Below are positions 1 to 62,370 of a DNA stretch of 62,370 nucleotides, piece after piece. The notes under the pieces were generated by a model. The model saw nothing but the letters and a program-made list of their open reading frames with translations, ran no database searches and was not told the DNA's origin. Within the stretch, counting starts at the first letter, position 1. Every line of letters starts with the position of its first letter. Source of the DNA: Deltaproteobacteria bacterium. Its GTDB lineage: Bacteria > Myxococcota_A > Polyangia > JAAYKL01. A program made the translations under genes and the position numbers. The stretch covers positions 1 through 62,370 of the forward strand of contig JAUXHN010000001.1 in NCBI GenBank assembly GCA_030621515.1, in the 5' to 3' direction.

Positions 1-431
1 ATGTCTTCATCAAGGCGTTCGAGAAGGCCGGAACCGTTCGGGAGGCCGCCAGGGTGCAGGCGTGGATCACGCAGATAGCCGTGCACGCAACGTATGGCCT
101 CCTGCGCAGGCGCAAGCGAAGGTCCTGGCTTCGTCACGTGCCTATAGAGCGAGTCGAGGAGAGACCGTGCTCGCCGCCGGACTACGAGGGGCGTCAGCTG
201 CTCGAAGATGTCTTCTCTATTCTGGATACAATGCCCCCCGAGGAGAGGATTCCCTTCACACTGCGGTTCTTCGACCAGATGGATCTGGTGGAGGTCGCAA
301 AGGCCTGCAACATATCCCTGGCCACAGTGAAGCGTCGTCTCCGTTCGGCAAAGGAGACCTTTATGAAACATGCGATGAAAAATTCCCGACTGGCCGAGAG
401 GGCGAAAAAAATGATCGATGGGAGTGAATAG
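1..431 (+). CDS. ECF-type RNA polymerase sigma-70 factor (5' end cut by window edge)
   Basis: Frame 3 is open from base 3 (VFIKAFEKAGTVREAARVQAWITQIAVH..., region-2-like) and runs into listed ORF 54..431. Region-4 HTH 'LVEVAKACNISLATVKRRLRSAKETF'. Stop TAG 429-431 abuts the next ATG. Confidence 0.8.
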   Translation, partial: VFIKAFEKAGTVREAARVQAWITQIAVHATYGLLRRRKRRSWLRHVPIERVEERPCSPPDYEGRQLLEDVFSILDTMPPEERIPFTLRFFDQMDLVEVAKACNISLATVKRRLRSAKETFMKHAMKNSRLAERAKKMIDGSE

Positions 432-1727
432 ATGAGTTCCTGGGAAAAATTTGGGATGGATGTAGCCGACGCGATCGACGGGACGATTGGAAGGCGCGAT
501 CACGTTGAAGAGGTTCGCGAGCGGCTCGCGTCGTTGTCGGGCAACGCGGAGAGGCGGCGCCGTTGGCCGATTGCGGTGGCTGTTGCGGCGGTGGCGGCGT
601 CGCTGCTGATCGCAATTGGAGCAATCTGGGCGCTAGGAGGGCGTGTGGAGCCTCCGAACCCTATTACTTATAGAGTGGCGGGCGTGAATCACCATGGAGC
701 AAGCCGCGCCTGGATCTCCGCGTCTTCGAGTGAGACTGTTCCTATTGTTTTCACCGATGGATCTACCGTTGAATTGCAACCGTCGTCGGATGCTCGCGTT
801 GACAGCCTGAATGCCCACGGGGCTCGCGTGATCCTGGAGCGGGGAGGTGCGCATGTCGTTATCAGGCATAGAAGGAACACCCGATGGCTCTTCGACGTGG
901 GCCCCTACACTGTTACCGTGACAGGCACGACGTTTGATGTATCGTGGACCCCCGAAGCGGATCGATTCGAACTGGTCATGGAGGATGGAACGGTGATAGT
1001 GAGCGGCCCGCTCATAGGCTCCGGGACCGAGGTGTTGGGAGGAGAGATGCTGAGGGCGTTTCCCCGGTCCGGTCGAATGGAAAAGGTGATGCTCCTAGAT
1101 GAGCAAGGTGGCGAGACAGCGCCCGAGACCCCTGCGCCTGTGGAGGAAGGCCCCGATGATGCGAAAATCTCCCAGGTGGAGCGGGCGTCGAACAACGGCA
1201 CCTCGAATATTCCCTGGATGAAGCACTACGATGGATGGAGCATTGCCGCCAATGAAGGCAGGTACAAGGAGGCGCTGCGCATTGTCGAGACCCACGGCCT
1301 CGACAGATTCCTCGCGAGAGCAGGCGCGAAGGATCTCCTCTCGCTGGGAGATAGCGCGCGACGTATCCCCAACTGGGGTCAGGCCGAGAAGATCTATCGG
1401 ACCGTCCACGAACGCTTCGGTGGAAAGCGTCACGCCGACAGGGCTGCGTTCATGCTCGGTCGAATCGCGTTCGACGTCAGGCATGATCACGCCGGAGCCG
1501 CCCGGTGGTTCGAGCCGTTCTTGCGAAAGAGCGAGGGCGATCCGCTGAGACGAGAAGCTATCGGACGGCTGATGGAGGCTCGCGGAAAATCAGGGGATCC
1601 GGCCGGCAGCAGGGCGGCGGCATCGAAGTATCTGAAGAGCTATCCAGGCGGTCCCCATGCTTCCATGGCACGGGAGATCCTCGGCCTCGTTTCTGAACCT
1701 GTCCCTCATGCACATGGTCAACAGTAA
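432..1727 (+). CDS. FecR-like anti-sigma factor (single-pass membrane protein)
   Basis: Starts directly after the sigma stop (TAGATG). One TM helix (WPIAVAVAAVAASLLIAIGAIWAL). FecR-like signature 'GGAHVVIRH...FDVGPYTVTVTGTTFDVSW'. Helical C-terminal region. Confidence 0.7.
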   Translation: MSSWEKFGMDVADAIDGTIGRRDHVEEVRERLASLSGNAERRRRWPIAVAVAAVAASLLIAIGAIWALGGRVEPPNPITYRVAGVNHHGASRAWISASSSETVPIVFTDGSTVELQPSSDARVDSLNAHGARVILERGGAHVVIRHRRNTRWLFDVGPYTVTVTGTTFDVSWTPEADRFELVMEDGTVIVSGPLIGSGTEVLGGEMLRAFPRSGRMEKVMLLDEQGGETAPETPAPVEEGPDDAKISQVERASNNGTSNIPWMKHYDGWSIAANEGRYKEALRIVETHGLDRFLARAGAKDLLSLGDSARRIPNWGQAEKIYRTVHERFGGKRHADRAAFMLGRIAFDVRHDHAGAARWFEPFLRKSEGDPLRREAIGRLMEARGKSGDPAGSRAAASKYLKSYPGGPHASMAREILGLVSEPVPHAHGQQ

Positions 1728-2760
1728 TTACCGCCTAATAGTTGCGACTCTGTTTACCTTGCTCACGGGCTTCATGGCCGTTCCCGCAATGGGGCAAACG
1801 CCGACGCAACTGGTCGTCGTGATCTCCACGGACACCACCGACGAGATCTTCACGGCGATAGCCCAGGAACTGCGCAGCTACGGCTTCGAAGTAACGGAAT
1901 CCAGAATGACCGTCGCGGGCGGTCAGGCCATCAAACTGGAGGAGATAGCTCGAAGGGCCGGTGCTATCGCCGCGGTGCGGGTGGACACGCCGGCACAGCA
2001 CGTGGAGATCTGGGTGGCCGATCTGGTAACGGGCAAGACCGTGTCGCGGCGCCTCGGCAGCATGGGCGAGGAAGATCTCAATCCGCCGCTGATAGGGCTC
2101 GCGACCGCCGAATTGCTGCGCGCCAGCCTGCTGGAGGTCCGGACGAAACACCGGACAAAGACAACCTCAGATGCGCCCCCCAAAGCCGTGGAGACAATGA
2201 TTGATAGCGAACCGGCAGGAACGGGGCACAGTGGACTGTGGTTCGCGCTGTCGGCGGGGCCCATCCTGTCTTCGTTCGACATGGCGCCGGGAATCTCGCT
2301 GATCGGCGCCCTGCGCCTGAGGTTCGAGGGACGCTGGGCAGTCGCCCTGAGCGGATCGGCTCCGGTTTATCCATCTCGTGGGGAGTGGGCGCAGGGATCC
2401 GTGGAGGTGAATCACGGCATCTTCGGCGCAGAGGCATCACTGCTTCTGGCGCAAGGAGGCGGCCTCCGCAGTGTGAGATGGGACATCGGTCTCGGGGCTT
2501 CCCTGGTCGTGGTGAAGTCCGTCGGAAGAGCCGAAAGAGGATACATCGACCGGGAGAACTCCACGGTTACGGGGCTCCCCCATCTTCGCACCGGCCTTTC
2601 GTTCGCGCTCACGGACTACCTGGATCTGCGCGCCGATCTGACAGGCGGCCCCACGTTTCACAAGATCGCTGTTGCAATTGATAACCGCGAAGTAACATCA
2701 ATGGGTTCCTTTTTTGTGCTCGCGATCGGCCTCGACATTCGGCTCCTGGAACTCCTGTGA
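1708..2760 (+). CDS. Secreted protein with putative outer-membrane beta-barrel C-terminal half
   Basis: Internal ATG of ORF 1657..2760 gives the signal peptide MHMVNSNYRLIVATLFTLLTGFMAVPAMGQ. The C-terminal half has alternating hydrophobic/Gly-rich strands (GLWFALSAGP..., GISLIGALRLRF..., GLSFALTDYLDLRADL). Start and family are uncertain. Confidence 0.45.
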   Translation: MHMVNSNYRLIVATLFTLLTGFMAVPAMGQTPTQLVVVISTDTTDEIFTAIAQELRSYGFEVTESRMTVAGGQAIKLEEIARRAGAIAAVRVDTPAQHVEIWVADLVTGKTVSRRLGSMGEEDLNPPLIGLATAELLRASLLEVRTKHRTKTTSDAPPKAVETMIDSEPAGTGHSGLWFALSAGPILSSFDMAPGISLIGALRLRFEGRWAVALSGSAPVYPSRGEWAQGSVEVNHGIFGAEASLLLAQGGGLRSVRWDIGLGASLVVVKSVGRAERGYIDRENSTVTGLPHLRTGLSFALTDYLDLRADLTGGPTFHKIAVAIDNREVTSMGSFFVLAIGLDIRLLELL

Positions 2761-2839
2761 GCCGCGAAAATGACTTGCGGCATCACAATAGGTGACACGC
2801 TGAATAACTGGCGACCTTGCGGGGAAAGGAACATTTAGA

Positions 2840-4297
2840 ATGCATTCAAAAAGGACCTTTATAGCAACAGGGGCGTTGATAGCGCTGCTCGCGCAGGCTG
2901 GATGCGCGGATACCCACAACGCGATCGGATCGGACGACTCGGGCGCGGACACCGACGCGGACACTGATACCGACACGGACTCGGACACCGACGCGGACAC
3001 TGATACCGACACGGACACTGATACCGACACGGATTCGGACACCGATACGGATACCGGGGACGCGGGACCGTGCAACCTGGTGTGCGGCGCTGTGGCCGAG
3101 CCGGCGCCGGACGTCGGTGCCGCCTCTTTCGCTCCACCGGGCTGCGCGGGCGGCGACTTCGTCTACTCCTGGGGATACGAACTGATCGACAACGCCGGCA
3201 AGTCCGTGCCGGTACTGGTGGACATGAACGATGACGGCGACCTGGACATCGTCATCGATTCGCGCCTGTGCGACAGCGTGCAGGTATTCCCTGGAAACGG
3301 GGACGGTACCTTCGGAACGCCTGTGCTGCTGCCCATCTCCGGCGGATCCGTCGGTGGATGGGGCGGCGACGTGGGCGACTTCAACGGCGACAATGTACCC
3401 GATGTTGTAGTCGGTGATCACACGTGCGGGGCAAACGCATGGGTCAACAACGGCGGGTTCTCGTTCTCACTGTCGTCGAACGGATTGCCGGCCTCGAACT
3501 ATTTTCAGGGCGCCGGGCTGGGAGATCTGGACGGTGACGGCTACCTGGACGCGGTTTTCGGGGCCGACCAATTCCAATCCGGCTACGTGGTGCGCCACGC
3601 CGATGGAAGCGGCGACTGGTCGGACAACGCCGTGACCGGTTTTCCGGCGCACGGCCCTCTCGGACCACCCGGTGGAACAGGAGTCCCCACCAATATCGGA
3701 TGGATAAACGTCGCTGACCTGGATGGCGATTCGGATCTGGACGTGGTGGGGTTCGGACAGTACGAGGACAGCAACATCATCGGCCAGGTCTTCCTGAACA
3801 ACGGCAACGGGGTGGACTTCACCCATTCCGTCAGCGATGACTTGCTGTCTACCGCTGGTGAATGGATCGGCGGGCCGTTGCAGGGTTCCATCGGCGACGT
3901 GGATTGCGACGGGAACCTCGACATCGCCGTCGCCGGCACCATCTTTATGGGGACGGGAAGCTCCTGGAGCGTCGGCGGAACCGTGGATGCGAGCGACGTC
4001 GCTCAGCTGGGAGATCTGGACGGCGACGGCTTCCTGGATTTCGTCACTCACCATAACGATCACGGGCTGCGCTCATATATCAATGACGGAACCGGGGGGT
4101 TCACGTGGACGTATCTGGGCCTGCCCGACGGCGCATGGATCAACCCGCTTGTGCCGGTTGGATATTCCATGTCGAACGCCTACGGGATCGATCTGGTCGA
4201 CCTGGATGACAACGGTGTCCTGGACGTTGTTCGAACGCTGCAATTCAAGCTTTCCAGCAGCGCATCATCCACCGTCATCGAAGTCTGGACGCGGTAG
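2840..4297 (+). CDS. FG-GAP/VCBS-repeat lipoprotein with (Asp-Thr)n linker
   Basis: Lipoprotein signal (LIALLAQAGC) followed by the DTDADTDTDTDSDTD... linker. Repeated Ca-binding FG-GAP-like motifs: DMNDDGDLDIVI, DFNGDNVPDVVVGD, DLDGDGYLDAVFG, DLDGDSDLDVVGF, DVDCDGNLDIAVAG, DLDGDGFLDFVT, DLDDNGVLDVV. Confidence 0.7.
   Translation: MHSKRTFIATGALIALLAQAGCADTHNAIGSDDSGADTDADTDTDTDSDTDADTDTDTDTDTDTDSDTDTDTGDAGPCNLVCGAVAEPAPDVGAASFAPPGCAGGDFVYSWGYELIDNAGKSVPVLVDMNDDGDLDIVIDSRLCDSVQVFPGNGDGTFGTPVLLPISGGSVGGWGGDVGDFNGDNVPDVVVGDHTCGANAWVNNGGFSFSLSSNGLPASNYFQGAGLGDLDGDGYLDAVFGADQFQSGYVVRHADGSGDWSDNAVTGFPAHGPLGPPGGTGVPTNIGWINVADLDGDSDLDVVGFGQYEDSNIIGQVFLNNGNGVDFTHSVSDDLLSTAGEWIGGPLQGSIGDVDCDGNLDIAVAGTIFMGTGSSWSVGGTVDASDVAQLGDLDGDGFLDFVTHHNDHGLRSYINDGTGGFTWTYLGLPDGAWINPLVPVGYSMSNAYGIDLVDLDDNGVLDVVRTLQFKLSSSASSTVIEVWTR
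2944..3057 (+). repeat. Coding tandem repeat GAC-ACN/GAY-NCN encoding (Asp-Thr/Ala/Ser)n
   Basis: The unit gacaccgacgcggacactgataccgacacggac occurs twice, starting at 2949 and 2991 (42-nt period), with further 6-nt sub-repeats. Encodes ADTDADTDTDTDSDTDADTDTDTDTDTDSDTDTDT. Confidence 0.85.
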
Positions 4298-4308
4298 GAG
4301 TGTTAACA

Positions 4309-5964
4309 ATGAGATTTTTTATTACCAGAATTGTCATCATCGGTTTGCACGCTCTGCTACTGGCGCCTCTGAGTCTGGCGATGTCCTGCTCCGAAAAGCA
4401 GGTCCGACCCGGCGACGGCAACGACACTGATACCGGCTCCGATACGGACACCGATATCGACACGGATACCGATACGAACACCGACATCGACACGGATACC
4501 GAAGAGCCGATGATCCCCGAGACCTGCGAGGACGCAGCCGCTGCCATGACCTCGGTGGGGTGCGACTTCTTCATGGCCGATCTGGACAATCACACTCCGA
4601 GCGATCCCTCCACCTACGCGGTGGTCGTCTCGAACCCTCACGAGGATCAGAGCGCCAACGTAAGCGTTTACACCGGCGAGGGGGCATCCATATACAACGT
4701 CAACCTGGCGGCGGGCGCCCTCCAGGTGATCGAAGTCACCTGCTCGGGCTCGTGCCTGGAGCAGCCCGCGCAGATCGAGGAGCAGGGCATCAAGATCGGC
4801 GCAGGCTTCAGGCTCACTTCGGACGTGCCGGTCCTTGCGTACCAGTGGAACCCATATGGTTGGGATCTGTACAGCACCGACGCGTCCCTGCTCATCCCGG
4901 TGACCAGTCTGGACGGTACATACATAGTGGCTGCGTGGGGTTACGGACCGTGGATTGAAGTTTCGGGTCTCAGTTCCCAGGTTACGGTGGTCGCCACGGA
5001 GGACGACACGACCATAAAGTTCATCCCCGCGACGGACGTCCCGTCTCTCAACGGAGTGGGCCCCATTGCGGCAGGCGTGGAATCGGAGGCCTATCAACTT
5101 GACGCCTACGACGTGATCGCGATCCGCGCGGTTGCCGTCAACGCGGACCTCACCGGCACCGTGGTGCAGGCTGACAAACCGGTCGTCGTGTTCGGCGGCC
5201 ACGGGTGCGCCAATGTGCCCGACAACACATACCAGGCTTGCGATCACGTCGAGGAGCAGATACTGCCGCTTGCGGCGTGGGGCACAAAGACCATTCTGGC
5301 CCGGCCCGCACCGCGCGGCGGCTGCTCGGCCGAAGCGGATCAGGTACTGTGGCGGATCATCGCCGGTGTGGACGACATGACCGTCACTTTCGATCCTCCG
5401 GCACCGAGCCCGGTCGGCGCCCAGTACTCATTTTCACAGCAGGGAGAGTTGCTCGAGTTTTTGAGCGGCACGGATCACTACGTGGAGGGAACGCTCGACG
5501 ATCCACCTGACCCGACCGAACCCGAGGCGCCGTTCTTCGCCTACCAGATGATGACCGGCGAAGAGTATGCGGCCTGCGGCGGCGGCGAAGGCGACCCGAT
5601 GATGCTCCAGTCTCCCCCCGCCGGGCAGTTCCTCGACCGCTACGTGTTCAACACGGACAACGTTTTTGATTTCACTTACGACCAGATCATCGTGGTTCGA
5701 CAGGTCGACACCGAGGTGACCCTCGACTGCGTGGGGTTGATCCCGGACAGCTTCTTCTCCCCCGTGGGAAGCTCTGAATGGCAGGTGGGGCGCATCTTCA
5801 TCGACGACCCCGCAAGCTCCATGGGATGTCTGGACGGCGCTCACCTTCTCACCGCCACCGCCCCGGTAGGACTCTCGGTGGTCGGCACGTCCTCCTGCAA
5901 TTCTTACGGATACCTGGGCGGCGTGGGCGTCCGCGCGATCAACCCCACCCCCATCATCGAGTAG
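4309..5964 (+). CDS. Lipoprotein with (Asp-Thr)n linker and IgGFc-binding-protein-N-terminal-like domain
   Basis: AGGAG at 4296-4300, 8 nt before ATG 4309. Signal plus lipobox (LSLAMSC), then the DTDTGSDTDTDIDTDTDTNTDIDTDT linker. The body recalls the IgGFc_binding domain: 'VVATEDDTTIKFIP', 'DLTGTVVQADKPVVVFGGHGCANVP...ACDHVEEQILPLAAWG'. Family call is from memory only. Confidence 0.5.
   Translation: MRFFITRIVIIGLHALLLAPLSLAMSCSEKQVRPGDGNDTDTGSDTDTDIDTDTDTNTDIDTDTEEPMIPETCEDAAAAMTSVGCDFFMADLDNHTPSDPSTYAVVVSNPHEDQSANVSVYTGEGASIYNVNLAAGALQVIEVTCSGSCLEQPAQIEEQGIKIGAGFRLTSDVPVLAYQWNPYGWDLYSTDASLLIPVTSLDGTYIVAAWGYGPWIEVSGLSSQVTVVATEDDTTIKFIPATDVPSLNGVGPIAAGVESEAYQLDAYDVIAIRAVAVNADLTGTVVQADKPVVVFGGHGCANVPDNTYQACDHVEEQILPLAAWGTKTILARPAPRGGCSAEADQVLWRIIAGVDDMTVTFDPPAPSPVGAQYSFSQQGELLEFLSGTDHYVEGTLDDPPDPTEPEAPFFAYQMMTGEEYAACGGGEGDPMMLQSPPAGQFLDRYVFNTDNVFDFTYDQIIVVRQVDTEVTLDCVGLIPDSFFSPVGSSEWQVGRIFIDDPASSMGCLDGAHLLTATAPVGLSVVGTSSCNSYGYLGGVGVRAINPTPIIE
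4423..4500 (+). repeat. Coding tandem repeat encoding (Asp-Thr/Ile/Asn)n
   Basis: gacactgataccggctccgatacggacaccgatatcgacacggataccgatacgaacaccgacatcgacacggatacc. Same repeat type as 2944-3057 in the adjacent gene. Confidence 0.85.
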
Positions 5965-6218
5965 CGTGGCATTCGGCCCCGTATTTCCTTACGATTTTCG
6001 TGAATTCGGCCTGCGAAAGAAACTTTAGTAGTTGACTGAAGATGCTCGCTGTTCGTGGTATCATCGTTTCGTTCTCTTTTAATTTTCAGCAATGGCATTT
6101 TGCCATGCTCAACTGAAAAGTTGTTTCGAGCAGGAGTAAAAAAAAACGGTGAGCTTTGAAATCGCTTTGTTGCATTATAAGAAAAGACGCGCGTAAAAGC
6201 GCCTGCGTTCCTGAAGAA

Positions 6219-6261
6219 GTTCCCGGATTTGCTGCGTCGAGGCGCCTGTCCGGCAGGACAC
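6219..6261 (+). repeat. 43-nt intergenic element, copy A
   Basis: gttcccggatttgctgcgtcgaggcgcctgtccggcaggacac matches 9121-9163 at 37 of 43 ungapped positions. Contains CCGGA-N21-TCCGG. Ends 119 nt upstream of the pseudokinase ATG. Confidence 0.6.
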
Positions 6262-6379
6262 GAAGACGACGACGAAGGACCGACAGGGCCAGTTCGAGGA
6301 GGAATATCGCAGCCGGGCGGGATAGGTCGGTAGTGCAAAATAATTAAAAATTTTTCGCGATTAATAATAACGGCACTTG

Positions 6380-8041
6380 ATGACAGGGGTACCAATGATT
6401 ACGAAAAGCAGGATCGCGAAGTCAAGCACGCCTGCAGACAAGTCATCCTTGCCAGATGTCACACACACACTGAAGAAAGGAATGATACTCGCTGAAACCT
6501 TCAAGATAAAACGACTGTACGGTCAGACACCGGCCGGAAATATCTATCTGGCCGAAAATGTAAAAAGAAACGATCAAAAAGTCGCGATTCTGGCCATCGC
6601 AAACGGCGTAAAAATCACGTTTTCCAAGAAGAGCTTACCCAATACCCCGAACATCTCCCAGCCCAGATTGCTGGTTTCAGGCAATGGTATCGCCAGATAC
6701 ATCATTACAAAACTTCCGATCGGCAAACCCATCAGGAGTTACAAGAGGGTATCTCTGCCCCCCAACCTTGCAACCTCCGCCATTCTCCAACTTCTTTCGA
6801 ATGTCTCCGCCATCCACCAGACCGGCGCTTACCACGGTAACATTTGCCCGGAGACTGTCTCCATACACAGAGGCATCGGCAATCAACCGGAAGCCCATTT
6901 GCTCTATCACGGCGCCGTCAGCCACATCTCCTTTCCCAGAATGACACACTTCTTGGCGCCGGAACAGATTCTTGGCGAGGGAAAGATAGACGGTCGTGAG
7001 GATTTCTGGGCGATCGGTGTTGTGCTCTACCATCTTCTTTACGAAAAGTTGCCCTTCGACGGAAACAGCAATGACGAAATCTCCGGCAAGATCATTCTCA
7101 AAGAACCCCAATTCCCGGCAGTGAAAGACATTCCGCCGGAACTCATTGCGGTGATGAAGAAGGCTCTCGAAAAGGATCCGGAAGATCGATATCAAAACAT
7201 AACAAACATGACCGTCGATCTTTTGTCGGTGCACGAACTGTACGAAGAAACAATTGTAGAACGGGTTGCGGATGCTCCTCATAAACCCATTCAAACACCC
7301 TCTCCTCCTCTCTCGCCGAGTCCCATCGGACCAGCCTCCCGAAGAAGGAAAAGGACGTCAACGAAACTCGGCATACCGATACCTCCCATTGTCAAACCAC
7401 AAACAGTATTCCCCCAAAGTAACGTCATTACCCAAAAGATACAGACAAATTGTCTTTTACCCCAGAACGTACAGAGTGAAGCGCTGCCCAGGCAGGACCA
7501 AGTGGAAGCGATCGAAAACCAGCGCATCGAGAAACACCGCGATCAGAAAGGAATCCTTGCGCCATCTGTCGTTGCTTCACCGACATCGATTGTTGTAGTC
7601 GGCATCATACTGTTGATCCCGCTGCTATTCGTCCTCGCAATAACGACACCCGGCCACGAAGGGGGATCAATGACATCGGCCACGGCCGGATCATTCGCCG
7701 ATGAAGACAATCCGGGAATGCTCATGACTATAGTGAGCGACAGGCCCGACATAGCGCCCCAAGAGGCCCCAACCCACGGCTCTCAAGACACAACCGTCAT
7801 CGATTCCAATCCCGAAAAAGAAACATTTGATGGACCACATTCGACGCCACCATCATCTGACGTTGACGGACGAGAGGTCTGGGTTTCGTCTGGAAAGGAA
7901 CTTGAAAAGGCCGCGCCCTATAAGAAAATTCGCCCCAATAAAAAGCCGCAGATGAAAAAGCGAAAAATGAGACGACGAACGAGACGGAAAAAAAGAAAAA
8001 AAACAATCCATCAATGGGCCACGAATCCCTTCGGAGACTAA
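6380..8041 (+). CDS. Membrane-anchored Ser/Thr protein kinase homologue lacking catalytic residues (predicted pseudokinase)
   Basis: Kinase-fold landmarks are kept: 'FLAPEQILGEG', 'DFWAIGVVLYHLLYEKLPF', 'ALEKDPEDRYQNI'. Catalytic positions are replaced: VAIK becomes 'VAILAI', HRDxKPxN becomes 'YHGNICPETV', DFG becomes 'YHGAV'. One TM helix (IVVVGIILLIPLLFVLAITT). Lys/Arg-rich tail KKPQMKKRKMRRRTRRKKRKK. Alternative start ATG 6395. Confidence 0.75.
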   Translation: MTGVPMITKSRIAKSSTPADKSSLPDVTHTLKKGMILAETFKIKRLYGQTPAGNIYLAENVKRNDQKVAILAIANGVKITFSKKSLPNTPNISQPRLLVSGNGIARYIITKLPIGKPIRSYKRVSLPPNLATSAILQLLSNVSAIHQTGAYHGNICPETVSIHRGIGNQPEAHLLYHGAVSHISFPRMTHFLAPEQILGEGKIDGREDFWAIGVVLYHLLYEKLPFDGNSNDEISGKIILKEPQFPAVKDIPPELIAVMKKALEKDPEDRYQNITNMTVDLLSVHELYEETIVERVADAPHKPIQTPSPPLSPSPIGPASRRRKRTSTKLGIPIPPIVKPQTVFPQSNVITQKIQTNCLLPQNVQSEALPRQDQVEAIENQRIEKHRDQKGILAPSVVASPTSIVVVGIILLIPLLFVLAITTPGHEGGSMTSATAGSFADEDNPGMLMTIVSDRPDIAPQEAPTHGSQDTTVIDSNPEKETFDGPHSTPPSSDVDGREVWVSSGKELEKAAPYKKIRPNKKPQMKKRKMRRRTRRKKRKKTIHQWATNPFGD

Positions 8042-8042
8042 C

Positions 8043-8822
8043 TTGATCCTGAGAACCTTGATTGTCTTCTTTGTGCTTTCGTTTTTCCCCGTTGGCGCGT
8101 GGGCGAAGAATGGCGAAACCTGCCCCGCCCTTCCTGCAACTGAGAAACAGGCGAAGCGCATGGCAGGACATTGGTTCACAACAGGCGACAAGGCCATCAA
8201 GAAGGAACGCTACAAGAAGGCGCTCAAGTCTTTCCTCTGCTCCCTGAAAATGGTTGCGCACGAGAACACGTTCTTCAACATCTCGCAGTTGGTCGACTTG
8301 ATGAAGAGCAAGAAGACTGCCCATCGGCTACTGTCCCAATTCCTGGAAGACAACCCCGATCATGCGCTATCCGAGGACATCAAAGAACTTATTTCCTCGA
8401 TTGAACGATCAGAGAATATAACAGAGCCGTTCGTGGAGCCGGTCGTGGAGCCGGTCGTGGTGCCGGTCATCGAACCAGAGAAAACCCCCGATATACTCAA
8501 CTTGAAGATACCGGCTTTCTTTCTCTTCGGGACAAGCGCAGCGATCCTTGCCGGCTCAATCGTGCTCCATGTAAACACACTCTCGGCACAAACCAGTGCG
8601 GAGGACGCCGTTTCGCACGATGCCTTCACCGATCGCGATGAAGCAATGAAACACCTACAGATGGCAGTCATATTCGGATATTCGGCGACAGGTCTCGTCG
8701 CAGTAACAGGCATTTACCTGCTCTGGCTGAACAGAAAACAGAAATCCTCCGAGAAGAGAAGGCTGAAGCTGAGCATCACCCCCGGGGGGCCGTCGGGTAT
8801 CCTGATCAATGGTTGGTTCTGA
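8043..8822 (+). CDS. Secreted/membrane protein, hypothetical (helical N-domain, VEPV repeats, two TM helices)
   Basis: TTG start 1 nt after the kinase stop. Signal peptide MILRTLIVFFVLSFFPVGAWA. 'EPFVEPVVEPVVVPVIEPE' linker. TM segments FFLFGTSAAILAGSIVL and VIFGYSATGLVAVTGIYLLWL. Confidence 0.5.
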   Translation: MILRTLIVFFVLSFFPVGAWAKNGETCPALPATEKQAKRMAGHWFTTGDKAIKKERYKKALKSFLCSLKMVAHENTFFNISQLVDLMKSKKTAHRLLSQFLEDNPDHALSEDIKELISSIERSENITEPFVEPVVEPVVVPVIEPEKTPDILNLKIPAFFLFGTSAAILAGSIVLHVNTLSAQTSAEDAVSHDAFTDRDEAMKHLQMAVIFGYSATGLVAVTGIYLLWLNRKQKSSEKRRLKLSITPGGPSGILINGWF

Positions 8823-9046
8823 TGCGCGCTTTTCGCAAAAGAACGTTGGCCTGTCTGCTCTTTGCAGGCGCTATCCTTGCTGCTGCCTGCACAGCAACTT
8901 TGCCCGAAGGACAAATGGTATGCGAAGACGACTCCGAGTGTCCAACAGGCTGGGTCTGCAATATAGAAGGGGACGGCCTGTGCTACTCTGACAACAGCCT
9001 CTTTCCAGTCGCTGATTCTGGGTCGGACGCATCAGATGATGAATAG
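8822..9046 (+). CDS. Small Cys-containing lipoprotein, hypothetical
   Basis: ATG 8822 overlaps the upstream stop (TGATG). MRAFRKRTLACLLFAGAILAAAC lipobox, then 'CEDDSECPTGWVCNIEGDGLCYS' and an acidic tail. Confidence 0.45.
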   Translation: MRAFRKRTLACLLFAGAILAAACTATLPEGQMVCEDDSECPTGWVCNIEGDGLCYSDNSLFPVADSGSDASDDE

Positions 9047-9120
9047 CACCCGTCAGCTACTTCCAGGTTGCAGAAAACTGCGAGATGTAACGATTTGGAT
9101 TAGGGTTCGCGAAAGAATAG

Positions 9121-9163
9121 GTTTCCGGATTTGCGGCGTCGAGGCGCCCGTCCGGTAAGGCAC
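9121..9163 (+). repeat. 43-nt intergenic element, copy B
   Basis: gtttccggatttgcggcgtcgaggcgcccgtccggtaaggcac matches copy A at 37 of 43 positions. Ends 52 nt upstream of ATG 9215. The listed ORF start at 9131 falls inside it and is probably not coding. Confidence 0.6.
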
Positions 9164-9214
9164 AGCGACAGCGTTTTCATCCGTTTTTTTTTTACAGCAT
9201 TGAGCTTGCGTCAC

Positions 9215-10891
9215 ATGGATACCGACATAACTGACGACAGATTCCTGACAGCGAAGATGCTGATCATCACCGCGTTGTTTTTAGGCTGCGGATCCCATCA
9301 CCAATCAATTAATGAGCCCTCGACAAAAAAGGTAGCCGACCTCCCGGATAGAGAGAAACTGGCGCAGCGAATGGTGTCCATCGGCGAACGCCTTCGCGAG
9401 GAGGGGTTCATTTCCATTCCCTGGTCATACGAAGGCAGCATTTCGAAGGACCGATCGGTGAGGTTCCGATGGAGACCGGGAATCGAGGCGCGTCTGGTGG
9501 TGGTCGTAATCGGCAACTCCCGTTCACTGAATCTGGACATGACCGTGCACAATCTCAAGGGAAAGACCGAGACCGAGGACACGTCCGGAGATCATCGCGC
9601 AGCCGTAGAAATAACCAGTTCCGCCCGGGGTATCTATTCTCTGCGGGTGGACACCAGGTCTGGCCGAGGGAAATTCAGGATGGGTGTCTTCGTCGCCTCG
9701 CCCTCTGAGAAGTCCGCACCCCTCGCCGGCATCTTCGACGCCGATCCGGTTCAGGTACGTTCATGGGCGGAGGTGGACCTGCTCGCAAGCGGGAGAGGCT
9801 ACGAGGTCCTCGAAGAACCGCTCACGTTCTTTGCCGCGCGTCATGAGCGATCTTCCTTCGAAATCAATCTCGTAGAAGGAAGATGCTATCTTGTCGCAGC
9901 GGTCGGCGCCGGCGGGATCGACACTCTCGCCATGCGCCTCCTTATCGATGGTATTGTGGAGGCCTCGGACCTTTCCGAAAGGTCACAAGCCTGGGTGGGC
10001 TACTGCGCGGAGCGCGACGCCCGGGCATCTCTTGCCCTGGAGGTAATCGCCGGTTCCGGGCAGTTGAAGATGGGCTCATTCCATTCGCGCCGGGAAGACG
10101 TCATACCCTCTGTCGGCCCTCCCCTGGAACCCGCCGATCCTCCCACTTCCCTTCACGCCGCCGTGAGACGAAACGAGGAGATCCTCAGGGAAAGCGGCTA
10201 CGATCTCGGAGAGTTGCTCCACCGGGGAAGAATCGCAGCCGGTGACAGGCTGGCCTTCACCTTCGATACGCAATCAAAGGGTTGCTTCGTAGTATCGGCT
10301 ATCGCGCCCGAAGAAATCCGGGATATCTCTCTCAAGATCAGACCTGCGGATGGAGCGTTCGTCCAGGCGCGAAGATCGTCCCGGTTCACGAGCAGGACCC
10401 CCATGTGCTGCAACGGCGCCGAATCCTACGACGTGGAACTGGTCGCCCTGAGCGGTGAAGGCGAGGTGGAGGTATGGATGAACCGACTACCCATCGTCGA
10501 GTTGCCCGTCAAGGCGGGAGAACCGCCCTTCCCTCTCATGGAAGCCGCCGCCAGGTTTGCCGGAGTGTCCCTGCATCCCCGTGAGGAGCTTTCGATGGAA
10601 CCCCAGGGCGACCGAACTCGGTGGAAGGCCGTCACGCACCTCGAGAAGGGGCGGTGCATGGGTGTTGCGGCTGCCACGCATACGGAGCGGATCACCCTGC
10701 TGCAACTCAAAGAGAACGGCGCGAGCGGAGAATCCCGGCAATGGAAAGGCCCGTCGATACTTGCAACCCTCGCGTTCTGCCCGGAACGTTCGGGCGATTA
10801 CACTATCTCTTTAACCACCGAAAACAACGTCCCCCACCCCGGCCCGACAGTCGTCATCTTCGCCGCGCCTGATTTGAAGGATTCGGATTAG
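9215..10891 (+). CDS. Lipoprotein with four tandem divergent ~120-aa modules, hypothetical
   Basis: An internal ATG gives MDTDITDDRFLTAKMLIITALFLGCGS (lipobox; alternative start 9257). Recurrent module motifs 'EGRCYLVAAVG', 'SKGCFVVSAIA', 'EKGRCMGVAAA', with module ends 'GRGKFRMGVFV', 'GSGQLKMGSF', 'GEGEVEVWM'. Confidence 0.55.
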   Translation: MDTDITDDRFLTAKMLIITALFLGCGSHHQSINEPSTKKVADLPDREKLAQRMVSIGERLREEGFISIPWSYEGSISKDRSVRFRWRPGIEARLVVVVIGNSRSLNLDMTVHNLKGKTETEDTSGDHRAAVEITSSARGIYSLRVDTRSGRGKFRMGVFVASPSEKSAPLAGIFDADPVQVRSWAEVDLLASGRGYEVLEEPLTFFAARHERSSFEINLVEGRCYLVAAVGAGGIDTLAMRLLIDGIVEASDLSERSQAWVGYCAERDARASLALEVIAGSGQLKMGSFHSRREDVIPSVGPPLEPADPPTSLHAAVRRNEEILRESGYDLGELLHRGRIAAGDRLAFTFDTQSKGCFVVSAIAPEEIRDISLKIRPADGAFVQARRSSRFTSRTPMCCNGAESYDVELVALSGEGEVEVWMNRLPIVELPVKAGEPPFPLMEAAARFAGVSLHPREELSMEPQGDRTRWKAVTHLEKGRCMGVAAATHTERITLLQLKENGASGESRQWKGPSILATLAFCPERSGDYTISLTTENNVPHPGPTVVIFAAPDLKDSD

Positions 10892-10895
10892 AAGC

Positions 10896-10916
10896 CCCGC
10901 GCATGAATTGCGCGGG
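10896..10916 (+). terminator. GC-rich hairpin just after the lipoprotein stop
   Basis: cccgcgca-tgaat-tgcgcggg: 8-bp stem starting 5 nt after stop TAG 10889-10891. No U-tract. Confidence 0.35.
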
Positions 10917-10949
10917 CTGGAGAAAGCGGAGCTTGGCTGCTCAATGCGT

Positions 10950-10970
10950 CCCGCGCAGGATCTGCGCGGG
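10950..10970. repeat. Palindromic element related to 10896-10916
   Basis: cccgcgcag-gat-ctgcgcggg: perfect 9-bp stem sharing the cccgcgca/tgcgcggg core with the hairpin 54 nt upstream. Confidence 0.4.
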
Positions 10971-11205
10971 TATTCAGCGCGAAGACTTGATCGTCATCCA
11001 AGGTCGAAGGTCGAAAATCTCGCCGTAGCCCGGAAGGGCGAAGCCCTTTCCGACACGAAGTGGCGCATTTCTGGCCGCGGGATTTATTTCCGCGGTGCTG
11101 GCGCAGGATCTTTAGAGGACGTTTTGACGTCTGTCCTGCGTCGGCGGGCGGGCACGGGGACCCGCCCCCCTACGATCAAAAACGACCGCCATAACCGGGA
11201 TGGGG

Positions 11206-11868
11206 TTAAAGCCGGTCATCGATGAGGTCGATGATCTCCAGGAGGGTGTACATCTCTCCGTCCAGCAGGTATGTGGGCGTCTGCCTGATCCCCTTTTTTC
11301 TCGTGTCCTTGAAAACGCCCTGCACCATGTCGACCGTTTCGCTTTCGTACAGGCAAGCATCGAACGAGTTTGCGTTGAAACCCATCTCGCGGGCAGTATC
11401 CTCGATGAAGGTCTTTCTTTTTGGCCCGGCAAAGGGTCTCGGATTTTGCATCACTCGATCATTCCATTCCCAGAACCGCCCCTCTTTCAAAGCGCAGAAC
11501 GCCGCCCTCGCCATGGCGCAACTGCTACGGCGCCTTTCCTTGTCGTTGGGCACACACGGCATTCTCGCGTAGTCGTGACGAACGAGCCGAACCTCGTCGA
11601 GATAGGATCTCATGGCTATTCTCAGGCGCCTGTGCGCTTGTGGACAATGGGGGCATTCATAATCGGTATACTCGTGGATCGTAATCACCGGTTTTTCCGC
11701 CCCGATCCAGGGATACCCTTGCTCCTCCAGGCCGCGATGCGCCTCGTCGTATCCGTACAACCATGCCCGGGATCCCCAGCACTTCTGGTGAGAAATCCAT
11801 GCGGCCGATGCGATCAAGACCAGGATCACAACGATAATCGCTACCCTTTTCGGAGTGATCTTTCGCAT
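11206..11868 (-). CDS. DsbA-family thiol:disulfide oxidoreductase (membrane-anchored)
   Basis: Thioredoxin-fold active site 'YECPHCPQAH'. N-terminal anchor MRKITPKRVAIIVVILVLIASAAW. A GTG at 11889 would overlap the upstream stop (GTGA); ATG 11868 is preferred. Confidence 0.75.
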   Translation of the reverse strand: MRKITPKRVAIIVVILVLIASAAWISHQKCWGSRAWLYGYDEAHRGLEEQGYPWIGAEKPVITIHEYTDYECPHCPQAHRRLRIAMRSYLDEVRLVRHDYARMPCVPNDKERRRSSCAMARAAFCALKEGRFWEWNDRVMQNPRPFAGPKRKTFIEDTAREMGFNANSFDACLYESETVDMVQGVFKDTRKKGIRQTPTYLLDGEMYTLLEIIDLIDDRL

Positions 11869-11885
11869 TTTCACAGCTCTTATCC

Positions 11886-13406
11886 TCACTCATCCACGCT
11901 CTGAAGACCCAGGCCCAGAACTATCTCCATTCCGTCCCAGACGCGGTAGAGCCCACCGGCCCTGTTCTCGACGAATGAATCGATCACATCATCCCCATCC
12001 TCGTCGATCGCCGTGCAGGGTATCAGGACGTCAATCATCGACCAGGCCTCCTCGAGCGCCGGTTGCACACAGGGCAACGACCCCGCCGTGATCTCGTAGT
12101 CGCCACTGGTCCCCTTGATCCGCAGCATCCCCAACCTCGCCTTCAACCCGGTCAGGGGCAGGTGCTCCCTGGCTTCCACGTATCCCCATGTGCCCAGATC
12201 CTCCATGGACAGCCGCCCCGCCGGTCGCGGTCGCGTGTCGAGCTGGTACTCGTCCGTGAGCTCGCCCGGGCCGATCATCTGCGCCACATCCACCCCCTCC
12301 ACGAGAAGCGACAGCTTTCCGTAATCGTCGAGTATTGCCGCAAGTATGCTCTCCAGACGAGAGGCACGGGAAATGATGACCCCCCTGTCCAGCTCGGTGG
12401 CGAGCGGAGACATCTCGATGCCCGACCGCACGCCGGCCGGTTCGCAGCGAAGGTTTGCCCAGCCGAGCAACCGCGTCATCTCCTGGCAATCCAGGACGGC
12501 CTGCCGCGCATTGATGCTCGAGTCACACCCCCGTGGGCGGAAATGCCCCCGACAACGACTCGCGCCAGCGCACTTCCCCTGCGCGCAATCGCCCATGCAT
12601 ATCCCGTCGCAGGCACCCTCCTCGCTTACCGGAACCCGGCACAAACCCTCGCATTCACCTTCGCAGTCGAAAGGGGTCCGGGAGTCGCAAACTCCGACGC
12701 ACAGGCCCTCGCACTCACCATTGCAACGGCCGAGTGAGGTATATCCGGCGCAAGTCGTGTCACACTGGCCGAAGCAACGGCCCGGGCACTCGACACCGCC
12801 GTCGTGCTCGCAAGACCCGATACAACCCACAAGGCATTCGTCCCCCGCAAGGGCCGCTTCCCGGTAACAGACGCCCGTACACAAATTGACATTCGATCCG
12901 CTCACCCGCGCGATGCATTCTCCCTCGCAAAGACCTGTGCAGGAACCCTGCTGCCCGGTGCTGCAATCCGGGGGCACATAGAGATCGCTTCCCTCCTCGC
13001 ATACTACCTGGCGTTCGAGGGCGACCGAGGAATCGATCCAGCAACGCGGCCTCTCCATGGACACATGGATCTCGACTCCCGAAATCCCGAAGAGGCCCTG
13101 ATTGATCGCCGCCACCACATCCGCAACCGCCCCGGCGGAGAAACGCCCGTCCTCCGGAATCTCCACCCCGTACTGCTCGGCAAGCAAGGCCATATTGCTA
13201 TCAAAGGACTCGGCCGCGAGGCTGCCCCACTTGTCCAGCAGGTAGACCGCCTCCAGCGTCCCGTCCAGCCGCGGATCGCCCGTAATCGAAACGTCACCCT
13301 CGGACAGGAGCCCACAGGGGGCGCAGACTTCCAGCGTCTCCTCGCAGGAAACAGCCGCGAACAAGAGGAGCGCGAATACGGAAACGATTATCGCAGAGTA
13401 TTTCAC
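11886..13406 (-). CDS. Secreted cysteine-rich repeat protein (CxGxC ladder), hypothetical
   Basis: Signal peptide MKYSAIIVSVFALLLFAAVSC. Central ~150 aa hold >35 Cys with period-4 spacing: 'CTGLCEGEC', 'CLVGCIGSC', 'CPGRCFGQCDTTC', 'CNGECEGLCVGVC', 'CEGECEGLC', 'CDGICMGDCAQGKC'. Confidence 0.6.
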   Translation of the reverse strand: MKYSAIIVSVFALLLFAAVSCEETLEVCAPCGLLSEGDVSITGDPRLDGTLEAVYLLDKWGSLAAESFDSNMALLAEQYGVEIPEDGRFSAGAVADVVAAINQGLFGISGVEIHVSMERPRCWIDSSVALERQVVCEEGSDLYVPPDCSTGQQGSCTGLCEGECIARVSGSNVNLCTGVCYREAALAGDECLVGCIGSCEHDGGVECPGRCFGQCDTTCAGYTSLGRCNGECEGLCVGVCDSRTPFDCEGECEGLCRVPVSEEGACDGICMGDCAQGKCAGASRCRGHFRPRGCDSSINARQAVLDCQEMTRLLGWANLRCEPAGVRSGIEMSPLATELDRGVIISRASRLESILAAILDDYGKLSLLVEGVDVAQMIGPGELTDEYQLDTRPRPAGRLSMEDLGTWGYVEAREHLPLTGLKARLGMLRIKGTSGDYEITAGSLPCVQPALEEAWSMIDVLIPCTAIDEDGDDVIDSFVENRAGGLYRVWDGMEIVLGLGLQSVDE

Positions 13407-13581
13407 GGCGTGGATTATACACTACAAATATCCCGTCATCCAAAGATCCTGCGTAGGGCCCCCGGAGCAGGACAAATGAACCCGCTTGACGCCTCTTATC
13501 AGCGGACGTAAGAAGGGTTTGTCTATCCTGGAATTCGCCCAAAAAGGGGGCGGATCCGCCACGTCAAGAAGGAGTCGTATA

Positions 13582-14586
13582 ATGGCAAAGAAAATCGCAA
13601 TCAACGGGTACGGTCGTATTGGTCGTTGCGTGCACAGGATCCTGGCCGCGGGAGGCAACCCCGATATCGAGCTTGCCGCCATCAACGACATCACCAGCCC
13701 CAAGATGCTGGCGCACATGTTCAAGTACGATTCCGTCCACCGCATCTTCCCCGGCAAGGTCTCGCTGGGAGAAAAGGGTATCGTTGTGGACGGCGTGGAG
13801 ATCCCTGTTTTCGCCCAGCGCGATCCCGCCGCCCTTCCCTGGAAGGAGCTCGGAGTGGAGCTGGTCCTGGAGTGCACGGGCCTTTTTCGTGACAAGGCCA
13901 CTGCGGGCAAGCACATCGAGGCCGGCGCCCGCAAGGTGATAATCAGCGCTCCCGGCAAGGATCTCGACGGGACCTACGTCATGGGGATCAACGATGAAGA
14001 ATACAAGAAGAACCAACCCGACGTGGTTTCCAACGCATCCTGCACAACCAACTGTCTCGCTCCGGTGGTGAAGGTCATCAACGACAAGTTCGGCATCGTC
14101 GACGCACAGATGACCACCATCCACGCTTACACCAACGATCAAGTGATCCTGGACCAACCACACAAGGACATGCGCCGTGCTCGCGCCGCAGCTGTCTCCA
14201 TGATCCCCACCACCACCGGCGCCGCACGTGCGGTCGGACTGGTGCTGCCGGAGATGAAAGGCAAGATCGACGGGCTCGCAATCCGAGTGCCAACGTCCAA
14301 CGTCTCAATTGTCGAGATGACCGCCAATGTCTCGAAGGAAACCACCGCAGAAGAGATCAACGCCGCTCTGAAGGCGGCGTCGCAAGGCGATCTGAAAGGT
14401 ATTCTCGCGTGCTCGGACGAGGATCTCGTCTCCATCGACTTCCTGGGCAACCCCCACTCCTCCATCGTCGACACCCAGCTGACCCATGTGATCAACGGCA
14501 AGAGCATCAAGGTCTTTTCCTGGTACGACAACGAGTGGGGATACTCTCACCGCATGATCGACATGGCCGTGATGATGCTGAGGTAG
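13582..14586 (+). CDS. gap: Glyceraldehyde-3-phosphate dehydrogenase
   Basis: AAGGAG at 13568-13573, then MAKKIAINGYGRIGR (NAD-binding). Active site 'SNASCTTNCLAP'. 'WYDNEWGYS'. Confidence 0.95.
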   Translation: MAKKIAINGYGRIGRCVHRILAAGGNPDIELAAINDITSPKMLAHMFKYDSVHRIFPGKVSLGEKGIVVDGVEIPVFAQRDPAALPWKELGVELVLECTGLFRDKATAGKHIEAGARKVIISAPGKDLDGTYVMGINDEEYKKNQPDVVSNASCTTNCLAPVVKVINDKFGIVDAQMTTIHAYTNDQVILDQPHKDMRRARAAAVSMIPTTTGAARAVGLVLPEMKGKIDGLAIRVPTSNVSIVEMTANVSKETTAEEINAALKAASQGDLKGILACSDEDLVSIDFLGNPHSSIVDTQLTHVINGKSIKVFSWYDNEWGYSHRMIDMAVMMLR

Positions 14587-14588
14587 AC

Positions 14589-15785
14589 ATGGACTTATCC
14601 AGAATCTCCAGCCTCGACGATCTGAACATCGAGGGACGGAAAGTCCTGGTCAGGGTGGATTTCAACGTGCCTTTCGACGACCGTGTGATCAGCGACGACA
14701 CCAGGATCCGGGCGGCGATGCCGACCATCGACTATCTCCTCGATGCCGGAGCGAGAGTGATCCTCATGAGCCACCTCGGGCGTCCAAAGGGCAAGCCCGA
14801 TCCCGATCTGAGCCTCGAGCCGGTCGCAATGCGCCTGGCCGAAATCCTCGATGTGGGCGAAGTCACCCTGACGGATTCCTGCGTCGGGGACGGCGCGAGG
14901 CAAGTGGTTCGTGATATGCGCGACGGACAGGTGGTCCTGCTCGAAAACCTCAGGTTCCACATCGGCGAGACCGCTAACGACCCTCACCTGGCCAAGGAAC
15001 TCGCCGCCCTCGGAGACATTTACGTCAACGACGCTTTCGGAACCGCACACCGCGCTCATGCCTCCACCGTGGGCGTCCCGTCCATCGTCAGGGACAAGGC
15101 AGCGGGCTTCCTGATGCAAAAGGAGATCCAGTCCTTGAGCGCCTTGCTCGGAGATGTCGCAAAGCCGTACATCGCCGTTCTGGGAGGCGCGAAAGTATCG
15201 GGCAAGATCGGGATAATCGAGAATCTTCTCGAACGCGTGAACATCCTCATCATCGGTGGAGCGATGGCCAACACCTTCATCGCCGCCACCGGCGGGGCTG
15301 TTGGAAAATCCCTGGTCGAGGAGTCCAAATTCCCACTGGCCCGCGATCTGCTCGCGAGGGCGCAAACCAGGGACGTGAAGATTATTCTCCCGACAGATGT
15401 AGTTGTGGCCGGCGATCCCGATTCCACGACAACGCAGGTTGTTCCGGCTTCGGAGGTCCCGGAGGATATGATAGCTTTCGACATCGGACCTCAGAGCAGC
15501 GCCGTCTTCAAGGAAATACTCGGACGGGCAGGCACCATCCTTTGGAACGGTCCAATGGGAATGTTCGAAAAAGAGCAGTTCTCCACGGGCACCACAACAA
15601 TTGCAAAGGCCATCGCCGGTGCGTCGGCACTGTCCGTGGTGGGCGGCGGCGATTCCGTTGCGGCGGTCAAACGCTCCGGGCTCGGGCGCGGGTTCGACCA
15701 TATCTCAACCGGAGGCGGGGCGTCCCTGGAGCTACTCGAAGGTAAAATTCTACCAGGCATTACAGCCCTGGTTTCGGAGGTTTGA
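14589..15785 (+). CDS. pgk: Phosphoglycerate kinase
   Basis: ATG 2 nt after the gap stop. 'GRKVLVRVDFNVP', 'ILMSHLGRPKG', 'NDAFGTAHRAHAS', 'WNGPMGMFE', 'STGGGASLE'. Confidence 0.95.
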   Translation: MDLSRISSLDDLNIEGRKVLVRVDFNVPFDDRVISDDTRIRAAMPTIDYLLDAGARVILMSHLGRPKGKPDPDLSLEPVAMRLAEILDVGEVTLTDSCVGDGARQVVRDMRDGQVVLLENLRFHIGETANDPHLAKELAALGDIYVNDAFGTAHRAHASTVGVPSIVRDKAAGFLMQKEIQSLSALLGDVAKPYIAVLGGAKVSGKIGIIENLLERVNILIIGGAMANTFIAATGGAVGKSLVEESKFPLARDLLARAQTRDVKIILPTDVVVAGDPDSTTTQVVPASEVPEDMIAFDIGPQSSAVFKEILGRAGTILWNGPMGMFEKEQFSTGTTTIAKAIAGASALSVVGGGDSVAAVKRSGLGRGFDHISTGGGASLELLEGKILPGITALVSEV

Positions 15786-15787
15786 GA

Positions 15788-16540
15788 ATGCGCAGGCCAT
15801 ATATCGCCGGTAACTGGAAAATGAATATGACCATCGGGCAGGCCGAGCAGCTGGCCAGAGCCCTGGCAGACGGCGTTCCCGCCGACACGGGGGTCGAGGT
15901 GGCGGTCATCCCACCCTTCCTGGCCATACCGGCGGTCGCCCGTGTCATCGAGGGAAGCCCTGTTCACCTCGGCGCGCAGGATGTCTATTTCGAAAAATCC
16001 GGCGCCTTCACCGGAGAGATCTCGGCCGGAATGCTCGCCGACGCGGGCTGTCGTTTCGCCCTGGTGGGGCACTCCGAGCGACGCCATGTCCTCATGGAAT
16101 CCGACGAGATCATTCGCAAGAAACTCGAAGCTCTCCTCGGACAGGGCCTGAACGTGATCCTTTGCGTGGGCGAACTGCTCGAGGAGAGGGAAGCAAACGA
16201 GACCGAGAAACGCCTGAATATCCAGATCCGGGCCGGTCTCGAAGGGCTTTCTTCCGATCAGATGAAGAATGTCACCATCGCCTATGAGCCGGTGTGGGCC
16301 ATCGGCACGGGAAAGGTCGCCACCACCGCTCAGGCTCAGGATGCTCACAAGTTCATCCGCAACCTGGTGGCCGAAATCTTCGATCGCGACGTGGCCGACG
16401 GGGTGCGCATCCAGTACGGGGGGAGCGTAAAACCCGACAACGCCGCCGAATTGATGGCGCAACCGGACGTCGACGGCGCCCTCGTGGGCGGCGCCGCTCT
16501 AAAAGTCGACTCGTTTCTCGGGATCATCGACGGCGCCTGA
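15788..16540 (+). CDS. tpiA: Triosephosphate isomerase
   Basis: 'RRPYIAGNWKMN', 'ALVGHSERR', 'VLCVGE', 'IAYEPVWAIGTG', 'IQYGGSV'. The ATG follows the pgk TGA. Confidence 0.95.
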   Translation: MRRPYIAGNWKMNMTIGQAEQLARALADGVPADTGVEVAVIPPFLAIPAVARVIEGSPVHLGAQDVYFEKSGAFTGEISAGMLADAGCRFALVGHSERRHVLMESDEIIRKKLEALLGQGLNVILCVGELLEEREANETEKRLNIQIRAGLEGLSSDQMKNVTIAYEPVWAIGTGKVATTAQAQDAHKFIRNLVAEIFDRDVADGVRIQYGGSVKPDNAAELMAQPDVDGALVGGAALKVDSFLGIIDGA

Positions 16541-16631
16541 CGAGCGCACGGAGGCATCTTCCGGTTTCTATGAACTTCGTTGACCCGGCGGTACAAATCT
16601 CCGCATAATGTGATCGGTTCGTGCGGATTCG

Positions 16632-16973
16632 ATGGAAGCCGGCATTAACGATGCAGGGGGTCTGACCGTGTCAAATCTTCAGATAACCATTCCGTCGACA
16701 AAAATTGCCGATTTCTGCGCGAGGTGGGGAGTGCAGGAACTCGCGGTTTTCGGATCGGTCCTGAGAAGCGATTTCAGTCCAGCCAGCGATATCGATCTCC
16801 TGATCGAACTGGATTCATCTCGAAAACTCGGAATGTACGATTGGGTAGAGATGATTGAAGAACTGAAAGAGATTTTTGGTCGCGAGGTAGACCTCGTTGA
16901 AAAGGGCGCCATCAGGAACCCCTTTAGACGAAGGGCGATAATGGAAAATCTCAAGGTGATTCATGCCGCTTGA
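16632..16973 (+). CDS. mntA: MntA-type nucleotidyltransferase antitoxin (type VII TA)
   Basis: Minimal nucleotidyltransferase motif 'VFGSVLRSDFSPASDIDLLIE' (GS...DxD). 113 aa. Overlaps the downstream HEPN gene by 11 nt. Confidence 0.8.
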   Translation: MEAGINDAGGLTVSNLQITIPSTKIADFCARWGVQELAVFGSVLRSDFSPASDIDLLIELDSSRKLGMYDWVEMIEELKEIFGREVDLVEKGAIRNPFRRRAIMENLKVIHAA

Positions 16974-17319
16974 GAAGGACGACACCGTCTATCTATGGGA
17001 TATGCTTGATGCGGCAAAGGCAATAACAGAGTTTGTCAGCGGCAAGGCGCATCGGGACTACGAAAAAGATAGGATGCTGCGCGGCGCGGTGGAGAGGCAC
17101 GTGGAGATAATCGGGGAAGCTGCAAAAAGAGTTTCGGAGGGGTTCAGAGATGTTCACTCGGAGATTCCCTGGCGTGGGATTGTCGGAATGCGTAACGTGC
17201 TGGCCCATGACTATGGAGAGATCAAGGACGACAAAATGTGGATCCTTGCCACCGAGTCTATCCCCGCGCTGGTAACGGTGCTTGAGCCTCTGGTTCCATC
17301 GAGCGTTTCGGAAGAATGA
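16963..17319 (+). CDS. hepT: HepT-type HEPN (DUF86) toxin
   Basis: 118 aa. Rx4H HEPN motif 'RNVLAHDYGEI'. Typical pairing with and overlap of the upstream MNT gene. Confidence 0.8.
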   Translation: MPLEKDDTVYLWDMLDAAKAITEFVSGKAHRDYEKDRMLRGAVERHVEIIGEAAKRVSEGFRDVHSEIPWRGIVGMRNVLAHDYGEIKDDKMWILATESIPALVTVLEPLVPSSVSEE

Positions 17320-17386
17320 AAACGAAACTGCCCCGAAAATTGTAACACCTCAAACGTACCCTCAAAAGACGCAGGGGTATCGGGGA

Positions 17387-18625
17387 TTACACCGAAGGGG
17401 GATCGACCACCTTGCCCATGAAGATCAGGGCGCCGGAGTGGTGGTCATGGATGACAAAAATAAAGGGTCGGTCGATCACGATCTCTTCGGGCATGGATGC
17501 TCCAGCATCGATCTCTACAGAGGTGGCCGCGGCTGCCTCGGTCCCTTCCTCGTCCACGCGGATCCAGCTCTTGTGCTTCACCTCGCTGATAAACAGCTGT
17601 TGGTCCGGGCTCATTTTGCCGAAGTCGGCCTCCCCTTCAATGAACGCCACCTCCATGCCCAGGGTTGAAAGCACATCCACCAGGCTTGTATCGAACTCCA
17701 TTTCGAACCGGGGCATCTTGAACGTGACATCGCTCTCGTAGAGCCCGTCGAGGGTGGACCGCCAGATCTCCGGGGTCAGCTCCGCCGCCACGTCGTCGAG
17801 GGCAACCTCCTCCTTCGGCAGCAGGATCGTCATCGCAAAGTAGCCGCTGCCATAGGTCAGGGAGAAGGCCTGGAACCGCTCCTGATCGACGCGGGAGATG
17901 AGGCCGTCGCTGTCGAGCACCATCATCTTCACCGTCTTGTCGGTCTCGTCGTCGATATGGAAGGTTTCGTCGTAGGTCGCTTCCTCATCGAATTTACAGG
18001 TCCAGTCCGCCTTGAAATAAACCGCATTTATCAGGAACATCACGGTGGCAGGGTCGATGGGACTGTCGACGATATCGGTGATCTTGCCGCCGGTGTGCTC
18101 GGAGACCCAGTCGTTGATCGTGCTCGACGCGGACGGCGCTGCGAAGTCAAGAGACGAGACCACCGCGGCGAAGTAGGCCTCGCAGGTGGCGATGAACTCA
18201 TCAAACACCGTGAATTCGTCGCTGTACCAGATAGAGTTGGCGATCTCCATGGTCACCTTTCTGTCCATACCGATGAGCAGATCGATCAGACTCCGATAGT
18301 TCTCATTGATCTGATCGCTGGTCAGATCTCCAAAGCTCAGCGCCTCGCGCATCCCCTCCTCGGTGCTTCCCAGTGCGCCGTTGTAGGCCATGCCCAGCGC
18401 CATGGAGACGCTCAACGGCGAGATGAATAGATTGTCCCCATCCGACTCGTCAATGACCGCGTCGAAGAGCTCGAGACCGAAACCGTTGCTCGCCGTGACC
18501 AGAGCCTGCTCCTCGGCGGTCAGCGGGCGCGGCGGCTCCTTGACCGAATCGCAAGCGCCGATTATCAGTGTCACCGTGGCGATCGCCGCAACCACGAGAA
18601 CCCGGTGATTTTTCCGTGTATCCAT
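17387..18625 (-). CDS. Serpin (serine protease inhibitor), lipoprotein-type signal
   Basis: 'SPLSVSMALGMAYNGA'. Inhibitory hinge 'EEGTEAAAATSVEIDAGASMPEE'. C-terminal 'IDRPFIFVIHDHHSGALIFMGKVVDP'. N-terminal VVAAIATVTLIIGAC. Confidence 0.85.
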   Translation of the reverse strand: MDTRKNHRVLVVAAIATVTLIIGACDSVKEPPRPLTAEEQALVTASNGFGLELFDAVIDESDGDNLFISPLSVSMALGMAYNGALGSTEEGMREALSFGDLTSDQINENYRSLIDLLIGMDRKVTMEIANSIWYSDEFTVFDEFIATCEAYFAAVVSSLDFAAPSASSTINDWVSEHTGGKITDIVDSPIDPATVMFLINAVYFKADWTCKFDEEATYDETFHIDDETDKTVKMMVLDSDGLISRVDQERFQAFSLTYGSGYFAMTILLPKEEVALDDVAAELTPEIWRSTLDGLYESDVTFKMPRFEMEFDTSLVDVLSTLGMEVAFIEGEADFGKMSPDQQLFISEVKHKSWIRVDEEGTEAAAATSVEIDAGASMPEEIVIDRPFIFVIHDHHSGALIFMGKVVDPPSV

Positions 18626-18731
18626 GTGTCACCGCCTTACTGACCCCGATGGGTCACTGATTCGCCCGAATAGGTGAAGATTGTCGCTCAATATCGATTA
18701 TATCAATTGCGCCACATCATTGGGAACCTTC

Positions 18732-18761
18732 TTGACATAGACAGAAGTCGAAGGGTAGAAA
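18732..18761 (+). promoter_or_regulatory. Candidate sigma-70 promoter of secG
   Basis: TTGACA (18732-18737), 18-nt spacer, TAGAAA (18756-18761). ATG at 18770 with no SD in between, implying a very short or absent leader. Sequence-only guess. Confidence 0.3.
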
Positions 18762-18769
18762 ACCAACCC

Positions 18770-19231
18770 ATGATTACTCTTCTGACAGTGTTACATGTTA
18801 TCTTCTGCCTGTTTCTCATTCTGGTGATCTTGCTTCAGACCGGAAAGGGCGCGGGAATGGGTGCTGCTTTCGGCGGCGGCGGCAGTTCCACCGTTTTCGG
18901 GCCACGGGGAGCCGGTTCATTCATCGGAAAGGCGACCGGCGTGGTCGCGGCCCTTTTCATGATCACTTCGTTGTCACTGGCCTTCTTCTCATCGTCCAAG
19001 AGCACAAGCCTCGAAAAACGAGCGCTGGAAAATGAAGAACGGCAAAGCGAGGAGGTCGATATCGCGGATCTTTCCGACAAATCTCCCGCAGAAGAAGCCG
19101 ATCAGAAAAAAAACGTTGAGGCCGCTTCGCCGAAAGTCAAATCAGACGCCGGCGCCGCGGGAGCGACGGACTCCGGGACGGCAACCGCCGATAATCCCGC
19201 TGTTCCGGACACCTCAGACGAAGTAAAATAA
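18770..19231 (+). CDS. secG: Preprotein translocase subunit SecG with long acidic C-terminal extension
   Basis: '[73 protein letters not shown]', then ~70 aa of low-complexity E/D/A/S tail. Confidence 0.85.
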
Positions 19232-19293
19232 AAGCCTGACACTAAAAATCTACAACTTTCGGGCGGGTACATCGCCCAAGGGAGGAAGACCAG

Positions 19294-20481
19294 ATGACCA
19301 GGAGAACAAAACAGCTCTCCGGCGTCGCTGCCCTCTGTCTTGCAGCTGCGTTCTGCTTCTGTAGCTGCGGCGGGGACAATGCGGACGCGGAAAAGAAGGA
19401 CGCGTCGACTGGCGAGCAGTCGGCAACTGCGGACGCCACATTGGCTCCCAAGATCGCATCGGCACAGCCCACCTTCAACTTCGGAGAGATCAAACAGGGG
19501 AAGAAGGTCGAGCACATCTTCAAAGTAAAGAACGAGGGCAAGGCGGACTTGATTATCGAGCGCGCCAAAGGCTCGTGAGGTTGCACAGCGACCGTCGTTT
19601 CGACGGACGCGATTCCCCCGGGCGGGGAAGGTGAAATCAAGGTATCCGTAAACACGAGGGGCCGTTCCGGTAAGCTCAAGAAGCGCATCAGCGTACTCTC
19701 CAACGACACCGAACAACCGACATTCTTCCTGAACATCGAAGGCGAAGTCATAGTGGACGTGGAAGTCGCCCCGAGGCATCTCTCTTTCGGCCAACTCAGC
19801 AAGAACGAGAAAGCAACGCGCGAGTTCAGGATCACAGTCAGAGAACCCGAGAAGGTCAAGGTCGTCGAGGTAAAGATGGATGACGATCGGTTCGTTCTCA
19901 AAAAGGTTGACGGCATTCTCGAGTCCAACTCCAGCTGGGAGATCACATTCAAGGGAACCAGGAAGGTCGGGCGCGTGATGGCCAGCGTCGAGGTGCGCTT
20001 CACCGGCTCCGACGTTACGAACGCCAAGGTTCCGGCGCGGGTCAACGTCGTCGGCGATCTCCAGTACACGAAAAGCCTCTACTTCCACAGGGAAGGGGAC
20101 GGCTACATCGAGAGAGAAATCGTATTCTCGTCGCGATCCGGAAAGAACGTTCACATTAAAAAGGTCGAAGATTCGGACGGTCTTCTGGGAGTCGATATCT
20201 CCGTTCCCAAAGGCAAGAAGGCCATAGTGAAGACAAAAGTAGCGGATCCCAAGGGGGACTACAGCAAGCCCTCAAGACATGCGCTGAAGGTCTTCACCAG
20301 CGATCCGGACGAGTCCGAAGTGGACATCCGTTACACCATCTCGAACCGTCTCCCCGGAAGGCAGCCCCACATGCGAAAAGGGGGTATACGACGGGGAGAC
20401 CGCGGGGTCAGCGGAATCAACGCTCCGCTGGGCAAACCATTGACCGTGAACAAGAAGAAAGAGGGGGAGGCACCAAAATGA
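19294..20481 (+). CDS. DUF1573-domain lipoprotein with one in-frame TGA (19576-19578): candidate selenoprotein, alternatively a pseudogene
   Basis: ORFs 19294..19578 and 19753..20481 share a frame, and the gap is open apart from the TGA. Read-through gives 'PTFNFGEIKQGKKVEHIFKVKNEGKADLIIERAKGS[TGA]GCTATVVSTDAIPPGGEGEIKVSV...ISVLSNDTEQPTFFLNIEGEV', a full DUF1573 signature with TGA at the first Cys of SCGCT. GGGAGG RBS before ATG 19294. Confidence 0.6.
19588..19610 (+). promoter_or_regulatory. Hairpin 9 nt downstream of the in-frame UGA (candidate bacterial SECIS)
   Basis: GCG-A-CCGUC(G)-UUU-(C)GACGG-A-CGC: 3 bp, an A.A mismatch, then 5-6 bp. The G/U-containing apical loop starts ~21 nt from the UGA. 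No covariation data are available. Confidence 0.45.
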
Positions 20482-21230
20482 AATCGACCATGGCTTTTGC
20501 CCTGATTACATCGATAGCTTTTTTTGCGCTTGGGTGCTCTCCCACACCTGTCGAGATCAAAACGGAGAAGGAGAACTACATTCTGGACGAGGCCGGCGCC
20601 AAGGATCAGATCAAAGTCTCTATCCTGGATGCGGATGGCGACAAGATCACCGAAGGCCTGGAAGTGGTCTATTTTTCGACTGATACCAAGATCATCAGGC
20701 TTGGTCAGCAGGACGGCACAATAGAGGCCAAGGCCTCCGGCGAGGCGAACGTGGAGATCGAAGTGGTCGGCACCAAGATCAAGCTCGACGTTCCCGTCAG
20801 GGTAAAGATCCCCAGCGCCATAGAGCTGTCTCACGAGAAACTCCGACTGTGGACCGGTCAGGTCAAGAAGAATGTCTGCTCCTGGGTTCAGAGCGAAAAG
20901 GGCGCCTACATCGAGGGCATGATACCCGAGTGGGCAAGCGAGGACCCCACCATCGTTTCGGTGGAGCAGATACAGGACCCCGCGAACGACCCCAAGCGGA
21001 ACCGCAGCTACGTCAAGCTCGTGGGGGTAAAATCGGGCGATACTTACATCCTCACCAGCTTCCGACACCTCTCCAGGTCCATCCGCGTTCGCGTCTACGA
21101 CGAGGACGAAGAGGTCACGCTGGCCGGGCAACGACTCGGAAAAAAGGCGCCGGAAGGCGAAGAGGAAGAAGAAGTGAAGAAGAAGTCAAAAGAAAAAAAG
21201 AAGAAGAAGTGGAAGAAGAAGGAGAAGTAA
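20478..21230 (+). CDS. Lipoprotein with bacterial Ig-like (Big_2-like) domains and poly-Lys/Glu tail
   Basis: ATGA overlap with the upstream stop. MKSTMAFALITSIAFFALGC lipobox. 'VVYFSTDTKIIRLGQQDGTIEAKASGEANVEIEV' and 'WASEDPTIVSVEQ...VKLVGVKSGDTYI' resemble Big_2. Tail EEEEEVKKKSKEKKKKKWKKKEK. Confidence 0.6.
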   Translation: MKSTMAFALITSIAFFALGCSPTPVEIKTEKENYILDEAGAKDQIKVSILDADGDKITEGLEVVYFSTDTKIIRLGQQDGTIEAKASGEANVEIEVVGTKIKLDVPVRVKIPSAIELSHEKLRLWTGQVKKNVCSWVQSEKGAYIEGMIPEWASEDPTIVSVEQIQDPANDPKRNRSYVKLVGVKSGDTYILTSFRHLSRSIRVRVYDEDEEVTLAGQRLGKKAPEGEEEEEVKKKSKEKKKKKWKKKEK

Positions 21231-24200
21231 CGACTCCTCTTTGCCACCCACCCCCACCTGAGCACACCCACAATCACGGAATCGCGGCTCGACCCCCTCG
21301 CTCAGGGGGATCGATTGTCCCTGCCCTGCGTCTGCCTCGACAGGTTGTTGCGCCTCGGTGAGAGCGATCTGCACCCTCTCGATATCCGCAGCGCCCATGG
21401 GCGCCCGGGCGTGAGCTTCAACCGTATATTCGCCGAGCTCGTCATACTCGTAATATATAGTCCCGGCATCGTGGAAGGACGGATCGGCTCCGTCGCCGAA
21501 ATCGATCTCCAGGCTTTCCAGGGGACCGCCGGTGTACTCCACGTCCAGGATGAGATATCTGTCCGTGGTTATGGCCTGGACGGACAGGTCGATTCGTTCG
21601 GAAACCCACCACATCAACGACTCGAATAGCTCCTGACGCCCGGCCGTCAACGGGGTGGCGCTGCCGACCCTCTCGAGGCCGAAGCTCAACAGCGCCGCAC
21701 GATACTTGAGCGTCTCCATCTCCATGTACTCGCCGTAGCCGATATAAGGGTCAAAGAGCACGCCCATTGCCCCGACTCCCCCCCCAAAAGGATCGCCGTA
21801 CATCTGCAGGAACGGTTCAAGGAAAATATCCGGAAGCCCCGGCCCCATTATCAACCCGATCTCACCTGCCATGACCAGATCCCCGATTCCATCAGTCTCG
21901 GGACCGATGTCGAGGGGCATACCCACCATGGAGGGGGCCCCGTCGATGGGGTGTACCAGATAGTCGTCGAGATCCACCACATCCTGGGTGTACTGATCGT
22001 AGAGAGGGAAGGATCCGCCCGTCATGCCTCCCATGAACCCGTGGATCCTCGAGTGCTCGTTTTCCCTCAAGGGCCCCTGCCCAGTAATGACGATGTTTCC
22101 GCCCTTCGATGCGTATGTAGAAAGGGCATCGAAGGTGTGCCTTGCGATAGTGCCCTTGTGGGACACCTGGTCGTCACCGGTGAAAACCAGCACCACAAAA
22201 TGCCGTAGAAGCTCTTCGAGTGTGGGCGCGGCGATCCCATCGTGTAACTGGTACACCGTGTAGGCCAGTCCCGCCTCCTGCGCCATTTCCGTGTACAAAT
22301 CGATCAACGCTTTATCGTCGGGATGGCGAAAGGACATGTCCAGCAGCATGAGCTCGTATTCCAGTGGCGGAAACACGCGATAGTGGTAGGGGATGGTCAC
22401 TTGTCGAGCCCCTGATTCGAGCAGCACGCGCCCGGTATACTCCCCGGCCGGAGCGTCGAGTGGCGCCTGTAGGGCCACGGTCAGCGCTCCATCCGTCAGC
22501 ACGATCGTATCTCCGCTCGTCGGAGCCACCTGGGGATCGAAGGAATCCTGGAGGTGATGCCACTCCAGTTCCACATCGCCGTCAGACGCGAACGGGCCGC
22601 CGATCTGCACCGTTGCCGCAAAGAGCGTCCCCGCATGTCCTTCCCCAAATGAAAAGGCGCAAGGGATCGCAAAAGACAGCGCATCGGACGCCTCTGCCAG
22701 ATCCATCAGTCCCGCGCCGATATCGAGTATCCGGAAGTATCGCTTGAGGGGCAGACGCGCGCTCCCAGTAAGTGTGGACTGCACCTCCCGAGGATCGAGG
22801 TCCGGATATCTCTGTCTTACCAGCGCAGCAGCGCCTGCCACGTGGGGAGCGGCCATGGATGTCCCCGACTTCAAATCCCAGGGATCTCCGCTATTTCCGA
22901 CCGAATGCGCCTGCGCGGACAGCACCCTCACCCCCGGCGCCACGATATCCGGCTTGAGCACAGGGTCGTCCGTGGGGCCACGCCCTGAAGATCCCGCCAT
23001 GGCCTCCATCGAGCCGGCACTGAAGTACGAATGCATCCCATCGTTGATAGTCGCTGTTGCGCCGGGATTGTCGATGACCCATTTTTCCAACTCGATCCCG
23101 TCGATGTTCCCGATCTGAACCGCCGGGATCGGAACAGAAACGCCGCCCATTGTTATTGGCTCGGCGTGGTCCACGTTATTGAAGATGATCACCGCCGGCG
23201 CTCCTGCCAGGTATGCGTTCGTCACCTTTGAGGAGAACGTGCAGTTTCCCCTTTCGATGAGCGCTATGGCTCCGTCGAAGGCGTCCCACGGGAAGGCGAG
23301 GCATCCGTCGTTGTTCGTTCCCCCGCCTGCCGTTCTGGCCGAGACAACCTGAAGCGGCCCGACCGGATCGTCATCGAAGGAAGGGCTGATATTGCCCTTG
23401 ATGGCCGGCATACCTGCCAGGTTGGCGGGCACCGGATCCGGAGTAATCACTTCCACGAGTCCAGCGAAGTACCGCCCCGCGTCGAAAGATCCGACGGTCA
23501 ACACTTCGAGCAGGGTGCCCGGATGGGATATCGTACCCGGTCCACCGCCTTCGTTTCCCGCCGCGAAGACCACCACGGCGCCCGCGTCGATTGCCGAGGT
23601 ATACACCACTGACGCCGCCGTACCTTCCACCATGTCGTCGGGCCCGCCCCAGGAGCACGAAATGACGTCAGCCCCGTCGGCAACAGCGTCCTCGAAGGCG
23701 GCCATGAGTTCCGGATCGTAAGCTCCTGACTGGCCCGATTCGGCGGTATAGAAGACCTTGTAATTCATCAGGTAGGCACGCGGGGCCACACCGCTCACCG
23801 TCACCGGCGTACCGGAAAGGTCGAAGACCGTATCCAGATTACCCGCCACGATACCCGCGCAATGGGAGCCGTGACCTCTGTGATCCACCGGATCCTCAGT
23901 ATCCTTTTCCAGATTGACGGGATCGCCCGATCGGAAATACGCCCGCGCCGCTATGACCTTTGCGGTGGTGAATGCGGTTTCTCCCAGCGGATATCCCCCA
24001 GGCATCGAAAACTGTGCGGGATCGAAGAACGGATTGAGAATATCTATCCCCGTATCGATGACCGCAACGCGTACGCCCTCCCCTGCGAACTCCTGCCCTC
24101 CGAGGCTCTGCCAGTAGTCGCTCACGCCGATCATGTCCAGGGTCGCGTCCAGGGTGGGGGTGTAGAGGATCGTATCCGTTCGCGTTACTGATTTCACACC

Positions 24201-24563
24201 GGGAAGGCGCGCCAATTCCTCCCTGGAAACGCCGGATACTACAAGGCCGTTGAAGAGTATCGAGTACTCATGTTCTACATTAGCTTCCGGCCAGTTCCCA
24301 TGGAGTTCCTTGCGGAATTCGCCATGGCTCTCATAAAGGTGCCAGAGACATTTTTGGGCCTGGTCGCTACTGAGATCGAGCTTGCCGCCCCGCAATCGGG
24401 GAACGGATATCGACCCTTCACGGACAGCCGCCACCAGCGACGGCCGGTCCATTTGAACGATCCATCGGGCGGGTTTTGCGCTCGGATTATCCGCCGCGAC
24501 TATCCGTGGCGCGAGGAGCGCCAGCGCCGACAGGAGACCGCATGTAATTACTTTGTTCCACAT
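21186..24563 (-). CDS. Secreted S8 subtilisin-like serine protease with PA-domain insert and long C-terminal region
   Basis: Catalytic triad motifs 'VRVAVIDTGID', 'HGSHCAGIVAG', 'SGTSMAAPHVAGAAALV'. PA-like insert 'GAIALIERGNCTFSSKVTNAYLAGAPAVIIFNN'. Start set at ATG 24563 (MWNKVITCGLLSALALLAP signal). C-terminus 'DCGCAQVGVGGKEESLLLLLLPLLLLFFF'. Confidence 0.9.
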   Translation of the reverse strand: MWNKVITCGLLSALALLAPRIVAADNPSAKPARWIVQMDRPSLVAAVREGSISVPRLRGGKLDLSSDQAQKCLWHLYESHGEFRKELHGNWPEANVEHEYSILFNGLVVSGVSREELARLPGVKSVTRTDTILYTPTLDATLDMIGVSDYWQSLGGQEFAGEGVRVAVIDTGIDILNPFFDPAQFSMPGGYPLGETAFTTAKVIAARAYFRSGDPVNLEKDTEDPVDHRGHGSHCAGIVAGNLDTVFDLSGTPVTVSGVAPRAYLMNYKVFYTAESGQSGAYDPELMAAFEDAVADGADVISCSWGGPDDMVEGTAASVVYTSAIDAGAVVVFAAGNEGGGPGTISHPGTLLEVLTVGSFDAGRYFAGLVEVITPDPVPANLAGMPAIKGNISPSFDDDPVGPLQVVSARTAGGGTNNDGCLAFPWDAFDGAIALIERGNCTFSSKVTNAYLAGAPAVIIFNNVDHAEPITMGGVSVPIPAVQIGNIDGIELEKWVIDNPGATATINDGMHSYFSAGSMEAMAGSSGRGPTDDPVLKPDIVAPGVRVLSAQAHSVGNSGDPWDLKSGTSMAAPHVAGAAALVRQRYPDLDPREVQSTLTGSARLPLKRYFRILDIGAGLMDLAEASDALSFAIPCAFSFGEGHAGTLFAATVQIGGPFASDGDVELEWHHLQDSFDPQVAPTSGDTIVLTDGALTVALQAPLDAPAGEYTGRVLLESGARQVTIPYHYRVFPPLEYELMLLDMSFRHPDDKALIDLYTEMAQEAGLAYTVYQLHDGIAAPTLEELLRHFVVLVFTGDDQVSHKGTIARHTFDALSTYASKGGNIVITGQGPLRENEHSRIHGFMGGMTGGSFPLYDQYTQDVVDLDDYLVHPIDGAPSMVGMPLDIGPETDGIGDLVMAGEIGLIMGPGLPDIFLEPFLQMYGDPFGGGVGAMGVLFDPYIGYGEYMEMETLKYRAALLSFGLERVGSATPLTAGRQELFESLMWWVSERIDLSVQAITTDRYLILDVEYTGGPLESLEIDFGDGADPSFHDAGTIYYEYDELGEYTVEAHARAPMGAADIERVQIALTEAQQPVEADAGQGQSIPLSEGVEPRFRDCGCAQVGVGGKEESLLLLLLPLLLLFFF

Positions 24564-24632
24564 CTGCAAAGCCGAAGTATAATGCTTTGCCGACAATTTG
24601 GCATTAACCATGACTACTTTAAAGGAAATGAT

Positions 24633-25139
24633 ATGAGCAAGACCCTGTGGGCTCCATGGAGGATGGACTACATCCTGGGACCGAAATCCGGCAAATGCGT
24701 GTTCTGCGAAGCGTGCGAGGGCGGCGAAGAGCGCCGCGAGGAGAACATGGTTCTGGCGGCGTGCCCGGAGGCTTTCGTGATAATGAATCGCTATCCGTAC
24801 ACCCACGGTCACATCATGGTCGTCCCCACCAGACATTTGTCCAACCTGGAGGATATGACACCAAAGGAGCAGTCCGTTTTCTTCGAGCTGGTGGTAAATG
24901 CGCAGGCCGCCCTCCGGGAAGCCCTGAAACCCGGAGGCCTGAATATGGGAATGAACCTGGGGAAAGCTGCTGGCGCGGGAATCGCGGATCACCTTCACAT
25001 TCACATCGTCCCTCGCTGGGACGGCGACACCAACTTCATGCCCCTGCTGGCGGACGCGAGGGTCATGCCCGAGCACATGGACGAAACCTACAGGACGCTG
25101 GTTCCGTTCTTCGAAAAGCTGGGATCCAACCAGTGCTGA
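24633..25139 (+). CDS. HIT-family nucleotide hydrolase/phosphorylase
   Basis: 'MSKTLWAPWRMDYI...CVFCE'. Histidine triad 'DHLHIHIVPRW'. A perfect TATAAT at 24577-24582 lies upstream. Confidence 0.85.
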   Translation: MSKTLWAPWRMDYILGPKSGKCVFCEACEGGEERREENMVLAACPEAFVIMNRYPYTHGHIMVVPTRHLSNLEDMTPKEQSVFFELVVNAQAALREALKPGGLNMGMNLGKAAGAGIADHLHIHIVPRWDGDTNFMPLLADARVMPEHMDETYRTLVPFFEKLGSNQC

Positions 25140-25141
25140 GA

Positions 25142-25504
25142 GTGTTTTTTAAAACAGGGACGCCGCGCCTGAAGGCCCTGGTCGCCGCTATCGCCGGCGC
25201 CGTATTGGGGATCTTCGCGCTGTTCTTCATAATCGCCAACGACTCGTGGGTGGCCATCAACATCCCGTCCGCCCCCTGGAACCCCGAACCCAGCGCGGCG
25301 GCGTTCGAGGCCACCGCCTTTGCGGTAATTCTCGTGAGCTTTGCAGTCGGACTCGCCGCCATGTCCCTCGTGTGGTTAGTCGTTCTCAAAGATCAGAAAC
25401 GAAAACGTACCGAGGAACGAAAGCGAACCGAGCGCCTCGAAACCGAACTCGAAAACCTCAATAGACTTGTCGCGTCGTTGAAAGATGGAAACGGGCCACG
25501 ATGA
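25142..25504 (+). CDS. Small two-TM membrane protein, LapA/DUF1049-like
   Basis: GTG start 2 nt after the HIT stop. TM helices LKALVAAIAGAVLGIFALFFII and AFAVILVSFAVGLAAMSLVWLVVL, then basic coiled-coil 'KRKRTEERKRTERLETELENLNRLV'. Start and family are tentative. Confidence 0.5.
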   Translation: MFFKTGTPRLKALVAAIAGAVLGIFALFFIIANDSWVAINIPSAPWNPEPSAAAFEATAFAVILVSFAVGLAAMSLVWLVVLKDQKRKRTEERKRTERLETELENLNRLVASLKDGNGPR

Positions 25505-25553
25505 TCGACATCAGGAGCCTTCTACTGACCATGGAGTTGGCGCAGCCGTTCGT

Positions 25554-25877
25554 TCAAACGTGTGCGGGAGTATCCGAAGGGGAATAACGCTTGATGGCTT
25601 TCAGTTCCTTTTCTTCGGACTTTCTCGCTTGGTACAGGTCCCAGCGGAGCTGGAGGTTCATCCAGAAGTCTTCAGTCATGCCGAAAAACTTTGCGAAGCG
25701 CAGTGCGGTGCTGGGGGTGATTCCCCTTTTGCCGTTAATGATTTCATTGATGCGCTGGTACGGCACATGGATAGCGTTTGCCAGATCCCGTTGGGAGAGG
25801 GACATGGGAACAAGGAATTCCTCAAGCAGCATCTCACCCGGATGGGTTGGTTCTCTGAATTTGGGTACCCTGACCAT
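25554..25877 (-). CDS. higA: HigA-family antitoxin (XRE-type HTH)
   Basis: 'PTHPGEMLLEEFLVPMSLSQRDLANAIHVPYQRINEIINGKRGITPSTALRFAKFFGMTEDFWMNLQ' is a typical HigA N-terminus plus HTH. Confidence 0.8.
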   Translation of the reverse strand: MVRVPKFREPTHPGEMLLEEFLVPMSLSQRDLANAIHVPYQRINEIINGKRGITPSTALRFAKFFGMTEDFWMNLQLRWDLYQARKSEEKELKAIKRYSPSDTPAHV

Positions 25878-26020
25878 TATTTTTTCCTTCTTCTACCCTT
25901 TGAATTGTTCCCGTCGAAGACATCCTGACAGGCCCCCTGCAAAAGACAATCAGAATCCGCACTCGACTCTGGCCGCTTGACGCGGTAATAAGCTAAGGTG
26001 ATCGTAATAGAGGATCACCC

Positions 26021-26539
26021 ATGCGAAGCTGTCGAAAAAACAACCGGATGTGCGCTCCGTCCTGGCTACTGCTGCTGGCGACGGGAGGCGCGCTCCTTAT
26101 CCTGGCGGCGTGCCATTCCCCCATGGACTCCCAGCACTATTTCTCCAAGGCGGCCGCTGAAGACCCCCTGCTGGAGCCAATACACAGCACACCCCTGTAC
26201 ACCGTCTTCTACGATCACGGGCTTAAACGATGTGTGCTTCACTCGGCCCATACCTGGGGCGAGTCCGGAGGCGGAGGCGGCGGAACGGGAGTTGGAGTCA
26301 CTGTGTTCAGCTGCGACCCTGCCCGAATCAAGAACAGAGTTGCCCGTATGAAGGCACAGGCCGGCAGCGGAAGGCCGCTTGACTTCCCTGCCCCACCCAA
26401 AAAGAAGATCAAAAAGGCGACACCGCAGCCTCCAAAACCACTCGCCCCTCCTCCCCCTCCCCCGGCGCCCGCCGCGCCCGCGCCCGTAAAGCCCGCGCCT
26501 CCCAGTCAGCCTGTGGCGCCCCAACCCATCATATACTGA
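26021..26539 (+). CDS. Lipoprotein with Pro-rich C-terminal tail, hypothetical
   Basis: GAGGA RBS. Signal plus lipobox (LLLLATGGALLILAAC). Tail 'PPKPLAPPPPPPAPAAPAPVKPAPPSQPVAPQP'. Confidence 0.5.
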   Translation: MRSCRKNNRMCAPSWLLLLATGGALLILAACHSPMDSQHYFSKAAAEDPLLEPIHSTPLYTVFYDHGLKRCVLHSAHTWGESGGGGGGTGVGVTVFSCDPARIKNRVARMKAQAGSGRPLDFPAPPKKKIKKATPQPPKPLAPPPPPPAPAAPAPVKPAPPSQPVAPQPIIY

Positions 26540-26549
26540 GGGAGAAACC

Positions 26550-26996
26550 ATGCCTGACCAGCACGACCCCGAACGAGAAGGAAACGACTCCTCTCCAACG
26601 GATCATGACGACGAATCCCTTCTCGAAAAAATGGTGCCCGAGGGCTTCAAGCGGCGCATAGAGGCCGGAGTGGAGTCAATGTTGAAGGACGGTCGCCTCA
26701 AGTCCCTGATGGGCGATTTCAAACTGCCCAAGGAGATCGCCGCCCACATGATGTCCCAGGTCGACGAAACCAAGCAGGCGGCGGTGGCCGTCATCGCTCG
26801 CGAGACGCGGCTCTTTCTGGAAAAGACCAACCTCTCAGAAGAACTCGTAAAGATGGCCTCCAAGATCTCCCTGGAGGTAAAGACCCAGGTCCGCTTCATT
26901 CCCAACGACAATCCCACGGGAGAAAAAGGCGGCATCAAGCTGGACATATCTGTTCCAGCGGTGTCGAGCACCGCAGATGACGACAATGACGCGTAA
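26550..26996 (+). CDS. Hypothetical acidic cytoplasmic protein
   Basis: GGGAGA RBS 5 nt before the ATG. 148 aa, coding-like composition, no recognisable motif. Confidence 0.45.
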   Translation: MPDQHDPEREGNDSSPTDHDDESLLEKMVPEGFKRRIEAGVESMLKDGRLKSLMGDFKLPKEIAAHMMSQVDETKQAAVAVIARETRLFLEKTNLSEELVKMASKISLEVKTQVRFIPNDNPTGEKGGIKLDISVPAVSSTADDDNDA

Positions 26997-27584
26997 TCAT
27001 TTCCTGGCAAAAAGAATTCTATAAACGGGCATGCCGATCTCCTCGCATCGAATCTCGCGCAGGGATCTGGCGCGAAATGGATTCCCATCGACCCGGCCGC
27101 CTTGCCCCAGAGGCTCGAGATCTTCCACTTTGAGAAGCTCCTCCAGGTAGACATCGGCGCGAAAATCCACGTCCGTCTGAATCATGATCTCTCCGCCGCG
27201 AACGAGCAGCCTGACAAGATCCCTCCCCAGTTCCCCGGTGACGACCATCCGCTTTGCGTGCTTCGCCTTCCACCAGGGATCCGGGAAGTTGATGAAGACA
27301 CGTTCAAGGCACCGATCCGGCTGCATCCGCTTCAGCAGGGCGCGGGCATCCCCGTGACGAACGACGATGTTCCCGATGGCCTTCTTTTGAGCCCTGGATT
27401 CAACGAGGTGAACCCACTTTCTCCTCGTCTCTATTCCCAGGATTGTTGCCTCGGGACGATACAGGGCGCGCTCCATGATAAAGTGCCCCTTGCCGAAACC
27501 TATCTCCAGCTCCAGAGGCCTGCCGCGTCCGAGGATCTCCTCGAGGTGGATCGGCCCTTCTTGTGGGAACACGGGAACATCCAT
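26997..27584 (-). CDS. trmB: tRNA (guanine-N7)-methyltransferase
   Basis: 'LELEIGFGKGHF', 'ILGIETR', 'VFINFPDPWWKAKHAKRM'. Start set at ATG 27584, because the upstream part of ORF 26997..28196 overlaps lon out of frame. Confidence 0.9.
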   Translation of the reverse strand: MDVPVFPQEGPIHLEEILGRGRPLELEIGFGKGHFIMERALYRPEATILGIETRRKWVHLVESRAQKKAIGNIVVRHGDARALLKRMQPDRCLERVFINFPDPWWKAKHAKRMVVTGELGRDLVRLLVRGGEIMIQTDVDFRADVYLEELLKVEDLEPLGQGGRVDGNPFRARSLREIRCEEIGMPVYRILFARK

Positions 27585-27622
27585 GTACGGTTTTGGCGAT
27601 TTACTCCCGTCGAGATCCGGTT

Positions 27623-29959
27623 TCACCCGCTCCTTGCCTCGCCGGTCTCGCCCTCCAGGGTCACGTCCAGAATCTCCTCCATTCGATGCACGAACACGAG
27701 CTTCAGATCCTTCTGGATCTCCTCGGGGATATCGGGCTTGTCTTTCTTGTTGCGATCCGGAAGCACGATGGTCTTGATGCCGGCTCGATGGGCGGAAAGC
27801 ACCTTCTCCTTGATGCCGCCGACGGGAAGCACGAGCCCCCGCAAGGTGATCTCCCCGGTCATCGCCACGTCGGGCCTGACCCGCCTGTCTGAAAACAGGG
27901 AGACCAGAGCGGTCAGCATGGCCGCTCCCGCGCTCGGCCCGTCCTTGGGGACGCTCCCGGCGGGAACATGAATGTGCACGTCGAACTTCTCGTTGAAATC
28001 GGGATCCAGGCCCAGCCTCACCGCGTTTGCCCGGACGTAGGAGAGCGCGGTCTGTGTTGACTCCTTCATGACATCGCCGAGTTGACCGGTCATCGTCATC
28101 TTTCCCGCGCCCTTCATCTTGGTGGCCTCGATGAATATGATTTCTCCTCCGTTGGGGGTCCAGGCCAGGCCGGTGGCCACCCCGGGCACCGCGCAACGAT
28201 CGGCCATCTCAGGCATGTAGCGAACCGGCCCGAGGACCTCCGTGACGAAGTCGTCGTTCGCCTCGAACACCCCTTCCCCCTGCCCCCTCGCCACCTTCAC
28301 GGCGACGGAGCGACACACGGCAGCTATCTCTCTTTCGAGATTCCTCACGCCCGCCTCGCGGGTGTACGAATCGATAATCCGGAGCACCCCATCGTCCTTG
28401 AATCGAAGCTTGTCCTCGCCGAGCCCGTGTTCGGCGGTCTGTTTGGGGATGGTGAAGCCGAATGCGATGCGCTTCTTCTCCTCGCGAGTGTAACCGGGAA
28501 TCTCTATGACCTCCATCCGGTCGAGCAAGGCGTGGGGAACGGTGGCCAGGGTGTTCGCCGTGCCGATGAACATCACCTTGGAAAGATCGTACACCACCTC
28601 CAGATAATGGTCGGAGAAGGAGTTGTTCTGCTCGGGATCGAGCACCTCCAGCAACGCCGACGCCGGATCTCCCCTGAAATCCGCCCCGAGCTTGTCCAGC
28701 TCGTCAAGCATGAACAGGGGGTTCACTGTCCCCGCCTTCTTCATACCCTGGATAACCCGCCCGGGAAGCGCGCCCACGTAAGTTCTGCGATGACCGCGAA
28801 TCTCGGCCTCGTCGCGAATTCCCCCCAGGGATATCCGCACGAACTCCCGGCCGATGGCCCTCGCAATGGAACGACCCAGGGATGTCTTGCCCACACCGGG
28901 CGGCCCGACCAGGCACAGGATGGGGCCCTTCTTGTTTGGGTTGAGCTTGAGGACCGCGAGCTGCTCGATGATGCGCCGCTTTACTTTTTCCAGGTCATAA
29001 TGATCCTCGTCGAGAACCTCCTGCACCTTCTCAACGTCCAGCTTGTCTTCCGTGGCCTTCTTCCAGGGGATTTCCAGGAGCCAGTCCAGGTAGGTGCGCG
29101 AAACCGTGTACTCCGCAGAGGAACTCTGCATGTGCCGAAGCCGGCTCAGCTGCTTGCACGCCATCTTCTCGGCCTCCGTGCTCATGCCGCTTTCCGAGAT
29201 GCGATTCTTCAGCTCGTCGATCTCGTCCTCGTCGTCCTCGCCTTCACCGAGCTCTTCCCTGATGGTCTTGAGCTGTTGTCGGAGGAAGTACTCCCGCTGG
29301 CTGCGACCCATCTCCTCCTGCACGGACGAGGTGATCTCCTTCTTGACCTTCAGCATCTCCAGCTGTTTGGTCAGCAGCTTGAGGCAGATTCGAATTCTCC
29401 GTCCAACGTCGACCGCCTCGACTACTTCCTGTTTTTCCGCCACGTCCACGGTCAGGTTGGACGCGACCAGATCCGCCAGGATGCCCGGCTCAGTCACGTG
29501 ATCGAGTATCCCTGTCGCCTCCTTGGGAAGATTCGGCAGCAACGTTATCAACTGTCTCCCGGTTTCCTTCAGGCTCTGTGCGAGGGCCTCGATCTCCAGG
29601 TCTTCGTTGGGCTCGTCCGGCATGCTGAGCACACGAGCAGAGAGGAAGGGATCCCGGTCGATCTCCTCTATAATCTGAAATCGCTCCACCCCCTGAAGGA
29701 CCACAGAATAGTTGTTTTCACCCAGCTTGATCACCTTGAGGATCCGGGCGATGGTACCCATCCTGTAGAGGTCGGACCAATCGGGATCCTCTGTCTGCGC
29801 AGATTTCTGGCTCAGCACACCGATGAGTTGATCTTCTGTGTTGGAAACCGACTCGATGATGTTTATCGATTTCTCACGTCCCACATTGATGGGCACCACC
29901 GATGCCGGAAACATGACCGAGTTCCGAAGGGGTAGTATGGGTAGCTTTTTTTCTGTCAT
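27623..29959 (-). CDS. lon: ATP-dependent Lon protease
   Basis: LON N-domain 'LPILPLRNSVMFPASVVPINVGREKS'. Walker A 'GPPGVGKTS'. Walker B 'FMLDELDK'. Protease Ser 'PKDGPSAGAAMLTALVS'. Confidence 0.97.
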   Translation of the reverse strand: MTEKKLPILPLRNSVMFPASVVPINVGREKSINIIESVSNTEDQLIGVLSQKSAQTEDPDWSDLYRMGTIARILKVIKLGENNYSVVLQGVERFQIIEEIDRDPFLSARVLSMPDEPNEDLEIEALAQSLKETGRQLITLLPNLPKEATGILDHVTEPGILADLVASNLTVDVAEKQEVVEAVDVGRRIRICLKLLTKQLEMLKVKKEITSSVQEEMGRSQREYFLRQQLKTIREELGEGEDDEDEIDELKNRISESGMSTEAEKMACKQLSRLRHMQSSSAEYTVSRTYLDWLLEIPWKKATEDKLDVEKVQEVLDEDHYDLEKVKRRIIEQLAVLKLNPNKKGPILCLVGPPGVGKTSLGRSIARAIGREFVRISLGGIRDEAEIRGHRRTYVGALPGRVIQGMKKAGTVNPLFMLDELDKLGADFRGDPASALLEVLDPEQNNSFSDHYLEVVYDLSKVMFIGTANTLATVPHALLDRMEVIEIPGYTREEKKRIAFGFTIPKQTAEHGLGEDKLRFKDDGVLRIIDSYTREAGVRNLEREIAAVCRSVAVKVARGQGEGVFEANDDFVTEVLGPVRYMPEMADRCAVPGVATGLAWTPNGGEIIFIEATKMKGAGKMTMTGQLGDVMKESTQTALSYVRANAVRLGLDPDFNEKFDVHIHVPAGSVPKDGPSAGAAMLTALVSLFSDRRVRPDVAMTGEITLRGLVLPVGGIKEKVLSAHRAGIKTIVLPDRNKKDKPDIPEEIQKDLKLVFVHRMEEILDVTLEGETGEARSG

Positions 29960-30007
29960 TTCAAATTGTTTCGCGTGTTTTCAATCCTTGATTCTACCGT
30001 GCGGAAC

Positions 30008-30037
30008 ACAGTAATTCCAAACTTCGCGTACTGTCAA
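30008..30037 (-). promoter_or_regulatory. Candidate promoter upstream of lon
   Basis: On the minus strand: TTGACA (30037-30032), 18-nt spacer, TACTGT (30013-30008), ~50 nt before the lon ATG. Sequence-only guess. Confidence 0.25.
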
Positions 30038-30438
30038 ATCGGCGCATTTCAGGCAAAATGAAGCGCATTTTCAAAAACGGTTCTTTTTCCCTTGCATGGC
30101 CGGACCCAGCCCGTTACAAGAGATGAAATTTGACACGAGGCGGCCCTGGGTGGTATTTTATCCTACAGGTAAGTCAGTGTCGGAGAGAGCCGCAGAAAAG
30201 GAAACCTCATGATTTTGAAACTCGCACCTGTCGCACTTCTTCTTCTTGCAGCACTGGTTCCACTCTGCACGGGCACCGTGTGGGGTAACGTCTTCTTGCT
30301 GTTCATAGTTTCCGGCATCTTTTTCGGCACCATTTCCCTTGGACAATGCCCCCCTCCGAAGGAGAGTAGAGTTCTGGCGAACAACAAGACCTGAGCCTCT
30401 CACCGAGCCCTCCGTATCGTTTCCAACGAGTTAATTAC

Positions 30439-31527
30439 GTGAACCCGAACGCACAAATCCAGCCGATGAAGTACCGTCCTCTGGACAGCTTTTCGCTTTT
30501 CGATCTCGAGATGGCTCGCCTTGTTCTGCGGGGTGGAAGCATACTCGATTGGGTCAAGTTGAGCCTCACGGGCGACGAGATACGGGAACTGATCAGGTCG
30601 CATCGCCTCGATCTGGATAATCCGGAGGATCTGGCCCTGGTCGAACGGATTCGCGACGAAGCCATCATTTATCTCAAGCGGGAGTTCGATTTCCCCATTC
30701 CCAAACCGCTGCGAATCGCGTCACTTCCCGACCTGCTGGAGATAGCAAGTGATCTATCCAACCGCCATCGACAGCTCGGTGCCTGCACGCTCCTCAAGGC
30801 AATGCACGTGATCAATCACTTCGACGCGAGCGAAGCCAGACAAGCCCTGGAGATGACCGACCAGTCGCTCTTCTTTTATGCGGAGGAACTGATCTACAAG
30901 ACCGTCAGCAAGATGATGGCCGAACAGCTCCCGGTGGTAGAGTTCATGGGAGGGCGCAAGCAGCGATCGAGCATGGTGACCAAACTTCTCTCCAAGGCAG
31001 ACCCTCTCTCGGCACAGCTCTTCGACAAGATGAGGTTCCGGGTGGTGACCGCCACCAAGGACGACGTCCTCCCTACCATCGCTTTCCTATGCAGGAACCT
31101 GTTCCCCTTCAACTATGTGCTGGCGAAAGAATCGACCAATACCCTCCTGCCATTCGGGACGTACTGCAGAAAAAACGACCATCTGTCGGACCTGATGGAC
31201 CGTTCACAAATGAATCCCCAAATCGAGAACTCTCTCCAACCCATGTCCAACACCCACTCGTCACCCAGTTACAAGGTGGTCCACTGGGTCGCGGACATGC
31301 CTCTTCGGATCCCTGACTACCGCAACGCGTACAACACCGACGGCATCAACCCGATCCCTCGCCCGGTAATCTACGTCCGGGCCGAGGTGCAAATCCTCGA
31401 TCGCCGCACCCACAGGGCTAACGAACGCGGGCACGCTTCACACCGGCGCTACAAGGAAAGACAATCCGATTTCGTGCTCGATCGATTGAGGATAGGAACG
31501 CGCGGCAAGCAACCACCTCGGCCGTAA
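30439..31527 (+). CDS. Hypothetical protein with RelA/SpoT-like nucleotidyltransferase core
   Basis: 'GGRKQRSSMVTKLLSKADPLSAQLFDKMRFRVVTATKDDVLPTIAFLCRNLF' resembles the RxKxxxS...D-x-G/R-x-R-ivv core of RelA/SpoT synthetase domains. Start is GTG 30439 or ATG 30466. Confidence 0.55.
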   Translation: MNPNAQIQPMKYRPLDSFSLFDLEMARLVLRGGSILDWVKLSLTGDEIRELIRSHRLDLDNPEDLALVERIRDEAIIYLKREFDFPIPKPLRIASLPDLLEIASDLSNRHRQLGACTLLKAMHVINHFDASEARQALEMTDQSLFFYAEELIYKTVSKMMAEQLPVVEFMGGRKQRSSMVTKLLSKADPLSAQLFDKMRFRVVTATKDDVLPTIAFLCRNLFPFNYVLAKESTNTLLPFGTYCRKNDHLSDLMDRSQMNPQIENSLQPMSNTHSSPSYKVVHWVADMPLRIPDYRNAYNTDGINPIPRPVIYVRAEVQILDRRTHRANERGHASHRRYKERQSDFVLDRLRIGTRGKQPPRP

Positions 31528-31573
31528 AAATGAACACTTCGATTGATCTGGCCACGCCGTCCCCGTAGTGGCC

Positions 31574-31600
31574 CCCCCTCTCCACCTGATGGAGAGGGGG
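31574..31600 (+). terminator. Perfect 11-bp hairpin followed by a G-rich tail (terminator / palindromic repeat element)
   Basis: ccccctctcca-cctga-tggagaggggg, followed by tcagggggtgagg. Lies 47 nt after the stop at 31527. Confidence 0.5.
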
Positions 31601-31732
31601 TCAGGGGGTGAGGCTCGTGAGGGGACCAGGAGGTGAGGTGGAATAGTACCCCCAGACAATGGTTTCCTTCTTGATACCGCTGCCACATGGGGGATATAAG
31701 AAACCACAATTCGGTTTCGAGGAGCAAAGGTC

Positions 31733-32989
31733 TTGAATCTCCGATACTTCGCGTACAAGTTCTGGTACCTGGTGTGGTTTGTGTTCATCCCGTTCGTGGT
31801 GTCCTGGGTGGTGATCGATATTCTTGATCGGTTAGAGGTCGTGGACGAGTTCGAACCCTGGTACGTGCTGGCGTTCTTCGCCGTGCTGGTGGTGGTGGTC
31901 TACTCACTGCGGGCTCGGCTCCCCTTCTGGCGGGACACTTATCAGGACAGCCCCTTCAACCGAAACTACAGGGCAAAAGCAGCCGCGCACCTCCTCAAGC
32001 GGGTGGAGAAGATTCTCGACAAGAAAGGCTACAAGGTTTCGGAGCGCGGGCGAACGGAGTTGAACACGACCATCGGATCCCTGAAAAAAGCCCTTGACTC
32101 TGAAGATCACGACAGGATCTCCAACCTGGCACAGAAGCTGGAGAACAAGTGCAACCGGCACATGCCGTTCGCGCGCAAGAGCGCCGCGAGAGAGTATTTT
32201 GAGTCCATCGGCGTCGCGGTACTGGTCGCGGTCTTCCTCAGGCTATTCGCGGTGGAGGCGTTCAAGATCCCGAGCGAGTCCATGGTGCCTACACTGATGG
32301 TGGGAGATCACATCTTCGTGAGCAAGTACCTCTACGGCATCTCATTGCCCTTCACCAACAAGCGCCTTGTTCGCTTCTCGGATCCGAACCATGGAGAGGT
32401 CGTTGTTTTCGTCAAGCCTTCCCTCCAGGAGCAGACCGGTTCGCCGGCTGCAGCCCGCTTGCCGGACTTCCTCGACGACTACGAGATGATCGGGAAGGAT
32501 TTCATAAAGCGCATAGTGGCACTCCCGGGAGACTCGGTGGAGATGCGACAGGACGTTCTCTTCATCAATGAAAAGGAGATTCCCAGGTGCCGCGTAGGCA
32601 CCCGCACCTACCGTTCCCTCAACCACTACCGGAACAAGTGGGAGGACCACGAGGGCGACCTGTGGGTGGAGAAGCACGGGGAATATCTCTACACGATCGT
32701 GGAAGAAACGGATGGACGGCAGGATGATTTCGGACCCATCCAGGTTCCTGACGATCAGGTCTTCGTGCTCGGAGACAACAGGGACAACTCCAACGACTCC
32801 AGATACTGGGGATCGGTTCCATTTGACAACATCAAGGGGCGCGCGGGCATGATATGGTGGTCCAACAGGCGCCCGCACGGATTTCAATGGGATCGATTCG
32901 GTGATTTTATCATGCATGCGCCGGAGCTGACCGATGAACAGCAAACCGCGCTCGGCAAGTGCGCAATGAAAGGCCTGACAGGAAAGTGA
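31733..32989 (+). CDS. lepB: Signal peptidase I with ~140-aa N-terminal extension
   Basis: 'IPSESMVPTLMVGDHIFVSK' (catalytic Ser), 'FIKRIVALPGDSVEM' (Lys box), 'VLGDNRDNSNDSRYWGSVP'. TTG start; there is no in-frame ATG in the N-terminal 150 aa. Confidence 0.9.
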   Translation: MNLRYFAYKFWYLVWFVFIPFVVSWVVIDILDRLEVVDEFEPWYVLAFFAVLVVVVYSLRARLPFWRDTYQDSPFNRNYRAKAAAHLLKRVEKILDKKGYKVSERGRTELNTTIGSLKKALDSEDHDRISNLAQKLENKCNRHMPFARKSAAREYFESIGVAVLVAVFLRLFAVEAFKIPSESMVPTLMVGDHIFVSKYLYGISLPFTNKRLVRFSDPNHGEVVVFVKPSLQEQTGSPAAARLPDFLDDYEMIGKDFIKRIVALPGDSVEMRQDVLFINEKEIPRCRVGTRTYRSLNHYRNKWEDHEGDLWVEKHGEYLYTIVEETDGRQDDFGPIQVPDDQVFVLGDNRDNSNDSRYWGSVPFDNIKGRAGMIWWSNRRPHGFQWDRFGDFIMHAPELTDEQQTALGKCAMKGLTGK

Positions 32990-33651
32990 TTTCGAGGATA
33001 CCTTTTCGCGTGCTGAGCGCCTGCATCATCTCCCTGTACGCTGCCACGGCTGCGGCCGGACAAGGCGAGGCCGAGGTCGAATCAAAGGACGTAGAGACCG
33101 AGGCAAAGTCCGAAAAGAAGACCACCGACTGGCGCAACGATCCGGAGTTGAAGCGCCGCCCCGGTTCATATCTGGGCGGCACCATGGCCTACGTTCAATC
33201 CCGCGCATGGGCCCAGGAGACCGACGACCATGACGACCTCAGCTTCGGCCCTCTCCACACGTGGGGATTGGCATTCAGGGTGGGCGACGCCTTCGCCGAC
33301 TGGTTTGCCGTCGGGTTTCAGGTATTCCTGACCAACAAGAGATCGGACGAGGATTCCATCGGCGCCTTCGAACTCATGCTCGACGCCTCCTTCTATCCGT
33401 ACGCGGGCCTGGGGATCCGACCCTCGGTCGGCATCGGACTCGGCTTCGCCTCGGGAAAGAACGATTGGGAGTTCGGCGGCGGCGGTCCGGCCTGTCTGGC
33501 CCTGGCGGTCCTCTACGAATTCAGGGTAACGAGATTCTTTTCGATCGCGCCCGTCGTGAATGCCTCCTGGATCACCGGCGAAAACTTCGACGGCTTCTTC
33601 CTGCTCATCGGAATCGAGTTTACCAAGTGGTTCAAGACCGCCACCGGCTGA
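32986..33651 (+). CDS. Secreted small beta-barrel-like outer-membrane protein, hypothetical
   Basis: GTG overlapping the lepB stop (GTGA). Signal ISRIPFRVLSACIISLYAATAAAGQ. Gly/aromatic-rich strands ending '...FLLIGIEFTKWF'. Confidence 0.5.
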   Translation: MISRIPFRVLSACIISLYAATAAAGQGEAEVESKDVETEAKSEKKTTDWRNDPELKRRPGSYLGGTMAYVQSRAWAQETDDHDDLSFGPLHTWGLAFRVGDAFADWFAVGFQVFLTNKRSDEDSIGAFELMLDASFYPYAGLGIRPSVGIGLGFASGKNDWEFGGGGPACLALAVLYEFRVTRFFSIAPVVNASWITGENFDGFFLLIGIEFTKWFKTATG

Positions 33652-34018
33652 ACACGACAAGACCGATGATCGCGCCGAGTATTCCCCCTACAACATCGGC
33701 GAGAAGATCTCCGAGGGACGCGGTTCGCCCGGGAACGAAGAACTGATGGGTCTCGTCCAGGGCGCCCAGAACAAGGACCATGGCGAGCACCATGACAACT
33801 AAAACGACGCGACCACGTGGAGGACGCTTCCAATTGGCGAGCCATCCGGTCAGCAGGAATCCCATTGGCAGATACTCCAGCGCATGGATCGATTTGTCCC
33901 AGATCCTCAAGCCGAAATCCTGAAAGAACGCGCCGGAAAAATGTGAGAGAACGAAGATGGCCGCTACGTACAGCGCAACCGCCCCAAAGAACATTCTCCC
34001 TCGCCACCTTGGAGTCAT
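33632..34018 (-). CDS. VanZ-like family membrane protein
   Basis: 'GALDETHQFFVPGRTASLGDLLADVVGGILGAIIG' is the VanZ signature. Four TM segments. ATGA overlap with the miaB stop. Confidence 0.7.
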   Translation of the reverse strand: MTPRWRGRMFFGAVALYVAAIFVLSHFSGAFFQDFGLRIWDKSIHALEYLPMGFLLTGWLANWKRPPRGRVVLVVMVLAMVLVLGALDETHQFFVPGRTASLGDLLADVVGGILGAIIGLVVFSRWRS

Positions 34019-35340
34019 CGGATAACCGGCTTCCCTTCGAGGCTGTGAGGATGGGCCGCGGTCACCTCCACCTCCACAAAATGTCCCACCAGATCCTTGA
34101 TGGTCCTTCCATCCGTCGGAACGAAATTGACAATCTGACTATTCCTGGCACGCCCCGAGACCTGCCCCGGCATTCTTCCCGCGCTTGCAACCAGGATCTC
34201 CAACCTTGCCCCGACCATTGATCTTCTCCAGCGCCGCTCCAGGTTCTCGATGCGCTCATGCACCGCGTCGAGGCGCCGGGCCTTTTCGTCTGCAGGCACA
34301 TCGTCATCGAGACGCGCCGCCTTTGTCCCCGGTCGGGGAGAATATTTGAACGAGAAGGCCCCGCAGAAACCGACTCGGTCTATCAGGGCGAGCGTCTCCT
34401 CGAAGTCCTCCTCCGTCTCCCCGGGGTAGCCGACGATCAGGTCAGTGGAGATCCCTATGGATGGGCAAGCCTCGCGCAACCTCGTAACCACGAGCAGATA
34501 GTCCTCCACATTGTAACGGCGCCCCATCCCTGAAAGGATGCGGTTGGATCCCGACTGCACAGGCAGGTGTATGGACTCGCAAAGGCTCCGCAGCTTGCCG
34601 AAGGACGATGTGACATCCGACGTCATGTGCCTCGGGTGCGGAGACGTGAAGCGCAGTCGCTCGAGGCCCTCCACCGAATCGAGGCAGCGCAGGAGATCCG
34701 CGAAACCCGCCTCACCGCTTCGATAGGCGTTGACCTTCTGTCCGAGCAGGGTGACCTCCACAACGCCGCCGCTGACCAGGTCCCTGACCTCCGACTCCAC
34801 ATCCTCGATCGGCCTGTGGCGCTCCGGACCTCTGACAGTGGGCACGATGCAATAGGCACAACGCTCCTGGCATCCCTTCATTATAGTCACGAATGCAGTG
34901 GCCTCGCGCCTCGACGGCGGCGGTCCCGCGATCAGAAAGTCCTCGGGACGTCCACGATCAAAACCCGTCAGAGCGAGGGTATCTTCCCGCGACTTCACTT
35001 CTTCGACCAGCTCGACCAGCCTCCCGTAATGATCTGGAGCAACGACGATGTCGACCCCGGGGAGCAGATCGAATATGCGCTCGCCTTCCTGTTGAGCCAC
35101 GCAACCTACTACCCCCACGATCACATCGCGCCTTCCTCTCTTTAACTTTCTCAGGCGACCCGTCTGGGAAATGGCCTTGTGCCAGGCCTTCTCCCGAACG
35201 GTACAACTATTGATGAGCGCTACATCGGCCTCACGGGGATCGGTGGTCAAGGAGTAACCCGCGGCGCTGAAGATCTCCTCGATCCGGCGAGAATCGTGGA
35301 CATTCATCTGACAACCGAATGTCTTGATGTATAATTTCAT
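34015..35340 (-). CDS. miaB: tRNA-i6A37 methylthiotransferase MiaB (radical SAM)
   Basis: 'MKLYIKTFGCQMNVHDS'. Radical-SAM 'CQERCAYCIVP'. C-terminal TRAM-like 'GHFVEVEVTAAHPHSLEG'. Confidence 0.92.
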   Translation of the reverse strand: MKLYIKTFGCQMNVHDSRRIEEIFSAAGYSLTTDPREADVALINSCTVREKAWHKAISQTGRLRKLKRGRRDVIVGVVGCVAQQEGERIFDLLPGVDIVVAPDHYGRLVELVEEVKSREDTLALTGFDRGRPEDFLIAGPPPSRREATAFVTIMKGCQERCAYCIVPTVRGPERHRPIEDVESEVRDLVSGGVVEVTLLGQKVNAYRSGEAGFADLLRCLDSVEGLERLRFTSPHPRHMTSDVTSSFGKLRSLCESIHLPVQSGSNRILSGMGRRYNVEDYLLVVTRLREACPSIGISTDLIVGYPGETEEDFEETLALIDRVGFCGAFSFKYSPRPGTKAARLDDDVPADEKARRLDAVHERIENLERRWRRSMVGARLEILVASAGRMPGQVSGRARNSQIVNFVPTDGRTIKDLVGHFVEVEVTAAHPHSLEGKPVIR

Positions 35341-35477
35341 CGCGAAAGTATTTGTCTTATCTTTATGCTCCGGTCAATCAGAACAGTTTTTCGATCGGAA
35401 ATCGCACCAGACTGGATATCCTGGCACCAAATGAGATATATTGCATTGTTGCTGTCTTCTGCGAAACGAGTAATGCC

Positions 35478-35876
35478 TTGTCTATTGATGACGAAAACCG
35501 AAGAGGCGCTCCCCGTGCTCTCATCGAGCTGAAAGTAGAGTATCGACGCCTCAACACGTTCTTCGCGGACTACACCAGGAACATCAGCCGCGGCGGCACG
35601 TTCATCAAGACGAACAAACCCCTGGATGTCGATACGGAGTTTCTTTTCAAGCTCCAGGTGCCCACCCTCGAGGAGCCCATCGTCCTCAAGGGCAAGGTGC
35701 AGTGGGTCGTCACACCGGAAGAGGCAACGGACGACACACCGCCCGGGATGGGGATCAAATTTCTGTACGAGGGAGGGATCCGCCGCTCCGATATCGAAAC
35801 CAAGGTGGAGCGCCTGATGATCGACAGCCTCGGAAATCACGTTTACAACAAGCTCATTCGGCAACACCCCAAGTAG
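35478..35876 (+). CDS. PilZ-domain protein (myxobacterial TIGR02266-like type)
   Basis: 'RRGAPRALIELKVEY...FFADYTRNISRGGTFIKTNKPL...PPGMGIKF' carries the RxxxR and D/NxSxxG PilZ motifs. There is no in-frame ATG. TTG 35478 is chosen because TTG 35352 lies only 12 nt from the divergent miaB start. Start is uncertain. Confidence 0.6.
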   Translation: MSIDDENRRGAPRALIELKVEYRRLNTFFADYTRNISRGGTFIKTNKPLDVDTEFLFKLQVPTLEEPIVLKGKVQWVVTPEEATDDTPPGMGIKFLYEGGIRRSDIETKVERLMIDSLGNHVYNKLIRQHPK

Positions 35877-35990
35877 CCGCTCTCCTGACAACCACTTCTC
35901 CTCCCGCTCACAAGCCCCAAAAAGAATTAGATCGTTTGCCTTGACTTAGGGGCGTCGATTGGAATAGTTCTCAAATATACTGAAGTATTC

Positions 35991-36518
35991 ATGCATCAAG
36001 ACGAAGAGGTCACCATGGCAAAACGGGACGTGGAACAAGAAAACGTGAGGATCACCGAAGTCCCGCCACCTCCCTCCGCCATAAAGAAGGTCGATGACGT
36101 TTTCATCGTCGTCACACAGGCGTTCTGTCCCAACAACCACAACCTGGTGACCACCGACAACGAAATGTTTGACGGCTACCCGGGAATCGGGCTCAAACTC
36201 GTCTCCGGAAATCGAACCGGCAAGGTATTTCTCTCACCTTTTCACGGGGACGATTCCAAAAAAGGCGATCTGGATTGGGAAAACGGCACCCGCATGGAGG
36301 TGCGATGCCCCAAATGCGATATCGTTCTTCCCAAACTGGCGAGGTGCCGCTGCGACAAGGAAGGCTATGAGGGCGATATCATCAAGCTCTATCTCAACTC
36401 GTCATTGAACGACAGCCATATCCTGGCCCTGTGCAACGTCTGGGGATGTCGCAGATCTCGCACCATCGACAACTGGAACATCATCTCGGAATATTTCGAC
36501 GGACAGATCAGCGATTAA
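35991..36518 (+). CDS. Hypothetical Cys/His-containing protein (possible zinc-ribbon)
   Basis: 'CPNNH...CPKC...CRC...CNVWGC' spacing. Alternative start ATG 36015 is preceded by GAAGAGG. No family recognised. Confidence 0.45.
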   Translation: MHQDEEVTMAKRDVEQENVRITEVPPPPSAIKKVDDVFIVVTQAFCPNNHNLVTTDNEMFDGYPGIGLKLVSGNRTGKVFLSPFHGDDSKKGDLDWENGTRMEVRCPKCDIVLPKLARCRCDKEGYEGDIIKLYLNSSLNDSHILALCNVWGCRRSRTIDNWNIISEYFDGQISD

Positions 36519-36680
36519 TTTACCTTCACACCTGCCAAAACGCAACAGCTGCATCAGATAACTAGTTCCCGCACTTCGCAAATGTGGTTTCCCCCGCCAG
36601 TCTGGAATCATCCCCCTTGACTACCTGACAGAAAAGTACTACTATTGTATAAAATTACACTCTCTACGGAAGGGCGACAC

Positions 36681-36899
36681 ATGAATACCCCCAAGAAAAA
36701 AAACCGTGTTCTTTCAGTCAAGGACGTTGCCAAGATGTGCCAGGTTTCCAACGAAACCATCAGACGTTGGATCCGGAAACACGGATTGAACGCCTACAAC
36801 ATCACCGGCGGACTTGCGATAAAGATCCTGGAATCGGATCTGAGATCCTTCTCTGAAGAGCTGAAGGTATTTGTGGACTGGGACTACCTCGACGAATAG
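36681..36899 (+). CDS. Small helix-turn-helix DNA-binding protein (excisionase/MerR-like HTH_17)
   Basis: 'LSVKDVAKMCQVSNETIRRWIRKHGL'. GGAAGGG RBS before ATG 36681. Confidence 0.6.
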   Translation: MNTPKKKNRVLSVKDVAKMCQVSNETIRRWIRKHGLNAYNITGGLAIKILESDLRSFSEELKVFVDWDYLDE

Positions 36900-36905
36900 G
36901 CGTTG

Positions 36906-37607
36906 CTATTCGAGCCGAATAACTGATTCTATCATCACCGCGCTCGTAGGCACATCTTCCATTGTCCCGTTCTCCCGCTCGACACGTTCCGTCTTGGCGG
37001 ATGAAATGGAGTTCACAACCTCCATCCCCTCGTCAACTTCACCAAAAGCGGCATATGCGCCGTTGAGTTGCGGAACACTGGCGACGCATATGAAGAACTG
37101 ACTTGAGGCGCTGTTGGGATCGTTGGTACGGGCCATGGAAACGGTTCCCGGAACATGCTTGAAACCAGGAATGATCTCCAGAGTCACCCGTGAGTCCGCC
37201 TGCGCTCTGACCAGCGAGGAGTCGAATCCGCCGCCCTGGATCATGAACCCGGGGATGACCCTGTGAAAGATCTTATCCGAGTAGAATCCGCTATCGACAT
37301 AACGCAGGAAGTTTTCAACGGTCTTCGGCGCGCCTTTGCCGTACAAACCGATCACGATCCTGCCCATCGACGTCTTTATCTCAACACGATGGGTGATCTC
37401 CGGTGTTGATGGCAGTTCAAGCGGTACCGGCATGGCAGCATGGCCCGCCGGATCCCCTTGAATGGCTTTCCCCTGACCTTCAGGGGCCGCAGAAGAACCC
37501 TGACCACTGCCGCAGGATTGCAGGCATAACAAACCGACTATCAGAAATAGCGAGCCCTTGAGATGCCTTGCACGACGGACGGCAAAAAACCGGCGATGCT
37601 CGATCAC
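36906..37607 (-). CDS. Cyclophilin-type peptidyl-prolyl cis-trans isomerase (lipoprotein)
   Basis: 'GAPKTVENFLRYV...FYSDKIFHRVIPGFMIQGGGF', 'GTVSMARTNDPNSASSQFFI'. The GTG start overlaps the atpE stop (GTGA). Signal 'SLFLIVGLLCLQSC'. Confidence 0.9.
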   Translation of the reverse strand: MIEHRRFFAVRRARHLKGSLFLIVGLLCLQSCGSGQGSSAAPEGQGKAIQGDPAGHAAMPVPLELPSTPEITHRVEIKTSMGRIVIGLYGKGAPKTVENFLRYVDSGFYSDKIFHRVIPGFMIQGGGFDSSLVRAQADSRVTLEIIPGFKHVPGTVSMARTNDPNSASSQFFICVASVPQLNGAYAAFGEVDEGMEVVNSISSAKTERVERENGTMEDVPTSAVMIESVIRLE

Positions 37608-37951
37608 GGCTTGATCATAATCGCGATAATCAAAGCGTAGATTACCAGGGACTCGATCAACGCCAGGCCGAGAATCATCGGGGTGAAGATCTTGCTCGCA
37701 GCGTTCGGGTTGCGAGCGATCCCCTCCAGGGCCGCAGTGGCTGTTTTCCCCTGGGCAAAGGCGCCTCCAACCGCAGCGAGGCCGATTGCCAGCCCGGCCG
37801 CCATCGCCTTCCAACCGATGTCCTCACCACTGCTCTCTACGCCTGCCTCCTGGGCAAATACCGTCGACGAAGCAATAAACGTGACTATCGTCACAGTGAG
37901 GAAAGTGAATAGCTTGCGAATCTGCATGTCCGGTTCTCCTTTTGAATCCAC
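37604..37951 (-). CDS. atpE: F0 ATP synthase subunit c with N-terminal signal-like extension
   Basis: 'AAGLAIGLAAVGGAFAQGKTATAALEGIARNP...ILGLALIESLVIYALIIAIMI'. ~35-aa extension MQIRKLFTFLTVTIVTFIASSTVFAQE (alternative start 37927). Confidence 0.9.
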   Translation of the reverse strand: MDSKGEPDMQIRKLFTFLTVTIVTFIASSTVFAQEAGVESSGEDIGWKAMAAGLAIGLAAVGGAFAQGKTATAALEGIARNPNAASKIFTPMILGLALIESLVIYALIIAIMIKP

Positions 37952-37958
37952 TCAGAGA

Positions 37959-38732
37959 TCAGTGCTCTTCGTGGGCGATCGCCATCCCAATGTACACTAT
38001 AGAAAGAATGCAAAAAACTGCCACCTGTACGAGACATACCACCACGCCCAGAAGCAGCATGGGGACCGGCACGAGGAGCGGCACCAGCAGGGTGAACGTG
38101 GCCACAACCTTATGATCCGCGAACATGTTACCCATGAGACGAACGCTCAAAGAGAGCGGCCGTGCCAGATGGCTTATCAACTCGATGCAAAACATGAGCA
38201 GCATCAGGGGCAACGCGTACCACTTGCGGATAGGACCGAAGAAGTGCGCGAAGTAGCCGATGCCGTGATTCTTGACCCCGTAGATATGTGTGGTGAAAAA
38301 GATGACGATGGCCATGGCCAGCGTGGTGTTGAGGTTGGCCGTGGGCGGCTCGAACCCCGGAACAAGGCCCAGTAAATTGGAGAAGAAGATGAGGAAGGCG
38401 CAGCTCCCTATCAGCGGCAGAAAGAAGAGCGCCGGCTTGCGATCCATGCTCTTTTCCATGGTGCTCAGGGTGCCCTCGATCATCATCTCGAAAAAGGTGC
38501 GAAGAGTGAATCGCCCGTCGGGGATCAGCGCCCTGCTAATATTGTTGATCTTGGGATGTACGCTGAGTACGAGCCCTATCAGGAGCAAGCCGACAAAGGC
38601 GAACGCCACGACGAATTGTATGCTGATATCAGCATCGTTGACGTACGAAGTGCCGATGAAATCTTGAAGCTGCAGGCGCCACGCCTGCAGGTCGGTGAAA
38701 AGCAGATCGAACCACGTCATGCCGTGGGGCAT
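37959..38732 (-). CDS. atpB: F0 ATP synthase subunit a
   Basis: Essential Arg region 'LSLSVRLMGNMFADH'. Multi-TM. Positioned between atpI and atpE. Confidence 0.9.
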   Translation of the reverse strand: MPHGMTWFDLLFTDLQAWRLQLQDFIGTSYVNDADISIQFVVAFAFVGLLLIGLVLSVHPKINNISRALIPDGRFTLRTFFEMMIEGTLSTMEKSMDRKPALFFLPLIGSCAFLIFFSNLLGLVPGFEPPTANLNTTLAMAIVIFFTTHIYGVKNHGIGYFAHFFGPIRKWYALPLMLLMFCIELISHLARPLSLSVRLMGNMFADHKVVATFTLLVPLLVPVPMLLLGVVVCLVQVAVFCILSIVYIGMAIAHEEH

Positions 38733-39113
38733 CTACTGTTCCTCCCTCAGGGCCGCGCTGCCCTCCGACAGGCCCTGGTGTACGGACCGTGTCAGGATAC
38801 CCAAAACCAGAGAAGAAAGCCCTATCAGAAAGGCGACCGGCGACACGCGCCCGGTGCCCATCACGAGAACGACGGCCACCAGGATCGCGAGGGTCTTGAT
38901 GGCGAGAAAAATCCCAAACCGTTTCTTGCTTCCCGCTGCCGCCATGCGAATGCCCGCCCACCTGAAGCCCAGCCAGTTCAGAGCCGCCAACACCGAGCCC
39001 GCGAGCGCGCCGAGGAAGATCGGGACATCCCCGAAAAGCGTGGACGCAATGGTGATCATCGCTCCCCAGAGGAACACGTACAGATCAATTTTTCTCAGAA
39101 GACGGCGTTCCAT
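38733..39113 (-). CDS. atpI: ATP synthase protein I
   Basis: 126-aa four-TM protein immediately upstream of atpB ('LNWLGFRW...LAIKTLAILVAVVLV'). Confidence 0.6.
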   Translation of the reverse strand: MERRLLRKIDLYVFLWGAMITIASTLFGDVPIFLGALAGSVLAALNWLGFRWAGIRMAAAGSKKRFGIFLAIKTLAILVAVVLVMGTGRVSPVAFLIGLSSLVLGILTRSVHQGLSEGSAALREEQ

Positions 39114-39318
39114 TACCGCTCAACATCCTCTTTGCGGACCTCGCCGCGTCGTAGATCGCCTTGGCCGCAGCACCCATCCCCAGACCAAAGCCTACCCAAA
39201 AAAACACGGGCTCCGTATCCAACCAATCGTCCAGATACTGTCCTCCGACGATGCCGATGAGGACCGCAATTCCCATCTCCAGACCGACGGCCCCATACCG
39301 ACTCGCCTGTCTCCACAT
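39085..39318 (-). CDS. AtpZ/AtpR-like small membrane protein
   Basis: 77 aa, two TM helices. 'GAVGLEMGIAVLIGIVGGQYLDDWLDTEPVFFWVGFGLGMGAA' is typical of AtpZ preceding atpI. Confidence 0.6.
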   Translation of the reverse strand: MWRQASRYGAVGLEMGIAVLIGIVGGQYLDDWLDTEPVFFWVGFGLGMGAAAKAIYDAARSAKRMLSGNGTPSSEKN

Positions 39319-39462
39319 CTTCTTTGCGGCGGGGTCCGTGCGTTCCTCCCGATGGAGAACAACCCCATCAAAAAAAGACTATTTCGTCTACCAACCGTCT
39401 ATCACAAGTGCTGTTGTCGGTCAACAGCGACCTCCCCTAACAGGTCATAAAATAACGAGATT

Positions 39463-40002
39463 TCAGTGGTTTACTGTATCCGAGGAGGGAGACGGACGAA
39501 ACCTTCGGCCAACGAGTCCGCCGAGGGCGCCGATGCCCAGATATATCACCAGCGCGACGGCCGCACCGATCATCGTACCTCTCGTCACGGCCACAATCAG
39601 CATGCCGACGCTGCACGCCAGCGCTCCGTCCACGATACGACCCGAGAAACGACCCACCGCAACACCCACCGCGAAGGGAATGAAAAAAAGCAGAACGACG
39701 AGACTGAGGACGACACCCATGCTGCCCAGGAGGATGGAGCGCACTTCGTCTTTCTCAGCGTCGAGGCTCTCCATCGCCTTCTCGTCTTCCGAACTCGCGA
39801 GATCCTTACGTTGCTGGATTTCACCCGCCATCTCCATCGCTTCTGTCAGTCCGTCGTTCGGAGCAATTATGTACCTTGTGATGAGGACCTCACCGATGGA
39901 GACCAGCCCCCATAATATTATCGCACCGGCGGCTATCCAGCGGATGTTGAATGCTCGCCTGATCGGCTCTTGTTCGATTTCGTTCACGTTGCTTTCGCTC
40001 AA
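39463..40002 (-). CDS. Hypothetical multi-pass membrane protein
   Basis: Four predicted TM helices. ATGA overlap with the upstream HIT gene stop. Confidence 0.5.
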   Translation of the reverse strand: MSESNVNEIEQEPIRRAFNIRWIAAGAIILWGLVSIGEVLITRYIIAPNDGLTEAMEMAGEIQQRKDLASSEDEKAMESLDAEKDEVRSILLGSMGVVLSLVVLLFFIPFAVGVAVGRFSGRIVDGALACSVGMLIVAVTRGTMIGAAVALVIYLGIGALGGLVGRRFRPSPSSDTVNH

Positions 40003-40346
40003 CCCATTTGCCGCATGTCGCGGCCGCCCAGAATGTGCAGGTGCAGATGAAACACGACCTGCCCTGCTGATTTGCGGCAGTTGATGACCTGCCTGTAGCC
40101 CGTCGCGCCGATCCCCTTGTCCCGCGCGATCTTTGTGGCCACGAGCATCATCTTGCCCAGCATTGCCTTGTGGCGCTCCTCCACGTCGTCCAGAGTCTCT
40201 ATGTGCTCCCTGGGGATCAACAGAAAGTGCACGGGCGCCGCCGGGTTGATATCCTCGAAGGCGAGCAGTTCATCATCCTCGTAGAGTTTCTCACAGGGGA
40301 TCTCGCCCCTGACGATCTTGCAGAAGATACAGTCGGTGGTGTTCAT
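39999..40346 (-). CDS. HIT-family (HinT-like) protein
   Basis: 'CIFCKIVRGEIP...LAFEDINPAAPVHFLLIPREH...VFHLHLHILGG'. Confidence 0.9.
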   Translation of the reverse strand: MNTTDCIFCKIVRGEIPCEKLYEDDELLAFEDINPAAPVHFLLIPREHIETLDDVEERHKAMLGKMMLVATKIARDKGIGATGYRQVINCRKSAGQVVFHLHLHILGGRDMRQMG

Positions 40347-40483
40347 GGAAATACTAACCTCATCCCTGGAATTCCGTAGAATGGATCCGTAAGCCGTAAT
40401 CTATCTCATCTCAAGAAAAATCATCCGGCTTGTTTCCAAGTCACGTCCATAGTAGACATTAGAACACACGAAAGGACAGTGTC

Positions 40484-40681
40484 ATGGAATACAAGGGGGC
40501 CAAGGTCTTCTCGGCGACAAAGGCCAGGGAGCGTGTAGAACTGGGGAATGCGCTCACGGAATGGATCCAGGACAACCCCGATCTCGTTATCAAGGACACG
40601 GTGGTCAGGCAGAGCTCGGACAACGAGTTCCACTGCATCACCATTATCGTGTTCTACGACTTCAGAGAGGATAGGAACTAG
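40484..40681 (+). CDS. Small hypothetical protein (65 aa)
   Basis: AAAGGA RBS 7 nt upstream. Balanced composition. Ends 4 nt from the convergent prfA stop. Confidence 0.45.
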   Translation: MEYKGAKVFSATKARERVELGNALTEWIQDNPDLVIKDTVVRQSSDNEFHCITIIVFYDFREDRN

Positions 40682-40685
40682 ACGA

Positions 40686-41756
40686 TCATTCGTGGTCCTT
40701 GAGCGCCTCTGCCTGAAAGTGCGCGCGGACCGATTGTAGGAATCCGCCCAGTTCGCCCCCGAGCATCGCTTCCAACTTGTGAACGGTCAATCCGACCCTG
40801 TGATCCGTGATCCTCCCCTGAGGGAAATTGTACGTTCTGATGCGCTCCGATCGATCTCCGCTCCCCACCTGGTTTCGTCTCTGGGTCGCTCGTTCCGCAG
40901 ACAGCTCTGCCTGAATCTTGTCGTAGAGTCTGGCCCGCAGGATCTTCATCGCCTTCGCCTTATTCTTGTGCTGCGATTTTTCGTCCTGACAAATCACCAC
41001 GAGGCCACTGGGAATGTGTGTTATTCGCACCGCCGAGTCGGTAGTGTTGACGCACTGCCCACCTGGGCCGCCCGCGCGCATGACGTCGATCCGCAGATCC
41101 TTGTCCTCGTCGATGTTCAGCTCCACTTCCTCTGCCTCCGGCAACACCGCCACGGTAACCGCCGAAGTGTGGATTCTTCCCTGACTCTCGGTCACCGGAA
41201 CCCGCTGAACCCTGTGCACGCCGCTTTCGTACTTGAAATGCGAGAAGATCTCCTTGCCGGAAATGGAAGCTATCACCTCCTTGTAGCCCCCCCCATCCGT
41301 CTCGGAGGCGCTCATTATCTCCACCTTCCACCCCTGAGATTCAGCGAAGCGGCAATACATTCTGAACAGGTCCGCAGCAAAGAGCGCCGCCTCGTCACCA
41401 CCAGTGCCGGCACGAACCTCGATGATGACATTCTTGGTATCGTCGGGATCTTTTGGCAGGAGCAATAACTTGATCTTCTCTTCGAGGGCCCCGCGCCGAT
41501 CTTTCAACCCCGGTAAATCTTCTTTGGCAATCGCCTTCAGATCATCGTCATCGCCTTCGAGTGCCCCTTCGTAATCCTCGATATCCGCCAGCAACGTCCT
41601 GAACTCGCGGTACGTCGGCACGATCTCATCGAGATCGGAGCGCTCCTTCGAGAGCTTGGTGAATTCATCACGATTGGAGATGACCGAGGGATCGCAAAGC
41701 CTGGTTTCTATCTCCGTAAAGCGCTTCTCGATCTTGGCCAGCTTGTCCAGCAACAT
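40686..41756 (-). CDS. prfA: Peptide chain release factor 1
   Basis: 'MLLDKLAKIEKRFTEIE'. PxT-type recognition 'RVQRVPVTESQGRIHTS'. 'GAGGQCVN'-type GGQ ('RAGGPGGQCVNTTDSAVR'). Confidence 0.95.
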   Translation of the reverse strand: MLLDKLAKIEKRFTEIETRLCDPSVISNRDEFTKLSKERSDLDEIVPTYREFRTLLADIEDYEGALEGDDDDLKAIAKEDLPGLKDRRGALEEKIKLLLLPKDPDDTKNVIIEVRAGTGGDEAALFAADLFRMYCRFAESQGWKVEIMSASETDGGGYKEVIASISGKEIFSHFKYESGVHRVQRVPVTESQGRIHTSAVTVAVLPEAEEVELNIDEDKDLRIDVMRAGGPGGQCVNTTDSAVRITHIPSGLVVICQDEKSQHKNKAKAMKILRARLYDKIQAELSAERATQRRNQVGSGDRSERIRTYNFPQGRITDHRVGLTVHKLEAMLGGELGGFLQSVRAHFQAEALKDHE

Positions 41757-41760
41757 CCGT

Positions 41761-42834
41761 TCACTCCTGTGCTGATTGAACCTCTGTCCGAGCGCCCCTG
41801 AGATCGTCAACGGCGTGAACGAAAGATTCAAAATCCTTGAAAACCAGCAACTCCTCGTCTGCGGGAACCGACTCTCCCACCTTCTCCCTCCACAGTGATG
41901 TGCGGAGCGCGACGAGGGCTACTTCGATCTGATCATCGTCTGGTCGACGGGTGGTCAGCAGTTGCATGGCCAGCCCCGGCCACAGAAGCGGCTTCAAGAA
42001 GGGGTTGTCAACGTGGCGGCCGGCAAACCTGTTGAACTCGTAAGACACTCCTGCGACCGGGATGAGGAGCGGCAACTTTATCAACACCACAAGGATGTGG
42101 TTGTACCAGGGCTTGCCGTCTCCGGGCTTGGCCCACTCCGGCATGAAGGGCAGCAACACCGCCGCCACGACAATGAAAACGAGAATAACCACCATTATAA
42201 ACGCAGTGCCGCACCTCGGATGAAGAGTGGACTTCTTGCGGGCGTTCTCCACGGTGAGATCCTCGCCGGCTTCGTGTGTATAGATGGAAACATGCTCTGC
42301 CCCGTGGTACATGAACACCCTGCGGATGTCCTTGAACAGACTGATCGCCGAGATATAACCCACGAAGATGAGGATTTTCACGCCCCCGTCCACCACGTGA
42401 TAGAGCACGTCATTGACCGTCAGCGCCTTGCCCGTAAAGAGCATGCCGGTGTACGTCGCGGCCAGGTGTGGAAGCATTTTGAACAGCCCGATGGCCATGA
42501 CGACGCTTAACAGCATGGGTAAAATGAAGACGAGCCGGCTATCCTCGTCGCCCGAAGACTTCTCCTCTTCCGGCATGGCCTCCCTGGCCGAGAAACTGAG
42601 GGCCTGCATGCCGTTCATCATGGCTTCGAGCATCACGATGGTTCCCCGCAGGAAGGGCCACCTCAGAAACTTCAATTTGTCCCATATGGAACGCCACACA
42701 TCTTCCTTGATAACTATCTCGTTGTTCGGTCGGCGCACCGCCACAGCGAAACTGTTGGGGGATCGCATCATCACCCCCTCCATGACCGCCTGCCCTCCGA
42801 CCTGTACCTTTGTATTCTTGCTCATGATTGACAT
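41761..42834 (-). CDS. DUF1385-domain membrane protein
   Basis: 'VGGQAVMEGVMMRSP'. 'YHGAEH' motif ('MYHGAEHVSI'). GGAGGA RBS before ATG 42834. Classic rpmE-DUF1385-prfA neighbourhood. Confidence 0.85.
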   Translation of the reverse strand: MSIMSKNTKVQVGGQAVMEGVMMRSPNSFAVAVRRPNNEIVIKEDVWRSIWDKLKFLRWPFLRGTIVMLEAMMNGMQALSFSAREAMPEEEKSSGDEDSRLVFILPMLLSVVMAIGLFKMLPHLAATYTGMLFTGKALTVNDVLYHVVDGGVKILIFVGYISAISLFKDIRRVFMYHGAEHVSIYTHEAGEDLTVENARKKSTLHPRCGTAFIMVVILVFIVVAAVLLPFMPEWAKPGDGKPWYNHILVVLIKLPLLIPVAGVSYEFNRFAGRHVDNPFLKPLLWPGLAMQLLTTRRPDDDQIEVALVALRTSLWREKVGESVPADEELLVFKDFESFVHAVDDLRGARTEVQSAQE

Positions 42835-42942
42835 GGTTCCTCCGGCCGATCCACCGACACCCGAACGAGCTTCCACCCGAACGCCCAACCAAGTTAGTTC
42901 TACCCTAACTTCGCGCCGGATCCAGTATCTCTTTGATAATAG

Positions 42943-43158
42943 CTAAGAAGTGGTGACCTTGTGGCCGTATTTCCTGCGGAAGCGCTCGATACGACCCGCC
43001 GAATCGATCAGCTTTTGCTTGCCGGTGTAAAACGGATGACATTCGGCACAGATCTCGAGAGTCATATCCTTACCCTTGGTGGAGCGGGTCTTGATCTGGT
43101 TGCCGCAGGCGCAACTGATAGTAACCTCTGTGTACTCCGGGTGTATTCCCTTCTTCAT
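42943..43158 (-). CDS. rpmE: 50S ribosomal protein L31
   Basis: '[20 protein letters not shown]...[13 protein letters not shown]'. Confidence 0.95.
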
Positions 43159-43171
43159 CTTAAAAGACCTC

Positions 43172-44422
43172 TTATTGGTTCATGGACTCGAGGAACTCCT
43201 GGTTTGACTCGGTCCGCCTGAGCTTATCCAGCAGAAACTCCATGGAGTCAATAACATTCAATGGATGCAGAAGCTGCCGGAGCAACCATACGCGTTGAAG
43301 TACGAAATCCTCGAGAAGAAGCTCTTCCTTCCTGGTGGCGGAGCGGTTGATGTCCAGGCACGGGAAAATCCTCTTCTCCATGAGCTTGCGATCCAGGTGT
43401 ATCTCGCTGTTGCCGGTTCCCTTGAACTCCTCGAAGATCACCTCGTCCATGCGTGAGCCCGTATCCACGAGCGCCGTCGCGATAATGGTCAGGCTACCCC
43501 CACCCTCGATGTTGCGGGCGGCGCCGAAGAACCTCTTGGGCTTGTGAAGGGCGTTGGAGTCGACACCACCCGAGAGGATCTTGCCGGAGGGTGGAACTAC
43601 AGTGTTATAGGCGCGAGCGAGACGCGTGATGGAATCGAGCAGGATGATCACGTCATGGTTGTGCTCGACAAGGCGCTTGGCCTTCTCGATGACCATCTCC
43701 GCAACCTGCACGTGGCGCTGGGCCGGTTCGTCAAACGTGGAGCTGATGACCTCTCCGTCTACGCTCCGGGCCATGTCTGTCACTTCCTCGGGGCGCTCGT
43801 CGATGAGCAGCACGTGGAGTTTGGCCTCGGGGTGGTTTACAGCAACGGCGTTGGCGATATCCTGGAGAAGCACCGTCTTGCCTGCCCGGGGCGGGGAAAC
43901 GATGATGCAACGCTGGCCTTTCCCTATGGGACAGAGAAGATCGATGATCCTGGTGGAGTCGTTTTGGTTTGCCGGCGTCTCGAGGTTGTACTTCTCGTCA
44001 GGATAAAGAGGCGTGAGGTTATCGAACAGAATCTTGGTCCTGGCTACCTCTGGCGGGGCGTGGTTGATGGTCTCCACCTTGAGCAGGGCGAAGTACCTCT
44101 CGGACTCCTTGGGCGGCCTGATGTTGCCGGACACGATATCGCCAGTGCGCAGGTTGAACCTGCGAATCTGCGAGGGCGAGACGTAAATGTCGTCGGGCCC
44201 CGGAAGGTAGTTGTAATCAGGCGCTCGCAAAAAGCCAAACCCGTCGGGGAGCGTCTCGAGGACCCCCTCGCCGGTGATTGCGCCGTCCTTGTCGGATTGG
44301 GCCTGCAAGAGAGCGAAGATTAACTCCTGCTTGCGCATTCCGGCGGCGCCGTCGATCTTGTAGTCGTCTGCCATTGCGGTCAGCTCGGAGATGGGTTTTT
44401 TCTTGAGATCCCTCAAATGCAT
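43172..44422 (-). CDS. rho: Transcription termination factor Rho
   Basis: '[23 protein letters not shown]'. RNA-binding 'GFGFLR'. Walker A 'SPPRAGKT'. '[25 protein letters not shown]'. Confidence 0.95.
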
Positions 44423-44660
44423 GTCATTTCCCTTTTTGGTTCTTTGTCTAAGAAACTCTTGTGATACCGCTGTCTCGCGGTTTTTTGGAATTGCCTGTAA
44501 GCCGGGGAGACTTGTTTTTCTTCTGTCTTGCTGCTTATCTTGACACTTGTGTTGCGGTGTCGTTCTTTTAAACCTGGAGCGGCAAGAACGATGATTAATT
44601 CTGCGAGTTATTTTAGTCCCGACCCTTTGGTTGTCAAGTATTATCATACGGAGATAGACA

Positions 44661-45155
44661 ATGACCATCGATGCGGCACGAATCGCCATATTGTCCATGC
44701 TGATTGTTTCCCTCACGTGCGCAACGGCGTGCAAGGGTGATAAGAGCGCGGTGGATGCGCCGAAGGACCCTGCCAGATGCAAGCTCCTCGATCTCGGCGA
44801 GGCTACGGATTTCATGTCCTCGGGCAAGCCGGTCCCCGATGATCAGCTCGTCGGCATGGCGGGAATTGCCGACCCCAAGATGCTGGTCTGGCAGGATGCC
44901 AAAACGAAGCGGGTCCATTACGTCACCAAGATCATGGGCGCCGGCGGCAAGCTCCTGTACACCGAACAGGTGCCGGCGGGCGAGAAACCGCGAATTCTCG
45001 CGAATTTCAAAGGGACCATCAGATTGTGGAAGAATATCCCCGGGAAAGACGCTCTTGATATGGCGAAAGCGTTGAAGAAGGAATGGGGGACGGAGATCGA
45101 TATGAACGATACCTACCTGCTCACCGGCGGCGTCAAGCCGGACGGTTGTAAGTAA
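44661..45155 (+). CDS. Hypothetical lipoprotein
   Basis: [32 protein letters not shown] lipobox. Confidence 0.5.
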
Positions 45156-45194
45156 TAGCATTTACACCTTCTTTTAAGGGAGGGTGTGATAAAA

Positions 45195-45276
45195 GGCCCT
45201 GAAAGGGGCCAGGGGTCTATGTCCTTCCCATACCCGGGGCGTTGCCCCGGGCTGGTATGTAACGCCCCTTCGGGGC
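45195..45276. terminator. Three GC hairpins in a convergent intergenic region
   Basis: ggccc-tgaaag-gggcc (45195-45210); cccggggc-gtt-gccccggg (45233-45251, 8 bp); gcccc-ttc-ggggc (45264-45276, 7 nt beyond the giant-gene stop). Confidence 0.4.
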
Positions 45277-45282
45277 CAGGAG

Positions 45283-48200
45283 CTATGTTCCGATCACTAT
45301 TCCGAGTGTCTCGCGAAGCTTGAAGTACTGCTCGGAGATGCTGAACAGGACCAGTTCCTTGATCTTCTCCTTGGCCGGAATCTCCTCCACTCCACCCGTC
45401 TCCGCCTGGATCATCTTTGCGGCCGTCTCCAGATCGTTTGCCAGCAGGAACCCTGCGCGACAAGCGGTTATCTCCACGGTCTTGATCCAGACCTTCAAAT
45501 CCGCCTGTTCACCTGAGTTGATGAACTTTTTGACGATCTTGGACAGATTCTCCGTTTCCATCGGGTTGAGGTTCTGACGAAGCGCCTGAACGTACTGGGC
45601 CAGAGATCCAGACTTGTCCTTGGGCAATTTGAAGTCCGGCTGGCCGATCTTCATGGCCGCGAGCAGGAGGTTCTTGAGCTCACCGCGGGTCGGGAGGACC
45701 CAGCGAATGTAATGCTCAGGCCGGTAGTAAGCCAGATGCTTTGTGACCATGAACAACAGATCCTGCGGCGAGTACCCGGACAGCAGGCTCGCCCCACAAG
45801 CCGACGCCATGGGATCCGTAACCGCGAAGTTGAGCCCGCCCGGCTTGTCGTCCTGGATATACAGGTCCGGCACTACCGGGATGTTCATGACCTGGGCCGC
45901 GTAGAAGAAGGTCTTCGAGAAAGTCAGGGTATCATTTACCGGTCGCTTCTGGTTCTTCTTGAGCCCAAACGCCTTGATGGGCTGAACCTTTATAGTGCGC
46001 ACCGACCTGGTGACCAATTCGAAGATCTTGCCGATGTAAACGGATTCTTCCTTGTGGAATAAATCCTTGATCCATCGCTCGTTGTCGAGCCTCGCCTGGG
46101 CCCTGACACTGCCCCTTGTGCGATACTGCTCGAAGAACTGCTGCTCCTCGGTGTCGGCCTTCTTGAGGAAGGCCAGGGTTGAGCACAGGCACCAGGCCTT
46201 GTCGTACTGGCGATGATCGAAATAGAGCTTCCGAAGCGCCTTGTAGGAATCGACCCGGTAGGGGTTTTTGTTGATCAGGGCCTGGTGCTCGGCAATGGCG
46301 TCGTCGAGCTTGTCGGGCATTTTCATGTAGAGCTCGGCCAGGATCTCGTGTCGCATCATGTTGTCCGGATCAAGGCCGGCCGCCATCTTGAACGCCTCGG
46401 CCGCCGCCTCCAATTGCCCCATCCTTGTACGGTAGATCTCACCGAGGAAGTGCCATAGGTTGATCTCGAGTTCCTGCTTGTCACCTCCGCCAACGCGATG
46501 GAGCATCTTGCGGTAGTTGCGCTCCAGGTTCTTCCAGTCCTTTTTCTGGGTGAGTATTCTGTCGATGGCCTCGAAGGCCTTCAGGTTCTCCAGACTCGCG
46601 TCCAGCGATCTGTTAAAGAAATCCACCGCGTCCTCGGCGCTCTTGATCTCGTCGCGGTAGATGACCGCCATGGAATAGAAGAGCCGACCGAGCTTGATAT
46701 CATCCTGCTCCATATCCGTGACCTTCAGGATGATCTCCACGACCTTCTGCCACTGCTTGGTGGTCTGGTAGAGTGGAAGCATCTTGTGAAGCACCGGCCT
46801 GTTTTCCGGTTTCAACTCCGAGGCCTCGGCATACGAAGAGATAGCCTTCTGTGGATTCTTCAACCTCTCCTGCCAGATATCGCCAATGTCCACCATGAGA
46901 TCGAATTTGTGGTCGTCGCTCTGCACCGCATCGATGAGTATCTTCTTGAAATGAATCACCTGCTCGAAGTTCTTCTGCTCCGCGTGTAGGCCGATAACCT
47001 CCTCGAGCGTGGGCTCATGAGATGGATCGATCTCGAGCGCCTTGTCGAACATGTTGAGCGCCTTGCGGCGTTCTTTTATCTGCGCCTTGATGTGTCCAAG
47101 CCTGTAGAAGATATTGACGATCTCTTCCTTGCCCTGGTCGTCCCTGTGATGGACGAGCACCATCTGGTAGAGCTTGAACGTCTTGTCCCAATCCTCCATC
47201 CGATAAAGAATATCAGCCAGCCCGAGCAAGGTTGGCAGGTGCGATGTATCCATGTCGTAGGCTGACTGGTAGGCCTTGAGGGACTTCTCCAGGTTGCCTC
47301 TCCGGTCCGCCACCATTCCGAGCCTGCGCTGGAGCGGTTGCATCTCGGATGATTCGCGCTTGCCGCCCAACCTTACCAACATATCCAGCATCAACTCCGC
47401 GTCTTCCCATCTCTCCTGTTTGATGTAGACATCCACCAGAGGCTCCGCCGCCTCCTGGTTATCCGGATCGGATTGCAGTGATCGCTCGAACCATTCGATG
47501 CCCGCGTCCTCTTCGCCCAGCTTGTTCCGGGTAAGATCTCCCAGTATGAACTGGAGCTTGGACTTGGCGCGATCGTTCTCGGTAAATTCCTGTTCGGCCT
47601 CCAGCACTCTGGCCGCCGCGAGCCACTCTCCATCGTCGATATGGATATTCCTCAGGGACTCGAGACACGGCAGGTGGCCGGAGTCGATATCCAGCGCCGA
47701 TCTGAAATGCTCGACGGCGCTTACGCGATCCATGAGGTTTTCCGCGTTCAACTTGCCGAGGCGGTAATACAGATCCACTTTCCGATCCGGCTCCACGACC
47801 GTCTGGGCCAGCCGATGCAAGGTATCGTGAGCCGCAGACCAATCTTCGGTCAAGGTCTGCAGTTTAGCCAGCTCGTCGAGCGCGGACTCGTGCTCCGGCT
47901 CGATATCCAGGATCTCCTTGTAGGCGTCCATCGCGTGATCCATATCCTCCAGCTCGGAGAAATAGGTCTTGCCGATGACCTCGTAGAGAACCACGCGCGC
48001 TTCCCTGTCGTGAATGGTTTCCACGTGCCGTTCGAGTGTTCCTATCAGATCCTGCCAGCGACCCGTCTGCCTGTACAGGCGTTCGAGAGCCTGCAATGCG
48101 CTCTCATGGCTCGGATCGATATCGAGAATCTCTTCCAGACGCTCGACGGCCTTATCCAGGTTCACGAACTCCTCTTCGAGCATCGCTGCAATTCGAGTGA

Positions 48201-51200
48201 GCAGATCTATGCGTTCGCGTTCGCTGCCTGCATATTCCAGCTGCAACTCCAGTATATCGAGCAGGTCCGGCCAGGATTCGATCTTGGAGAACAACCGCTC
48301 CAATCCCTTGAGTGAAGGCAGGTTGCTCTGATCGATCTCCAGGCTCTTGCGATATTCCTCGATGGCCGCGTTGGTATCGTTGAGGTTGTCCTCCTGGATC
48401 TCGGCGACCCGCAGATGAGTTGCCACGATGGCTTCAGGATCCTCCAGCACATCTATCTTGCGCCTCAGGATCGGTATGAGCTCCCGCCAGTTCCTGGCGG
48501 CCCCGAAAATCCTCTCCAACGCGATAAGCGCCGGCTCCAGGCTCGGGTCGATATCCAGCGCCTTCTTGTAGGCTTGCCTGGCCTCCGGCAAATCATCCAG
48601 GTATTCCTCGAAGATCTGACCCAACTCAACGAGTATGCCCTTCTTGCCCTCGTCATCCTGCTCGGATTCGATGGCTCGTTTCAGAACCTCCACCAGCTCC
48701 GCCCACTGTTTGGTCCCACGATAGAGCTCTCCCATGAGCTTCAGCGCCGCAACGTTGTCCGACTCGAGCTGCAGCACCTGCTGGTAATATGCTATCGCGT
48801 ACTCTGGATGACCCAACTCGTCTGCGTACCACTTGCCGATCTTGAGACACAGGTTGATCTGGGTGGGCTTGTCGTCCATGGACTGAAGCACCTGGTTGCA
48901 CGACGCGAGCAGATCGTTCCACTTGTCCGTAACCGAAGCCAGCCGCTCCAGGTGTTTTGCCGTCTCGTCATTGGAATAGTCGGTTGTGAAAGCGCGCTGC
49001 ATGACCTCGAAAGCGTTTTCAGTCTGGTCCAACTTGTCTTCATAAATAGCGGCCGCCTTGTGAAGTAACACCACCTCGTCCGCCGGCTCCGCCACGTAAT
49101 TGAGACGGGTGGAGTACATCTTGATGAGCTCCTCCCAGGTCTCCTCCTCGGTCATTATTTCGACCATGCGGTCGAAGGCATGCTCATGCAGCGGCGACAT
49201 CTCCAGGATGCGCGCATACGGCCCCTTGGCCCGCAGCGGCTCGACAAGCTTCTCCTCGATGGCGAGCGCCTGTCCGAGCCAGGTACCCACCTGCTCGTCT
49301 CCCTCGAGCAACCCGCCCTTTCGCCCGAGCACTTCTACGTACTCCTCCCACATGGCCTGCTCTTCGTAGAGCTTTTCCAACGCAATTGTGGGATTGATGT
49401 CCACCGGATCCACATCGGCGGCCTTTACCCATGCGTCGATGGCGTCCATGGGTCGCTCGAGCGTATCCGAAAAGATAGTCCCCATCTTGGAGTAATATTC
49501 TTTAATCTGCTCTGCCTCGAACTGGGCAGCGCCAGCCTCTATCACTCTATCGAGGATCTCGATGAGATCCTCCCACTCCTGGTTGGCCTCGTGGATCTTC
49601 GCGATGGCCTGCAAGGCGCTGATGTTGTCCGGATCGATGCTCAAAACATTCTGCCAGTTGTCTATGGCGTTGTGATCTCTCTCAAGACACTCACCCCACA
49701 CCAGACCAAGTTGGCTGTATAGTTTGACCCGGGTCTCGTCTTCATCGGCGATGGTGACCGCGCGTTCCAGCACGTCGACCAGTTCACTCCAGTTTTCCTC
49801 CCTCGAGTAAAGGTCGGCCAGAGCTCCGAGGGCCATGCCGTCCTCACCGAGGATATCGAGCACATTGCTCCACAGCTCCACCGACTTTGCGATGTTACCA
49901 AGACAATCGGAGGAGATGGTGGCCATCTTGGCAAAGAGATCGGCCTGGGCGGCTTCACTCTCGACCGCGTCCTTCATCTTCTCATATATGGTGTACAGTT
50001 CCGCCCATGCCTCCCTGTCGGCATAGATCATCTCCAGGTGATCGAGGGACTCCCTGTGTCCCGGGTCCAGATTGTCGATAATGCGATGGTAGGCGACCCT
50101 GGCCTTCTCGAACTCGTCAAGCTGTGACTCGTACACATTGCCCATCCGATGAATGTATGCAACCTGCTCTTCCTCTGAAGACACAGTATTGGCGAGCATT
50201 TCCAGGATATCGACCAGGCGTTCCCACTCCATGTACTGGGTGTAGATCCGATCGAGTGCGGAGAGGACCTCCCTGTCGTCTCCGCCCAGCTGCAGGCATC
50301 CGCGGTAGGCCTGCTCTGCCCTGGCGGCGTCGTGAAGCTCCTCCTCGGCGACCCGCGCGAGCTTCTTGGCCACGAAACGCTTGACCTGAACGTCTTCCTT
50401 CTTGGTGAACAGATCCTGGTAGAGATCCGCGAGTTCTGTCCAGGCGTCGGAGCTTCCCGCGAGCCTCTCCACCTCTTCGCCGGAATGCTCGTTGAACGGA
50501 TCCTCTGAACAGGCACGACAGTACCAGTTGAAGGCTTCGACACCATCCAGCAGACGCTCCTCGTACAGCTCGGCAATGCGGTGCATCAAGGATACGCGTT
50601 CCTCCACCTCCTCTATGTCCTCGAGTTGTTGCCCGTGCAGATTGACCAGTTTCTCCCACTCCGCATTCATGCGGCACAGGGGCTCCAGAATTTCCGCTAT
50701 CTCTCCCCTCCTCTCACCCTCTGCGAACAGAAGTTCCAGCGCGGCTACGGACTGATCATGGGCCGGCTCGGCCGCCAGGATATCCCTGTAGGTTTCAACC
50801 GCCTTCTCGACGTTCTCCAGGTCCTGCTGGTAGAGTCGACCCAACCGGAACTGCACACCGAGGCTCTCCTCGGGATCCTCCATGATAAGCGCTTCCTTCT
50901 GAAGCGTGGAAGCGAGATCCTCCCAGCGTTCGGCTATCTGGAACAGCTTGTCCAGGCGGAGGATCGCCTCGCGGTTCTCCACATCGAACTCGAGAACCTT
51001 CTGGAACCTGATAATGGCGTCATCCGGACGGTCCAGTTTATCCTCGTAAATCGCGGCAACCCTGGACCCGATCGTCACGGCGTTCTCGGCCTCGACAACA
51101 TCCACGAGCTGCTGATCGAACAGGTTCGCCAGATCCTCCCACCTTCCGGTCTGGTCGGCGATATCATCCAACCTCTCGAGCGTCTTCTCGTTGACATTAT

Positions 51201-54200
51201 CCACCGCCAGCGCCCTCGCGTAGATGTCAAAAGCCTCGTTGGGAACGTCCAGGTGTAGATCGCTCTCCAGGAACTCCGCTATCTGGTGGAGGATCTCCAC
51301 CCTCTGCCAGTTATCCTCCGTGACCATGAGCTTGACCTCGAGCACACCGATAAGCTTTCGCCACTCGGCCAGATCCTGGTAGATGGGCTCGAGCACCTCG
51401 ACTGCGAGCAACTGCTCATCCTCGCCTGCCACCAGTTCCTCGAGTATGGTTATCGATGGCTCGTGCTGCGGCGAGATCGTCAAAATATCCTTGATATACT
51501 CCACGGCTCGCGGGATATCCTCCAGGTGTTGGACATAAAGCTCACCGATACGATACTTGTACGAAATAGCCTCGTCCGGATCCCCCGTGAGTTCCACCTC
51601 GCGCTCCAGAACAGACAGCAGGTCGTGCCACTCCTCGGTTTCCGTGAACAGAACGTCGAGCCTCTGTATTGCCTGGAAATCATCCGGGTCGAACTCGATT
51701 ATCCTCTGATAGGTTTCGATGGCCTTCCGAATGTCGCTCATCTCGCCCTCGTACATGGCGCCGAGGATGTACAACACTTCCTTCTTCTCCTCGGGAGTCG
51801 AGACAAGATCCACCTTGCGATTGTAAATCCCCTGAAGATCGTCCCAGCGCTCCAACCTCAAGTAGAGGCCCTCGAGCTGCGCGATGGCGTTTAGATCATC
51901 CTCGTCGATATCGAGGATCCGCATGTAGACGCTGATGGCCTGATCCGTGTTTTCGATAATCTCTTCATAGATCTGGCTGGCCTTGAACAGTAACCCCTTC
52001 TGCTCCTCGAGATCGGTGACCATCTCTACTTTTTTGAGATAGATGTTCGCCAACTCGGGATAGTTCTCGGTTACCTGGTAAGCACCCTCGAGCGACGTGG
52101 CCGCTTCGATGTGCATCGGATCAATGGCGAGCACCTCCCTATAGTGCTCGATCGCCTTGTCCACATTTTGCAGTTGCTCCTCGCAGATGACGGCGATCTT
52201 CAGGTGGTAGTCGGCAGCCAGGTCCATGTTGTCCATGCCTTCGATCGTGGACGCGTAAATGACGACCAGATCGTCATACAACACCAGCACGCGCGCCAAT
52301 CGATCGAGTTCTTCTCTTGTTCGCTCCTCGGACGGATCCTGCGCCAGGGCCCGGCCCAGAGTCTTGAACGCCTTCTCCGGCTCGTCGCCGGCTGTCTCGT
52401 ATAGCCCCGCTATCTCGTGCAGGAGATCGACCTTCCGGGCGATGGTCTCCTCCTCAGCGATCATTATCTCAAAAACCCCTATGAGTTTCTCCCACACTCC
52501 GAGAGTGCGATAGATCGGCTCGAGAATCTCGGCGACCTCTTTGCGGAACTCCTGCACCTCTATGATTCGCTCGAGGGCATCGATCGCCGGCTGGTTCTGC
52601 GGATCCATTTCGATGATCTCGCGGTATATCTCGACAGCCGCATGCAACTCATCGAGCCGTGTTTCCCTGAGTCCAGCCAGGCGAAGCTTGAGATCCACAA
52701 TCCTGTCCGGATCTCCCTCGAGGCCGAGCTGTTGCTGAAGGTTGTCCGCCAGGTCGGTCCATTTTTCCAGTTGAACGTAGAGCTTGTCCAGATCCTGCAG
52801 CGCGTTCGAGTTGGACGGGTCGATGTTGAGGATCTCCTTGAGACAACCCACCGCATCCTCGGGCCGCTCGAGCATCTCCTCGAAGATCATCGACATGTGA
52901 CGAAAGATCTGTTCCTTCTCAGTCGCGTCCACGGTCGCCTCGACCTTGCTCCTGAGCACCTCTATCAGCTCGGGCCATTTCTCCGTCCTCGAATAGATCT
53001 GCTCGAGGGCTGCGATGGCCTCGGCATTTTGCTGATCCAGATTCAGGGCGGCGTTGTACGCGGCGATCGCATTGTCGACGTTCTCGAGCTGGGTGTCGTG
53101 AATCCTGGCAGCCCTCAGCCACAGGTCTTTCCCGACTTCAGGATCTTCTGCATTTTGCCCGCCTTCTTCGAGAAGAACTACGAGATCGTTCCAGGAATCG
53201 AGGATCGCGGTGATCTCCTCCATCTGTTCCAGCGCTTCTTTCTGCTCCGGGTTGATCTTGAATGCGCGACTGTACGCCACAAAGGAGCGCTCCGGAGAGC
53301 CTATACGCTGGGAGAAGATCGTTCCCTTCTTCATGAGATAATCGATCTTTTCAAAATCATCATCCGAATGTTGAAACAGAATTTCTATCGATTTGATCAA
53401 ATCCTCCCAATCCTCTGCCTCCTCGTACAACGGAGAAAGGACCGAGGCAGCTTCCGCCTGCTGCGACTCGTCCTCGAGTAGACCCTCGAGGGCGGCTATC
53501 GACATCTCATGATCGATTTTGACGGCCAGAACTTCCCTGTAGCAATTGAGCGCCCGAGCCTTGTCACCGAGATGCACTTCGAGAACCTGTCCCAGGCGGA
53601 ACTTGAGATCCAGCTCGTCGTCTTCCCCCATGACGCCCTGTTCCAGCTCCCGATCTATGATCCCGGACAGATCCTCCCAGCGTTCCTCTTTTGTGAAAAG
53701 ACGATCCAGGGCAGCGAGAACCTTGGGCTCGTCGCCGGCCATCTCTATTATCTTGTTGTAAACATTTATGGCCTTGTCCGAATCACCTATTTCCTCTTCC
53801 CACAGAAGCGCCTGGTTGTAGAAAATCTCTTTCTTCTCTTCATCGTCCTCCGCCATCTCTATGCGCTTGGCATATATTTCAAGAAGCTCCTCGTACCTGC
53901 CCATCTGGGCGAAAATCTTCTCGAGAGCCCAGACGGCGCGTGGGTTCTTGGGATCCTCCAGAAGGATGGAGTCGTAATGACTGAGGGCATCCTCCGGTCT
54001 TCCGACCTCCTCGTTCAGAACTCGAGCAAGCCTGAGGCGCATCTCGAACTTATCGCTGTCTTCAACGCTGATAAAAGCCTTCCCGTACGCCTCGACGACC
54101 TCTTCCCAACGGCCGGCCTTCCCGGCGGATCTCTCCAGATCATCCTGGGTTATAGAATCCGCGGGCATCTGCTCGAAGGCTTTGAGGAAGCCCTCGAAGG

Positions 54201-56808
54201 CTCGATCCGCATCTCCGATCTCCTCCTCGGCGATCCTCGCGACCCGCTGACGCATCGCAAGCTTCTCGCCGTCGTCTTCCATGTGCTCGAGGGTGACTTC
54301 CAGGACATTGGCCAGTTTGACCGGCTCCTTGCCGCTTTCCTCGAAGATGGGAATCAACTCCTGGGCCGCCTCCAGGTTCTTTCCGTCGAGATCGAGCACG
54401 GCCTCGTAGCATTTTGACGCCCGATCGATGCGTTCCTTCTTGTCTCTCCACAACTGAGCGATCTTGAACTGAAGACCGATCTTGTCTTCAACCTCCGCAC
54501 CCTTCTTGTCCGCCTCTCTCTCCAGCACGCGGATGAACTCGTCCCACTTGCCCGTGGAGCCGTAGAACTCCTCGAGTTCGTCCCACGCGCGCATCGCCAG
54601 GTAGCGTTTCTTGAGCTGTTCCTGCGCACGCCTGTCGTCCGGGTTGATCTCGATGAGCGACTTCCAGGCCTCCACTGCACGAGCGTCATCGCCTATCTTG
54701 TCGCCAAAAACCACTCCGAGCTTCTGGTAGATCGCGGCCTGCTCCGAGGTGTCGACAGCGATCTGCGCCTGCTTGCCGAGAACTCCGGTCAGCTTTTCCC
54801 ATTCCTTGGCGCGCTCGTACAGGCTCGCCAGATCTCCGAAAGCCTCGGCGTTTTCCGGATCTTCATCGAGAACCGCTTCCCACAGCTCGATGCAGATCGC
54901 AGGGCGCTTGAGTCGCTCGGTTGCCATCTTCGCGATGTCCACGAGAGCCTGGGATTTCTCCGGCCCCGGTTCCTGGGCCTCGGCCTCCTTCTTCATGATG
55001 CCGATCAATTTCTCCCAGTCGCGGCGCTTCTCGTACATTTCCTTGAGGAATTCGATGGCCTGTTCGTGATTGGGATCGGCGGCGATCACCTGCTCAAAGG
55101 CCTTGATGGCCTCGGCCTGGTTGGAGAATTTCTGAATGAACAGTTGGGCGACCTTGAGCCAGATACTGACCTTGTCCTCGTCGGTCTTTGCTTGCTCGCC
55201 TTTCACTTTGAGAATTTTCACCAGATCGGGCCAGCGTTCCATCGCCTCGTACTTATCGATGGCGGCGTCCAGGGCCGGCAGGTAACCCGGCTTGACCTTC
55301 AGAACAGCCTGGTACGTGTTGACCACCATCACGTCCTGATTGAGGTGCTCATCGTAGATCTTTGCCAGCGTCATCTGAGCGTTGACGGCGTACGCCTGAT
55401 TTTCCACTCCTCTGCTCTGCCGCTTGAGGAAATCGGCCATGGCCGACCACTTCCCGGTATCGGCATAGAGCAAAAGAAGCGCATCGATGATGTCCGGATG
55501 CCCCGGAGCCTTCGACCACGCATCCTGCCAGGCCTTGATCGCCTTGTCGGCGCTGTCTGCCTCCGCATCTCTCGCGGCCTGCATGGCCTCCTCCAGCTCT
55601 GAAGAAACGGTGCGATCCAGGGTCATCTCTTCCCCCGGTTCGTCTTCGCGCTCCTCATCGGTGTCTTCGCTATCCACCGAGCTGTCTTCCATGTCCTCGA
55701 CCTGGTCCTTGGGGTCCGATCCGGAATCGTTCTGCATCTCGTTCTCCTCGAAGAATCTCCCCGCTGCATCGTTCTCGGGGTCGATACGCCACAGTTCCTG
55801 GTAGTAACGCGCTGCATGTGATGGGTCCGCCAGTACAGTTCCCCACAGCCGCCCCGCCGCCTCGAGCAAATCTACCCGGCCCTCGCCCTGCGTCTGCTCC
55901 ATGCCGGCTTCCACAAGGTCGGCGGCCGCGCTGGTGTCGCCTTCCTCCAAATAGGTATCCAAAAGAAATCCAAGAATCCCCGGTTGGGTCGTGTCGGCGC
56001 GCCAGGCTTGATCGAGAAACGGTACCGCGCGCTGAACATTCCCGTGCCTCAGCAACCACCTCTGCCCGATCCTGGACATGAGACCGGAACGTTCTTGCGC
56101 GGATCTCGACTGCAGGACCTCGGCGTGAAACGCCGCCAGCCCCGCATCTCCCTCCTCCTCCATGAGCACCTGCTCCAGGACAAGGACGGCTCCTCGATGA
56201 TCGGGATCCGCGTGGACCGCACGGCGCAGCAACTCGGCCATCTTGTCGGAGCCGTTGGCTCGATGAAGCATGGCCGCCCTGAAGAACAGCTCGGCGCCGG
56301 CAGGTGTGTCGTCGGCACTATCCGCCAACTCCTGCGCACGAGTCTCCCATTCGTCGCCGGTTTCGAGATCCCGCAGGACATTGACTGCCCAATCGTTGTC
56401 CGGATCTCGTTCGATGATCTTCGCACATGTCTGCTGCAGTTCATCCTTTTTCCAGAAAATCAGGTTGAACTCCGATAAATCCCTGTACAGAGTCACCTGG
56501 CTCGCAGGGTTCTCCTCGATCTCGAGTTCAAGAACCAAAATTTTCTCGAGGGTCGGCAGTCGACCCATCTCCCAGTATATCCGTCGGGCCTCGCGCAACG
56601 CCTCCACCGCGTCGGCCTTGGCCTTGAATGCCTGCTGGTAATGAACGATGGCCTTCGCCTTCTGGAGAAACTTGTCTTCCCAGAGCTTCGCGACGGCCAT
56701 ATGCATCTCGCAGCACTCGGCCGGATCATCGAGACCCTCGATTTGTTCCTCCAGGTGAAGGATATAGTCCGTCCAGTTCTCGAAACCCTGATGTGGTCGC
56801 TTCGTCAT
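45283..56808 (-). CDS. Giant TPR-repeat protein (~3,840 aa) with non-TPR C-terminal domain
   Basis: Single uninterrupted ORF. Start set at ATG 56808 (MTKRPHQGFENW...), 24 nt after the upstream stop. About 45 occurrences of a ~72-76-aa double-hairpin module with signature 'A(I/V)xxYxx(I/V)Lx(I/L)DPx(N/H)xxALxxLExxY...W..L'. Acidic insert near aa 400. The last ~270 aa are non-repetitive. Confidence 0.85.
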   Translation of the reverse strand: MTKRPHQGFENWTDYILHLEEQIEGLDDPAECCEMHMAVAKLWEDKFLQKAKAIVHYQQAFKAKADAVEALREARRIYWEMGRLPTLEKILVLELEIEENPASQVTLYRDLSEFNLIFWKKDELQQTCAKIIERDPDNDWAVNVLRDLETGDEWETRAQELADSADDTPAGAELFFRAAMLHRANGSDKMAELLRRAVHADPDHRGAVLVLEQVLMEEEGDAGLAAFHAEVLQSRSAQERSGLMSRIGQRWLLRHGNVQRAVPFLDQAWRADTTQPGILGFLLDTYLEEGDTSAAADLVEAGMEQTQGEGRVDLLEAAGRLWGTVLADPSHAARYYQELWRIDPENDAAGRFFEENEMQNDSGSDPKDQVEDMEDSSVDSEDTDEEREDEPGEEMTLDRTVSSELEEAMQAARDAEADSADKAIKAWQDAWSKAPGHPDIIDALLLLYADTGKWSAMADFLKRQSRGVENQAYAVNAQMTLAKIYDEHLNQDVMVVNTYQAVLKVKPGYLPALDAAIDKYEAMERWPDLVKILKVKGEQAKTDEDKVSIWLKVAQLFIQKFSNQAEAIKAFEQVIAADPNHEQAIEFLKEMYEKRRDWEKLIGIMKKEAEAQEPGPEKSQALVDIAKMATERLKRPAICIELWEAVLDEDPENAEAFGDLASLYERAKEWEKLTGVLGKQAQIAVDTSEQAAIYQKLGVVFGDKIGDDARAVEAWKSLIEINPDDRRAQEQLKKRYLAMRAWDELEEFYGSTGKWDEFIRVLEREADKKGAEVEDKIGLQFKIAQLWRDKKERIDRASKCYEAVLDLDGKNLEAAQELIPIFEESGKEPVKLANVLEVTLEHMEDDGEKLAMRQRVARIAEEEIGDADRAFEGFLKAFEQMPADSITQDDLERSAGKAGRWEEVVEAYGKAFISVEDSDKFEMRLRLARVLNEEVGRPEDALSHYDSILLEDPKNPRAVWALEKIFAQMGRYEELLEIYAKRIEMAEDDEEKKEIFYNQALLWEEEIGDSDKAINVYNKIIEMAGDEPKVLAALDRLFTKEERWEDLSGIIDRELEQGVMGEDDELDLKFRLGQVLEVHLGDKARALNCYREVLAVKIDHEMSIAALEGLLEDESQQAEAASVLSPLYEEAEDWEDLIKSIEILFQHSDDDFEKIDYLMKKGTIFSQRIGSPERSFVAYSRAFKINPEQKEALEQMEEITAILDSWNDLVVLLEEGGQNAEDPEVGKDLWLRAARIHDTQLENVDNAIAAYNAALNLDQQNAEAIAALEQIYSRTEKWPELIEVLRSKVEATVDATEKEQIFRHMSMIFEEMLERPEDAVGCLKEILNIDPSNSNALQDLDKLYVQLEKWTDLADNLQQQLGLEGDPDRIVDLKLRLAGLRETRLDELHAAVEIYREIIEMDPQNQPAIDALERIIEVQEFRKEVAEILEPIYRTLGVWEKLIGVFEIMIAEEETIARKVDLLHEIAGLYETAGDEPEKAFKTLGRALAQDPSEERTREELDRLARVLVLYDDLVVIYASTIEGMDNMDLAADYHLKIAVICEEQLQNVDKAIEHYREVLAIDPMHIEAATSLEGAYQVTENYPELANIYLKKVEMVTDLEEQKGLLFKASQIYEEIIENTDQAISVYMRILDIDEDDLNAIAQLEGLYLRLERWDDLQGIYNRKVDLVSTPEEKKEVLYILGAMYEGEMSDIRKAIETYQRIIEFDPDDFQAIQRLDVLFTETEEWHDLLSVLEREVELTGDPDEAISYKYRIGELYVQHLEDIPRAVEYIKDILTISPQHEPSITILEELVAGEDEQLLAVEVLEPIYQDLAEWRKLIGVLEVKLMVTEDNWQRVEILHQIAEFLESDLHLDVPNEAFDIYARALAVDNVNEKTLERLDDIADQTGRWEDLANLFDQQLVDVVEAENAVTIGSRVAAIYEDKLDRPDDAIIRFQKVLEFDVENREAILRLDKLFQIAERWEDLASTLQKEALIMEDPEESLGVQFRLGRLYQQDLENVEKAVETYRDILAAEPAHDQSVAALELLFAEGERRGEIAEILEPLCRMNAEWEKLVNLHGQQLEDIEEVEERVSLMHRIAELYEERLLDGVEAFNWYCRACSEDPFNEHSGEEVERLAGSSDAWTELADLYQDLFTKKEDVQVKRFVAKKLARVAEEELHDAARAEQAYRGCLQLGGDDREVLSALDRIYTQYMEWERLVDILEMLANTVSSEEEQVAYIHRMGNVYESQLDEFEKARVAYHRIIDNLDPGHRESLDHLEMIYADREAWAELYTIYEKMKDAVESEAAQADLFAKMATISSDCLGNIAKSVELWSNVLDILGEDGMALGALADLYSREENWSELVDVLERAVTIADEDETRVKLYSQLGLVWGECLERDHNAIDNWQNVLSIDPDNISALQAIAKIHEANQEWEDLIEILDRVIEAGAAQFEAEQIKEYYSKMGTIFSDTLERPMDAIDAWVKAADVDPVDINPTIALEKLYEEQAMWEEYVEVLGRKGGLLEGDEQVGTWLGQALAIEEKLVEPLRAKGPYARILEMSPLHEHAFDRMVEIMTEEETWEELIKMYSTRLNYVAEPADEVVLLHKAAAIYEDKLDQTENAFEVMQRAFTTDYSNDETAKHLERLASVTDKWNDLLASCNQVLQSMDDKPTQINLCLKIGKWYADELGHPEYAIAYYQQVLQLESDNVAALKLMGELYRGTKQWAELVEVLKRAIESEQDDEGKKGILVELGQIFEEYLDDLPEARQAYKKALDIDPSLEPALIALERIFGAARNWRELIPILRRKIDVLEDPEAIVATHLRVAEIQEDNLNDTNAAIEEYRKSLEIDQSNLPSLKGLERLFSKIESWPDLLDILELQLEYAGSERERIDLLTRIAAMLEEEFVNLDKAVERLEEILDIDPSHESALQALERLYRQTGRWQDLIGTLERHVETIHDREARVVLYEVIGKTYFSELEDMDHAMDAYKEILDIEPEHESALDELAKLQTLTEDWSAAHDTLHRLAQTVVEPDRKVDLYYRLGKLNAENLMDRVSAVEHFRSALDIDSGHLPCLESLRNIHIDDGEWLAAARVLEAEQEFTENDRAKSKLQFILGDLTRNKLGEEDAGIEWFERSLQSDPDNQEAAEPLVDVYIKQERWEDAELMLDMLVRLGGKRESSEMQPLQRRLGMVADRRGNLEKSLKAYQSAYDMDTSHLPTLLGLADILYRMEDWDKTFKLYQMVLVHHRDDQGKEEIVNIFYRLGHIKAQIKERRKALNMFDKALEIDPSHEPTLEEVIGLHAEQKNFEQVIHFKKILIDAVQSDDHKFDLMVDIGDIWQERLKNPQKAISSYAEASELKPENRPVLHKMLPLYQTTKQWQKVVEIILKVTDMEQDDIKLGRLFYSMAVIYRDEIKSAEDAVDFFNRSLDASLENLKAFEAIDRILTQKKDWKNLERNYRKMLHRVGGGDKQELEINLWHFLGEIYRTRMGQLEAAAEAFKMAAGLDPDNMMRHEILAELYMKMPDKLDDAIAEHQALINKNPYRVDSYKALRKLYFDHRQYDKAWCLCSTLAFLKKADTEEQQFFEQYRTRGSVRAQARLDNERWIKDLFHKEESVYIGKIFELVTRSVRTIKVQPIKAFGLKKNQKRPVNDTLTFSKTFFYAAQVMNIPVVPDLYIQDDKPGGLNFAVTDPMASACGASLLSGYSPQDLLFMVTKHLAYYRPEHYIRWVLPTRGELKNLLLAAMKIGQPDFKLPKDKSGSLAQYVQALRQNLNPMETENLSKIVKKFINSGEQADLKVWIKTVEITACRAGFLLANDLETAAKMIQAETGGVEEIPAKEKIKELVLFSISEQYFKLRETLGIVIGT

Positions 56809-56831
56809 CTCTTCTAATTGCCTTCCGACCG

Positions 56832-57707
56832 CTACTGCATGGGCGATCCAACCGCTATCTCCGCCAGGCGCGCATTCGCCGCCGAGATATAGTCCATTCG
56901 CGTCTTTTGATTGGCGGTTTCGAGGAACTTCTCGAGCCATATTTTGGCGTTCTCTTTATTTGTGTATGAGTACGACCAGCCGAGGCTGAACATGGCATCT
57001 TCCATATCCGGCTTCATCTCGAGCGCCTGCCTGAACTCCACGACAGCCTTCTCGTACTCCTTTTTTTCGGAAAGGACCGTACCTAGCCTGTGATGCAACA
57101 CCGCCAACTCATCGCCGCGACCTTCGAGAGCCTTGATGCCCTCACGAAGCACCTGCTCCCCCTGCCCGAGGAAACTGTAATCCAGATACAGGGAACCGAG
57201 TTCGCGATAGGCGTCGAAGAATTTCCCGTTGACCTTCAATGAATCGGTGTACTTCTGCAACGCCTCCTCGGGGCGGTCCATCTCCTCGAGAACCCTGCCG
57301 AGGCGGTAGTGCGCCTTGTACAGTTTCGCATCGAGCTCAATGGTGCGCTTCAACTCCGTTTCTGATTGCTCGTACTGCCCCATCCATTGATATACCTCGC
57401 CGAGCTGATAGTGATATATCGCCAATTCGTCGTTGAGTGCGATGGCCTTCTGCAGGTGTCTGGCGGCCTGCTCGAACTCCTTGGTTTCGATATATACAAT
57501 CGCCAAATTGTGGTGCGCCTTCTCGTTTTCCGGATCGAGGCTCACGGCCTTGCTGCAATCCCTGATTGCCTGCGGAAATAGCTTCCTGCGATGGTACTCC
57601 ACACACTTGTTCATCATCTCGACTGAGTGGACGTGCTCGCGACTACATTTCCCACCAGTAAGCAGGGTAGCGAGTGCGCAAACAACCAAAATCAGCTTCT
57701 TACTCAT
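56832..57707 (-). CDS. TPR-repeat lipoprotein
   Basis: AGGAG RBS. MSKKLILVVCALATLLTGGKC lipobox. Canonical TPRs ('AHHNLAIVYIETKEFEQAARHLQKAIALNDE', 'AHYRLGRVLEEMDRPEEALQKY'). Confidence 0.75.
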   Translation of the reverse strand: MSKKLILVVCALATLLTGGKCSREHVHSVEMMNKCVEYHRRKLFPQAIRDCSKAVSLDPENEKAHHNLAIVYIETKEFEQAARHLQKAIALNDELAIYHYQLGEVYQWMGQYEQSETELKRTIELDAKLYKAHYRLGRVLEEMDRPEEALQKYTDSLKVNGKFFDAYRELGSLYLDYSFLGQGEQVLREGIKALEGRGDELAVLHHRLGTVLSEKKEYEKAVVEFRQALEMKPDMEDAMFSLGWSYSYTNKENAKIWLEKFLETANQKTRMDYISAANARLAEIAVGSPMQ

Positions 57708-57851
57708 GGAGTTGCTCCTGTTCTGTAGAGACACGTAATAGCAGGCAATTTTAGAGAATAGACGGGGGGATGTAAACCCCATCAAACGACGTTACGTACT
57801 ATTTTTTCAAAAACCAATCGAACCGTATTCTTTTTAACAAGAACAGCATCT

Positions 57852-58589
57852 TCATGAGCCCAGCTTCACTAGCTTTCCGCTCTTGTCCTGCTTGTATCCC
57901 CTGGGAAGGATCGCATCCACCTTCTTCTTGTATCCCTGAGTTCCCCATCCCAGATTCACGAACGCCTCGATGACCTGGTTGCGTACCCGGATGCTCTCGT
58001 CTTCGCACATGGTCTCCAGGAGGGGTTCCTTGGACAGCTCGTCTCCATGCTGCGCCAGAGCGATCACCGTCTGGAACCTGACGGTTTCGTCGACGTCCTT
58101 GAGAAAAGGAATCAACGCCTCGACGACTTCTTTGCCCGGAATCTCCGCGAGGGCCATGATGGTCTGGATCTTTCGGTCCGGATTTCTCTCATATTCCGTG
58201 TCGAACTCGCTCAGAACGTCCAGCATCTCCGTCTTGTAATCCTCCGGCGAAATGATGTTCCGCAACACTCGCTGCACCCAGTTGACCGACTCGGCGGATC
58301 GCAGCGCTCTGGAAATATGTTTGATCGCCGGCTGGCCGATCTCGATGAGCGCCTCACTTACCCACTCTTTCTCCTTCTCATCTTCGCTCGAGGGTTCCGC
58401 GTTGACCCCGAACCTGGCCAGCATTCCTCGTATGGCCGTCTCGTCCCCTTCCCTGGCGAAATCAATCACTTCGGCAAGGGCAATCTGGCGGTAGTCCTTG
58501 GGGGTGAACTTGTTGTTGGCTCGCTTGATACGTTTTTCGACCTTCCACAGGCGCCTCTTTTCTTTGGAGAAAAAATCTAAGATACCCAT
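57852..58589 (-). CDS. HEAT/PBS-lyase-like repeat protein
   Basis: Helical repeats 'VVEALIPFLKDVDETVRFQTVIALAQHGD' and 'ETMCEDESIRVRNQVIEAFVNLG'. Starts 9 nt after the upstream stop. Confidence 0.6.
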   Translation of the reverse strand: MGILDFFSKEKRRLWKVEKRIKRANNKFTPKDYRQIALAEVIDFAREGDETAIRGMLARFGVNAEPSSEDEKEKEWVSEALIEIGQPAIKHISRALRSAESVNWVQRVLRNIISPEDYKTEMLDVLSEFDTEYERNPDRKIQTIMALAEIPGKEVVEALIPFLKDVDETVRFQTVIALAQHGDELSKEPLLETMCEDESIRVRNQVIEAFVNLGWGTQGYKKKVDAILPRGYKQDKSGKLVKLGS

Positions 58590-58598
58590 GCTGAAGCC

Positions 58599-59825
58599 CT
58601 ACCCGTTTTCCGAACCGTTTTCTTGCTCTTCATCTTCACCCGTGAGAACGCCGATAAGCTGGTTGATCCTGTAACCCAGGCCGCCTACTTCCGCCGACTT
58701 GACGTCAAATCTGTACTCGAACTCGCCATTGATGACCTTGAGAAGACCTTCCTCAATCTCCACCACCGGCCGAAGGAAGTGTTTCCCGAGCAGCATACCA
58801 ACCACTATAACCAACAGCGACGCGATCCCCATCATGACGAGGACCAGGAACAGGCACGCTCGATGATCCGACGCGTCATCCACCGACCCCATGATCACGT
58901 TTGCAATTCGATCCTTTTTCTCCGAATTCATGGACGGCAAGACCATGGCAAGGTGATTCGCTCCCTCGATGTCGAGCGCGAAGACCTCCGAGGGACGACC
59001 GCTGCCGAGGGCGCCGGCGACCTTGTCGGAAGCTACATTCTTGAGCTGCTGATCGAGGCTCTGGCGTGCCGTGTCGGTCTCAAAAGAAGAGCTGTAAATA
59101 CTGTCCGCCACGAGCACTGCCACATCCAACCCGAGCTTCTCCTTCTTGATCTTTGCGACGCCGTTGGAGACCTCGAATCCGATGACCAGGGCTCCGGCCA
59201 CGTCATCCCCCACCCAGATGGGCGCGGCGGCCATCTCCAGTAGACCGCTGTTCATCAGGGCGCAGTACTTGTCATCCTTTGCGGCTGATTTGCCCAGGGG
59301 TGAGTTGTCGACGGACCACAGTGAGTAGGTGGCTTCCCCGTCCAGGGCTCTCTTTACCACCTTGATGGCGCCTGAGACATTTCTCCCCGCAGGGCATGCG
59401 TTGGGGGTTGTATTTCGGGCGATGACGACCCCGTTGCGATCGGTGATGAAAACCAGCTCCGGTTTCTTGTCTCCCCGCGCTACCCACAGCTCCGCATACA
59501 TCTCGACCGCCAGGACCCCTGCCCTGAACCATTCCTTCCTGATCTTGGATTCAATTTGTGCTTCGGTCTGGCCCTCTTCGGGTGCTATTTCCACAGGCGC
59601 GAACGCCTGGGTGACATCCTTGGTCATCGCCTGCTTGCGAACATCGAAAAGAAGTTCGTAACCACGAAGCGCCTCTGAACGAGCGAACAGGCTGCCGGTT
59701 GTTCGGAGCTGCTCCTCAATGCGCGTTATTGTGTTTTTTTCCATGTTGGAACTCATCACAAAATACGAAACCAGCCCGAAAACAAGGACCACCAAAAGAT
59801 TCGGCAGAATGATTTTTGCTCGCAT
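58599..59825 (-). CDS. Membrane sensor-like protein: periplasmic domain + TM + HAMP, no output domain
   Basis: Start ATG 59825 (MRAKIILPNLLVVLVFGLVSYFV). ~300-aa extracytoplasmic region, second TM (LFLVLVMMGIASLLVIVVGMLLG), HAMP 'FLRPVVEIEEGLLKVINGEFEYRFDVKSAEVGGLGYRINQLIGVL', then ~15 aa to the stop. Confidence 0.65.
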   Translation of the reverse strand: MRAKIILPNLLVVLVFGLVSYFVMSSNMEKNTITRIEEQLRTTGSLFARSEALRGYELLFDVRKQAMTKDVTQAFAPVEIAPEEGQTEAQIESKIRKEWFRAGVLAVEMYAELWVARGDKKPELVFITDRNGVVIARNTTPNACPAGRNVSGAIKVVKRALDGEATYSLWSVDNSPLGKSAAKDDKYCALMNSGLLEMAAAPIWVGDDVAGALVIGFEVSNGVAKIKKEKLGLDVAVLVADSIYSSSFETDTARQSLDQQLKNVASDKVAGALGSGRPSEVFALDIEGANHLAMVLPSMNSEKKDRIANVIMGSVDDASDHRACLFLVLVMMGIASLLVIVVGMLLGKHFLRPVVEIEEGLLKVINGEFEYRFDVKSAEVGGLGYRINQLIGVLTGEDEEQENGSENG

Positions 59826-59952
59826 AGGGTAATCCCCTTCTTCCCGGGTCTCCGCGACCCCCATTCTTTCTGATTTCTGGTTGTGATTCCGAGTAAAATT
59901 GCCTATCACCAGCTAGTGATCAAGTCAAGGTTGAGAGACGGAAGGAGATGTG

Positions 59953-60999
59953 ATGAACGCTGCTTTTTTGTTTGACGAAAGCTTCAAGAACCATGCTTGC
60001 CAGCACTACCATCCGGAGCGTCCGGAGCGATTGGACGCAGTGGTGGAAGGCCTCGAAAAATCAAAAGCGTGGGGACCGGCGTACCGCGTGGAACCCAGAC
60101 CGGCAAACGACGGGGAACTGGAGCGCGTACACGACCCGGGTTACGTGGAAACGACAAAGAAAACCCTGGAGAACCGGAGCGGCGGGAACCTAGATCCCGA
60201 CACTTTCTTTTCCGAGGGAACCCGGCATGCCGCTCTTTGCGCCGCCGGAGGGGGAATAGACCTGGTGACAGCGGTCCACGAAAGGAAGGCAGAATGGGGA
60301 TGGGCCATTGTGCGCCCTCCGGGCCATCACGCGAGCATCTCGGCGCCCGGCGGTTTTTGTATCTTCAACAATATCGCAGTGGCTGCGGCATCCCTGCTCG
60401 CGAGGGAAGATGTCGAACGCGTGGCCATCTTCGATTGGGACGTTCATCACGGAAACGGCACTCAGGACCAATTCTGGGATAATCCCGACCTCCTCTTCAT
60501 GTCCATGCACCAGTGGCCTCATTATCCCGGCTCCGGATTGTCGGATCAGATCGGCGGTTCACAAGCCCGAGGCAAGACCGTAAACTTTCCGTTCCCCGCA
60601 GGAATGAGGGACGGTGATTTTCTTGCTGTAATCGATGATGTGCTCACGCCCATGCTCGGTTCATTCCGGCCGGACCATATCCTGGTGAGCGCGGGCTTCG
60701 ACACCCACAGAAACGACCCACTGAGCGGCATGGAAGCGACCAGCGAGTGCTTCGGCCGGATGGCGGCAAGGATCAAGGGCCTGGCAGACGAGATCTGCAA
60801 AGGACGCCTGACTCTCTTTCTCGAAGGAGGATACGATCTGGATGCACTTACGTCTTCGGCGAGTTTCGTGGTACGGGGCATCGACGGAACCCTTGAAGAT
60901 CACAGCATTACTCGGGAATCCACCCCTAGCTCTGCGGGTAGTGAGATAATCAAATCGACTCTGAATGAGGTTGTGCCTCATTGGCCGGATATATTTTAG
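59953..60999 (+). CDS. Histone deacetylase-family (AcuC/HDAC-like) deacetylase
   Basis: 'HPERPERL', 'VRPPGHHA', 'FDWDVHHGNGTQ', 'VSAGFDTH', 'LEGGYD'. Confidence 0.9.
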   Translation: MNAAFLFDESFKNHACQHYHPERPERLDAVVEGLEKSKAWGPAYRVEPRPANDGELERVHDPGYVETTKKTLENRSGGNLDPDTFFSEGTRHAALCAAGGGIDLVTAVHERKAEWGWAIVRPPGHHASISAPGGFCIFNNIAVAAASLLAREDVERVAIFDWDVHHGNGTQDQFWDNPDLLFMSMHQWPHYPGSGLSDQIGGSQARGKTVNFPFPAGMRDGDFLAVIDDVLTPMLGSFRPDHILVSAGFDTHRNDPLSGMEATSECFGRMAARIKGLADEICKGRLTLFLEGGYDLDALTSSASFVVRGIDGTLEDHSITRESTPSSAGSEIIKSTLNEVVPHWPDIF

Positions 61000-61159
61000 A
61001 CACAACTTTATGGATTAGCGCATATCCCCTTGTACATACTTGCTTTTCTCCCCATGTGACAGAATTTTCGACAAGAACGACAAATTGGGATAATGACAAA
61101 TACCCGGCAATTAATGTAAAGTGATTGCCTTCGGATTTGCATTTTAGAAGGAGTTGTTG

Positions 61160-61720
61160 ATGATCAAGTTTCTACTCGAAAAATTCAGGCAAGCTCCGGG
61201 CCCCATGAAGCAACCTCGACTGATTGTCGCCGATCTCGCCGAGGAAGCGCTCGACCTGTTGACCGTATACCTCAAGAAGGAGCAGGCGGCCGGCGGAACG
61301 GATCAACACGTGGAAACGGCGTACCCGGCGCCGCCCTCACCTGCGAAAAGCGACTCCGACGCGACGGCGGAGAAATCCGGGACCGACCCGGACAGGCCCG
61401 GATCGGATCTCGAACTGGATCCCAGACTGGCGCTAGCCATCGAAGCGACCGGCAACAGGCGAAAACAGGAGTTCAAGGTGCTGGCGATCCTCTGGGATGC
61501 AAAGGAGCGCAACAATGCTCCGATGTCGGCAAAGGCCATTTCCCAGCACGGGGTCGAGATGGGTCTCTCCATCCGCCACGAGAACGTTCGCAAGGTCATC
61601 CGCATGCGTCTTGACAAATATGTGGACGTGCATGCGGAAGGAGTGGGAAGCGGCACAATTTATCGCTACAGGATTTCGGCGGACGGTATCAAGTACTTCA
61701 CAATGGGTTACTTTAAATAG
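61160..61720 (+). CDS. Hypothetical protein with C-terminal winged-helix-like region
   Basis: AAGGAG 6 nt before ATG 61160. The C-terminal 'FKVLAILWDAKERNNAPMSAKAISQHGVEMGLSIRHENVRKVIRMRL...GTIYRYRI' looks wHTH-like. Confidence 0.45.
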   Translation: MIKFLLEKFRQAPGPMKQPRLIVADLAEEALDLLTVYLKKEQAAGGTDQHVETAYPAPPSPAKSDSDATAEKSGTDPDRPGSDLELDPRLALAIEATGNRRKQEFKVLAILWDAKERNNAPMSAKAISQHGVEMGLSIRHENVRKVIRMRLDKYVDVHAEGVGSGTIYRYRISADGIKYFTMGYFK

Positions 61721-61726
61721 AACAAA

Positions 61727-62370
61727 ATGATGCGCTTTCAGGATTCCAGCCAGCCGGCGGAGGCAGCCCGCGTTCTCGTTGTCGACGACGAGAAAGTAAT
61801 CAGGGAAATACTGGCGGATTTTCTTTCTCTCGAGGGTTTTCAGGTGTCCACAGCACCGGACGGAATAGCCGCCCTCGAGCGGCTGTACGAAAAACCATTC
61901 AACATGGTCATCTCCGACCTCAAGATGCCGAACATGGGCGGCCTGGAACTGCTCGGTAGAATTCAGGCGGAACACAAGAACGTGCTCACGGTTATAATGA
62001 CCGGGTTCGGCACGGTGGAAACCGCGATCGAAGCGATGAAAAAAGGCGCATACGACTATATTCTCAAGCCGTTCAAGGTTGAAGAGGTCATCCACATCGT
62101 TCAGCGTGGGCTCGAAAAACAGCAGCTGCAACAGGAGAATATTCAGCTACGTGAAGCCCTGTCGATTTACACAATGTCCGAAGTGCTGACCAAGACGCTC
62201 TTGCTGGATCACGTCCTGGAGATCATTGTCAGTACAACCTTGAAAGAATCCCGAGCGGACGTCGCGGCTTTACTGCTGATGGAGGACAAAGACTCTGGGT
62301 TTGAAGTCAAGCTCAGGCGCAGCAATGCCGAAGCAGAAGAAGACCAAGAAACCGAAGATTTAAACCTGGT
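61727..62370 (+). CDS. Response regulator (REC domain followed by GAF-like region), 3' end cut by window edge
   Basis: Not in the ORF track (no stop). Manual translation from ATG 61727: 'RVLVVDDEKVIREIL...MVISDLKMPNMGGLELL...VIMTGFGTVETAIEAMKKGAYDYILKPF'. Frame is open to 62370. Confidence 0.85.
   Translation, partial: MMRFQDSSQPAEAARVLVVDDEKVIREILADFLSLEGFQVSTAPDGIAALERLYEKPFNMVISDLKMPNMGGLELLGRIQAEHKNVLTVIMTGFGTVETAIEAMKKGAYDYILKPFKVEEVIHIVQRGLEKQQLQQENIQLREALSIYTMSEVLTKTLLLDHVLEIIVSTTLKESRADVAALLLMEDKDSGFEVKLRRSNAEAEEDQETEDLNL

Follow-up and report, generated by a model that had tools for sequence, protein, structure and literature searches.

A very probable selenoprotein gene of the known OS_HP2/DUF1573 family, with an in-frame TGA and a predicted export signal

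The closest described relatives of the gene studied here are the OS_HP2 selenoproteins. OS_HP2 ("Olavius symbiont hypothetical protein 2") was introduced as a new selenoprotein family by Zhang and Gladyshev (2007, NAR, Table 2; PMC1976440), and their GOS study (Zhang and Gladyshev, 2008, PLoS Genet; PMC2398784) placed it under pfam07610, gave its motif as UxC and counted 2 Sec and 354 Cys homologues. Two reviews (2022, 2026) carry the family as "DUF1573 domain-containing protein, UGC" (PMC9312934, PMC13188914), and NCBIfam holds a profile for it, NF041425, "OS_HP2 family (seleno)protein". No report of experimental Se incorporation in the OS_HP2 family was found in the literature searched, and a search for Enhygromyxa together with selenocysteine returned no paper. 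The gene at 19294-20481 of the window, by which we mean the whole analysed stretch of 62,370 nucleotides, is a member of this already known and curated family, and Sec in the DUF1573 CGC motif dates from 2007. It has in common with OS_HP2 (NF041425) the domain, Sec at the first Cys of C-G-C, a stem-loop directly 3' of the UGA and a deltaproteobacterial-type host, and it differs in nothing essential. The published entries carry the motif and the domain only; to these the present locus adds a lipoprotein signal, two extra Ig-like domains, a basic tail and pgk-tpiA-secG synteny. Our additions to the family are minor and consist of the three-Ig-domain lipoprotein build, the clade-specific secG synteny and many TGA orthologues that score below the family cutoff.

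Translation of the frame 19294-20481 on the forward strand gave 395 codons interrupted once, by TGA 19576-19578, and in the ORF listing the frame appears as the pair 19294..19578 and 19753..20481. This agrees with the initial annotation of the locus, which had described a single frame interrupted only by this TGA and, at 20478-20481, an ATGA in which the stop overlaps the start of the next ORF; the sequence shows both. GTG 19753 is indeed the first in-frame start past the TGA, and the 58 codons between them contained neither an in-frame start nor an RBS in the sequence and the ORF listing, but the GTG had been placed in the middle of the domain and in fact sits past the end of DUF1573. In public gene calls the gene is split into two pieces, P0031 (94 aa) and P0001 (242 aa), and the same two-piece call is present in cultured Enhygromyxa salina. 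When the window was scanned for other genes with an in-frame TGA, only off-frame shadows were obtained besides the OS_HP2 gene. We conclude, with high confidence, that 19294-20481 is one gene for an exported, probably lipid-anchored OS_HP2/DUF1573 selenoprotein of ~395 residues, in which the UGA would be decoded via a SECIS. The features of the locus are the following:

18674..19231, + strand: secG, directly upstream (PF03840)
19280..19285, + strand: Shine-Dalgarno-like GGGAGG, 8 nt 5' of the ATG, read from the sequence
19294..20481, + strand: full coding sequence of the proposed OS_HP2/DUF1573 lipoprotein, 395 codons including Sec95 (frame, PF07610, NF041425)
19294..19368, + strand: predicted signal peptide with a lipobox-like F-C-S-C and predicted lipidated Cys25 (codon 19366-19368), identified by eye
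19462..19749, + strand: DUF1573 (ASH/HYDIN-type Ig-like) domain, residues 57-152 (PF07610, PF22544 and NF041425 matches)
19576..19578, + strand: UGA almost certainly read as selenocysteine (Sec95), first position of U-G-C (column comparison across loci)
19582..19584, + strand: Cys97 of the U-G-C motif, read from the sequence
19588..19610, + strand: SECIS-like stem-loop GCGACCGUCG-UUU-CGACGGACGC, 9 bp with one A.A mismatch (sequence, folding and comparative pairing)
19750..20340 (approximate), + strand: two further Ig-like beta-sandwich domains matched by no Pfam model (P0013 model and Foldseek)
20341..20478, + strand: basic low-complexity C-terminal tail RLPGRQPHMRKGGIRRGDRG...KKKEGEAPK (sequence), kept in the close relatives P0002-P0006
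20478..21230, + strand: 250-aa ORF with a signal- or lipoprotein-like N-terminus, its ATG overlapping the selenoprotein stop (ATGA)

With Cys replacing the stop, the translation matched PF07610 (DUF1573) at 103.8 bits (gathering score 26.1), residues 57-152 aligning to positions 4-98 of 98, and PF22544 also matched the DUF1573 region (68.8 bits). The TGA lies within the domain and takes the place of the first Cys codon in the S-C-G-C-T motif, which here reads S-[TGA]-G-C-T. A complete domain with the TGA on this Cys is what the initial annotation had anticipated. When Sec was entered as Cys, positions 3-97 of the 98 in the NF041425 profile aligned to residues 58-152 with 105.1 bits, above the cutoff of 100. 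Only the window cleared this cutoff among the scored sequences (105 bits), as the other TGA orthologues obtained 85-98 bits and the Cys forms 60-75 bits. A threshold of about 80 bits would thus divide the TGA forms (85-105 bits) from the Cys forms. The TGA orthologues below the cutoff were labelled Nannocystaceae/Enhygromyxa, Zixibacteria and Ignavibacteria, and included both cultured E. salina strains. Many TGA orthologues score below the NF041425 cutoff and will therefore keep being mis-called as fragments; the split of the present gene in public calls can be corrected in its annotation.

A protein search recovered the C-terminal fragment called in the window itself (P0001, 242 aa), together with five relatives at 78-88% identity, four of which are called as the same 242/243-aa fragment, while the fifth, P0002, is called as 261 aa from an earlier start. 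The set with ~50% identity is called throughout from (V/M)IPPGGEGEIK, just past the motif. A contig search for DNA encoding P0001 gave no match. For unbiased sampling, genome and metagenome collections were searched with degenerate DNA encoding IPPGGEGEIK, a peptide 12 codons 3' of the Sec/Cys column whose pattern leaves the Sec codon unconstrained, and 75 loci were found. These were counted alongside L001, L002 and the window in a codon tally of 78 rows, in which the column held TGA in 55 rows and TGC/TGT in 18; a contig end cut off three rows and two were divergent. The TGA loci were labelled mostly as Myxococcota, Nannocystaceae, Deltaproteobacteria, Zixibacteria and Ignavibacteria MAGs, and the TGC/TGT loci were Bacteroidota (Saprospiraceae, Chitinophagales, Lewinellaceae and Cyclobacteriaceae). 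The TGA thus occupies a conserved Cys column, as had been claimed from the window alone.

Peptide conservation in frame was present on both sides of the TGA in every case, and in 55 loci it extended through the 58 codons from the TGA to GTG 19753, at identities as low as ~35%. The nearest relatives, L018 and L066, also carry TGA and have 87-95% amino acid identity over the N-terminal fragment. TGA was found at every locus sampled from the clade closer to the window, which comprises P0002-P0016 and those IPPGGEGEIK loci that have a C-terminal extension. In E. salina SWB007 the DNA at the motif reads ACG TGA GGC TGT, and the peptide across the Sec column in E. salina is ...VQKT-U-GCTAAALSADAIPPGGEGEIK. 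The Cys homologues P0019, P0023 and P0026, which share the multi-domain build of the present protein, read (S/T)CGCTAT at the motif. One variant, L012, reads U-G-S and has kept Sec while the second Cys is gone, an indication that only Sec is essential. The Cys-type DUF1573 proteins of Bacteroidota (Saprospiraceae/Chitinophagales L003, L009, L013 and others; P0017) have the domain, S-C-G-C-T, IPPGGEGEIK and an N-terminal signal in common with the present protein. They differ in the TGC/TGT codon, in the lack of a selected hairpin (mean z -0.09, mean dG -3.5 kcal/mol) and in their single-domain build of 180-215 aa, and score 60-75 bits with NF041425.

Bacterial SECIS elements of the E. coli fdhF type are minimal stem-loops ~11 nt 3' of the UGA that are bound by SelB. 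The stem-loop at 19588-19610 is likewise a hairpin within the ORF; it begins 9 nt after the UGA, and its UUU apical loop begins 19 nt after it. The hairpin had been reported at this position with a G/U-containing apical loop; the position was correct, but the loop itself is UUU above a closing G-C pair and contains no G. Compared with dinucleotide shuffles of the 71-nt stretch, the window hairpin was unremarkable (z -0.41), and its significance emerged only against synonymous-codon resampling, in which each locus was resampled with its own codon usage while the peptide was held fixed. By this measure none of 200 resamplings of the window folded as well (z -2.82). The TGA loci had a mean z of -1.86, with 39 of 40 negative and 20 of 40 at p<=0.05, whereas the Cys loci had a mean z of -0.09 with 1 of 16 at p<=0.05. 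A hairpin of at least 6 bp was found in 38 of 43 TGA loci (mean dG -11.6 kcal/mol), with the loop starting 15-21 nt after the UGA in 40 of 43; among the Cys loci such a hairpin was found in 3 of 16 (mean dG -3.5 kcal/mol). The stem-loop is under selection only where the codon is TGA, as a SECIS predicts.

Comparative pairing was analysed on a gap-free alignment (A2) of 43 unique TGA loci. The window's nine pairs were paired in 70% of the cells, a value reached in none of 500 column shuffles, and the covariation score in the window register was 0.245 against at most 0.141 in all slid registers. Pair 24-42 was found as GC, CG, GU, UG and AU. The initial annotation had looked to orthologues for TGA or Cys at the column and for a conserved stem-loop, and the relatives do hold one or the other, with the stem-loop conserved in the TGA loci. 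In sequence the apical loop is not conserved, and only 16 of the 43 predicted loops contain a G, although many loops, the window's included, would gain one if the closing pair opened. This lack of a conserved GU/G in the loop (16/43) and the register that shifts between lineages distinguish the element from the fdhF-type SECIS, and SelB binding is a prediction here. For other bacterial SECIS elements a conserved guanosine is drawn (figure legend, PMC1976440). RNAalifold on the 43 TGA loci chose an invariant CCCC/GGGG pairing and missed the SECIS hairpin. The CCCC/GGGG pairing arises because the codons of IPPGGEGE are selected, and no single consensus hairpin was returned because lineages differ by a few nucleotides in the register of the stem. 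Rfam gave nothing relevant, either for the whole window at the gathering threshold or for 19450-19750 at E<=10.

In-frame TGA codons can have other origins, and these were weighed against selenocysteine. Were the TGA a true stop, the locus would be a pseudogene, or two genes encoding a 94-aa fragment and a 242-aa protein from GTG 19753, and P0031 and P0001 are exactly what the gene callers give. TGA is also the commonest stop in the window, where it terminates 29 of the 51 greedy ORFs (>=80 aa), including the pgk ORF 14409-15785. Termination at this codon would, however, halve a beta-sandwich domain and leave the following 58 codons without a start or RBS up to GTG 19753, in spite of their in-frame conservation in 55 loci down to ~35% identity. 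Moreover, a nonsense mutation would not last at one codon across lineages labelled Myxococcota, Zixibacteria and Ignavibacteria, and homologous loci carry Cys at the column, so that we regard a true stop as very improbable. A sequencing or assembly error, with TGC or TGT as the true codon, would need only a one-base change to give Cys, and the window is a metagenome-assembled contig. Independent assemblies nevertheless agree on TGA: L018, L066, two assemblies of cultured E. salina strains and about 50 others. Among the E. salina loci, L001 and L007 show the TGA directly and L004 starts just past the codon. Since the closest relatives L018 and L066 also have TGA, a base-call error is excluded, and an error of any kind is hardly credible.

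The UGA might also be read through without selenocysteine, either under an altered code (UGA as Trp or Gly) or by hairpin-stimulated insertion of a near-cognate Trp or Cys. The JGI gene call P0013 indeed writes W at the Sec column, and the loop has no conserved G. Sec machinery was likewise not encountered. ARAGORN found no tRNA-Sec in the 62-kb window and 28 related loci, and Pfam found no sel genes in 45 of the 51 greedy window ORFs (>=80 aa) and ORF 20478-21230, the window being part of a genome. The E. coli SelA, SelB and SelD queries had no tblastn match in 520 kb of window and related loci, a span uninformative for the whole genome. Against such read-through, the contig DNA of P0013 reads TCC TGA GGC TGC, and its W therefore comes from the gene caller's translation table and not from a TGG codon. 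The code is standard as well; an altered one was ruled out by the role of TGA as the main stop codon in the window, and the view that TGA is a normal stop for the neighbours and that the genome is not UGA-recoded was borne out by the ORF count given above. Moreover, a TGA at a conserved Cys with a stem-loop directly 3' is the accepted hallmark of selenoproteins, and it is as selenoproteins that the family is curated. We consider read-through without Sec unlikely to a high degree, and the in-frame TGA is real and almost certainly encodes selenocysteine.

The N-terminus carries a signal peptide by eye, with the lipobox-like F-C-S-C and Cys25 as the predicted lipidated residue. At the same place the orthologues have canonical lipoboxes (LLAC|G, VAAC|S, LTAC|G, LASC|K) or plain signal peptides, likewise identified by eye. 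Because lipoboxes or signal peptides recur at this position in the orthologues, export is a predicted trait of the family. The full-length orthologue P0013 was modelled with AlphaFold2. The model had a pLDDT of 92.6 and showed three tandem Ig-like beta-sandwiches, with the Sec column and the Cys in a tight turn joining two strands of the first domain. The region corresponding to 19750..20340 is conserved in P0002-P0016. Foldseek searches with the P0013 model returned only tandem ASH/HYDIN-type and cadherin-type arrays, and no thioredoxin or enzyme fold was among the matches; a PDB sequence search gave no matches. The initial annotation had proposed an exported U-x-C DUF1573 selenoprotein, and this proposal is supported by the TGA/Cys alternation, by the selection on the stem-loop in TGA loci only and by the conserved signal or lipobox.

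The commonest class of prokaryotic selenoproteins are thioredoxin-fold thiol/selenol oxidoreductases with UxxC or CxxU motifs. Membership in this class was ruled out by the all-beta P0013 model, by the Foldseek matches and by the motif, which is UxC and not UxxC. Few selenoproteins that lack the thioredoxin fold are predicted to be exported, and the OS_HP2 family is one of them. A second comparison was made with SelD/SPS, a cytoplasmic enzyme of the PurM superfamily, in which the first Cys of a G-(C/U)-G-C-K loop is Sec in some organisms. The E. coli SelD loop reads GAGCGCK, and the N-terminal loop of SelD/SPS has the C-G-C tripeptide in common with DUF1573. The folds are unrelated, however, PurM-superfamily in SelD/SPS and an exported Ig-like domain here; the resemblance is at the level of the motif and serves as a lead.

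In the proposed mechanism, the stem-loop 19588-19610 within the coding sequence would act as a bacterial SECIS and recruit SelB with Sec-tRNA(Sec), and UGA 19576-19578 would be decoded as selenocysteine. The ribosome would then read on through the rest of the DUF1573 domain, the two further Ig-like domains and the basic tail. In the folded protein, the U-G-C motif (Sec95, Cys97) would occupy the tight turn that links two strands within the first Ig-like domain. Outside the cytoplasm, U-G-C would most plausibly form a redox-active selenenylsulfide or a site for soft metals or chalcogens. For the three-Ig lipoprotein clade, a tentative proposal places the functional centre of an extracytoplasmic selenoprotein without a thioredoxin fold in the U-G-C turn. 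It could act as a PDI-like selenenylsulfide redox site of the C-x-C type or bind soft metals or chalcogens in the envelope, and might work together with the neighbouring S8 protease and with the lipoprotein encoded downstream, presumed to be co-translated. The gene is present in a cultured host (E. salina DSM 15201, SWB007), which makes it accessible to 75Se labelling and mutagenesis.

The gene order 5' of the OS_HP2 gene is pgk-tpiA-(MNT/HEPN pair)-serpin-secG. The secG gene adjoins OS_HP2 in 10 related loci and is syntenic in the window's clade. On the 3' side, ORF 20478-21230 is probably co-translated with the selenoprotein. It had been named a Big_2 gene, an assignment that could not be confirmed, as the ORF matched no Pfam family at E<=0.001. 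A homologue of this ORF is located downstream of OS_HP2 in L018, L026 and L031.

The gene neighborhood of the selenoprotein gene, a member of the DUF1573 selenoprotein family OS_HP2, was compared with that of related loci. The neighboring features in the window are as follows:

16632-17319 (+), MNT/HEPN-type pair (NTP_transf_2 and HepT-like), between tpiA and secG
17387-18625 (-), serpin gene, between tpiA and secG
18674-19231 (+), secG, directly upstream of the selenoprotein gene
20478-21230 (+), 250-aa ORF whose start overlaps the selenoprotein stop (ATGA)
21186-25076 (-), S8 subtilase with a PA domain, convergent, just beyond the 250-aa ORF

The selenoprotein gene was immediately preceded by secG in ten loci (L008, L018, L031, L041, L043, L047, L058, L064, L066 and L067). 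In four of these ten (L008, L018, L031 and L041) tpiA was located upstream of secG, and in three pgk was present as well, resulting in the gene order pgk-tpiA-secG-OS_HP2. This synteny between secG and the selenoprotein gene was clade-specific, being present in the clade of the window and absent in Enhygromyxa. Because secG follows tpiA without intervening genes in the sister contig L018, the MNT/HEPN pair and the serpin gene of the window look like an insertion. The serpin was also present in L066, which together with L018 is the closest relative of the window locus.

The 250-aa ORF had been labeled Big_2 in the initial annotation, a label that was left unconfirmed, as the ORF matched no Pfam family at E≤0.001. 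A homologue was located downstream of the selenoprotein gene in L018, L026 and L031. An S8 homologue adjoined the selenoprotein gene in four related loci (L008, L018, L026 and L064). In Bacteroides thetaiotaomicron, the iron-regulated set BT0211-13 comprises one gene each for a BACON-domain protein, for an S8 peptidase and for a DUF1573 protein (PMC10434189). DUF1573 and S8 proteins may be linked in function.

Immediately downstream of the SECIS-like stem there was an invariant CCCC/GGGG hairpin, formed by the codons that specify IPPGGEGE (AUUCCCCCGGGNGGGGAA; window 19612-19630, columns 46-64 in the gap-free alignment of 43 unique TGA loci). This hairpin may contribute to the recoding signal. 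The same peptide was, however, also found in the Cys forms, and it was part of the pattern used to search for the loci, so that its codons were selected for; the hairpin is therefore probably a by-product of peptide conservation.

Two related loci retained the TGA but varied in or near the motif. L012 (1803-1871, -) reads AG-U-G-S-TAS, with Ser in place of the second Cys of the motif, and L057 reads U-G-C-A, with a spacer shorter by one codon. Another C-G-C tripeptide occurs in Escherichia coli SelD (L079:4966-6009, -), which starts with ...SHGAGCGCK; in some SelD/SPS proteins, Sec takes the place of the first Cys in this loop (U-G-C). The likeness between SelD and OS_HP2 is confined to this motif, whereas the SelD fold is unrelated.

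Against the family model NF041425, TGA orthologues from lineages labeled Nannocystaceae/Enhygromyxa, Ignavibacteria and Zixibacteria scored 85-98 bits and did not reach the cutoff of 100; Cys paralogues scored 60-75 bits. Enhygromyxa salina was represented by strains SWB007 (L001/L007) and DSM 15201 (L004); the E. salina gene was split in its annotation into a 100-aa piece and a 290-aa 'hypothetical protein ENSA7_49150'.

Elsewhere in the window, a giant 3885-aa ORF (45283-56940, -) consisted of TPR repeats nearly throughout, and beyond it lay a second TPR protein (56832-57785) followed by a HEAT-repeat protein (57852-58589).

Follow-up and report, generated by a model that had tools for sequence, protein, structure and literature searches.

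The locus and its genes

The window, which is the whole stretch of DNA analysed, covers 62,370 nucleotides and carries a giant gene for a tetratricopeptide repeat (TPR) protein. It is the last of four co-directional genes with 9-, 66- and 23-nt gaps, and a terminator-like hairpin follows it:

58599..59825, minus strand: 408-aa membrane protein, co-directional, ending 9 nt before the HEAT gene
57852..58589, minus strand: HEAT-repeat protein of 245 aa, in the same direction as the TPR/giant pair and upstream of it
56832..57707, minus strand: gene for an exported TPR protein of about 291 aa, directly upstream, 23 nt from the start of the giant gene
45283..56808, minus strand: giant TPR gene, encoding 3,841 aa when read from the annotated ATG
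45195..45214, minus strand: terminator-like hairpin with a T-run behind it, some 70 nt 3' of the stop codon of the giant gene

The 408-aa protein consists of a transmembrane helix, an extracytoplasmic domain of about 300 aa, a second transmembrane helix and a HAMP-like segment, and has no output domain. It gives weak matches to the HAMP region of sensor kinases. The order HAMP/HEAT/TPR/giant is kept in L052, the locus of a 94%-identical relative, where the 408-aa and 291-aa genes are also present. Downstream of the giant gene, the window contains rho, DUF1385 and prfA. The set rho-DUF1385-prfA also follows the giant gene in closer relatives, which are 70-98% identical in the C-terminal domain and show no glt context. 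No glt, agl, mgl or FHA genes are found in the 62-kb window, which extends 45 kb to one side of the giant gene and 5.4 kb to the other, and no glt, agl or mgl genes occur within 10 kb upstream in L052. The 94%-identical gene is carried by assembly GCA_004196275.1.

An ORF of 175 aa (44634-45161) without a family match is located between the giant gene and rho. It holds a terminator-like hairpin inside and a promoter-like site at its end, and is not counted with the giant gene and its partners.

Reading frame and intactness

The first-pass annotation described a single unbroken minus-strand ORF at 45283-56808. The ORF call agrees with this, as does the NCBI-called product P0242 (3,841 aa), which is identical to the ORF from Met45. 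Upstream, the frame is open to an alternative ATG at 56940, which corresponds to 3,885 aa (3,885 codons, 45283..56940, minus strand). Amino acid positions are given in this 3,885-aa numbering, in which the start at 56808 is Met45. The alignment of the orthologues P0096 and P0097 begins at Met45, and the start at 56808 escapes a 109-nt overlap with the upstream gene, whose stop lies at 56832. The giant protein has neither a signal peptide nor a transmembrane segment. Its N-terminus is hydrophilic, its net charge is -353, and its Kyte-Doolittle maximum in a 19-residue window is 1.53, with no window above 1.6.

The giant gene is a real, conserved gene and not an artefact. The same C-terminal domain recurs at 49 loci in genomes and 80 in metagenomes, at 38-72% GC, and where the locus is long enough, more than 3,000 open codons almost always precede it. 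An uninterrupted orthologous ORF encoding a 94% identical protein is present in the independent assemblies L001, L052 and L053, and relatives of 3,384-4,166 aa come from many independent Myxococcota assemblies. A metagenome-assembled source with a long repeat-protein gene could raise the suspicion of a collapsed or chimeric repeat array, or of a pseudogene. In contrast, the gene lacks DNA-level repeats able to mislead an assembler, its orthologue is unbroken in the three assemblies named, and orthologues from many studies have an equal module count, which leaves such an origin with a negligible probability.

Double-TPR modules and the solenoid core

The protein between its start and its C-terminal domain is built of the following parts:

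55369..56808, minus strand: variable N-terminal region (aa 45-524) of roughly six TPR-like, degenerate modules
55627..55728, minus strand: acidic low-complexity insert DSGSDPKDQVEDMEDSSVDSEDTDEEREDEPGEE, aa 405-438
46231..55368, minus strand: conserved solenoid core (aa 525-3570) with 41 double-TPR modules, five long ones of 86-91 aa and the others of 71-75 aa
54463..54720, minus strand: long module, aa 741-826, conserved motif W[DE]ELExFY..GKW[DE]E[FL][IV]R[VL]LER
53329..53595, minus strand: long module, aa 1116-1204, one extra helix, LEPxY-type motif (VLSPLY here)
52414..52680, minus strand: long module, aa 1421-1509, AEILEPIY...WEKLIGV, five helices in the AlphaFold2 model
51277..51549, minus strand: long module, aa 1798-1888, VEVLEPIY...WRKLIGV
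50578..50844, minus strand: long module, aa 2033-2121, AEILEPLC...WEKLV

An HMM iterated on the giant protein itself yields 53 domain matches, which correspond to 46-47 modules at aa 83-3570, with the best domain at 74.6 bits. The shuffled control (50 residue-shuffled copies) has 4 domain matches, the best at only 2.6 bits. Start-to-start spacing is exactly 72 aa in 27 of 45 cases and mostly 71-75 aa in the others, while five modules measure 86-91 aa. The BLOSUM62 autocorrelation peaks at lag 72 with 0.31, compared to a shuffled maximum of -0.68. An AlphaFold2 model of a five-module segment (aa 1349-1725) is all-alpha with a pLDDT of 94.5, and comprises four helices per 72-aa module and five in the long module. 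Tandem repeats were not found at the DNA level in the giant gene, and the only DNA repeats are at most 46 nt long at 60-75% identity; the description of the copies as diverged at the DNA level is thus correct.

The Pfam and NCBIfam matches of the giant protein are to generic TPR families only, including multiple Pfam TPR families, and no GltI-specific model is matched. Matches to MamA, PrsT and LapB were rejected, as their scores are sums over repeats and do not reflect orthology.

The N-terminal region (aa 45-524) is indel-rich among orthologues, with a mean identity of 0.10-0.16 and a gap fraction of 0.23-0.53 in a 15-sequence alignment. The acidic insert falls in a gap-rich part of the orthologue alignment. 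The core has a per-module gap fraction of 0.00-0.05, 14 orthologues align with a gap fraction of about 0 over everything from aa 525 on, and module number and register are nearly indel-free across them. With so few gaps, about 41 modules, including the five longer ones, can be matched one-to-one. The core is composed of 41 double-TPR modules, and their number, their order and the five longer ones are conserved one-to-one across orthologues. In the long module at aa 1421-1509, the L, E and Y of the motif are invariant in 12 orthologues.

The first-pass annotation had estimated about 45 copies of a 72-76-aa double-TPR module and called for an exact count by repeat detection; the self-iterated HMM gives a slightly higher number of mostly 72-aa modules, well above the shuffled controls. 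The four signature peptides quoted there are all found, at aa 1605, 1749, 2940 and 3303, the proposed two helical hairpins per module agree with the modelled four helices, and the acidic insert placed near residue 400 starts at aa 405. The array was further considered old and maintained rather than an assembly artefact, and the relatives in many independent assemblies and the one-to-one matching of modules agree with this. The view of the protein as a very long cytoplasmic solenoid scaffold is supported by the absence of signal peptide and transmembrane segments, the all-alpha TPR model and the conserved module register.

The C-terminal domain and its relatives

The solenoid ends in a domain of a different kind:

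45286..46266, minus strand: C-terminal non-TPR globular domain, aa 3559-3885, helices and a three-stranded sheet

The last 330 aa or so of the giant protein form this separate, mostly helical domain (model pLDDT 92.4, pTM 0.91). It has no Pfam or NCBIfam match, and PDB sequence searches return nothing beyond designed TPRs that match the last hairpin. Profile A1 is an alignment of this domain. The domain is matched by 4,062 representatives of clusters at 50% identity, whose members carry only names such as 'tetratricopeptide repeat protein' and come from Polyangiaceae, Myxococcales or Deltaproteobacteria MAGs. It is common to all giant orthologues, with 300-536 bits among the matches listed. 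The globular tail is an addition to the earlier description of the protein.

The top three Foldseek matches of the C-terminal domain are M48 zincins, including Ste24p/ZMPSTE24, with probabilities of 0.95, 0.80 and 0.77. These M48 matches are weak, with E-values of 0.03-0.4 and a TM-score of about 0.36. The domain resembles M48 enzymes in having a three-strand sheet followed by a long helix where these enzymes hold HExxH. In contrast, it lacks HExxH; the aligned position in the giant protein is KHLAYY, and the His of KHLAYY is not conserved across the C-terminal-domain family. In hhalign, E. coli HtpX ranks first of 21 control proteins, yet with 20.3 against 19.7 only; the expected region is aligned and the score is not above background. 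Pfam M48 has no match in 22 members of the C-terminal-domain family, and M48 homologues are absent among the ORFs of the loci examined. The C-terminal domain is at most a degenerate, non-catalytic M48 relative, and the resemblance is not established.

The same C-terminal domain is found together with the modules in Ser/Thr-kinase-TPR proteins of about 1,770 aa, such as P0250/P0137. Residues 2511-3883 of the giant protein align with residues 397-1768 of P0137 at 31% identity. These proteins differ in having half the size, an N-terminal protein kinase domain and an unrelated gene neighbourhood. The presence of kinase-fused members in unrelated contexts indicates that the architecture is not exclusive to gliding. 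As far as is known to the authors, they are uncharacterised.

Orthologues linked to glt genes

The giant protein is collinear with giants of other lineages over about 3,400-3,500 aa at 31-40% identity in register, whereas out-of-register alignments to the same giants reach only 20-24%. All five of the more distant relatives examined (L050, L054, L058, L059 and L060) have the giant gene directly after gltD-, gltE-, gltF- and FHA-gltG-like genes and a gene for a TPR lipoprotein of about 300 aa. L050 contains, in order, a GltD-like TPR protein, GltE (NF033758, 172 bits, full length), CglF/GltF (NF033764 match), GltG (NF033760, 417 bits, with FHA and an AgmX/PglI C-terminal domain), a 307-aa TPR protein and the giant gene; the NCBIfam scores of its GltE, GltF and GltG are below the equivalog cut-offs. 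In the other four loci, the order was matched to L050 by gene size and Pfam content.

A gltJ-like gene is absent downstream of the giant gene in every locus examined, and the place of gltH is taken by the TPR lipoprotein gene. The Polyangia loci are thus arranged differently from M. xanthus, in which gltH precedes gltI and gltJ follows it. Among the metagenome relatives found with A1, in a scan that kept at least 45% identity only, no GltG/GltJ-type gene lies downstream either.

The same order is seen in Sorangium cellulosum So ce56. Its genes sce2914-2918 are listed as homologues of GltC/D/E/F/G, and sce2920 and sce2921 (1,774 and 2,081 aa) as homologues of MXAN_4863, which is GltI (PMC3169522 Table S3). 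The sequence of GltC/D/E/F/FHA-GltG-like genes, one unlisted gene and a giant TPR protein is the order of the five relatives. In contrast to these, the Sorangium giant is annotated as two genes. Their summed length of 3,855 aa, compared by description, fits the giant family, and the split may stem from a sequencing error or a frameshift within a single gene.

Relation to GltI/AgmK

GltI/AgmK is expected to bind the FHA domain of GltG and the GYF domain of GltJ, and its gene belongs to the G1 cluster gltD-E-F-G-H-I-J. To the authors' knowledge, no component of the gliding machine of myxobacteria is less well understood, and what is known comes only from localisation, a mutant phenotype and AlphaFold modelling of the M. 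xanthus protein. M. xanthus GltI, a cytosolic TPR protein of 3,822 aa, measures about 1,100 Å, has a large C-terminal domain that is helical, and contains several predicted sites for GltG-FHA (PMC11761067). It is found in focal adhesions, and motility depends on it (PMC4508894).

The giant protein (3,841 aa) is similar to MXAN_4863 (YP_633022) in length, and both are cytosolic and mostly TPR (PMC11761067, PMC4508894). The mostly helical tail of the giant protein may correspond to the large helical domain described at the C-terminus of M. xanthus GltI (PMC11761067), and orthologues of the giant protein hold the gltI position after gltD-E-F-G. When compared to M. xanthus gltI, the giant gene in the window differs in adjoining no glt gene. 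Such linkage is not obligatory, since M. xanthus itself splits its gliding system over the G1, G2 and M1 clusters (PMC3169522).

The glt-linked collinear orthologues and the published Sorangium GltI homologues in the same order suggest that the giant protein is a GltI/AgmK-family scaffold. From synteny and the published homologue table, it is probably an orthologue or very close family member of GltI/AgmK, the scaffold of Agl-Glt gliding. It is read as a new member of a known family and not as a new kind of protein. The first-pass annotation had suggested the AgmK/GltI association along with a check of synteny, and the comparison of relatives now supports it indirectly through the collinear giants, the glt-like genes upstream in five out of five loci and the Sorangium table.

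Alternative readings and proposed role

The giant protein could instead be a generic, lineage-specific TPR protein that resembles GltI in size and repeat type only, with no shared ancestry or function. The purely generic Pfam/NCBIfam matches, the lack of a GltI-specific match and a window free of glt genes are in line with this. In contrast, collinear alignments with module-specific identity, a nearly indel-free module count, the common non-TPR C-terminal domain, the gltDEFG synteny of all sampled orthologues and the published Sorangium link make it very improbable, and this reading is largely refuted. Somewhat less remote, though still unlikely, is that a GltI-family protein, detached from gltDEFG along with its TPR lipoprotein, was repurposed here and, together with the adjacent HAMP and HEAT proteins, scaffolds another envelope or signalling assembly rather than gliding. 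The short gaps within the co-directional set and the hairpin after the giant gene agree with repurposing, as do the gene order kept in L052, the rho-DUF1385-prfA context of the closer relatives and the kinase-fused family members in non-glt contexts. Against it, the glt-linked orthologues share all 41 modules of the core, including the five long ones, as well as the C-terminal domain, which speaks for unchanged partners. It is also usual for glt clusters of Myxococcota to be unlinked, as the split M. xanthus system illustrates (PMC3169522), and conservation of the HAMP and HEAT genes is seen in the one relative compared, a very close one.

Read as a GltI/AgmK-family scaffold, and to judge from the way AlphaFold models M. 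xanthus GltI, the giant protein may form a rod some 0.1 micrometre in length. Its position-specific modules may each give the cytoplasmic domains of membrane components a fixed place to dock, with the four LEPxY long modules as candidate sites. In this way, it could collect several motor/transducer units into one adhesion complex, and the C-terminal domain may serve as another module for docking or anchoring. The TPR-lipoprotein/giant pair of this clade would have moved from the glt genes to rho, behind the HAMP-type and HEAT genes, and any glt partner genes must then be elsewhere in the genome.

A more speculative and rather doubtful extension is that GltI-family proteins are molecular rulers of fixed length. 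The 41 modules would space docking sites along the rod and so determine the stoichiometry of the motor units in a focal adhesion and the distances between them. The candidate sites would be the four LEPxY long modules, the one other long module and the tail as a degenerate M48-like pseudo-protease. Here, the ruler and its TPR-lipoprotein partner would no longer be tied to gltDEFG and would answer to a HAMP-type membrane sensor and a HEAT protein, as a signal-responsive variant.

The locus adds an intact GltI-type orthologue from an uncultured Polyangia-type lineage. It offers testable points in the near-invariant 41-module core with five long modules at fixed positions, the C-terminal domain without a Pfam/NCBIfam model, the constant TPR lipoprotein partner and the half-size kinase-fused relatives. 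The comparison helps annotation and the design of binding-site experiments, and leaves the picture of such proteins unchanged.

The TPR lipoprotein partner and GltE

A TPR lipoprotein gene of about 300 aa is the constant partner of the giant gene in the loci where the upstream gene is visible. The 291-aa protein of the window shares 28-32% identity over about 270 aa with the TPR proteins encoded before the giant gene in L050 and L054. TPR genes of 290-300 aa have the same position in L058, L059 and L060, and the gene in L052 is of 291 aa. Orthologues of the partner are lipoproteins, with a LAGC lipobox in L050.

GltE (AglT) is the TPR lipoprotein of the Glt complex. The 291-aa protein resembles it in being exported and built of TPRs, and its NCBIfam matches include GltE. 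The Haliangium counterpart Hoch_5625 (296 aa) is listed as a GltE homologue, beside FHA-GltG and GltF homologues. In contrast, GltE measures about 450-490 aa, compared to about 300 aa for the upstream TPR protein. The latter constitutes an orthologous group of its own, with 28-32% identity among members and 23-26% to GltE, and the clusters that contain its gene also contain a true GltE-like gene.

Extent and authenticity of the giant gene

The minus strand of the window carries a single uninterrupted ORF of 3,885 codons (45283..56940). The first-pass annotation had placed its upper end at 56808, which is Met45 of this frame. The NCBI-called product of the contig (P0242, 3,841 aa) is identical to the window ORF from Met45, the BLASTP alignments of orthologues begin at the same residue, and the gene upstream ends at 56832. 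The coordinates first given are thus the best ones:

45283-56808, (-), giant gene (ORF, P0242, orthologue alignments)

Amino acid positions below follow the 3,885-aa numbering. A 94%-identical protein (P0096) is encoded in two independent assemblies, L052 (GCA_004196275.1) and L053 (a Logan assembly), and another, L001, is 98% identical in the C-terminal domain. These independent recoveries leave no credible case for an assembly artefact.

Repeat modules

Five rounds of iteration of a self-derived profile give 53 domain matches in the protein, which resolve into 46-47 modules at aa 83-3570. Their consensus, LAKIYEEELGDPEKAIEAYQRALEIDPDNEEALEALERLYEETEEWEDLAEILERELESVEDDEEKV, is the repeat signature previously read by eye, and the count is close to the earlier estimate of about 45 copies. 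The start-to-start spacing is exactly 72 aa in 27 of 45 cases and 71-75 aa in most others; five long modules have 86-91 aa each. All of the peptides cited in the first-pass annotation, and its acidic insert, were located in the protein. Fifty shuffled copies produce four matches, all at or below 2.6 bits, against real scores of up to 74.6 bits, and the BLOSUM62 autocorrelation has its maximum at lag 72 (0.31; shuffled maximum, -0.68). These controls exclude a chance origin of the repeat. In the DNA of the gene, tandem repeats are absent and such matches as occur are short, at 60-75% identity, as expected from the claim that the copies have diverged at this level.

The AlphaFold2 model of aa 1349-1725, made with 11 orthologous segments, is all-alpha (pLDDT 94.5); standard modules have four helices each, and the long module of this segment has five. 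The term double-TPR module, with two helical hairpins each, is therefore accurate. Hydrophobic segments are absent from the protein, and its net charge is -353, which with the all-alpha segment sustains the notion of a cytoplasmic solenoid. The modules do not make up the entire protein, since the last ~330 aa form a globular domain that had been missed, hereafter the tail.

Conservation among relatives

When the window protein is compared by BLASTP with eight giant relatives, the near-identical P0096 left out, the result is one dominant collinear HSP of 3,349-3,887 aa at 31-40% identity; out-of-register HSPs have only 20-24%. In a MAFFT alignment of the window protein and 14 relatives, the per-module gap fraction stays at 0.00-0.05 between aa 525 and the C-terminus, and the first ~480 aa have 23-53% gaps and an identity of only 10-16%. 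The total length of 3,384-4,166 aa therefore varies mainly at the N-terminus. A 41-module core is kept module for module across relatives, including the five long-module positions. Four of the long modules have an additional helix with the motif A-x-[IV]-L-E-P-[IL]-Y-x5-W-x-[KR]-L. This LEPxY motif lies at matching alignment positions in orthologues, each of which has only 2-4 copies of the strict pattern, and its L, E, and Y are invariant in module 19 (12-sequence alignment). The fifth long module bears another conserved motif, unlike LEPxY. Conservation is highest in the last two modules, 46 and 47 (identity 0.49-0.53).

A search of species-representative genomes with the tail alone found 49 loci, all in Myxococcota MAGs (Polyangia, Haliangium, Kofleriaceae, and 'Deltaproteobacteria'; GC 38-72%). 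Wherever the locus is long enough, the tail follows an open frame of 2,700 to over 3,300 codons, with the exception of a few long-read MAGs. In the long-read 'MFD' MAGs L018, L036, L040, L043, and L049, the frame is broken after 14-928 codons, compared with more than 3,000 in relatives, which looks like uncorrected long-read indels rather than short genes.

C-terminal domain

AlphaFold2 models the tail with high confidence (pLDDT 92.4, pTM 0.91) from A1, a 22-sequence family alignment. The model comprises 16 helices and a small three-stranded sheet (domain residues 134-158) followed by a long helix. The tail has no sequence match in Pfam, NCBIfam, or PDB. The A1 profile scanned against 1.84 billion cluster representatives gives 4,062 matches at E<=0.001 and 1,365 at E<=1e-30. 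Among the matches listed, the domain nearly always occupies the very end of the protein, on the C-terminal side, and the proteins form two length classes of ~3,300-4,170 aa and ~1,750-1,830 aa.

Foldseek with the tail model against PDB ranks Ste24p/ZMPSTE24 (M48 zinc proteases) 1-3 and BlaR1 12, with weak statistics (E 0.03-0.4, TM ~0.36). In hhalign, the sheet-plus-helix element falls on the HEISH-bearing segment of E. coli HtpX with a score of 20.3, hardly above the 19.7 reached by the top one among 20 unrelated proteins of E. coli. HExxH is absent from the tail; the window protein reads KHLAYY, and the His is variable across the family. A degenerate zincin fold is possible from the model, as a lead rather than a finding. 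The tail may serve docking.

The half-size class includes P0250 (1,772 aa; L055, 10001-15319) and some 20 further representatives with lengths of 1,750-1,830 aa. At their N-terminus these proteins have a Ser/Thr protein kinase domain, joined to the common 72-aa modules and the common tail, in a gene context unrelated to glt.

Probable relation to GltI/AgmK

GltI (AgmK, MXAN_4863) of Myxococcus xanthus is a cytosolic TPR protein of 3,822 residues, found at focal adhesions in an MglA-dependent manner; both motility and the recruitment of AglZ and MglA require it (PMC4508894). In Sorangium cellulosum, sce2914-2918 are listed as homologues of GltC/D/E/F/G, and one unlisted gene later sce2920 (1,774 aa) and sce2921 (2,081 aa) are both listed as homologues of MXAN_4863 (PMC3169522 Table S3). 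Together they amount to 3,855 aa, the size of a single member of the window protein's family, so that a frameshift or a sequencing error may have divided what is one gene. For Haliangium, the table has Hoch_5625 (296-aa TPR), Hoch_5627 (767-aa FHA), and Hoch_5628 (84 aa); the tail is present in a Haliangium MAG (L016).

The distant orthologue P0209 (4,166 aa; locus L050) is preceded by genes in this order:

L050, long TPR protein, GltD-like
L050, 456-aa protein, GltE-like (top NCBIfam match GltE, 172 bits, full length)
L050, 114-aa protein, GltF-like (CglF/GltF match)
L050, 771-aa FHA protein, GltG-like (top match GltG, 417 bits; AgmX/PglI C-terminal domain)
L050, 7773-8696, TPR lipoprotein, 307 aa

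By size and Pfam content, the series recurs in L054, L058, L059, and L060 (1,198-1,307-aa TPR, 483-529 aa, 73-90 aa, 669-741-aa FHA, 290-300-aa TPR, giant). Their small TPR (lipo)protein genes are:

L054, 8574-9476
L058, 8959-9861
L059, 9099-10001
L060, 8987-9859

All five sampled distant orthologues thus have a gltDEFG-like series before the giant gene, in the order of the Sorangium cluster. An exported TPR (lipo)protein of ~290-307 aa is encoded directly before the giant gene at every locus with a visible upstream gene. These small proteins are 28-32% identical to each other over ~270 aa and only 23-26% to GltE. By this comparison they are an orthologous group of their own, distinct from GltE and a constant partner of the giant gene.

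The link to GltI, first raised in the first-pass annotation, rests on three points: the glt-linked giants align collinearly with the window protein, these hold the cluster position of the Sorangium giant, and the latter is a published GltI homologue. Collinearity, synteny, and the homologue table together make the window protein probably a new member of the GltI/AgmK family. The family is already known; the new element is a member from an uncultured Polyangia-type bacterium. The 41-module core, LEPxY modules, tail family, partner lipoprotein, and kinase-fused half-size relatives are useful but incremental by-products.

Gene neighbourhood and proposed role

The features around the giant gene are:

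44610-44637, (-), promoter-like site, near-consensus (sigma-70-like match 11/12), at the 3' end of a 175-aa ORF, before rho
45195-45214, (-), terminator-like hairpin, ~70 nt past the giant gene stop codon
56832-57707, (-), exported TPR protein, 291 aa, directly upstream
57852-58589, (-), HEAT-repeat protein, 245 aa, upstream and co-directional
58599-59825, (-), 408-aa protein with TM helix, ~300-aa external domain, TM helix, and HAMP-like end, upstream and co-directional

The gaps upstream of the giant gene are 23 nt, then 66 (TPR/HEAT), then 9 (HEAT/408-aa). The 291-aa TPR protein has a signal peptide and a non-canonical lipobox (LLTGGKC). Downstream, the hairpin and promoter-like site are followed by rho, DUF1385, and prfA, a position unusual for the GltI/AgmK family. 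Relatives with 70-98% tail identity likewise have the small TPR gene upstream and rho-DUF1385-prfA downstream.

Synteny supports the GltI link in the distant orthologues but not locally, as no glt, agl, or FHA gene occurs in the whole 62,370-nt window, whose remaining genes are housekeeping (lon, lepB, miaB, atpB, pgk, an S8-type protease, and others). The main rival reading is that in this clade the TPR/giant pair has been rewired to serve some other purpose with its HAMP and HEAT neighbours, the 408-aa HAMP-type protein having no output domain. The 408-aa protein/HEAT/TPR/giant order does recur in the 94%-identical relative L052; the giant itself stays collinear with glt-linked relatives. 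Such rewiring is considered unlikely, and a GltI-like role is preferred.

The window protein is a cytoplasmic, acidic solenoid whose modules are fixed in number and each conserved in its own right; special modules keep their positions, and the protein ends in a globular tail. The near-absence of indels suggests that length and site spacing matter, and the 'ruler' idea of the first-pass annotation would fit this pattern. Like GltI, the protein would act as a long rod with a defined set of sites at which the cytoplasmic domains of a membrane-embedded transducer could dock, the best candidate partner being the GltG FHA domain by analogy. The rod would cluster several units into one complex.

Other observations

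The giant gene and rho flank a 175-aa ORF (44634-45161, (-)) that has no family match and contains a terminator-like hairpin. By tblastn it is only 74-78% conserved in relatives, against 85-98% identity for the genes on either side, and an intergenic or rho-leader region is more probable here than a gene. The rho ORF (43172-44827, (-)) has 551 aa from TTG, with the Rho N-terminal domain starting at residue 140; rho of the close relative L052 is called as 416 aa, and translation probably starts well within the window's ORF. A soil Polyangia locus (L024) has RNase Y (11036-12610) directly after the giant gene, where the window's clade has rho; that both are RNA-processing genes is probably coincidence. 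A subtilisin-type protease of 1,296 aa (21186-25076, (-)) has a region like those of sortase-dependent M36 peptidases, and a TIGR04552-family protein of unassigned function (30439-31527, (+)) adjoins lon and lepB.

Follow-up and report, generated by a model that had tools for sequence, protein, structure and literature searches.

A membrane receptor ending in HAMP and its HEAT-repeat partner beside a TPR lipoprotein and a GltI-type giant in an uncultivated group of myxobacteria-like bacteria

The window described here (the whole stretch of DNA that was analysed, 62,370 nucleotides of contig JAUXHN010000001.1 from a deltaproteobacterial assembly) carries four consecutive genes encoding a membrane receptor (the sensor), a small HEAT-repeat protein, an exported TPR protein and a giant TPR protein, with a deacetylase gene divergent from the first (Table 1). 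An open reading frame check of the window recovered all four on the minus strand, separated by gaps of 9, 144 and 23 nt; an initial annotation of this DNA had the coordinates and the first two gaps right and put the third at 24 nt. The annotated start codons, which were also those of the initial annotation, are probably the correct ones, being supported over longer ORF starts by homologue alignments and promoter positions. No further glt or agl genes were found within the 62-kb window, its tRNA and Rfam scans returned no matches, and neither did an NCBIfam search of the HDAC gene, the HEAT partners and a small ORF (44634..45161).

Table 1. Genes, domains and predicted regulatory sites at the locus.
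Feature	Position	Strand	Basis
HDAC-family deacetylase gene, divergent from the sensor	59950..60999	+	Pfam Hist_deacetyl 3e-89
Promoter P1 (predicted), upstream of the sensor	59900..59928	-	-35 TTGACT, extended -10 TGaTAGGCA
Membrane receptor (sensor), 408 aa: TM1, dCache, TM2, HAMP, acidic tail	58599..59825	-	models, alignments
Cytoplasmic HEAT (PBS-lyase type) repeat protein, 245 aa	57852..58589	-	Pfam HEAT_2 3.3e-12
Promoter P2 (predicted, sigma-70-type), in the 144-nt HEAT–TPR gap	57748..57779	-	GGG-TTTACA-N17-TAAAAT; consensus scan
Exported TPR protein, 291 aa, probable lipoprotein	56832..57707	-	Pfam TPR families, signal peptide
Giant cytoplasmic TPR protein, 3841 aa, GltI/AgmK type	45283..56808	-	homologues in glt clusters, architecture
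C-terminal domain of the giant, outside the TPR array, 305 aa: helices and a single three-stranded sheet	45283..46200	-	AF2 pLDDT 94.5
Terminator-like hairpin and T-run, 73 nt past the giant's stop	45195..45210	-	consensus match only

In the AF2 model of the sensor (pLDDT 87.7) residues 2-66 form TM1 and a stalk helix, residues ~69-318 adopt a double-Cache fold, and TM2 continues into AS1 (helix 322-365), which is followed by a connector (366-380), AS2 (381-395) and an acidic, disordered tail (398-408), the stop codon coming 12 residues after HAMP. The two TM helices enclose the long stalk helix and the pair of PAS-like alpha/beta modules that define a dCache sensor domain. Foldseek finds resemblance to the dCache ligand-binding domains of Tlp3, PctA, DctB, TlpA and PscC (E 1e-8 to 1e-6, prob 1.0), and relatives of the sensor give weak Pfam matches to dCache_1, dCache_3 and Cache_WalK; a sequence search of the PDB with the sensor returned no matches.

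HAMP domains are recognized by a proline near the start of AS1, a glycine at the start of the connector, and a glutamate and a GxLxxxFNxM-like motif in AS2. The sensor carries P353, G367, E379 and the motif EVGGLxYRINQL / EVGGLGYRINQL, and across 97 aligned sequences P353 and G367 do not vary, while E379 is kept in at least 90%. Pfam HAMP (PF00672) is not matched by the sensor at E<=0.01 and is weakly matched by 3 of 23 relatives (best E 0.008), while in NCBIfam the region aligns weakly to the HAMP region of WalK/BaeS. The domain is called HAMP because of the motif, the position after TM2, these NCBIfam alignments and the model, in which ~50 aa directly following the last TM helix are arranged as AS1, connector and AS2. 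No other part of the protein is as well conserved, 26 of 51 columns reaching >=90% conservation versus 50 of 290 in the periplasmic domain.

Neither Pfam nor NCBIfam detects a HisKA plus HATPase_c, MCPsignal or GGDEF output domain in the sensor. The weak WalK/BaeS alignments could be read as the trace of a histidine kinase or chemoreceptor that has been truncated or frameshifted, a reading that is refuted by 77 homologues (400-410 aa) that all stop at the corresponding residue and share the acidic tail. Since all these relatives share the short form, the sensor is not a truncation; moreover, the conserved HEAT gene begins only 9 nt downstream and remnants of a kinase or MCP are missing there, so that the chance of a damaged gene is negligible and the initial annotation was correct in describing an output-less receptor.

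Over its TM–Cache–TM–HAMP body the sensor is homologous to the N-terminal 400 aa of the MXAN_5187 family, whose domain-bearing members align at 28-36% identity over ~99% of the query (E 1e-30 to 1e-41). The ~70-aa C-terminal domain is absent from the sensor, which matches neither NF041620 nor NF041621, models that its relatives P0093, P0090, P0116 and P0111 do match. Judged from these alignments, the sensor is assigned as a short form of the NCBIfam MXAN_5187 family (NF041620; C-terminal domain NF041621). The family usually bears the C-terminal domain, and the output-less form is a derived or minority state. Loss of the domain coincides with adjacency to the giant, yet the distant sensors of loci L032 and L042 also lack it and have no giant nearby. 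The C-terminal domain of MXAN_5187 has no matches in the PDB or Pfam, a full-text literature search found no paper on MXAN_5187, and the literature on neighbouring MXAN locus tags yielded nothing useful, the supplements on gliding genes containing no HAMP, HEAT or MXAN_518x entry.

The second gene encodes a protein that scores above the Pfam cutoffs for HEAT_2 (46.9 bits, cutoff 27.7), HEAT (26.9, cutoff 23.5) and HEAT_PBS (24.5, cutoff 20.9), matches alphaRep/HEAT structures in the PDB and carries a conserved N-terminal motif, MG(I/L)(F/L)DF(L/F). A homology search with it retrieved the close clade only, with no cultured organism among the matches. Comparisons were made among loci of close relatives (Group A) and distant loci (Group B): the HEAT gene adjoins the sensor downstream on the same strand in 14/15 and 54/62 of these, respectively, and the pairing holds with or without an adjacent giant. 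The constant partner of the sensor is thus the HEAT protein and not the giant. The HDAC-family gene is divergent from the sensor and adjoins it in 7 of 14 loci of Group A, in 24 of 60 loci of Group B, and also in L006 and L007.

The TPR protein has an N-terminal signal peptide with a cysteine that is invariant in 14 loci, and it is the most conserved of the four proteins (59-98% identity). The lipobox that closes the signal peptide of a bacterial lipoprotein follows the rule [LVI][ASTVI][GAS]C. The sequence here, LLTGGK-C, is non-canonical with Lys at position -1, and orthologues show LSG-C (L091, canonical), STG-C (L090) and AGN-C (L088). Identification as GltE or Tgl was rejected, the scores being at the generic TPR level (42.6 and 55 bits versus cutoffs of 225). 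AgmV (MXAN_4864/65) was likewise discarded as a counterpart, those M. xanthus ORFs being considered false (Text S1, PMC3169522).

The strong conservation of the TPR lipoprotein also bears on a different role for the receptor, that of a membrane anchor instead of a ligand sensor, whose dCache domain would bind the lipoprotein or a cell wall component and whose state would be set inside-out by the HEAT protein acting on HAMP. Cys and Gly/Pro positions are conserved in the periplasmic domain but presumably do not follow the spacing of the amino-acid-binding dCache motif, and this is counted for such a role. An analogy is provided by LapD, a HAMP-containing protein reported to recruit its partner LapG inside-out (PMC4359373). 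Sensor–HEAT pairs are, on the other side, widespread without an adjacent TPR lipoprotein, and an anchoring receptor is considered very unlikely.

The giant has no signal peptide and consists of TPRs throughout, followed by a non-TPR C-terminal domain of ~300 aa. This domain gave 1852 cluster representatives at E<=1e-30 and is found at the extreme C-terminus in essentially all of the complete proteins listed; a PDB sequence search with it found no match beyond TPRs. An active M48/M56 metalloprotease was rejected as its identity (best Foldseek E 0.036, TM 0.36, HExxH absent), and the model may at most suggest a remote resemblance to that fold. Over 2795 aa the giant is 33% identical to a 4109-aa protein of Lujinxingia litoralis that ends a gltD-E-F-G cluster. 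With more than 3000 aa, cytoplasmic TPRs and a large helical C-terminal domain it matches the GltI/AgmK type, MXAN_4863 itself being compared by description and the sequence link running through the Lujinxingia protein. The accompanying gltD, gltE, gltF and gltG genes are absent from the window and present in L090, L091, L093 and L095.

Homologues of the giant form the last gene of gltD-E-F-G clusters in genomes of Lujinxingia and Polyangia, and in these clusters the gene of a TPR lipoprotein of ~290–310 aa always lies directly upstream of the giant. The Lujinxingia order (L090) is GltD-like TPR, GltE-like (1.9e-46), CglF/GltF-like (2e-16), GltG-like (7.7e-118), TPR protein (309 aa) and giant (4109 aa), and it is repeated in L091, L093 and L095. 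The TPR protein of the window is 40% identical to that of L088 and 24-25% to those of L090 and L091 (tblastn/BLASTP), the genes of L093 and L095 being matched by position and TPR content only, and it is identified from these comparisons as the orthologue of the ~282-309-aa TPR gene directly upstream of GltI-like giants. The statement in the initial annotation that no described system has this composition was therefore too broad, since half of the locus corresponds to a GltI/AgmK-type giant and its constant TPR neighbour in glt clusters. Around glt clusters of the Bradymonadales type, neither a sensor nor a HEAT gene occurs within 10 kb.

The four-gene order occurs again in 13 more species-level metagenome-assembled loci, with sensor identity down to 41%, and the synteny in related genomes on which the initial annotation made its proposal depend is thus borne out. 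This recurrence is far beyond chance, and the four genes are kept together in one uncultivated group of myxobacteria-like bacteria. The upstream flank varies at the same time, the HDAC gene being present in only 7 of the 14 loci and L003 having different neighbours. The abutment of the genes probably goes back to one ancestral event, so that the 14 loci reflect inheritance and do not count as independent evidence.

Two predicted promoters are conserved in Group A. The P1 motif, CCTTGAC(T/G)-N14-TGnTA, is located in the interval that separates the sensor from the divergent HDAC-family gene and aligns in 12/13 loci amid otherwise unalignable DNA. At P2, TTTACA-N17-TAnnAT occupies the same HEAT–TPR position in 14/14 loci compared, within GGGTTTACAT in 13 of them and with GGCTTTACAT in L011; no P2-like promoter was found upstream of the TPR genes of L088, L090 and L091. 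A consensus scan of the HEAT–TPR gap found no terminator-like site, hence read-through from the first two genes is possible. The initial annotation took the locus for one tight operon whose products would form one assembly across the envelope, with HAMP signalling through contact to HEAT protein, TPR lipoprotein and giant jointly. The common strand, the short gaps, the order shared by 14 loci and the coincidence of C-terminal domain loss with giant adjacency fit such an assembly, but the conserved P2 lies inside the putative operon and the two halves are found apart in other lineages and in the close relative L015, as are the sensors of L032 and L042, which lack both the C-terminal domain and a nearby giant, and the TPR–giant pairs of glt clusters that have no sensor at all. 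One operon for one assembly is accordingly judged distinctly unlikely, while an envelope-spanning context for the locus is plausible.

The locus is instead made of two older gene pairs side by side, sensor–HEAT and TPR lipoprotein–giant. In Polyangia, the layout read along one contig (L082/L093) is sensor, HEAT, two opposite-strand OMP_myx_plus genes, ftsY, GltC-like (6e-76), gltD to gltG, TPR and giant; the trio that follows HEAT (the two OMP_myx_plus genes and ftsY) is seen in ~40 loci, gltC is found ~7–9 kb downstream of the sensor–HEAT pair, and the modules are 7-30 kb apart. In the clade of the window the intervening genes (two for outer membrane beta-barrels, ftsY and gltC to gltG) are absent from this place, and as a result the two pairs abut. 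In L015, a short-form member with 50% identity, sensor and HEAT are followed by ddl, SDR and malic enzyme genes, with no TPR gene or giant after them.

These layouts are also compatible with two functionally unrelated modules that are neighbours by descent, sensor–HEAT (perhaps with the HDAC protein) being an independent envelope sensor and TPR–giant serving a Glt-type machinery encoded elsewhere. Each module has its own conserved promoter, the two are separate in L015, in Bradymonadales and in Polyangia, and the most widely shared neighbours of the sensor are HEAT and HDAC and not glt genes; as ftsY, a housekeeping gene, stands between the modules in Polyangia, their proximity may be plain conserved synteny. 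Against mere neighbourhood, the four-gene order holds down to the most divergent sensors while the upstream flank changes, and in dozens of Polyangia species the pair keeps its place beside the glt cluster and genes for outer membrane beta-barrels. A lack of any functional relation is a serious possibility, held with a confidence well short of even.

The reading that is tentatively preferred, with confidence a little below even, is that of two joined modules in which sensor–HEAT supplies envelope or external input to a GltI-type scaffold or is co-regulated with it. From the identities, domain architectures, conservation, synteny and promoter motifs observed, the following model can be proposed. 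Module 1, driven by P1, would consist of the MXAN_5187-family receptor and the small cytoplasmic HEAT protein. A periplasmic or envelope ligand, which we infer, would bind the dCache domain, and the conformational state of HAMP would be read directly by the HEAT protein docking on the HAMP bundle and the acidic tail, its N-terminal amphipathic motif possibly holding it at the membrane. Of the ways in which the receptor could signal, contact between proteins is the most parsimonious, HAMP being its most conserved part. Module 2, driven by P2 and ended by the terminator-like hairpin, would comprise the exported TPR lipoprotein and the GltI/AgmK-type giant scaffold, the gene pair that closes Glt (gliding transducer / bacterial focal adhesion) clusters of the G1 type. 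Since Module 1 borders the glt neighbourhood in Polyangia and abuts Module 2 in the clade of the window, we propose that sensor–HEAT feeds the scaffold or shares its regulation; the HAMP-to-HEAT contact and the link from HEAT to GltI are steps that we infer, and a coupling of sensor–HEAT to a Glt-type scaffold is plausible. A more specific version, in which the HAMP bundle switches binding of the HEAT adaptor, the latter tethers or releases the GltI-type scaffold, and the assembly of a focal-adhesion-like machine is controlled by an enzyme-free transmembrane signal (the compact four-gene unit having arisen after loss of the receptor C-terminal domain and local loss of gltC to gltG), is unlikely as it stands.

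GltI is characterized by recruitment to focal adhesions and by binding of the FHA domain of GltG and the GYF domain of GltJ, and among the large components of the myxobacterial focal-adhesion machine it is to our knowledge the least understood. Its position, bordering glt clusters in numerous Polyangia and immediately next to gltI in a widespread clade of uncultivated bacteria, makes the sensor–HEAT pair a concrete candidate for an input to this machine. The MXAN_5187 family gains a constant partner and a testable context, the locus adds a bacterial example of a receptor ending in HAMP, and attention is drawn to a TPR lipoprotein of ~290–310 aa that has no name although it is conserved in the glt clusters of bacteria other than Myxococcus. 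Should the modules prove unrelated, the locus would simply amount to an annotated neighbourhood.

Among known systems, the giant is closest to GltI (AgmK, MXAN_4863) of the M. xanthus Agl–Glt machinery, for which 3822-4132 aa have been reported (versus 3841 aa here) and which likewise combines a cytoplasmic TPR array with a large helical C-terminal domain (PMC11761067, PMC3169522). Unlike GltI, the giant of the window has no gltG or gltJ neighbour; the genes before it encode the sensor, the HEAT protein and a TPR lipoprotein for which no counterpart has been named in M. xanthus. Af1503 of Archaeoglobus fulgidus, the prototype HAMP structure, is a transmembrane protein that also ends in HAMP with no cytoplasmic output domain (PMC3585426); in contrast to the sensor it is archaeal, unrelated in sequence, without a periplasmic input domain (PMC3585426) and without a known HEAT partner. 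PctA, Tlp3, TlpA and DctB share the double-Cache fold followed by TM2 and HAMP, but they go on to an MCP signalling domain or a kinase where the sensor stops. In the LapD–LapG system of Pseudomonas fluorescens the output of a HAMP receptor is reported to be recruitment of a partner protein rather than catalysis (PMC4359373); in LapD, c-di-GMP is bound by degenerate GGDEF-EAL domains and signalling runs inside-out, whereas the sensor has no such domains. The MXAN_5187 family differs by its defining ~70-aa C-terminal domain, which the sensor lacks, and has the same downstream HEAT partner as the sensor of the window.

Four minus-strand genes, encoding a sensor, a HEAT protein, a probable TPR lipoprotein and a giant TPR protein, were confirmed as open reading frames where the initial annotation had placed them, with starts fixed by homologue alignments (see table) and gaps of 9 nt (sensor–HEAT), 144 nt (HEAT–TPR) and 23 nt (TPR–giant). 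The sensor has no Pfam match at E<=0.01. Its AlphaFold2 model (97 homologues in the input, pLDDT 87.7) comprises, from the N- to the C-terminus, TM1 with a stalk helix, a double-Cache fold, TM2 continuous with HAMP AS1, a connector, AS2 and a disordered acidic tail of 11 residues. The periplasmic fold resembles the dCache ligand-binding domains of Tlp3, PctA, DctB, TlpA and PscC (Foldseek, E 1e-8 to 1e-6), and homologues show little or no variation at the HAMP signature residues.

A protein search retrieved 117 relatives of the sensor. About 80 of them, at 41–89% identity, have a length of 400–410 aa and share its end point and acidic tail; every one comes from a MAG assigned to Myxococcota or "Deltaproteobacteria". 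The proposal of a sensor without output module holds, and the protein is not a truncation. Remoter relatives (28–36% identity, ~475–505 aa) carry an additional C-terminal domain of ~70 aa, NCBIfam NF041621 ("MXAN_5187 C-terminal domain", inside family NF041620), which places the window sensor, on sequence grounds, in the MXAN_5187 family as a short form; a literature search for MXAN_5187 found no published function for this family. In the short-form group HAMP is the most constrained region (26 of 51 columns at least 90% conserved, the periplasmic domain having 50 of 290), a pattern that fits a HAMP surface serving as predicted binding site. Two distant Polyangiales sensors of 403 aa (L032 and L042) also lack the MXAN_5187 C-terminal domain; they end in low-complexity sequence with no giant adjacent, and could represent independent loss or an assembly frameshift.

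Features of the window and of the homologous loci compared with it
Feature	Location	Strand	Particulars
Sensor	58599..59825 (start 59825)	-	408 aa; start set by homologue alignment
HEAT protein	57852..58589 (start 58589)	-	HEAT_2/HEAT_PBS repeats
TPR protein, probable lipoprotein	56832..57707 (start 57707)	-	all-TPR, signal peptide, invariant Cys
Giant	45283..56808 (start 56808)	-	3841 aa; TPRs and non-TPR C-terminal domain
Giant, C-terminal domain	45283..46200	-	305 aa; confidently predicted model, pLDDT 94.5
HDAC-family gene	59950..60999	+	Pfam Hist_deacetyl 3e-89; divergent from sensor
Longest rho ORF	43172..44827	-	~140 residues precede Rho_N domain
Promoter-like site	44610..44637	-	TTGACA-16-TAAAAT; near-consensus, 11/12
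ORF overlapping rho ORF	44634..45161		175 aa; no family match
Subtilase	21186..25076	-	1296 aa; PA domain
Bacterial serpin	17387..18625	-	Pfam Serpin 1e-107
Same-strand gene series	432..5964	+	FecR-domain, uncharacterised, FG-GAP-repeat, IgGFc-binding-domain proteins
L015 locus	9086..12828		Group A
L032, L042 sensors	about 10001..11210		403 aa
L082 OMP_myx_plus genes	12329..14376	-	TIGR04565, outer-membrane beta-barrel; convergent to HEAT, with ftsY
L092 kinase–TPR fusion	10001..15448		shorter size class of giant-domain proteins
L082/L093 contig, GltC-like protein			NF033756, 6e-76
L090 GltE-like protein			NF033758, 1.9e-46 (under cutoff)
L090 CglF/GltF-like protein			2e-16 (under cutoff)
L090 GltG-like protein			7.7e-118 (under cutoff)

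Synteny was examined in 80 loci from a scan of GTDB species-representative genomes, compared with the window proteins by tblastn. They fall into Group A (short sensors, at least 41% identical to that of the window) and Group B (long sensors, from Polyangiales and Sandaracinaceae MAGs). Of 15 informative Group A loci, 14 have the HEAT gene next to the sensor and in the same orientation; in Group B it adjoins the sensor in 54 of 62 loci. Conservation of the gene neighbourhood was found for the four-gene order, which is kept in 13 Group A loci besides the window (gaps within Group A: sensor–HEAT 9–352 nt, HEAT–TPR 114–180 nt, TPR–giant 23–325 nt). Group B loci have neither the TPR gene nor the giant within 10 kb. 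In one Group A locus (L015, sensor 50% identical to that of the window) the place of the TPR gene and giant is taken by ddl (D-Ala-D-Ala ligase), SDR and malic enzyme genes, so the sensor–HEAT pair is separable from TPR–giant even inside the short-form clade.

The PDB matches of the HEAT protein are alphaRep designs. HEAT proteins of both groups begin with MG(L/I/F)(F/L)D(F/L), a motif whose possible likeness to the membrane-binding N-terminal helix of PspA/Vipp1 serves as a lead. A divergent HDAC-family gene adjoins the sensor in 7 of 14 Group A and 24 of 60 Group B loci, and this pairing also occurs in Polyangiaceae loci without the HEAT gene; it may be part of the sensor module.

Two conserved promoter elements were found. 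The first (P1), CCTTGAC(T/G)-N14-TGnTA, lies upstream of the sensor. The HEAT–TPR spacer of Group A loci is alignable solely at TTTACA-N17-TAnnAT, with AGGAG and ATG coming next; the element, here P2, occurs in 14 of 14 Group A loci, in 13 of them in the context GGGTTTACAT, and gives the TPR–giant pair a predicted promoter of its own. A terminator-like site is located after the giant and none in the HEAT–TPR gap; read-through from P1 into TPR–giant is possible.

The TPR lipoprotein is the constant upstream neighbour of the giant among the loci compared. Of the four proteins it is also the best conserved, with 74–76% identity in Group A loci where the sensor has 41–56%. Its counterparts upstream of other giants are 40% (L088) or 24–25% identical (L090 and L091, aligned from the lipobox Cys onward), or match in position and size (L093 and L095). 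Cys residues past the signal peptide are conserved across loci, including those of the motifs KCSREHV and RDCSKA. Identification as AgmV was rejected because AgmV ORFs are considered false.

A word-index search with the last 305 residues of the giant, in which no match exceeded 534 aa, found 78 homologues, with the domain always at the extreme C-terminus. Fold matches are weak (best E 0.036) and solely to metalloprotease domains of Ste24/ZMPSTE24 (M48) and BlaR1 (M56). HExxH is absent from the domain, the corresponding position reading H-L-x-Y-Y; the model could represent an inactive gluzincin-like fold or a novel one. An exhaustive profile search gave 1852 cluster representatives at E<=1e-30; in the best 150 the domain terminates long TPR proteins, mainly of ~3300–4166 aa and ~1760–1815 aa. 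From the shorter class one protein was checked (L092), a Ser/Thr kinase–TPR fusion in an unrelated neighbourhood, the nuo operon.

The cultured Bradymonadales member Lujinxingia litoralis (L090) encodes a 4109-aa protein with this domain, 33% identical to the window giant across 2795 residues. Preceding it are, in order, a 1105-aa TPR protein (GltD-sized), GltE-like, CglF/GltF-like and GltG-like proteins, a protein with the AgmX/PglI C-terminal domain and a 309-aa TPR protein; the scores of the Glt-like proteins are under NCBIfam curated cutoffs, the alignments nonetheless full length. This order is that of the M. xanthus G1 cluster gltD-E-F-G-H-I-J (PMC3169522), and gltD-E-F-G–TPR (282–309 aa)–giant is shared by L091, L093 and L095. 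Homologues and gene context make it likely that the window giant is a GltI-type protein. The Bradymonadales glt clusters have no sensor gene within 10 kb.

On one Polyangia contig (L082 and L093) the sensor and HEAT genes lie on the forward strand, followed on the opposite strand by two OMP_myx_plus genes, whose products could be GltA/GltB-like, and ftsY. After ~2.7 kb without gene assignment come GltC-, GltD-, GltE-, GltF- and GltG-like genes, a 300-aa TPR gene and a 3480-aa giant, and then Ser/Thr kinase, tsaE and carB genes. The two beta-barrel genes and ftsY come after HEAT in ~40 Group B loci, ~10 of which have GltC-like sequence at their 3' end, and on two further contigs sensor and giant lie on the same strand 20–30 kb apart. 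In the simplest history, the sensor–HEAT pair would at first have bordered a glt neighbourhood, and ~18 kb from HEAT to the TPR gene would then have been deleted or moved in the ancestor of the clade to which the window belongs.

The remainder of the window carries housekeeping genes (gap, pgk, tpi, lon, lepB, atpB, prfA and rho). The promoter-like site lies within the longest rho ORF, so the true rho start is probably further downstream. The serpin lies ~2.5 kb from the subtilase; the two may form a protease–inhibitor pair.

The single tight operon of the initial annotation does not stand as an indivisible unit, given the conserved internal promoter, the L015 separation and the sensor-free Bradymonadales glt clusters. 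These three observations also favour the main alternative, nearly as likely as the reading preferred here, that sensor–HEAT and TPR–giant are functionally unrelated neighbours. In the preferred reading, which goes beyond the established architecture, conservation, constancy of partner, promoters and GltI-type context, HAMP would relay ligand binding at dCache to the HEAT protein through contact, and the sensor–HEAT module would inform, or be co-regulated with, the GltI-type scaffold. The signalling logic by protein contact proposed earlier is judged right, the HAMP–HEAT contact itself being a prediction. Af1503 is a precedent for a receptor ending in HAMP (PMC3585426). The view that no similar system had been described proved mistaken: the giant has its probable counterpart in M. 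xanthus GltI (AgmK, MXAN_4863) of the Myxococcus gliding machinery, a proposed scaffold for several Agl–Glt units via GltG-FHA and GltJ-GYF binding sites (PMC11761067).
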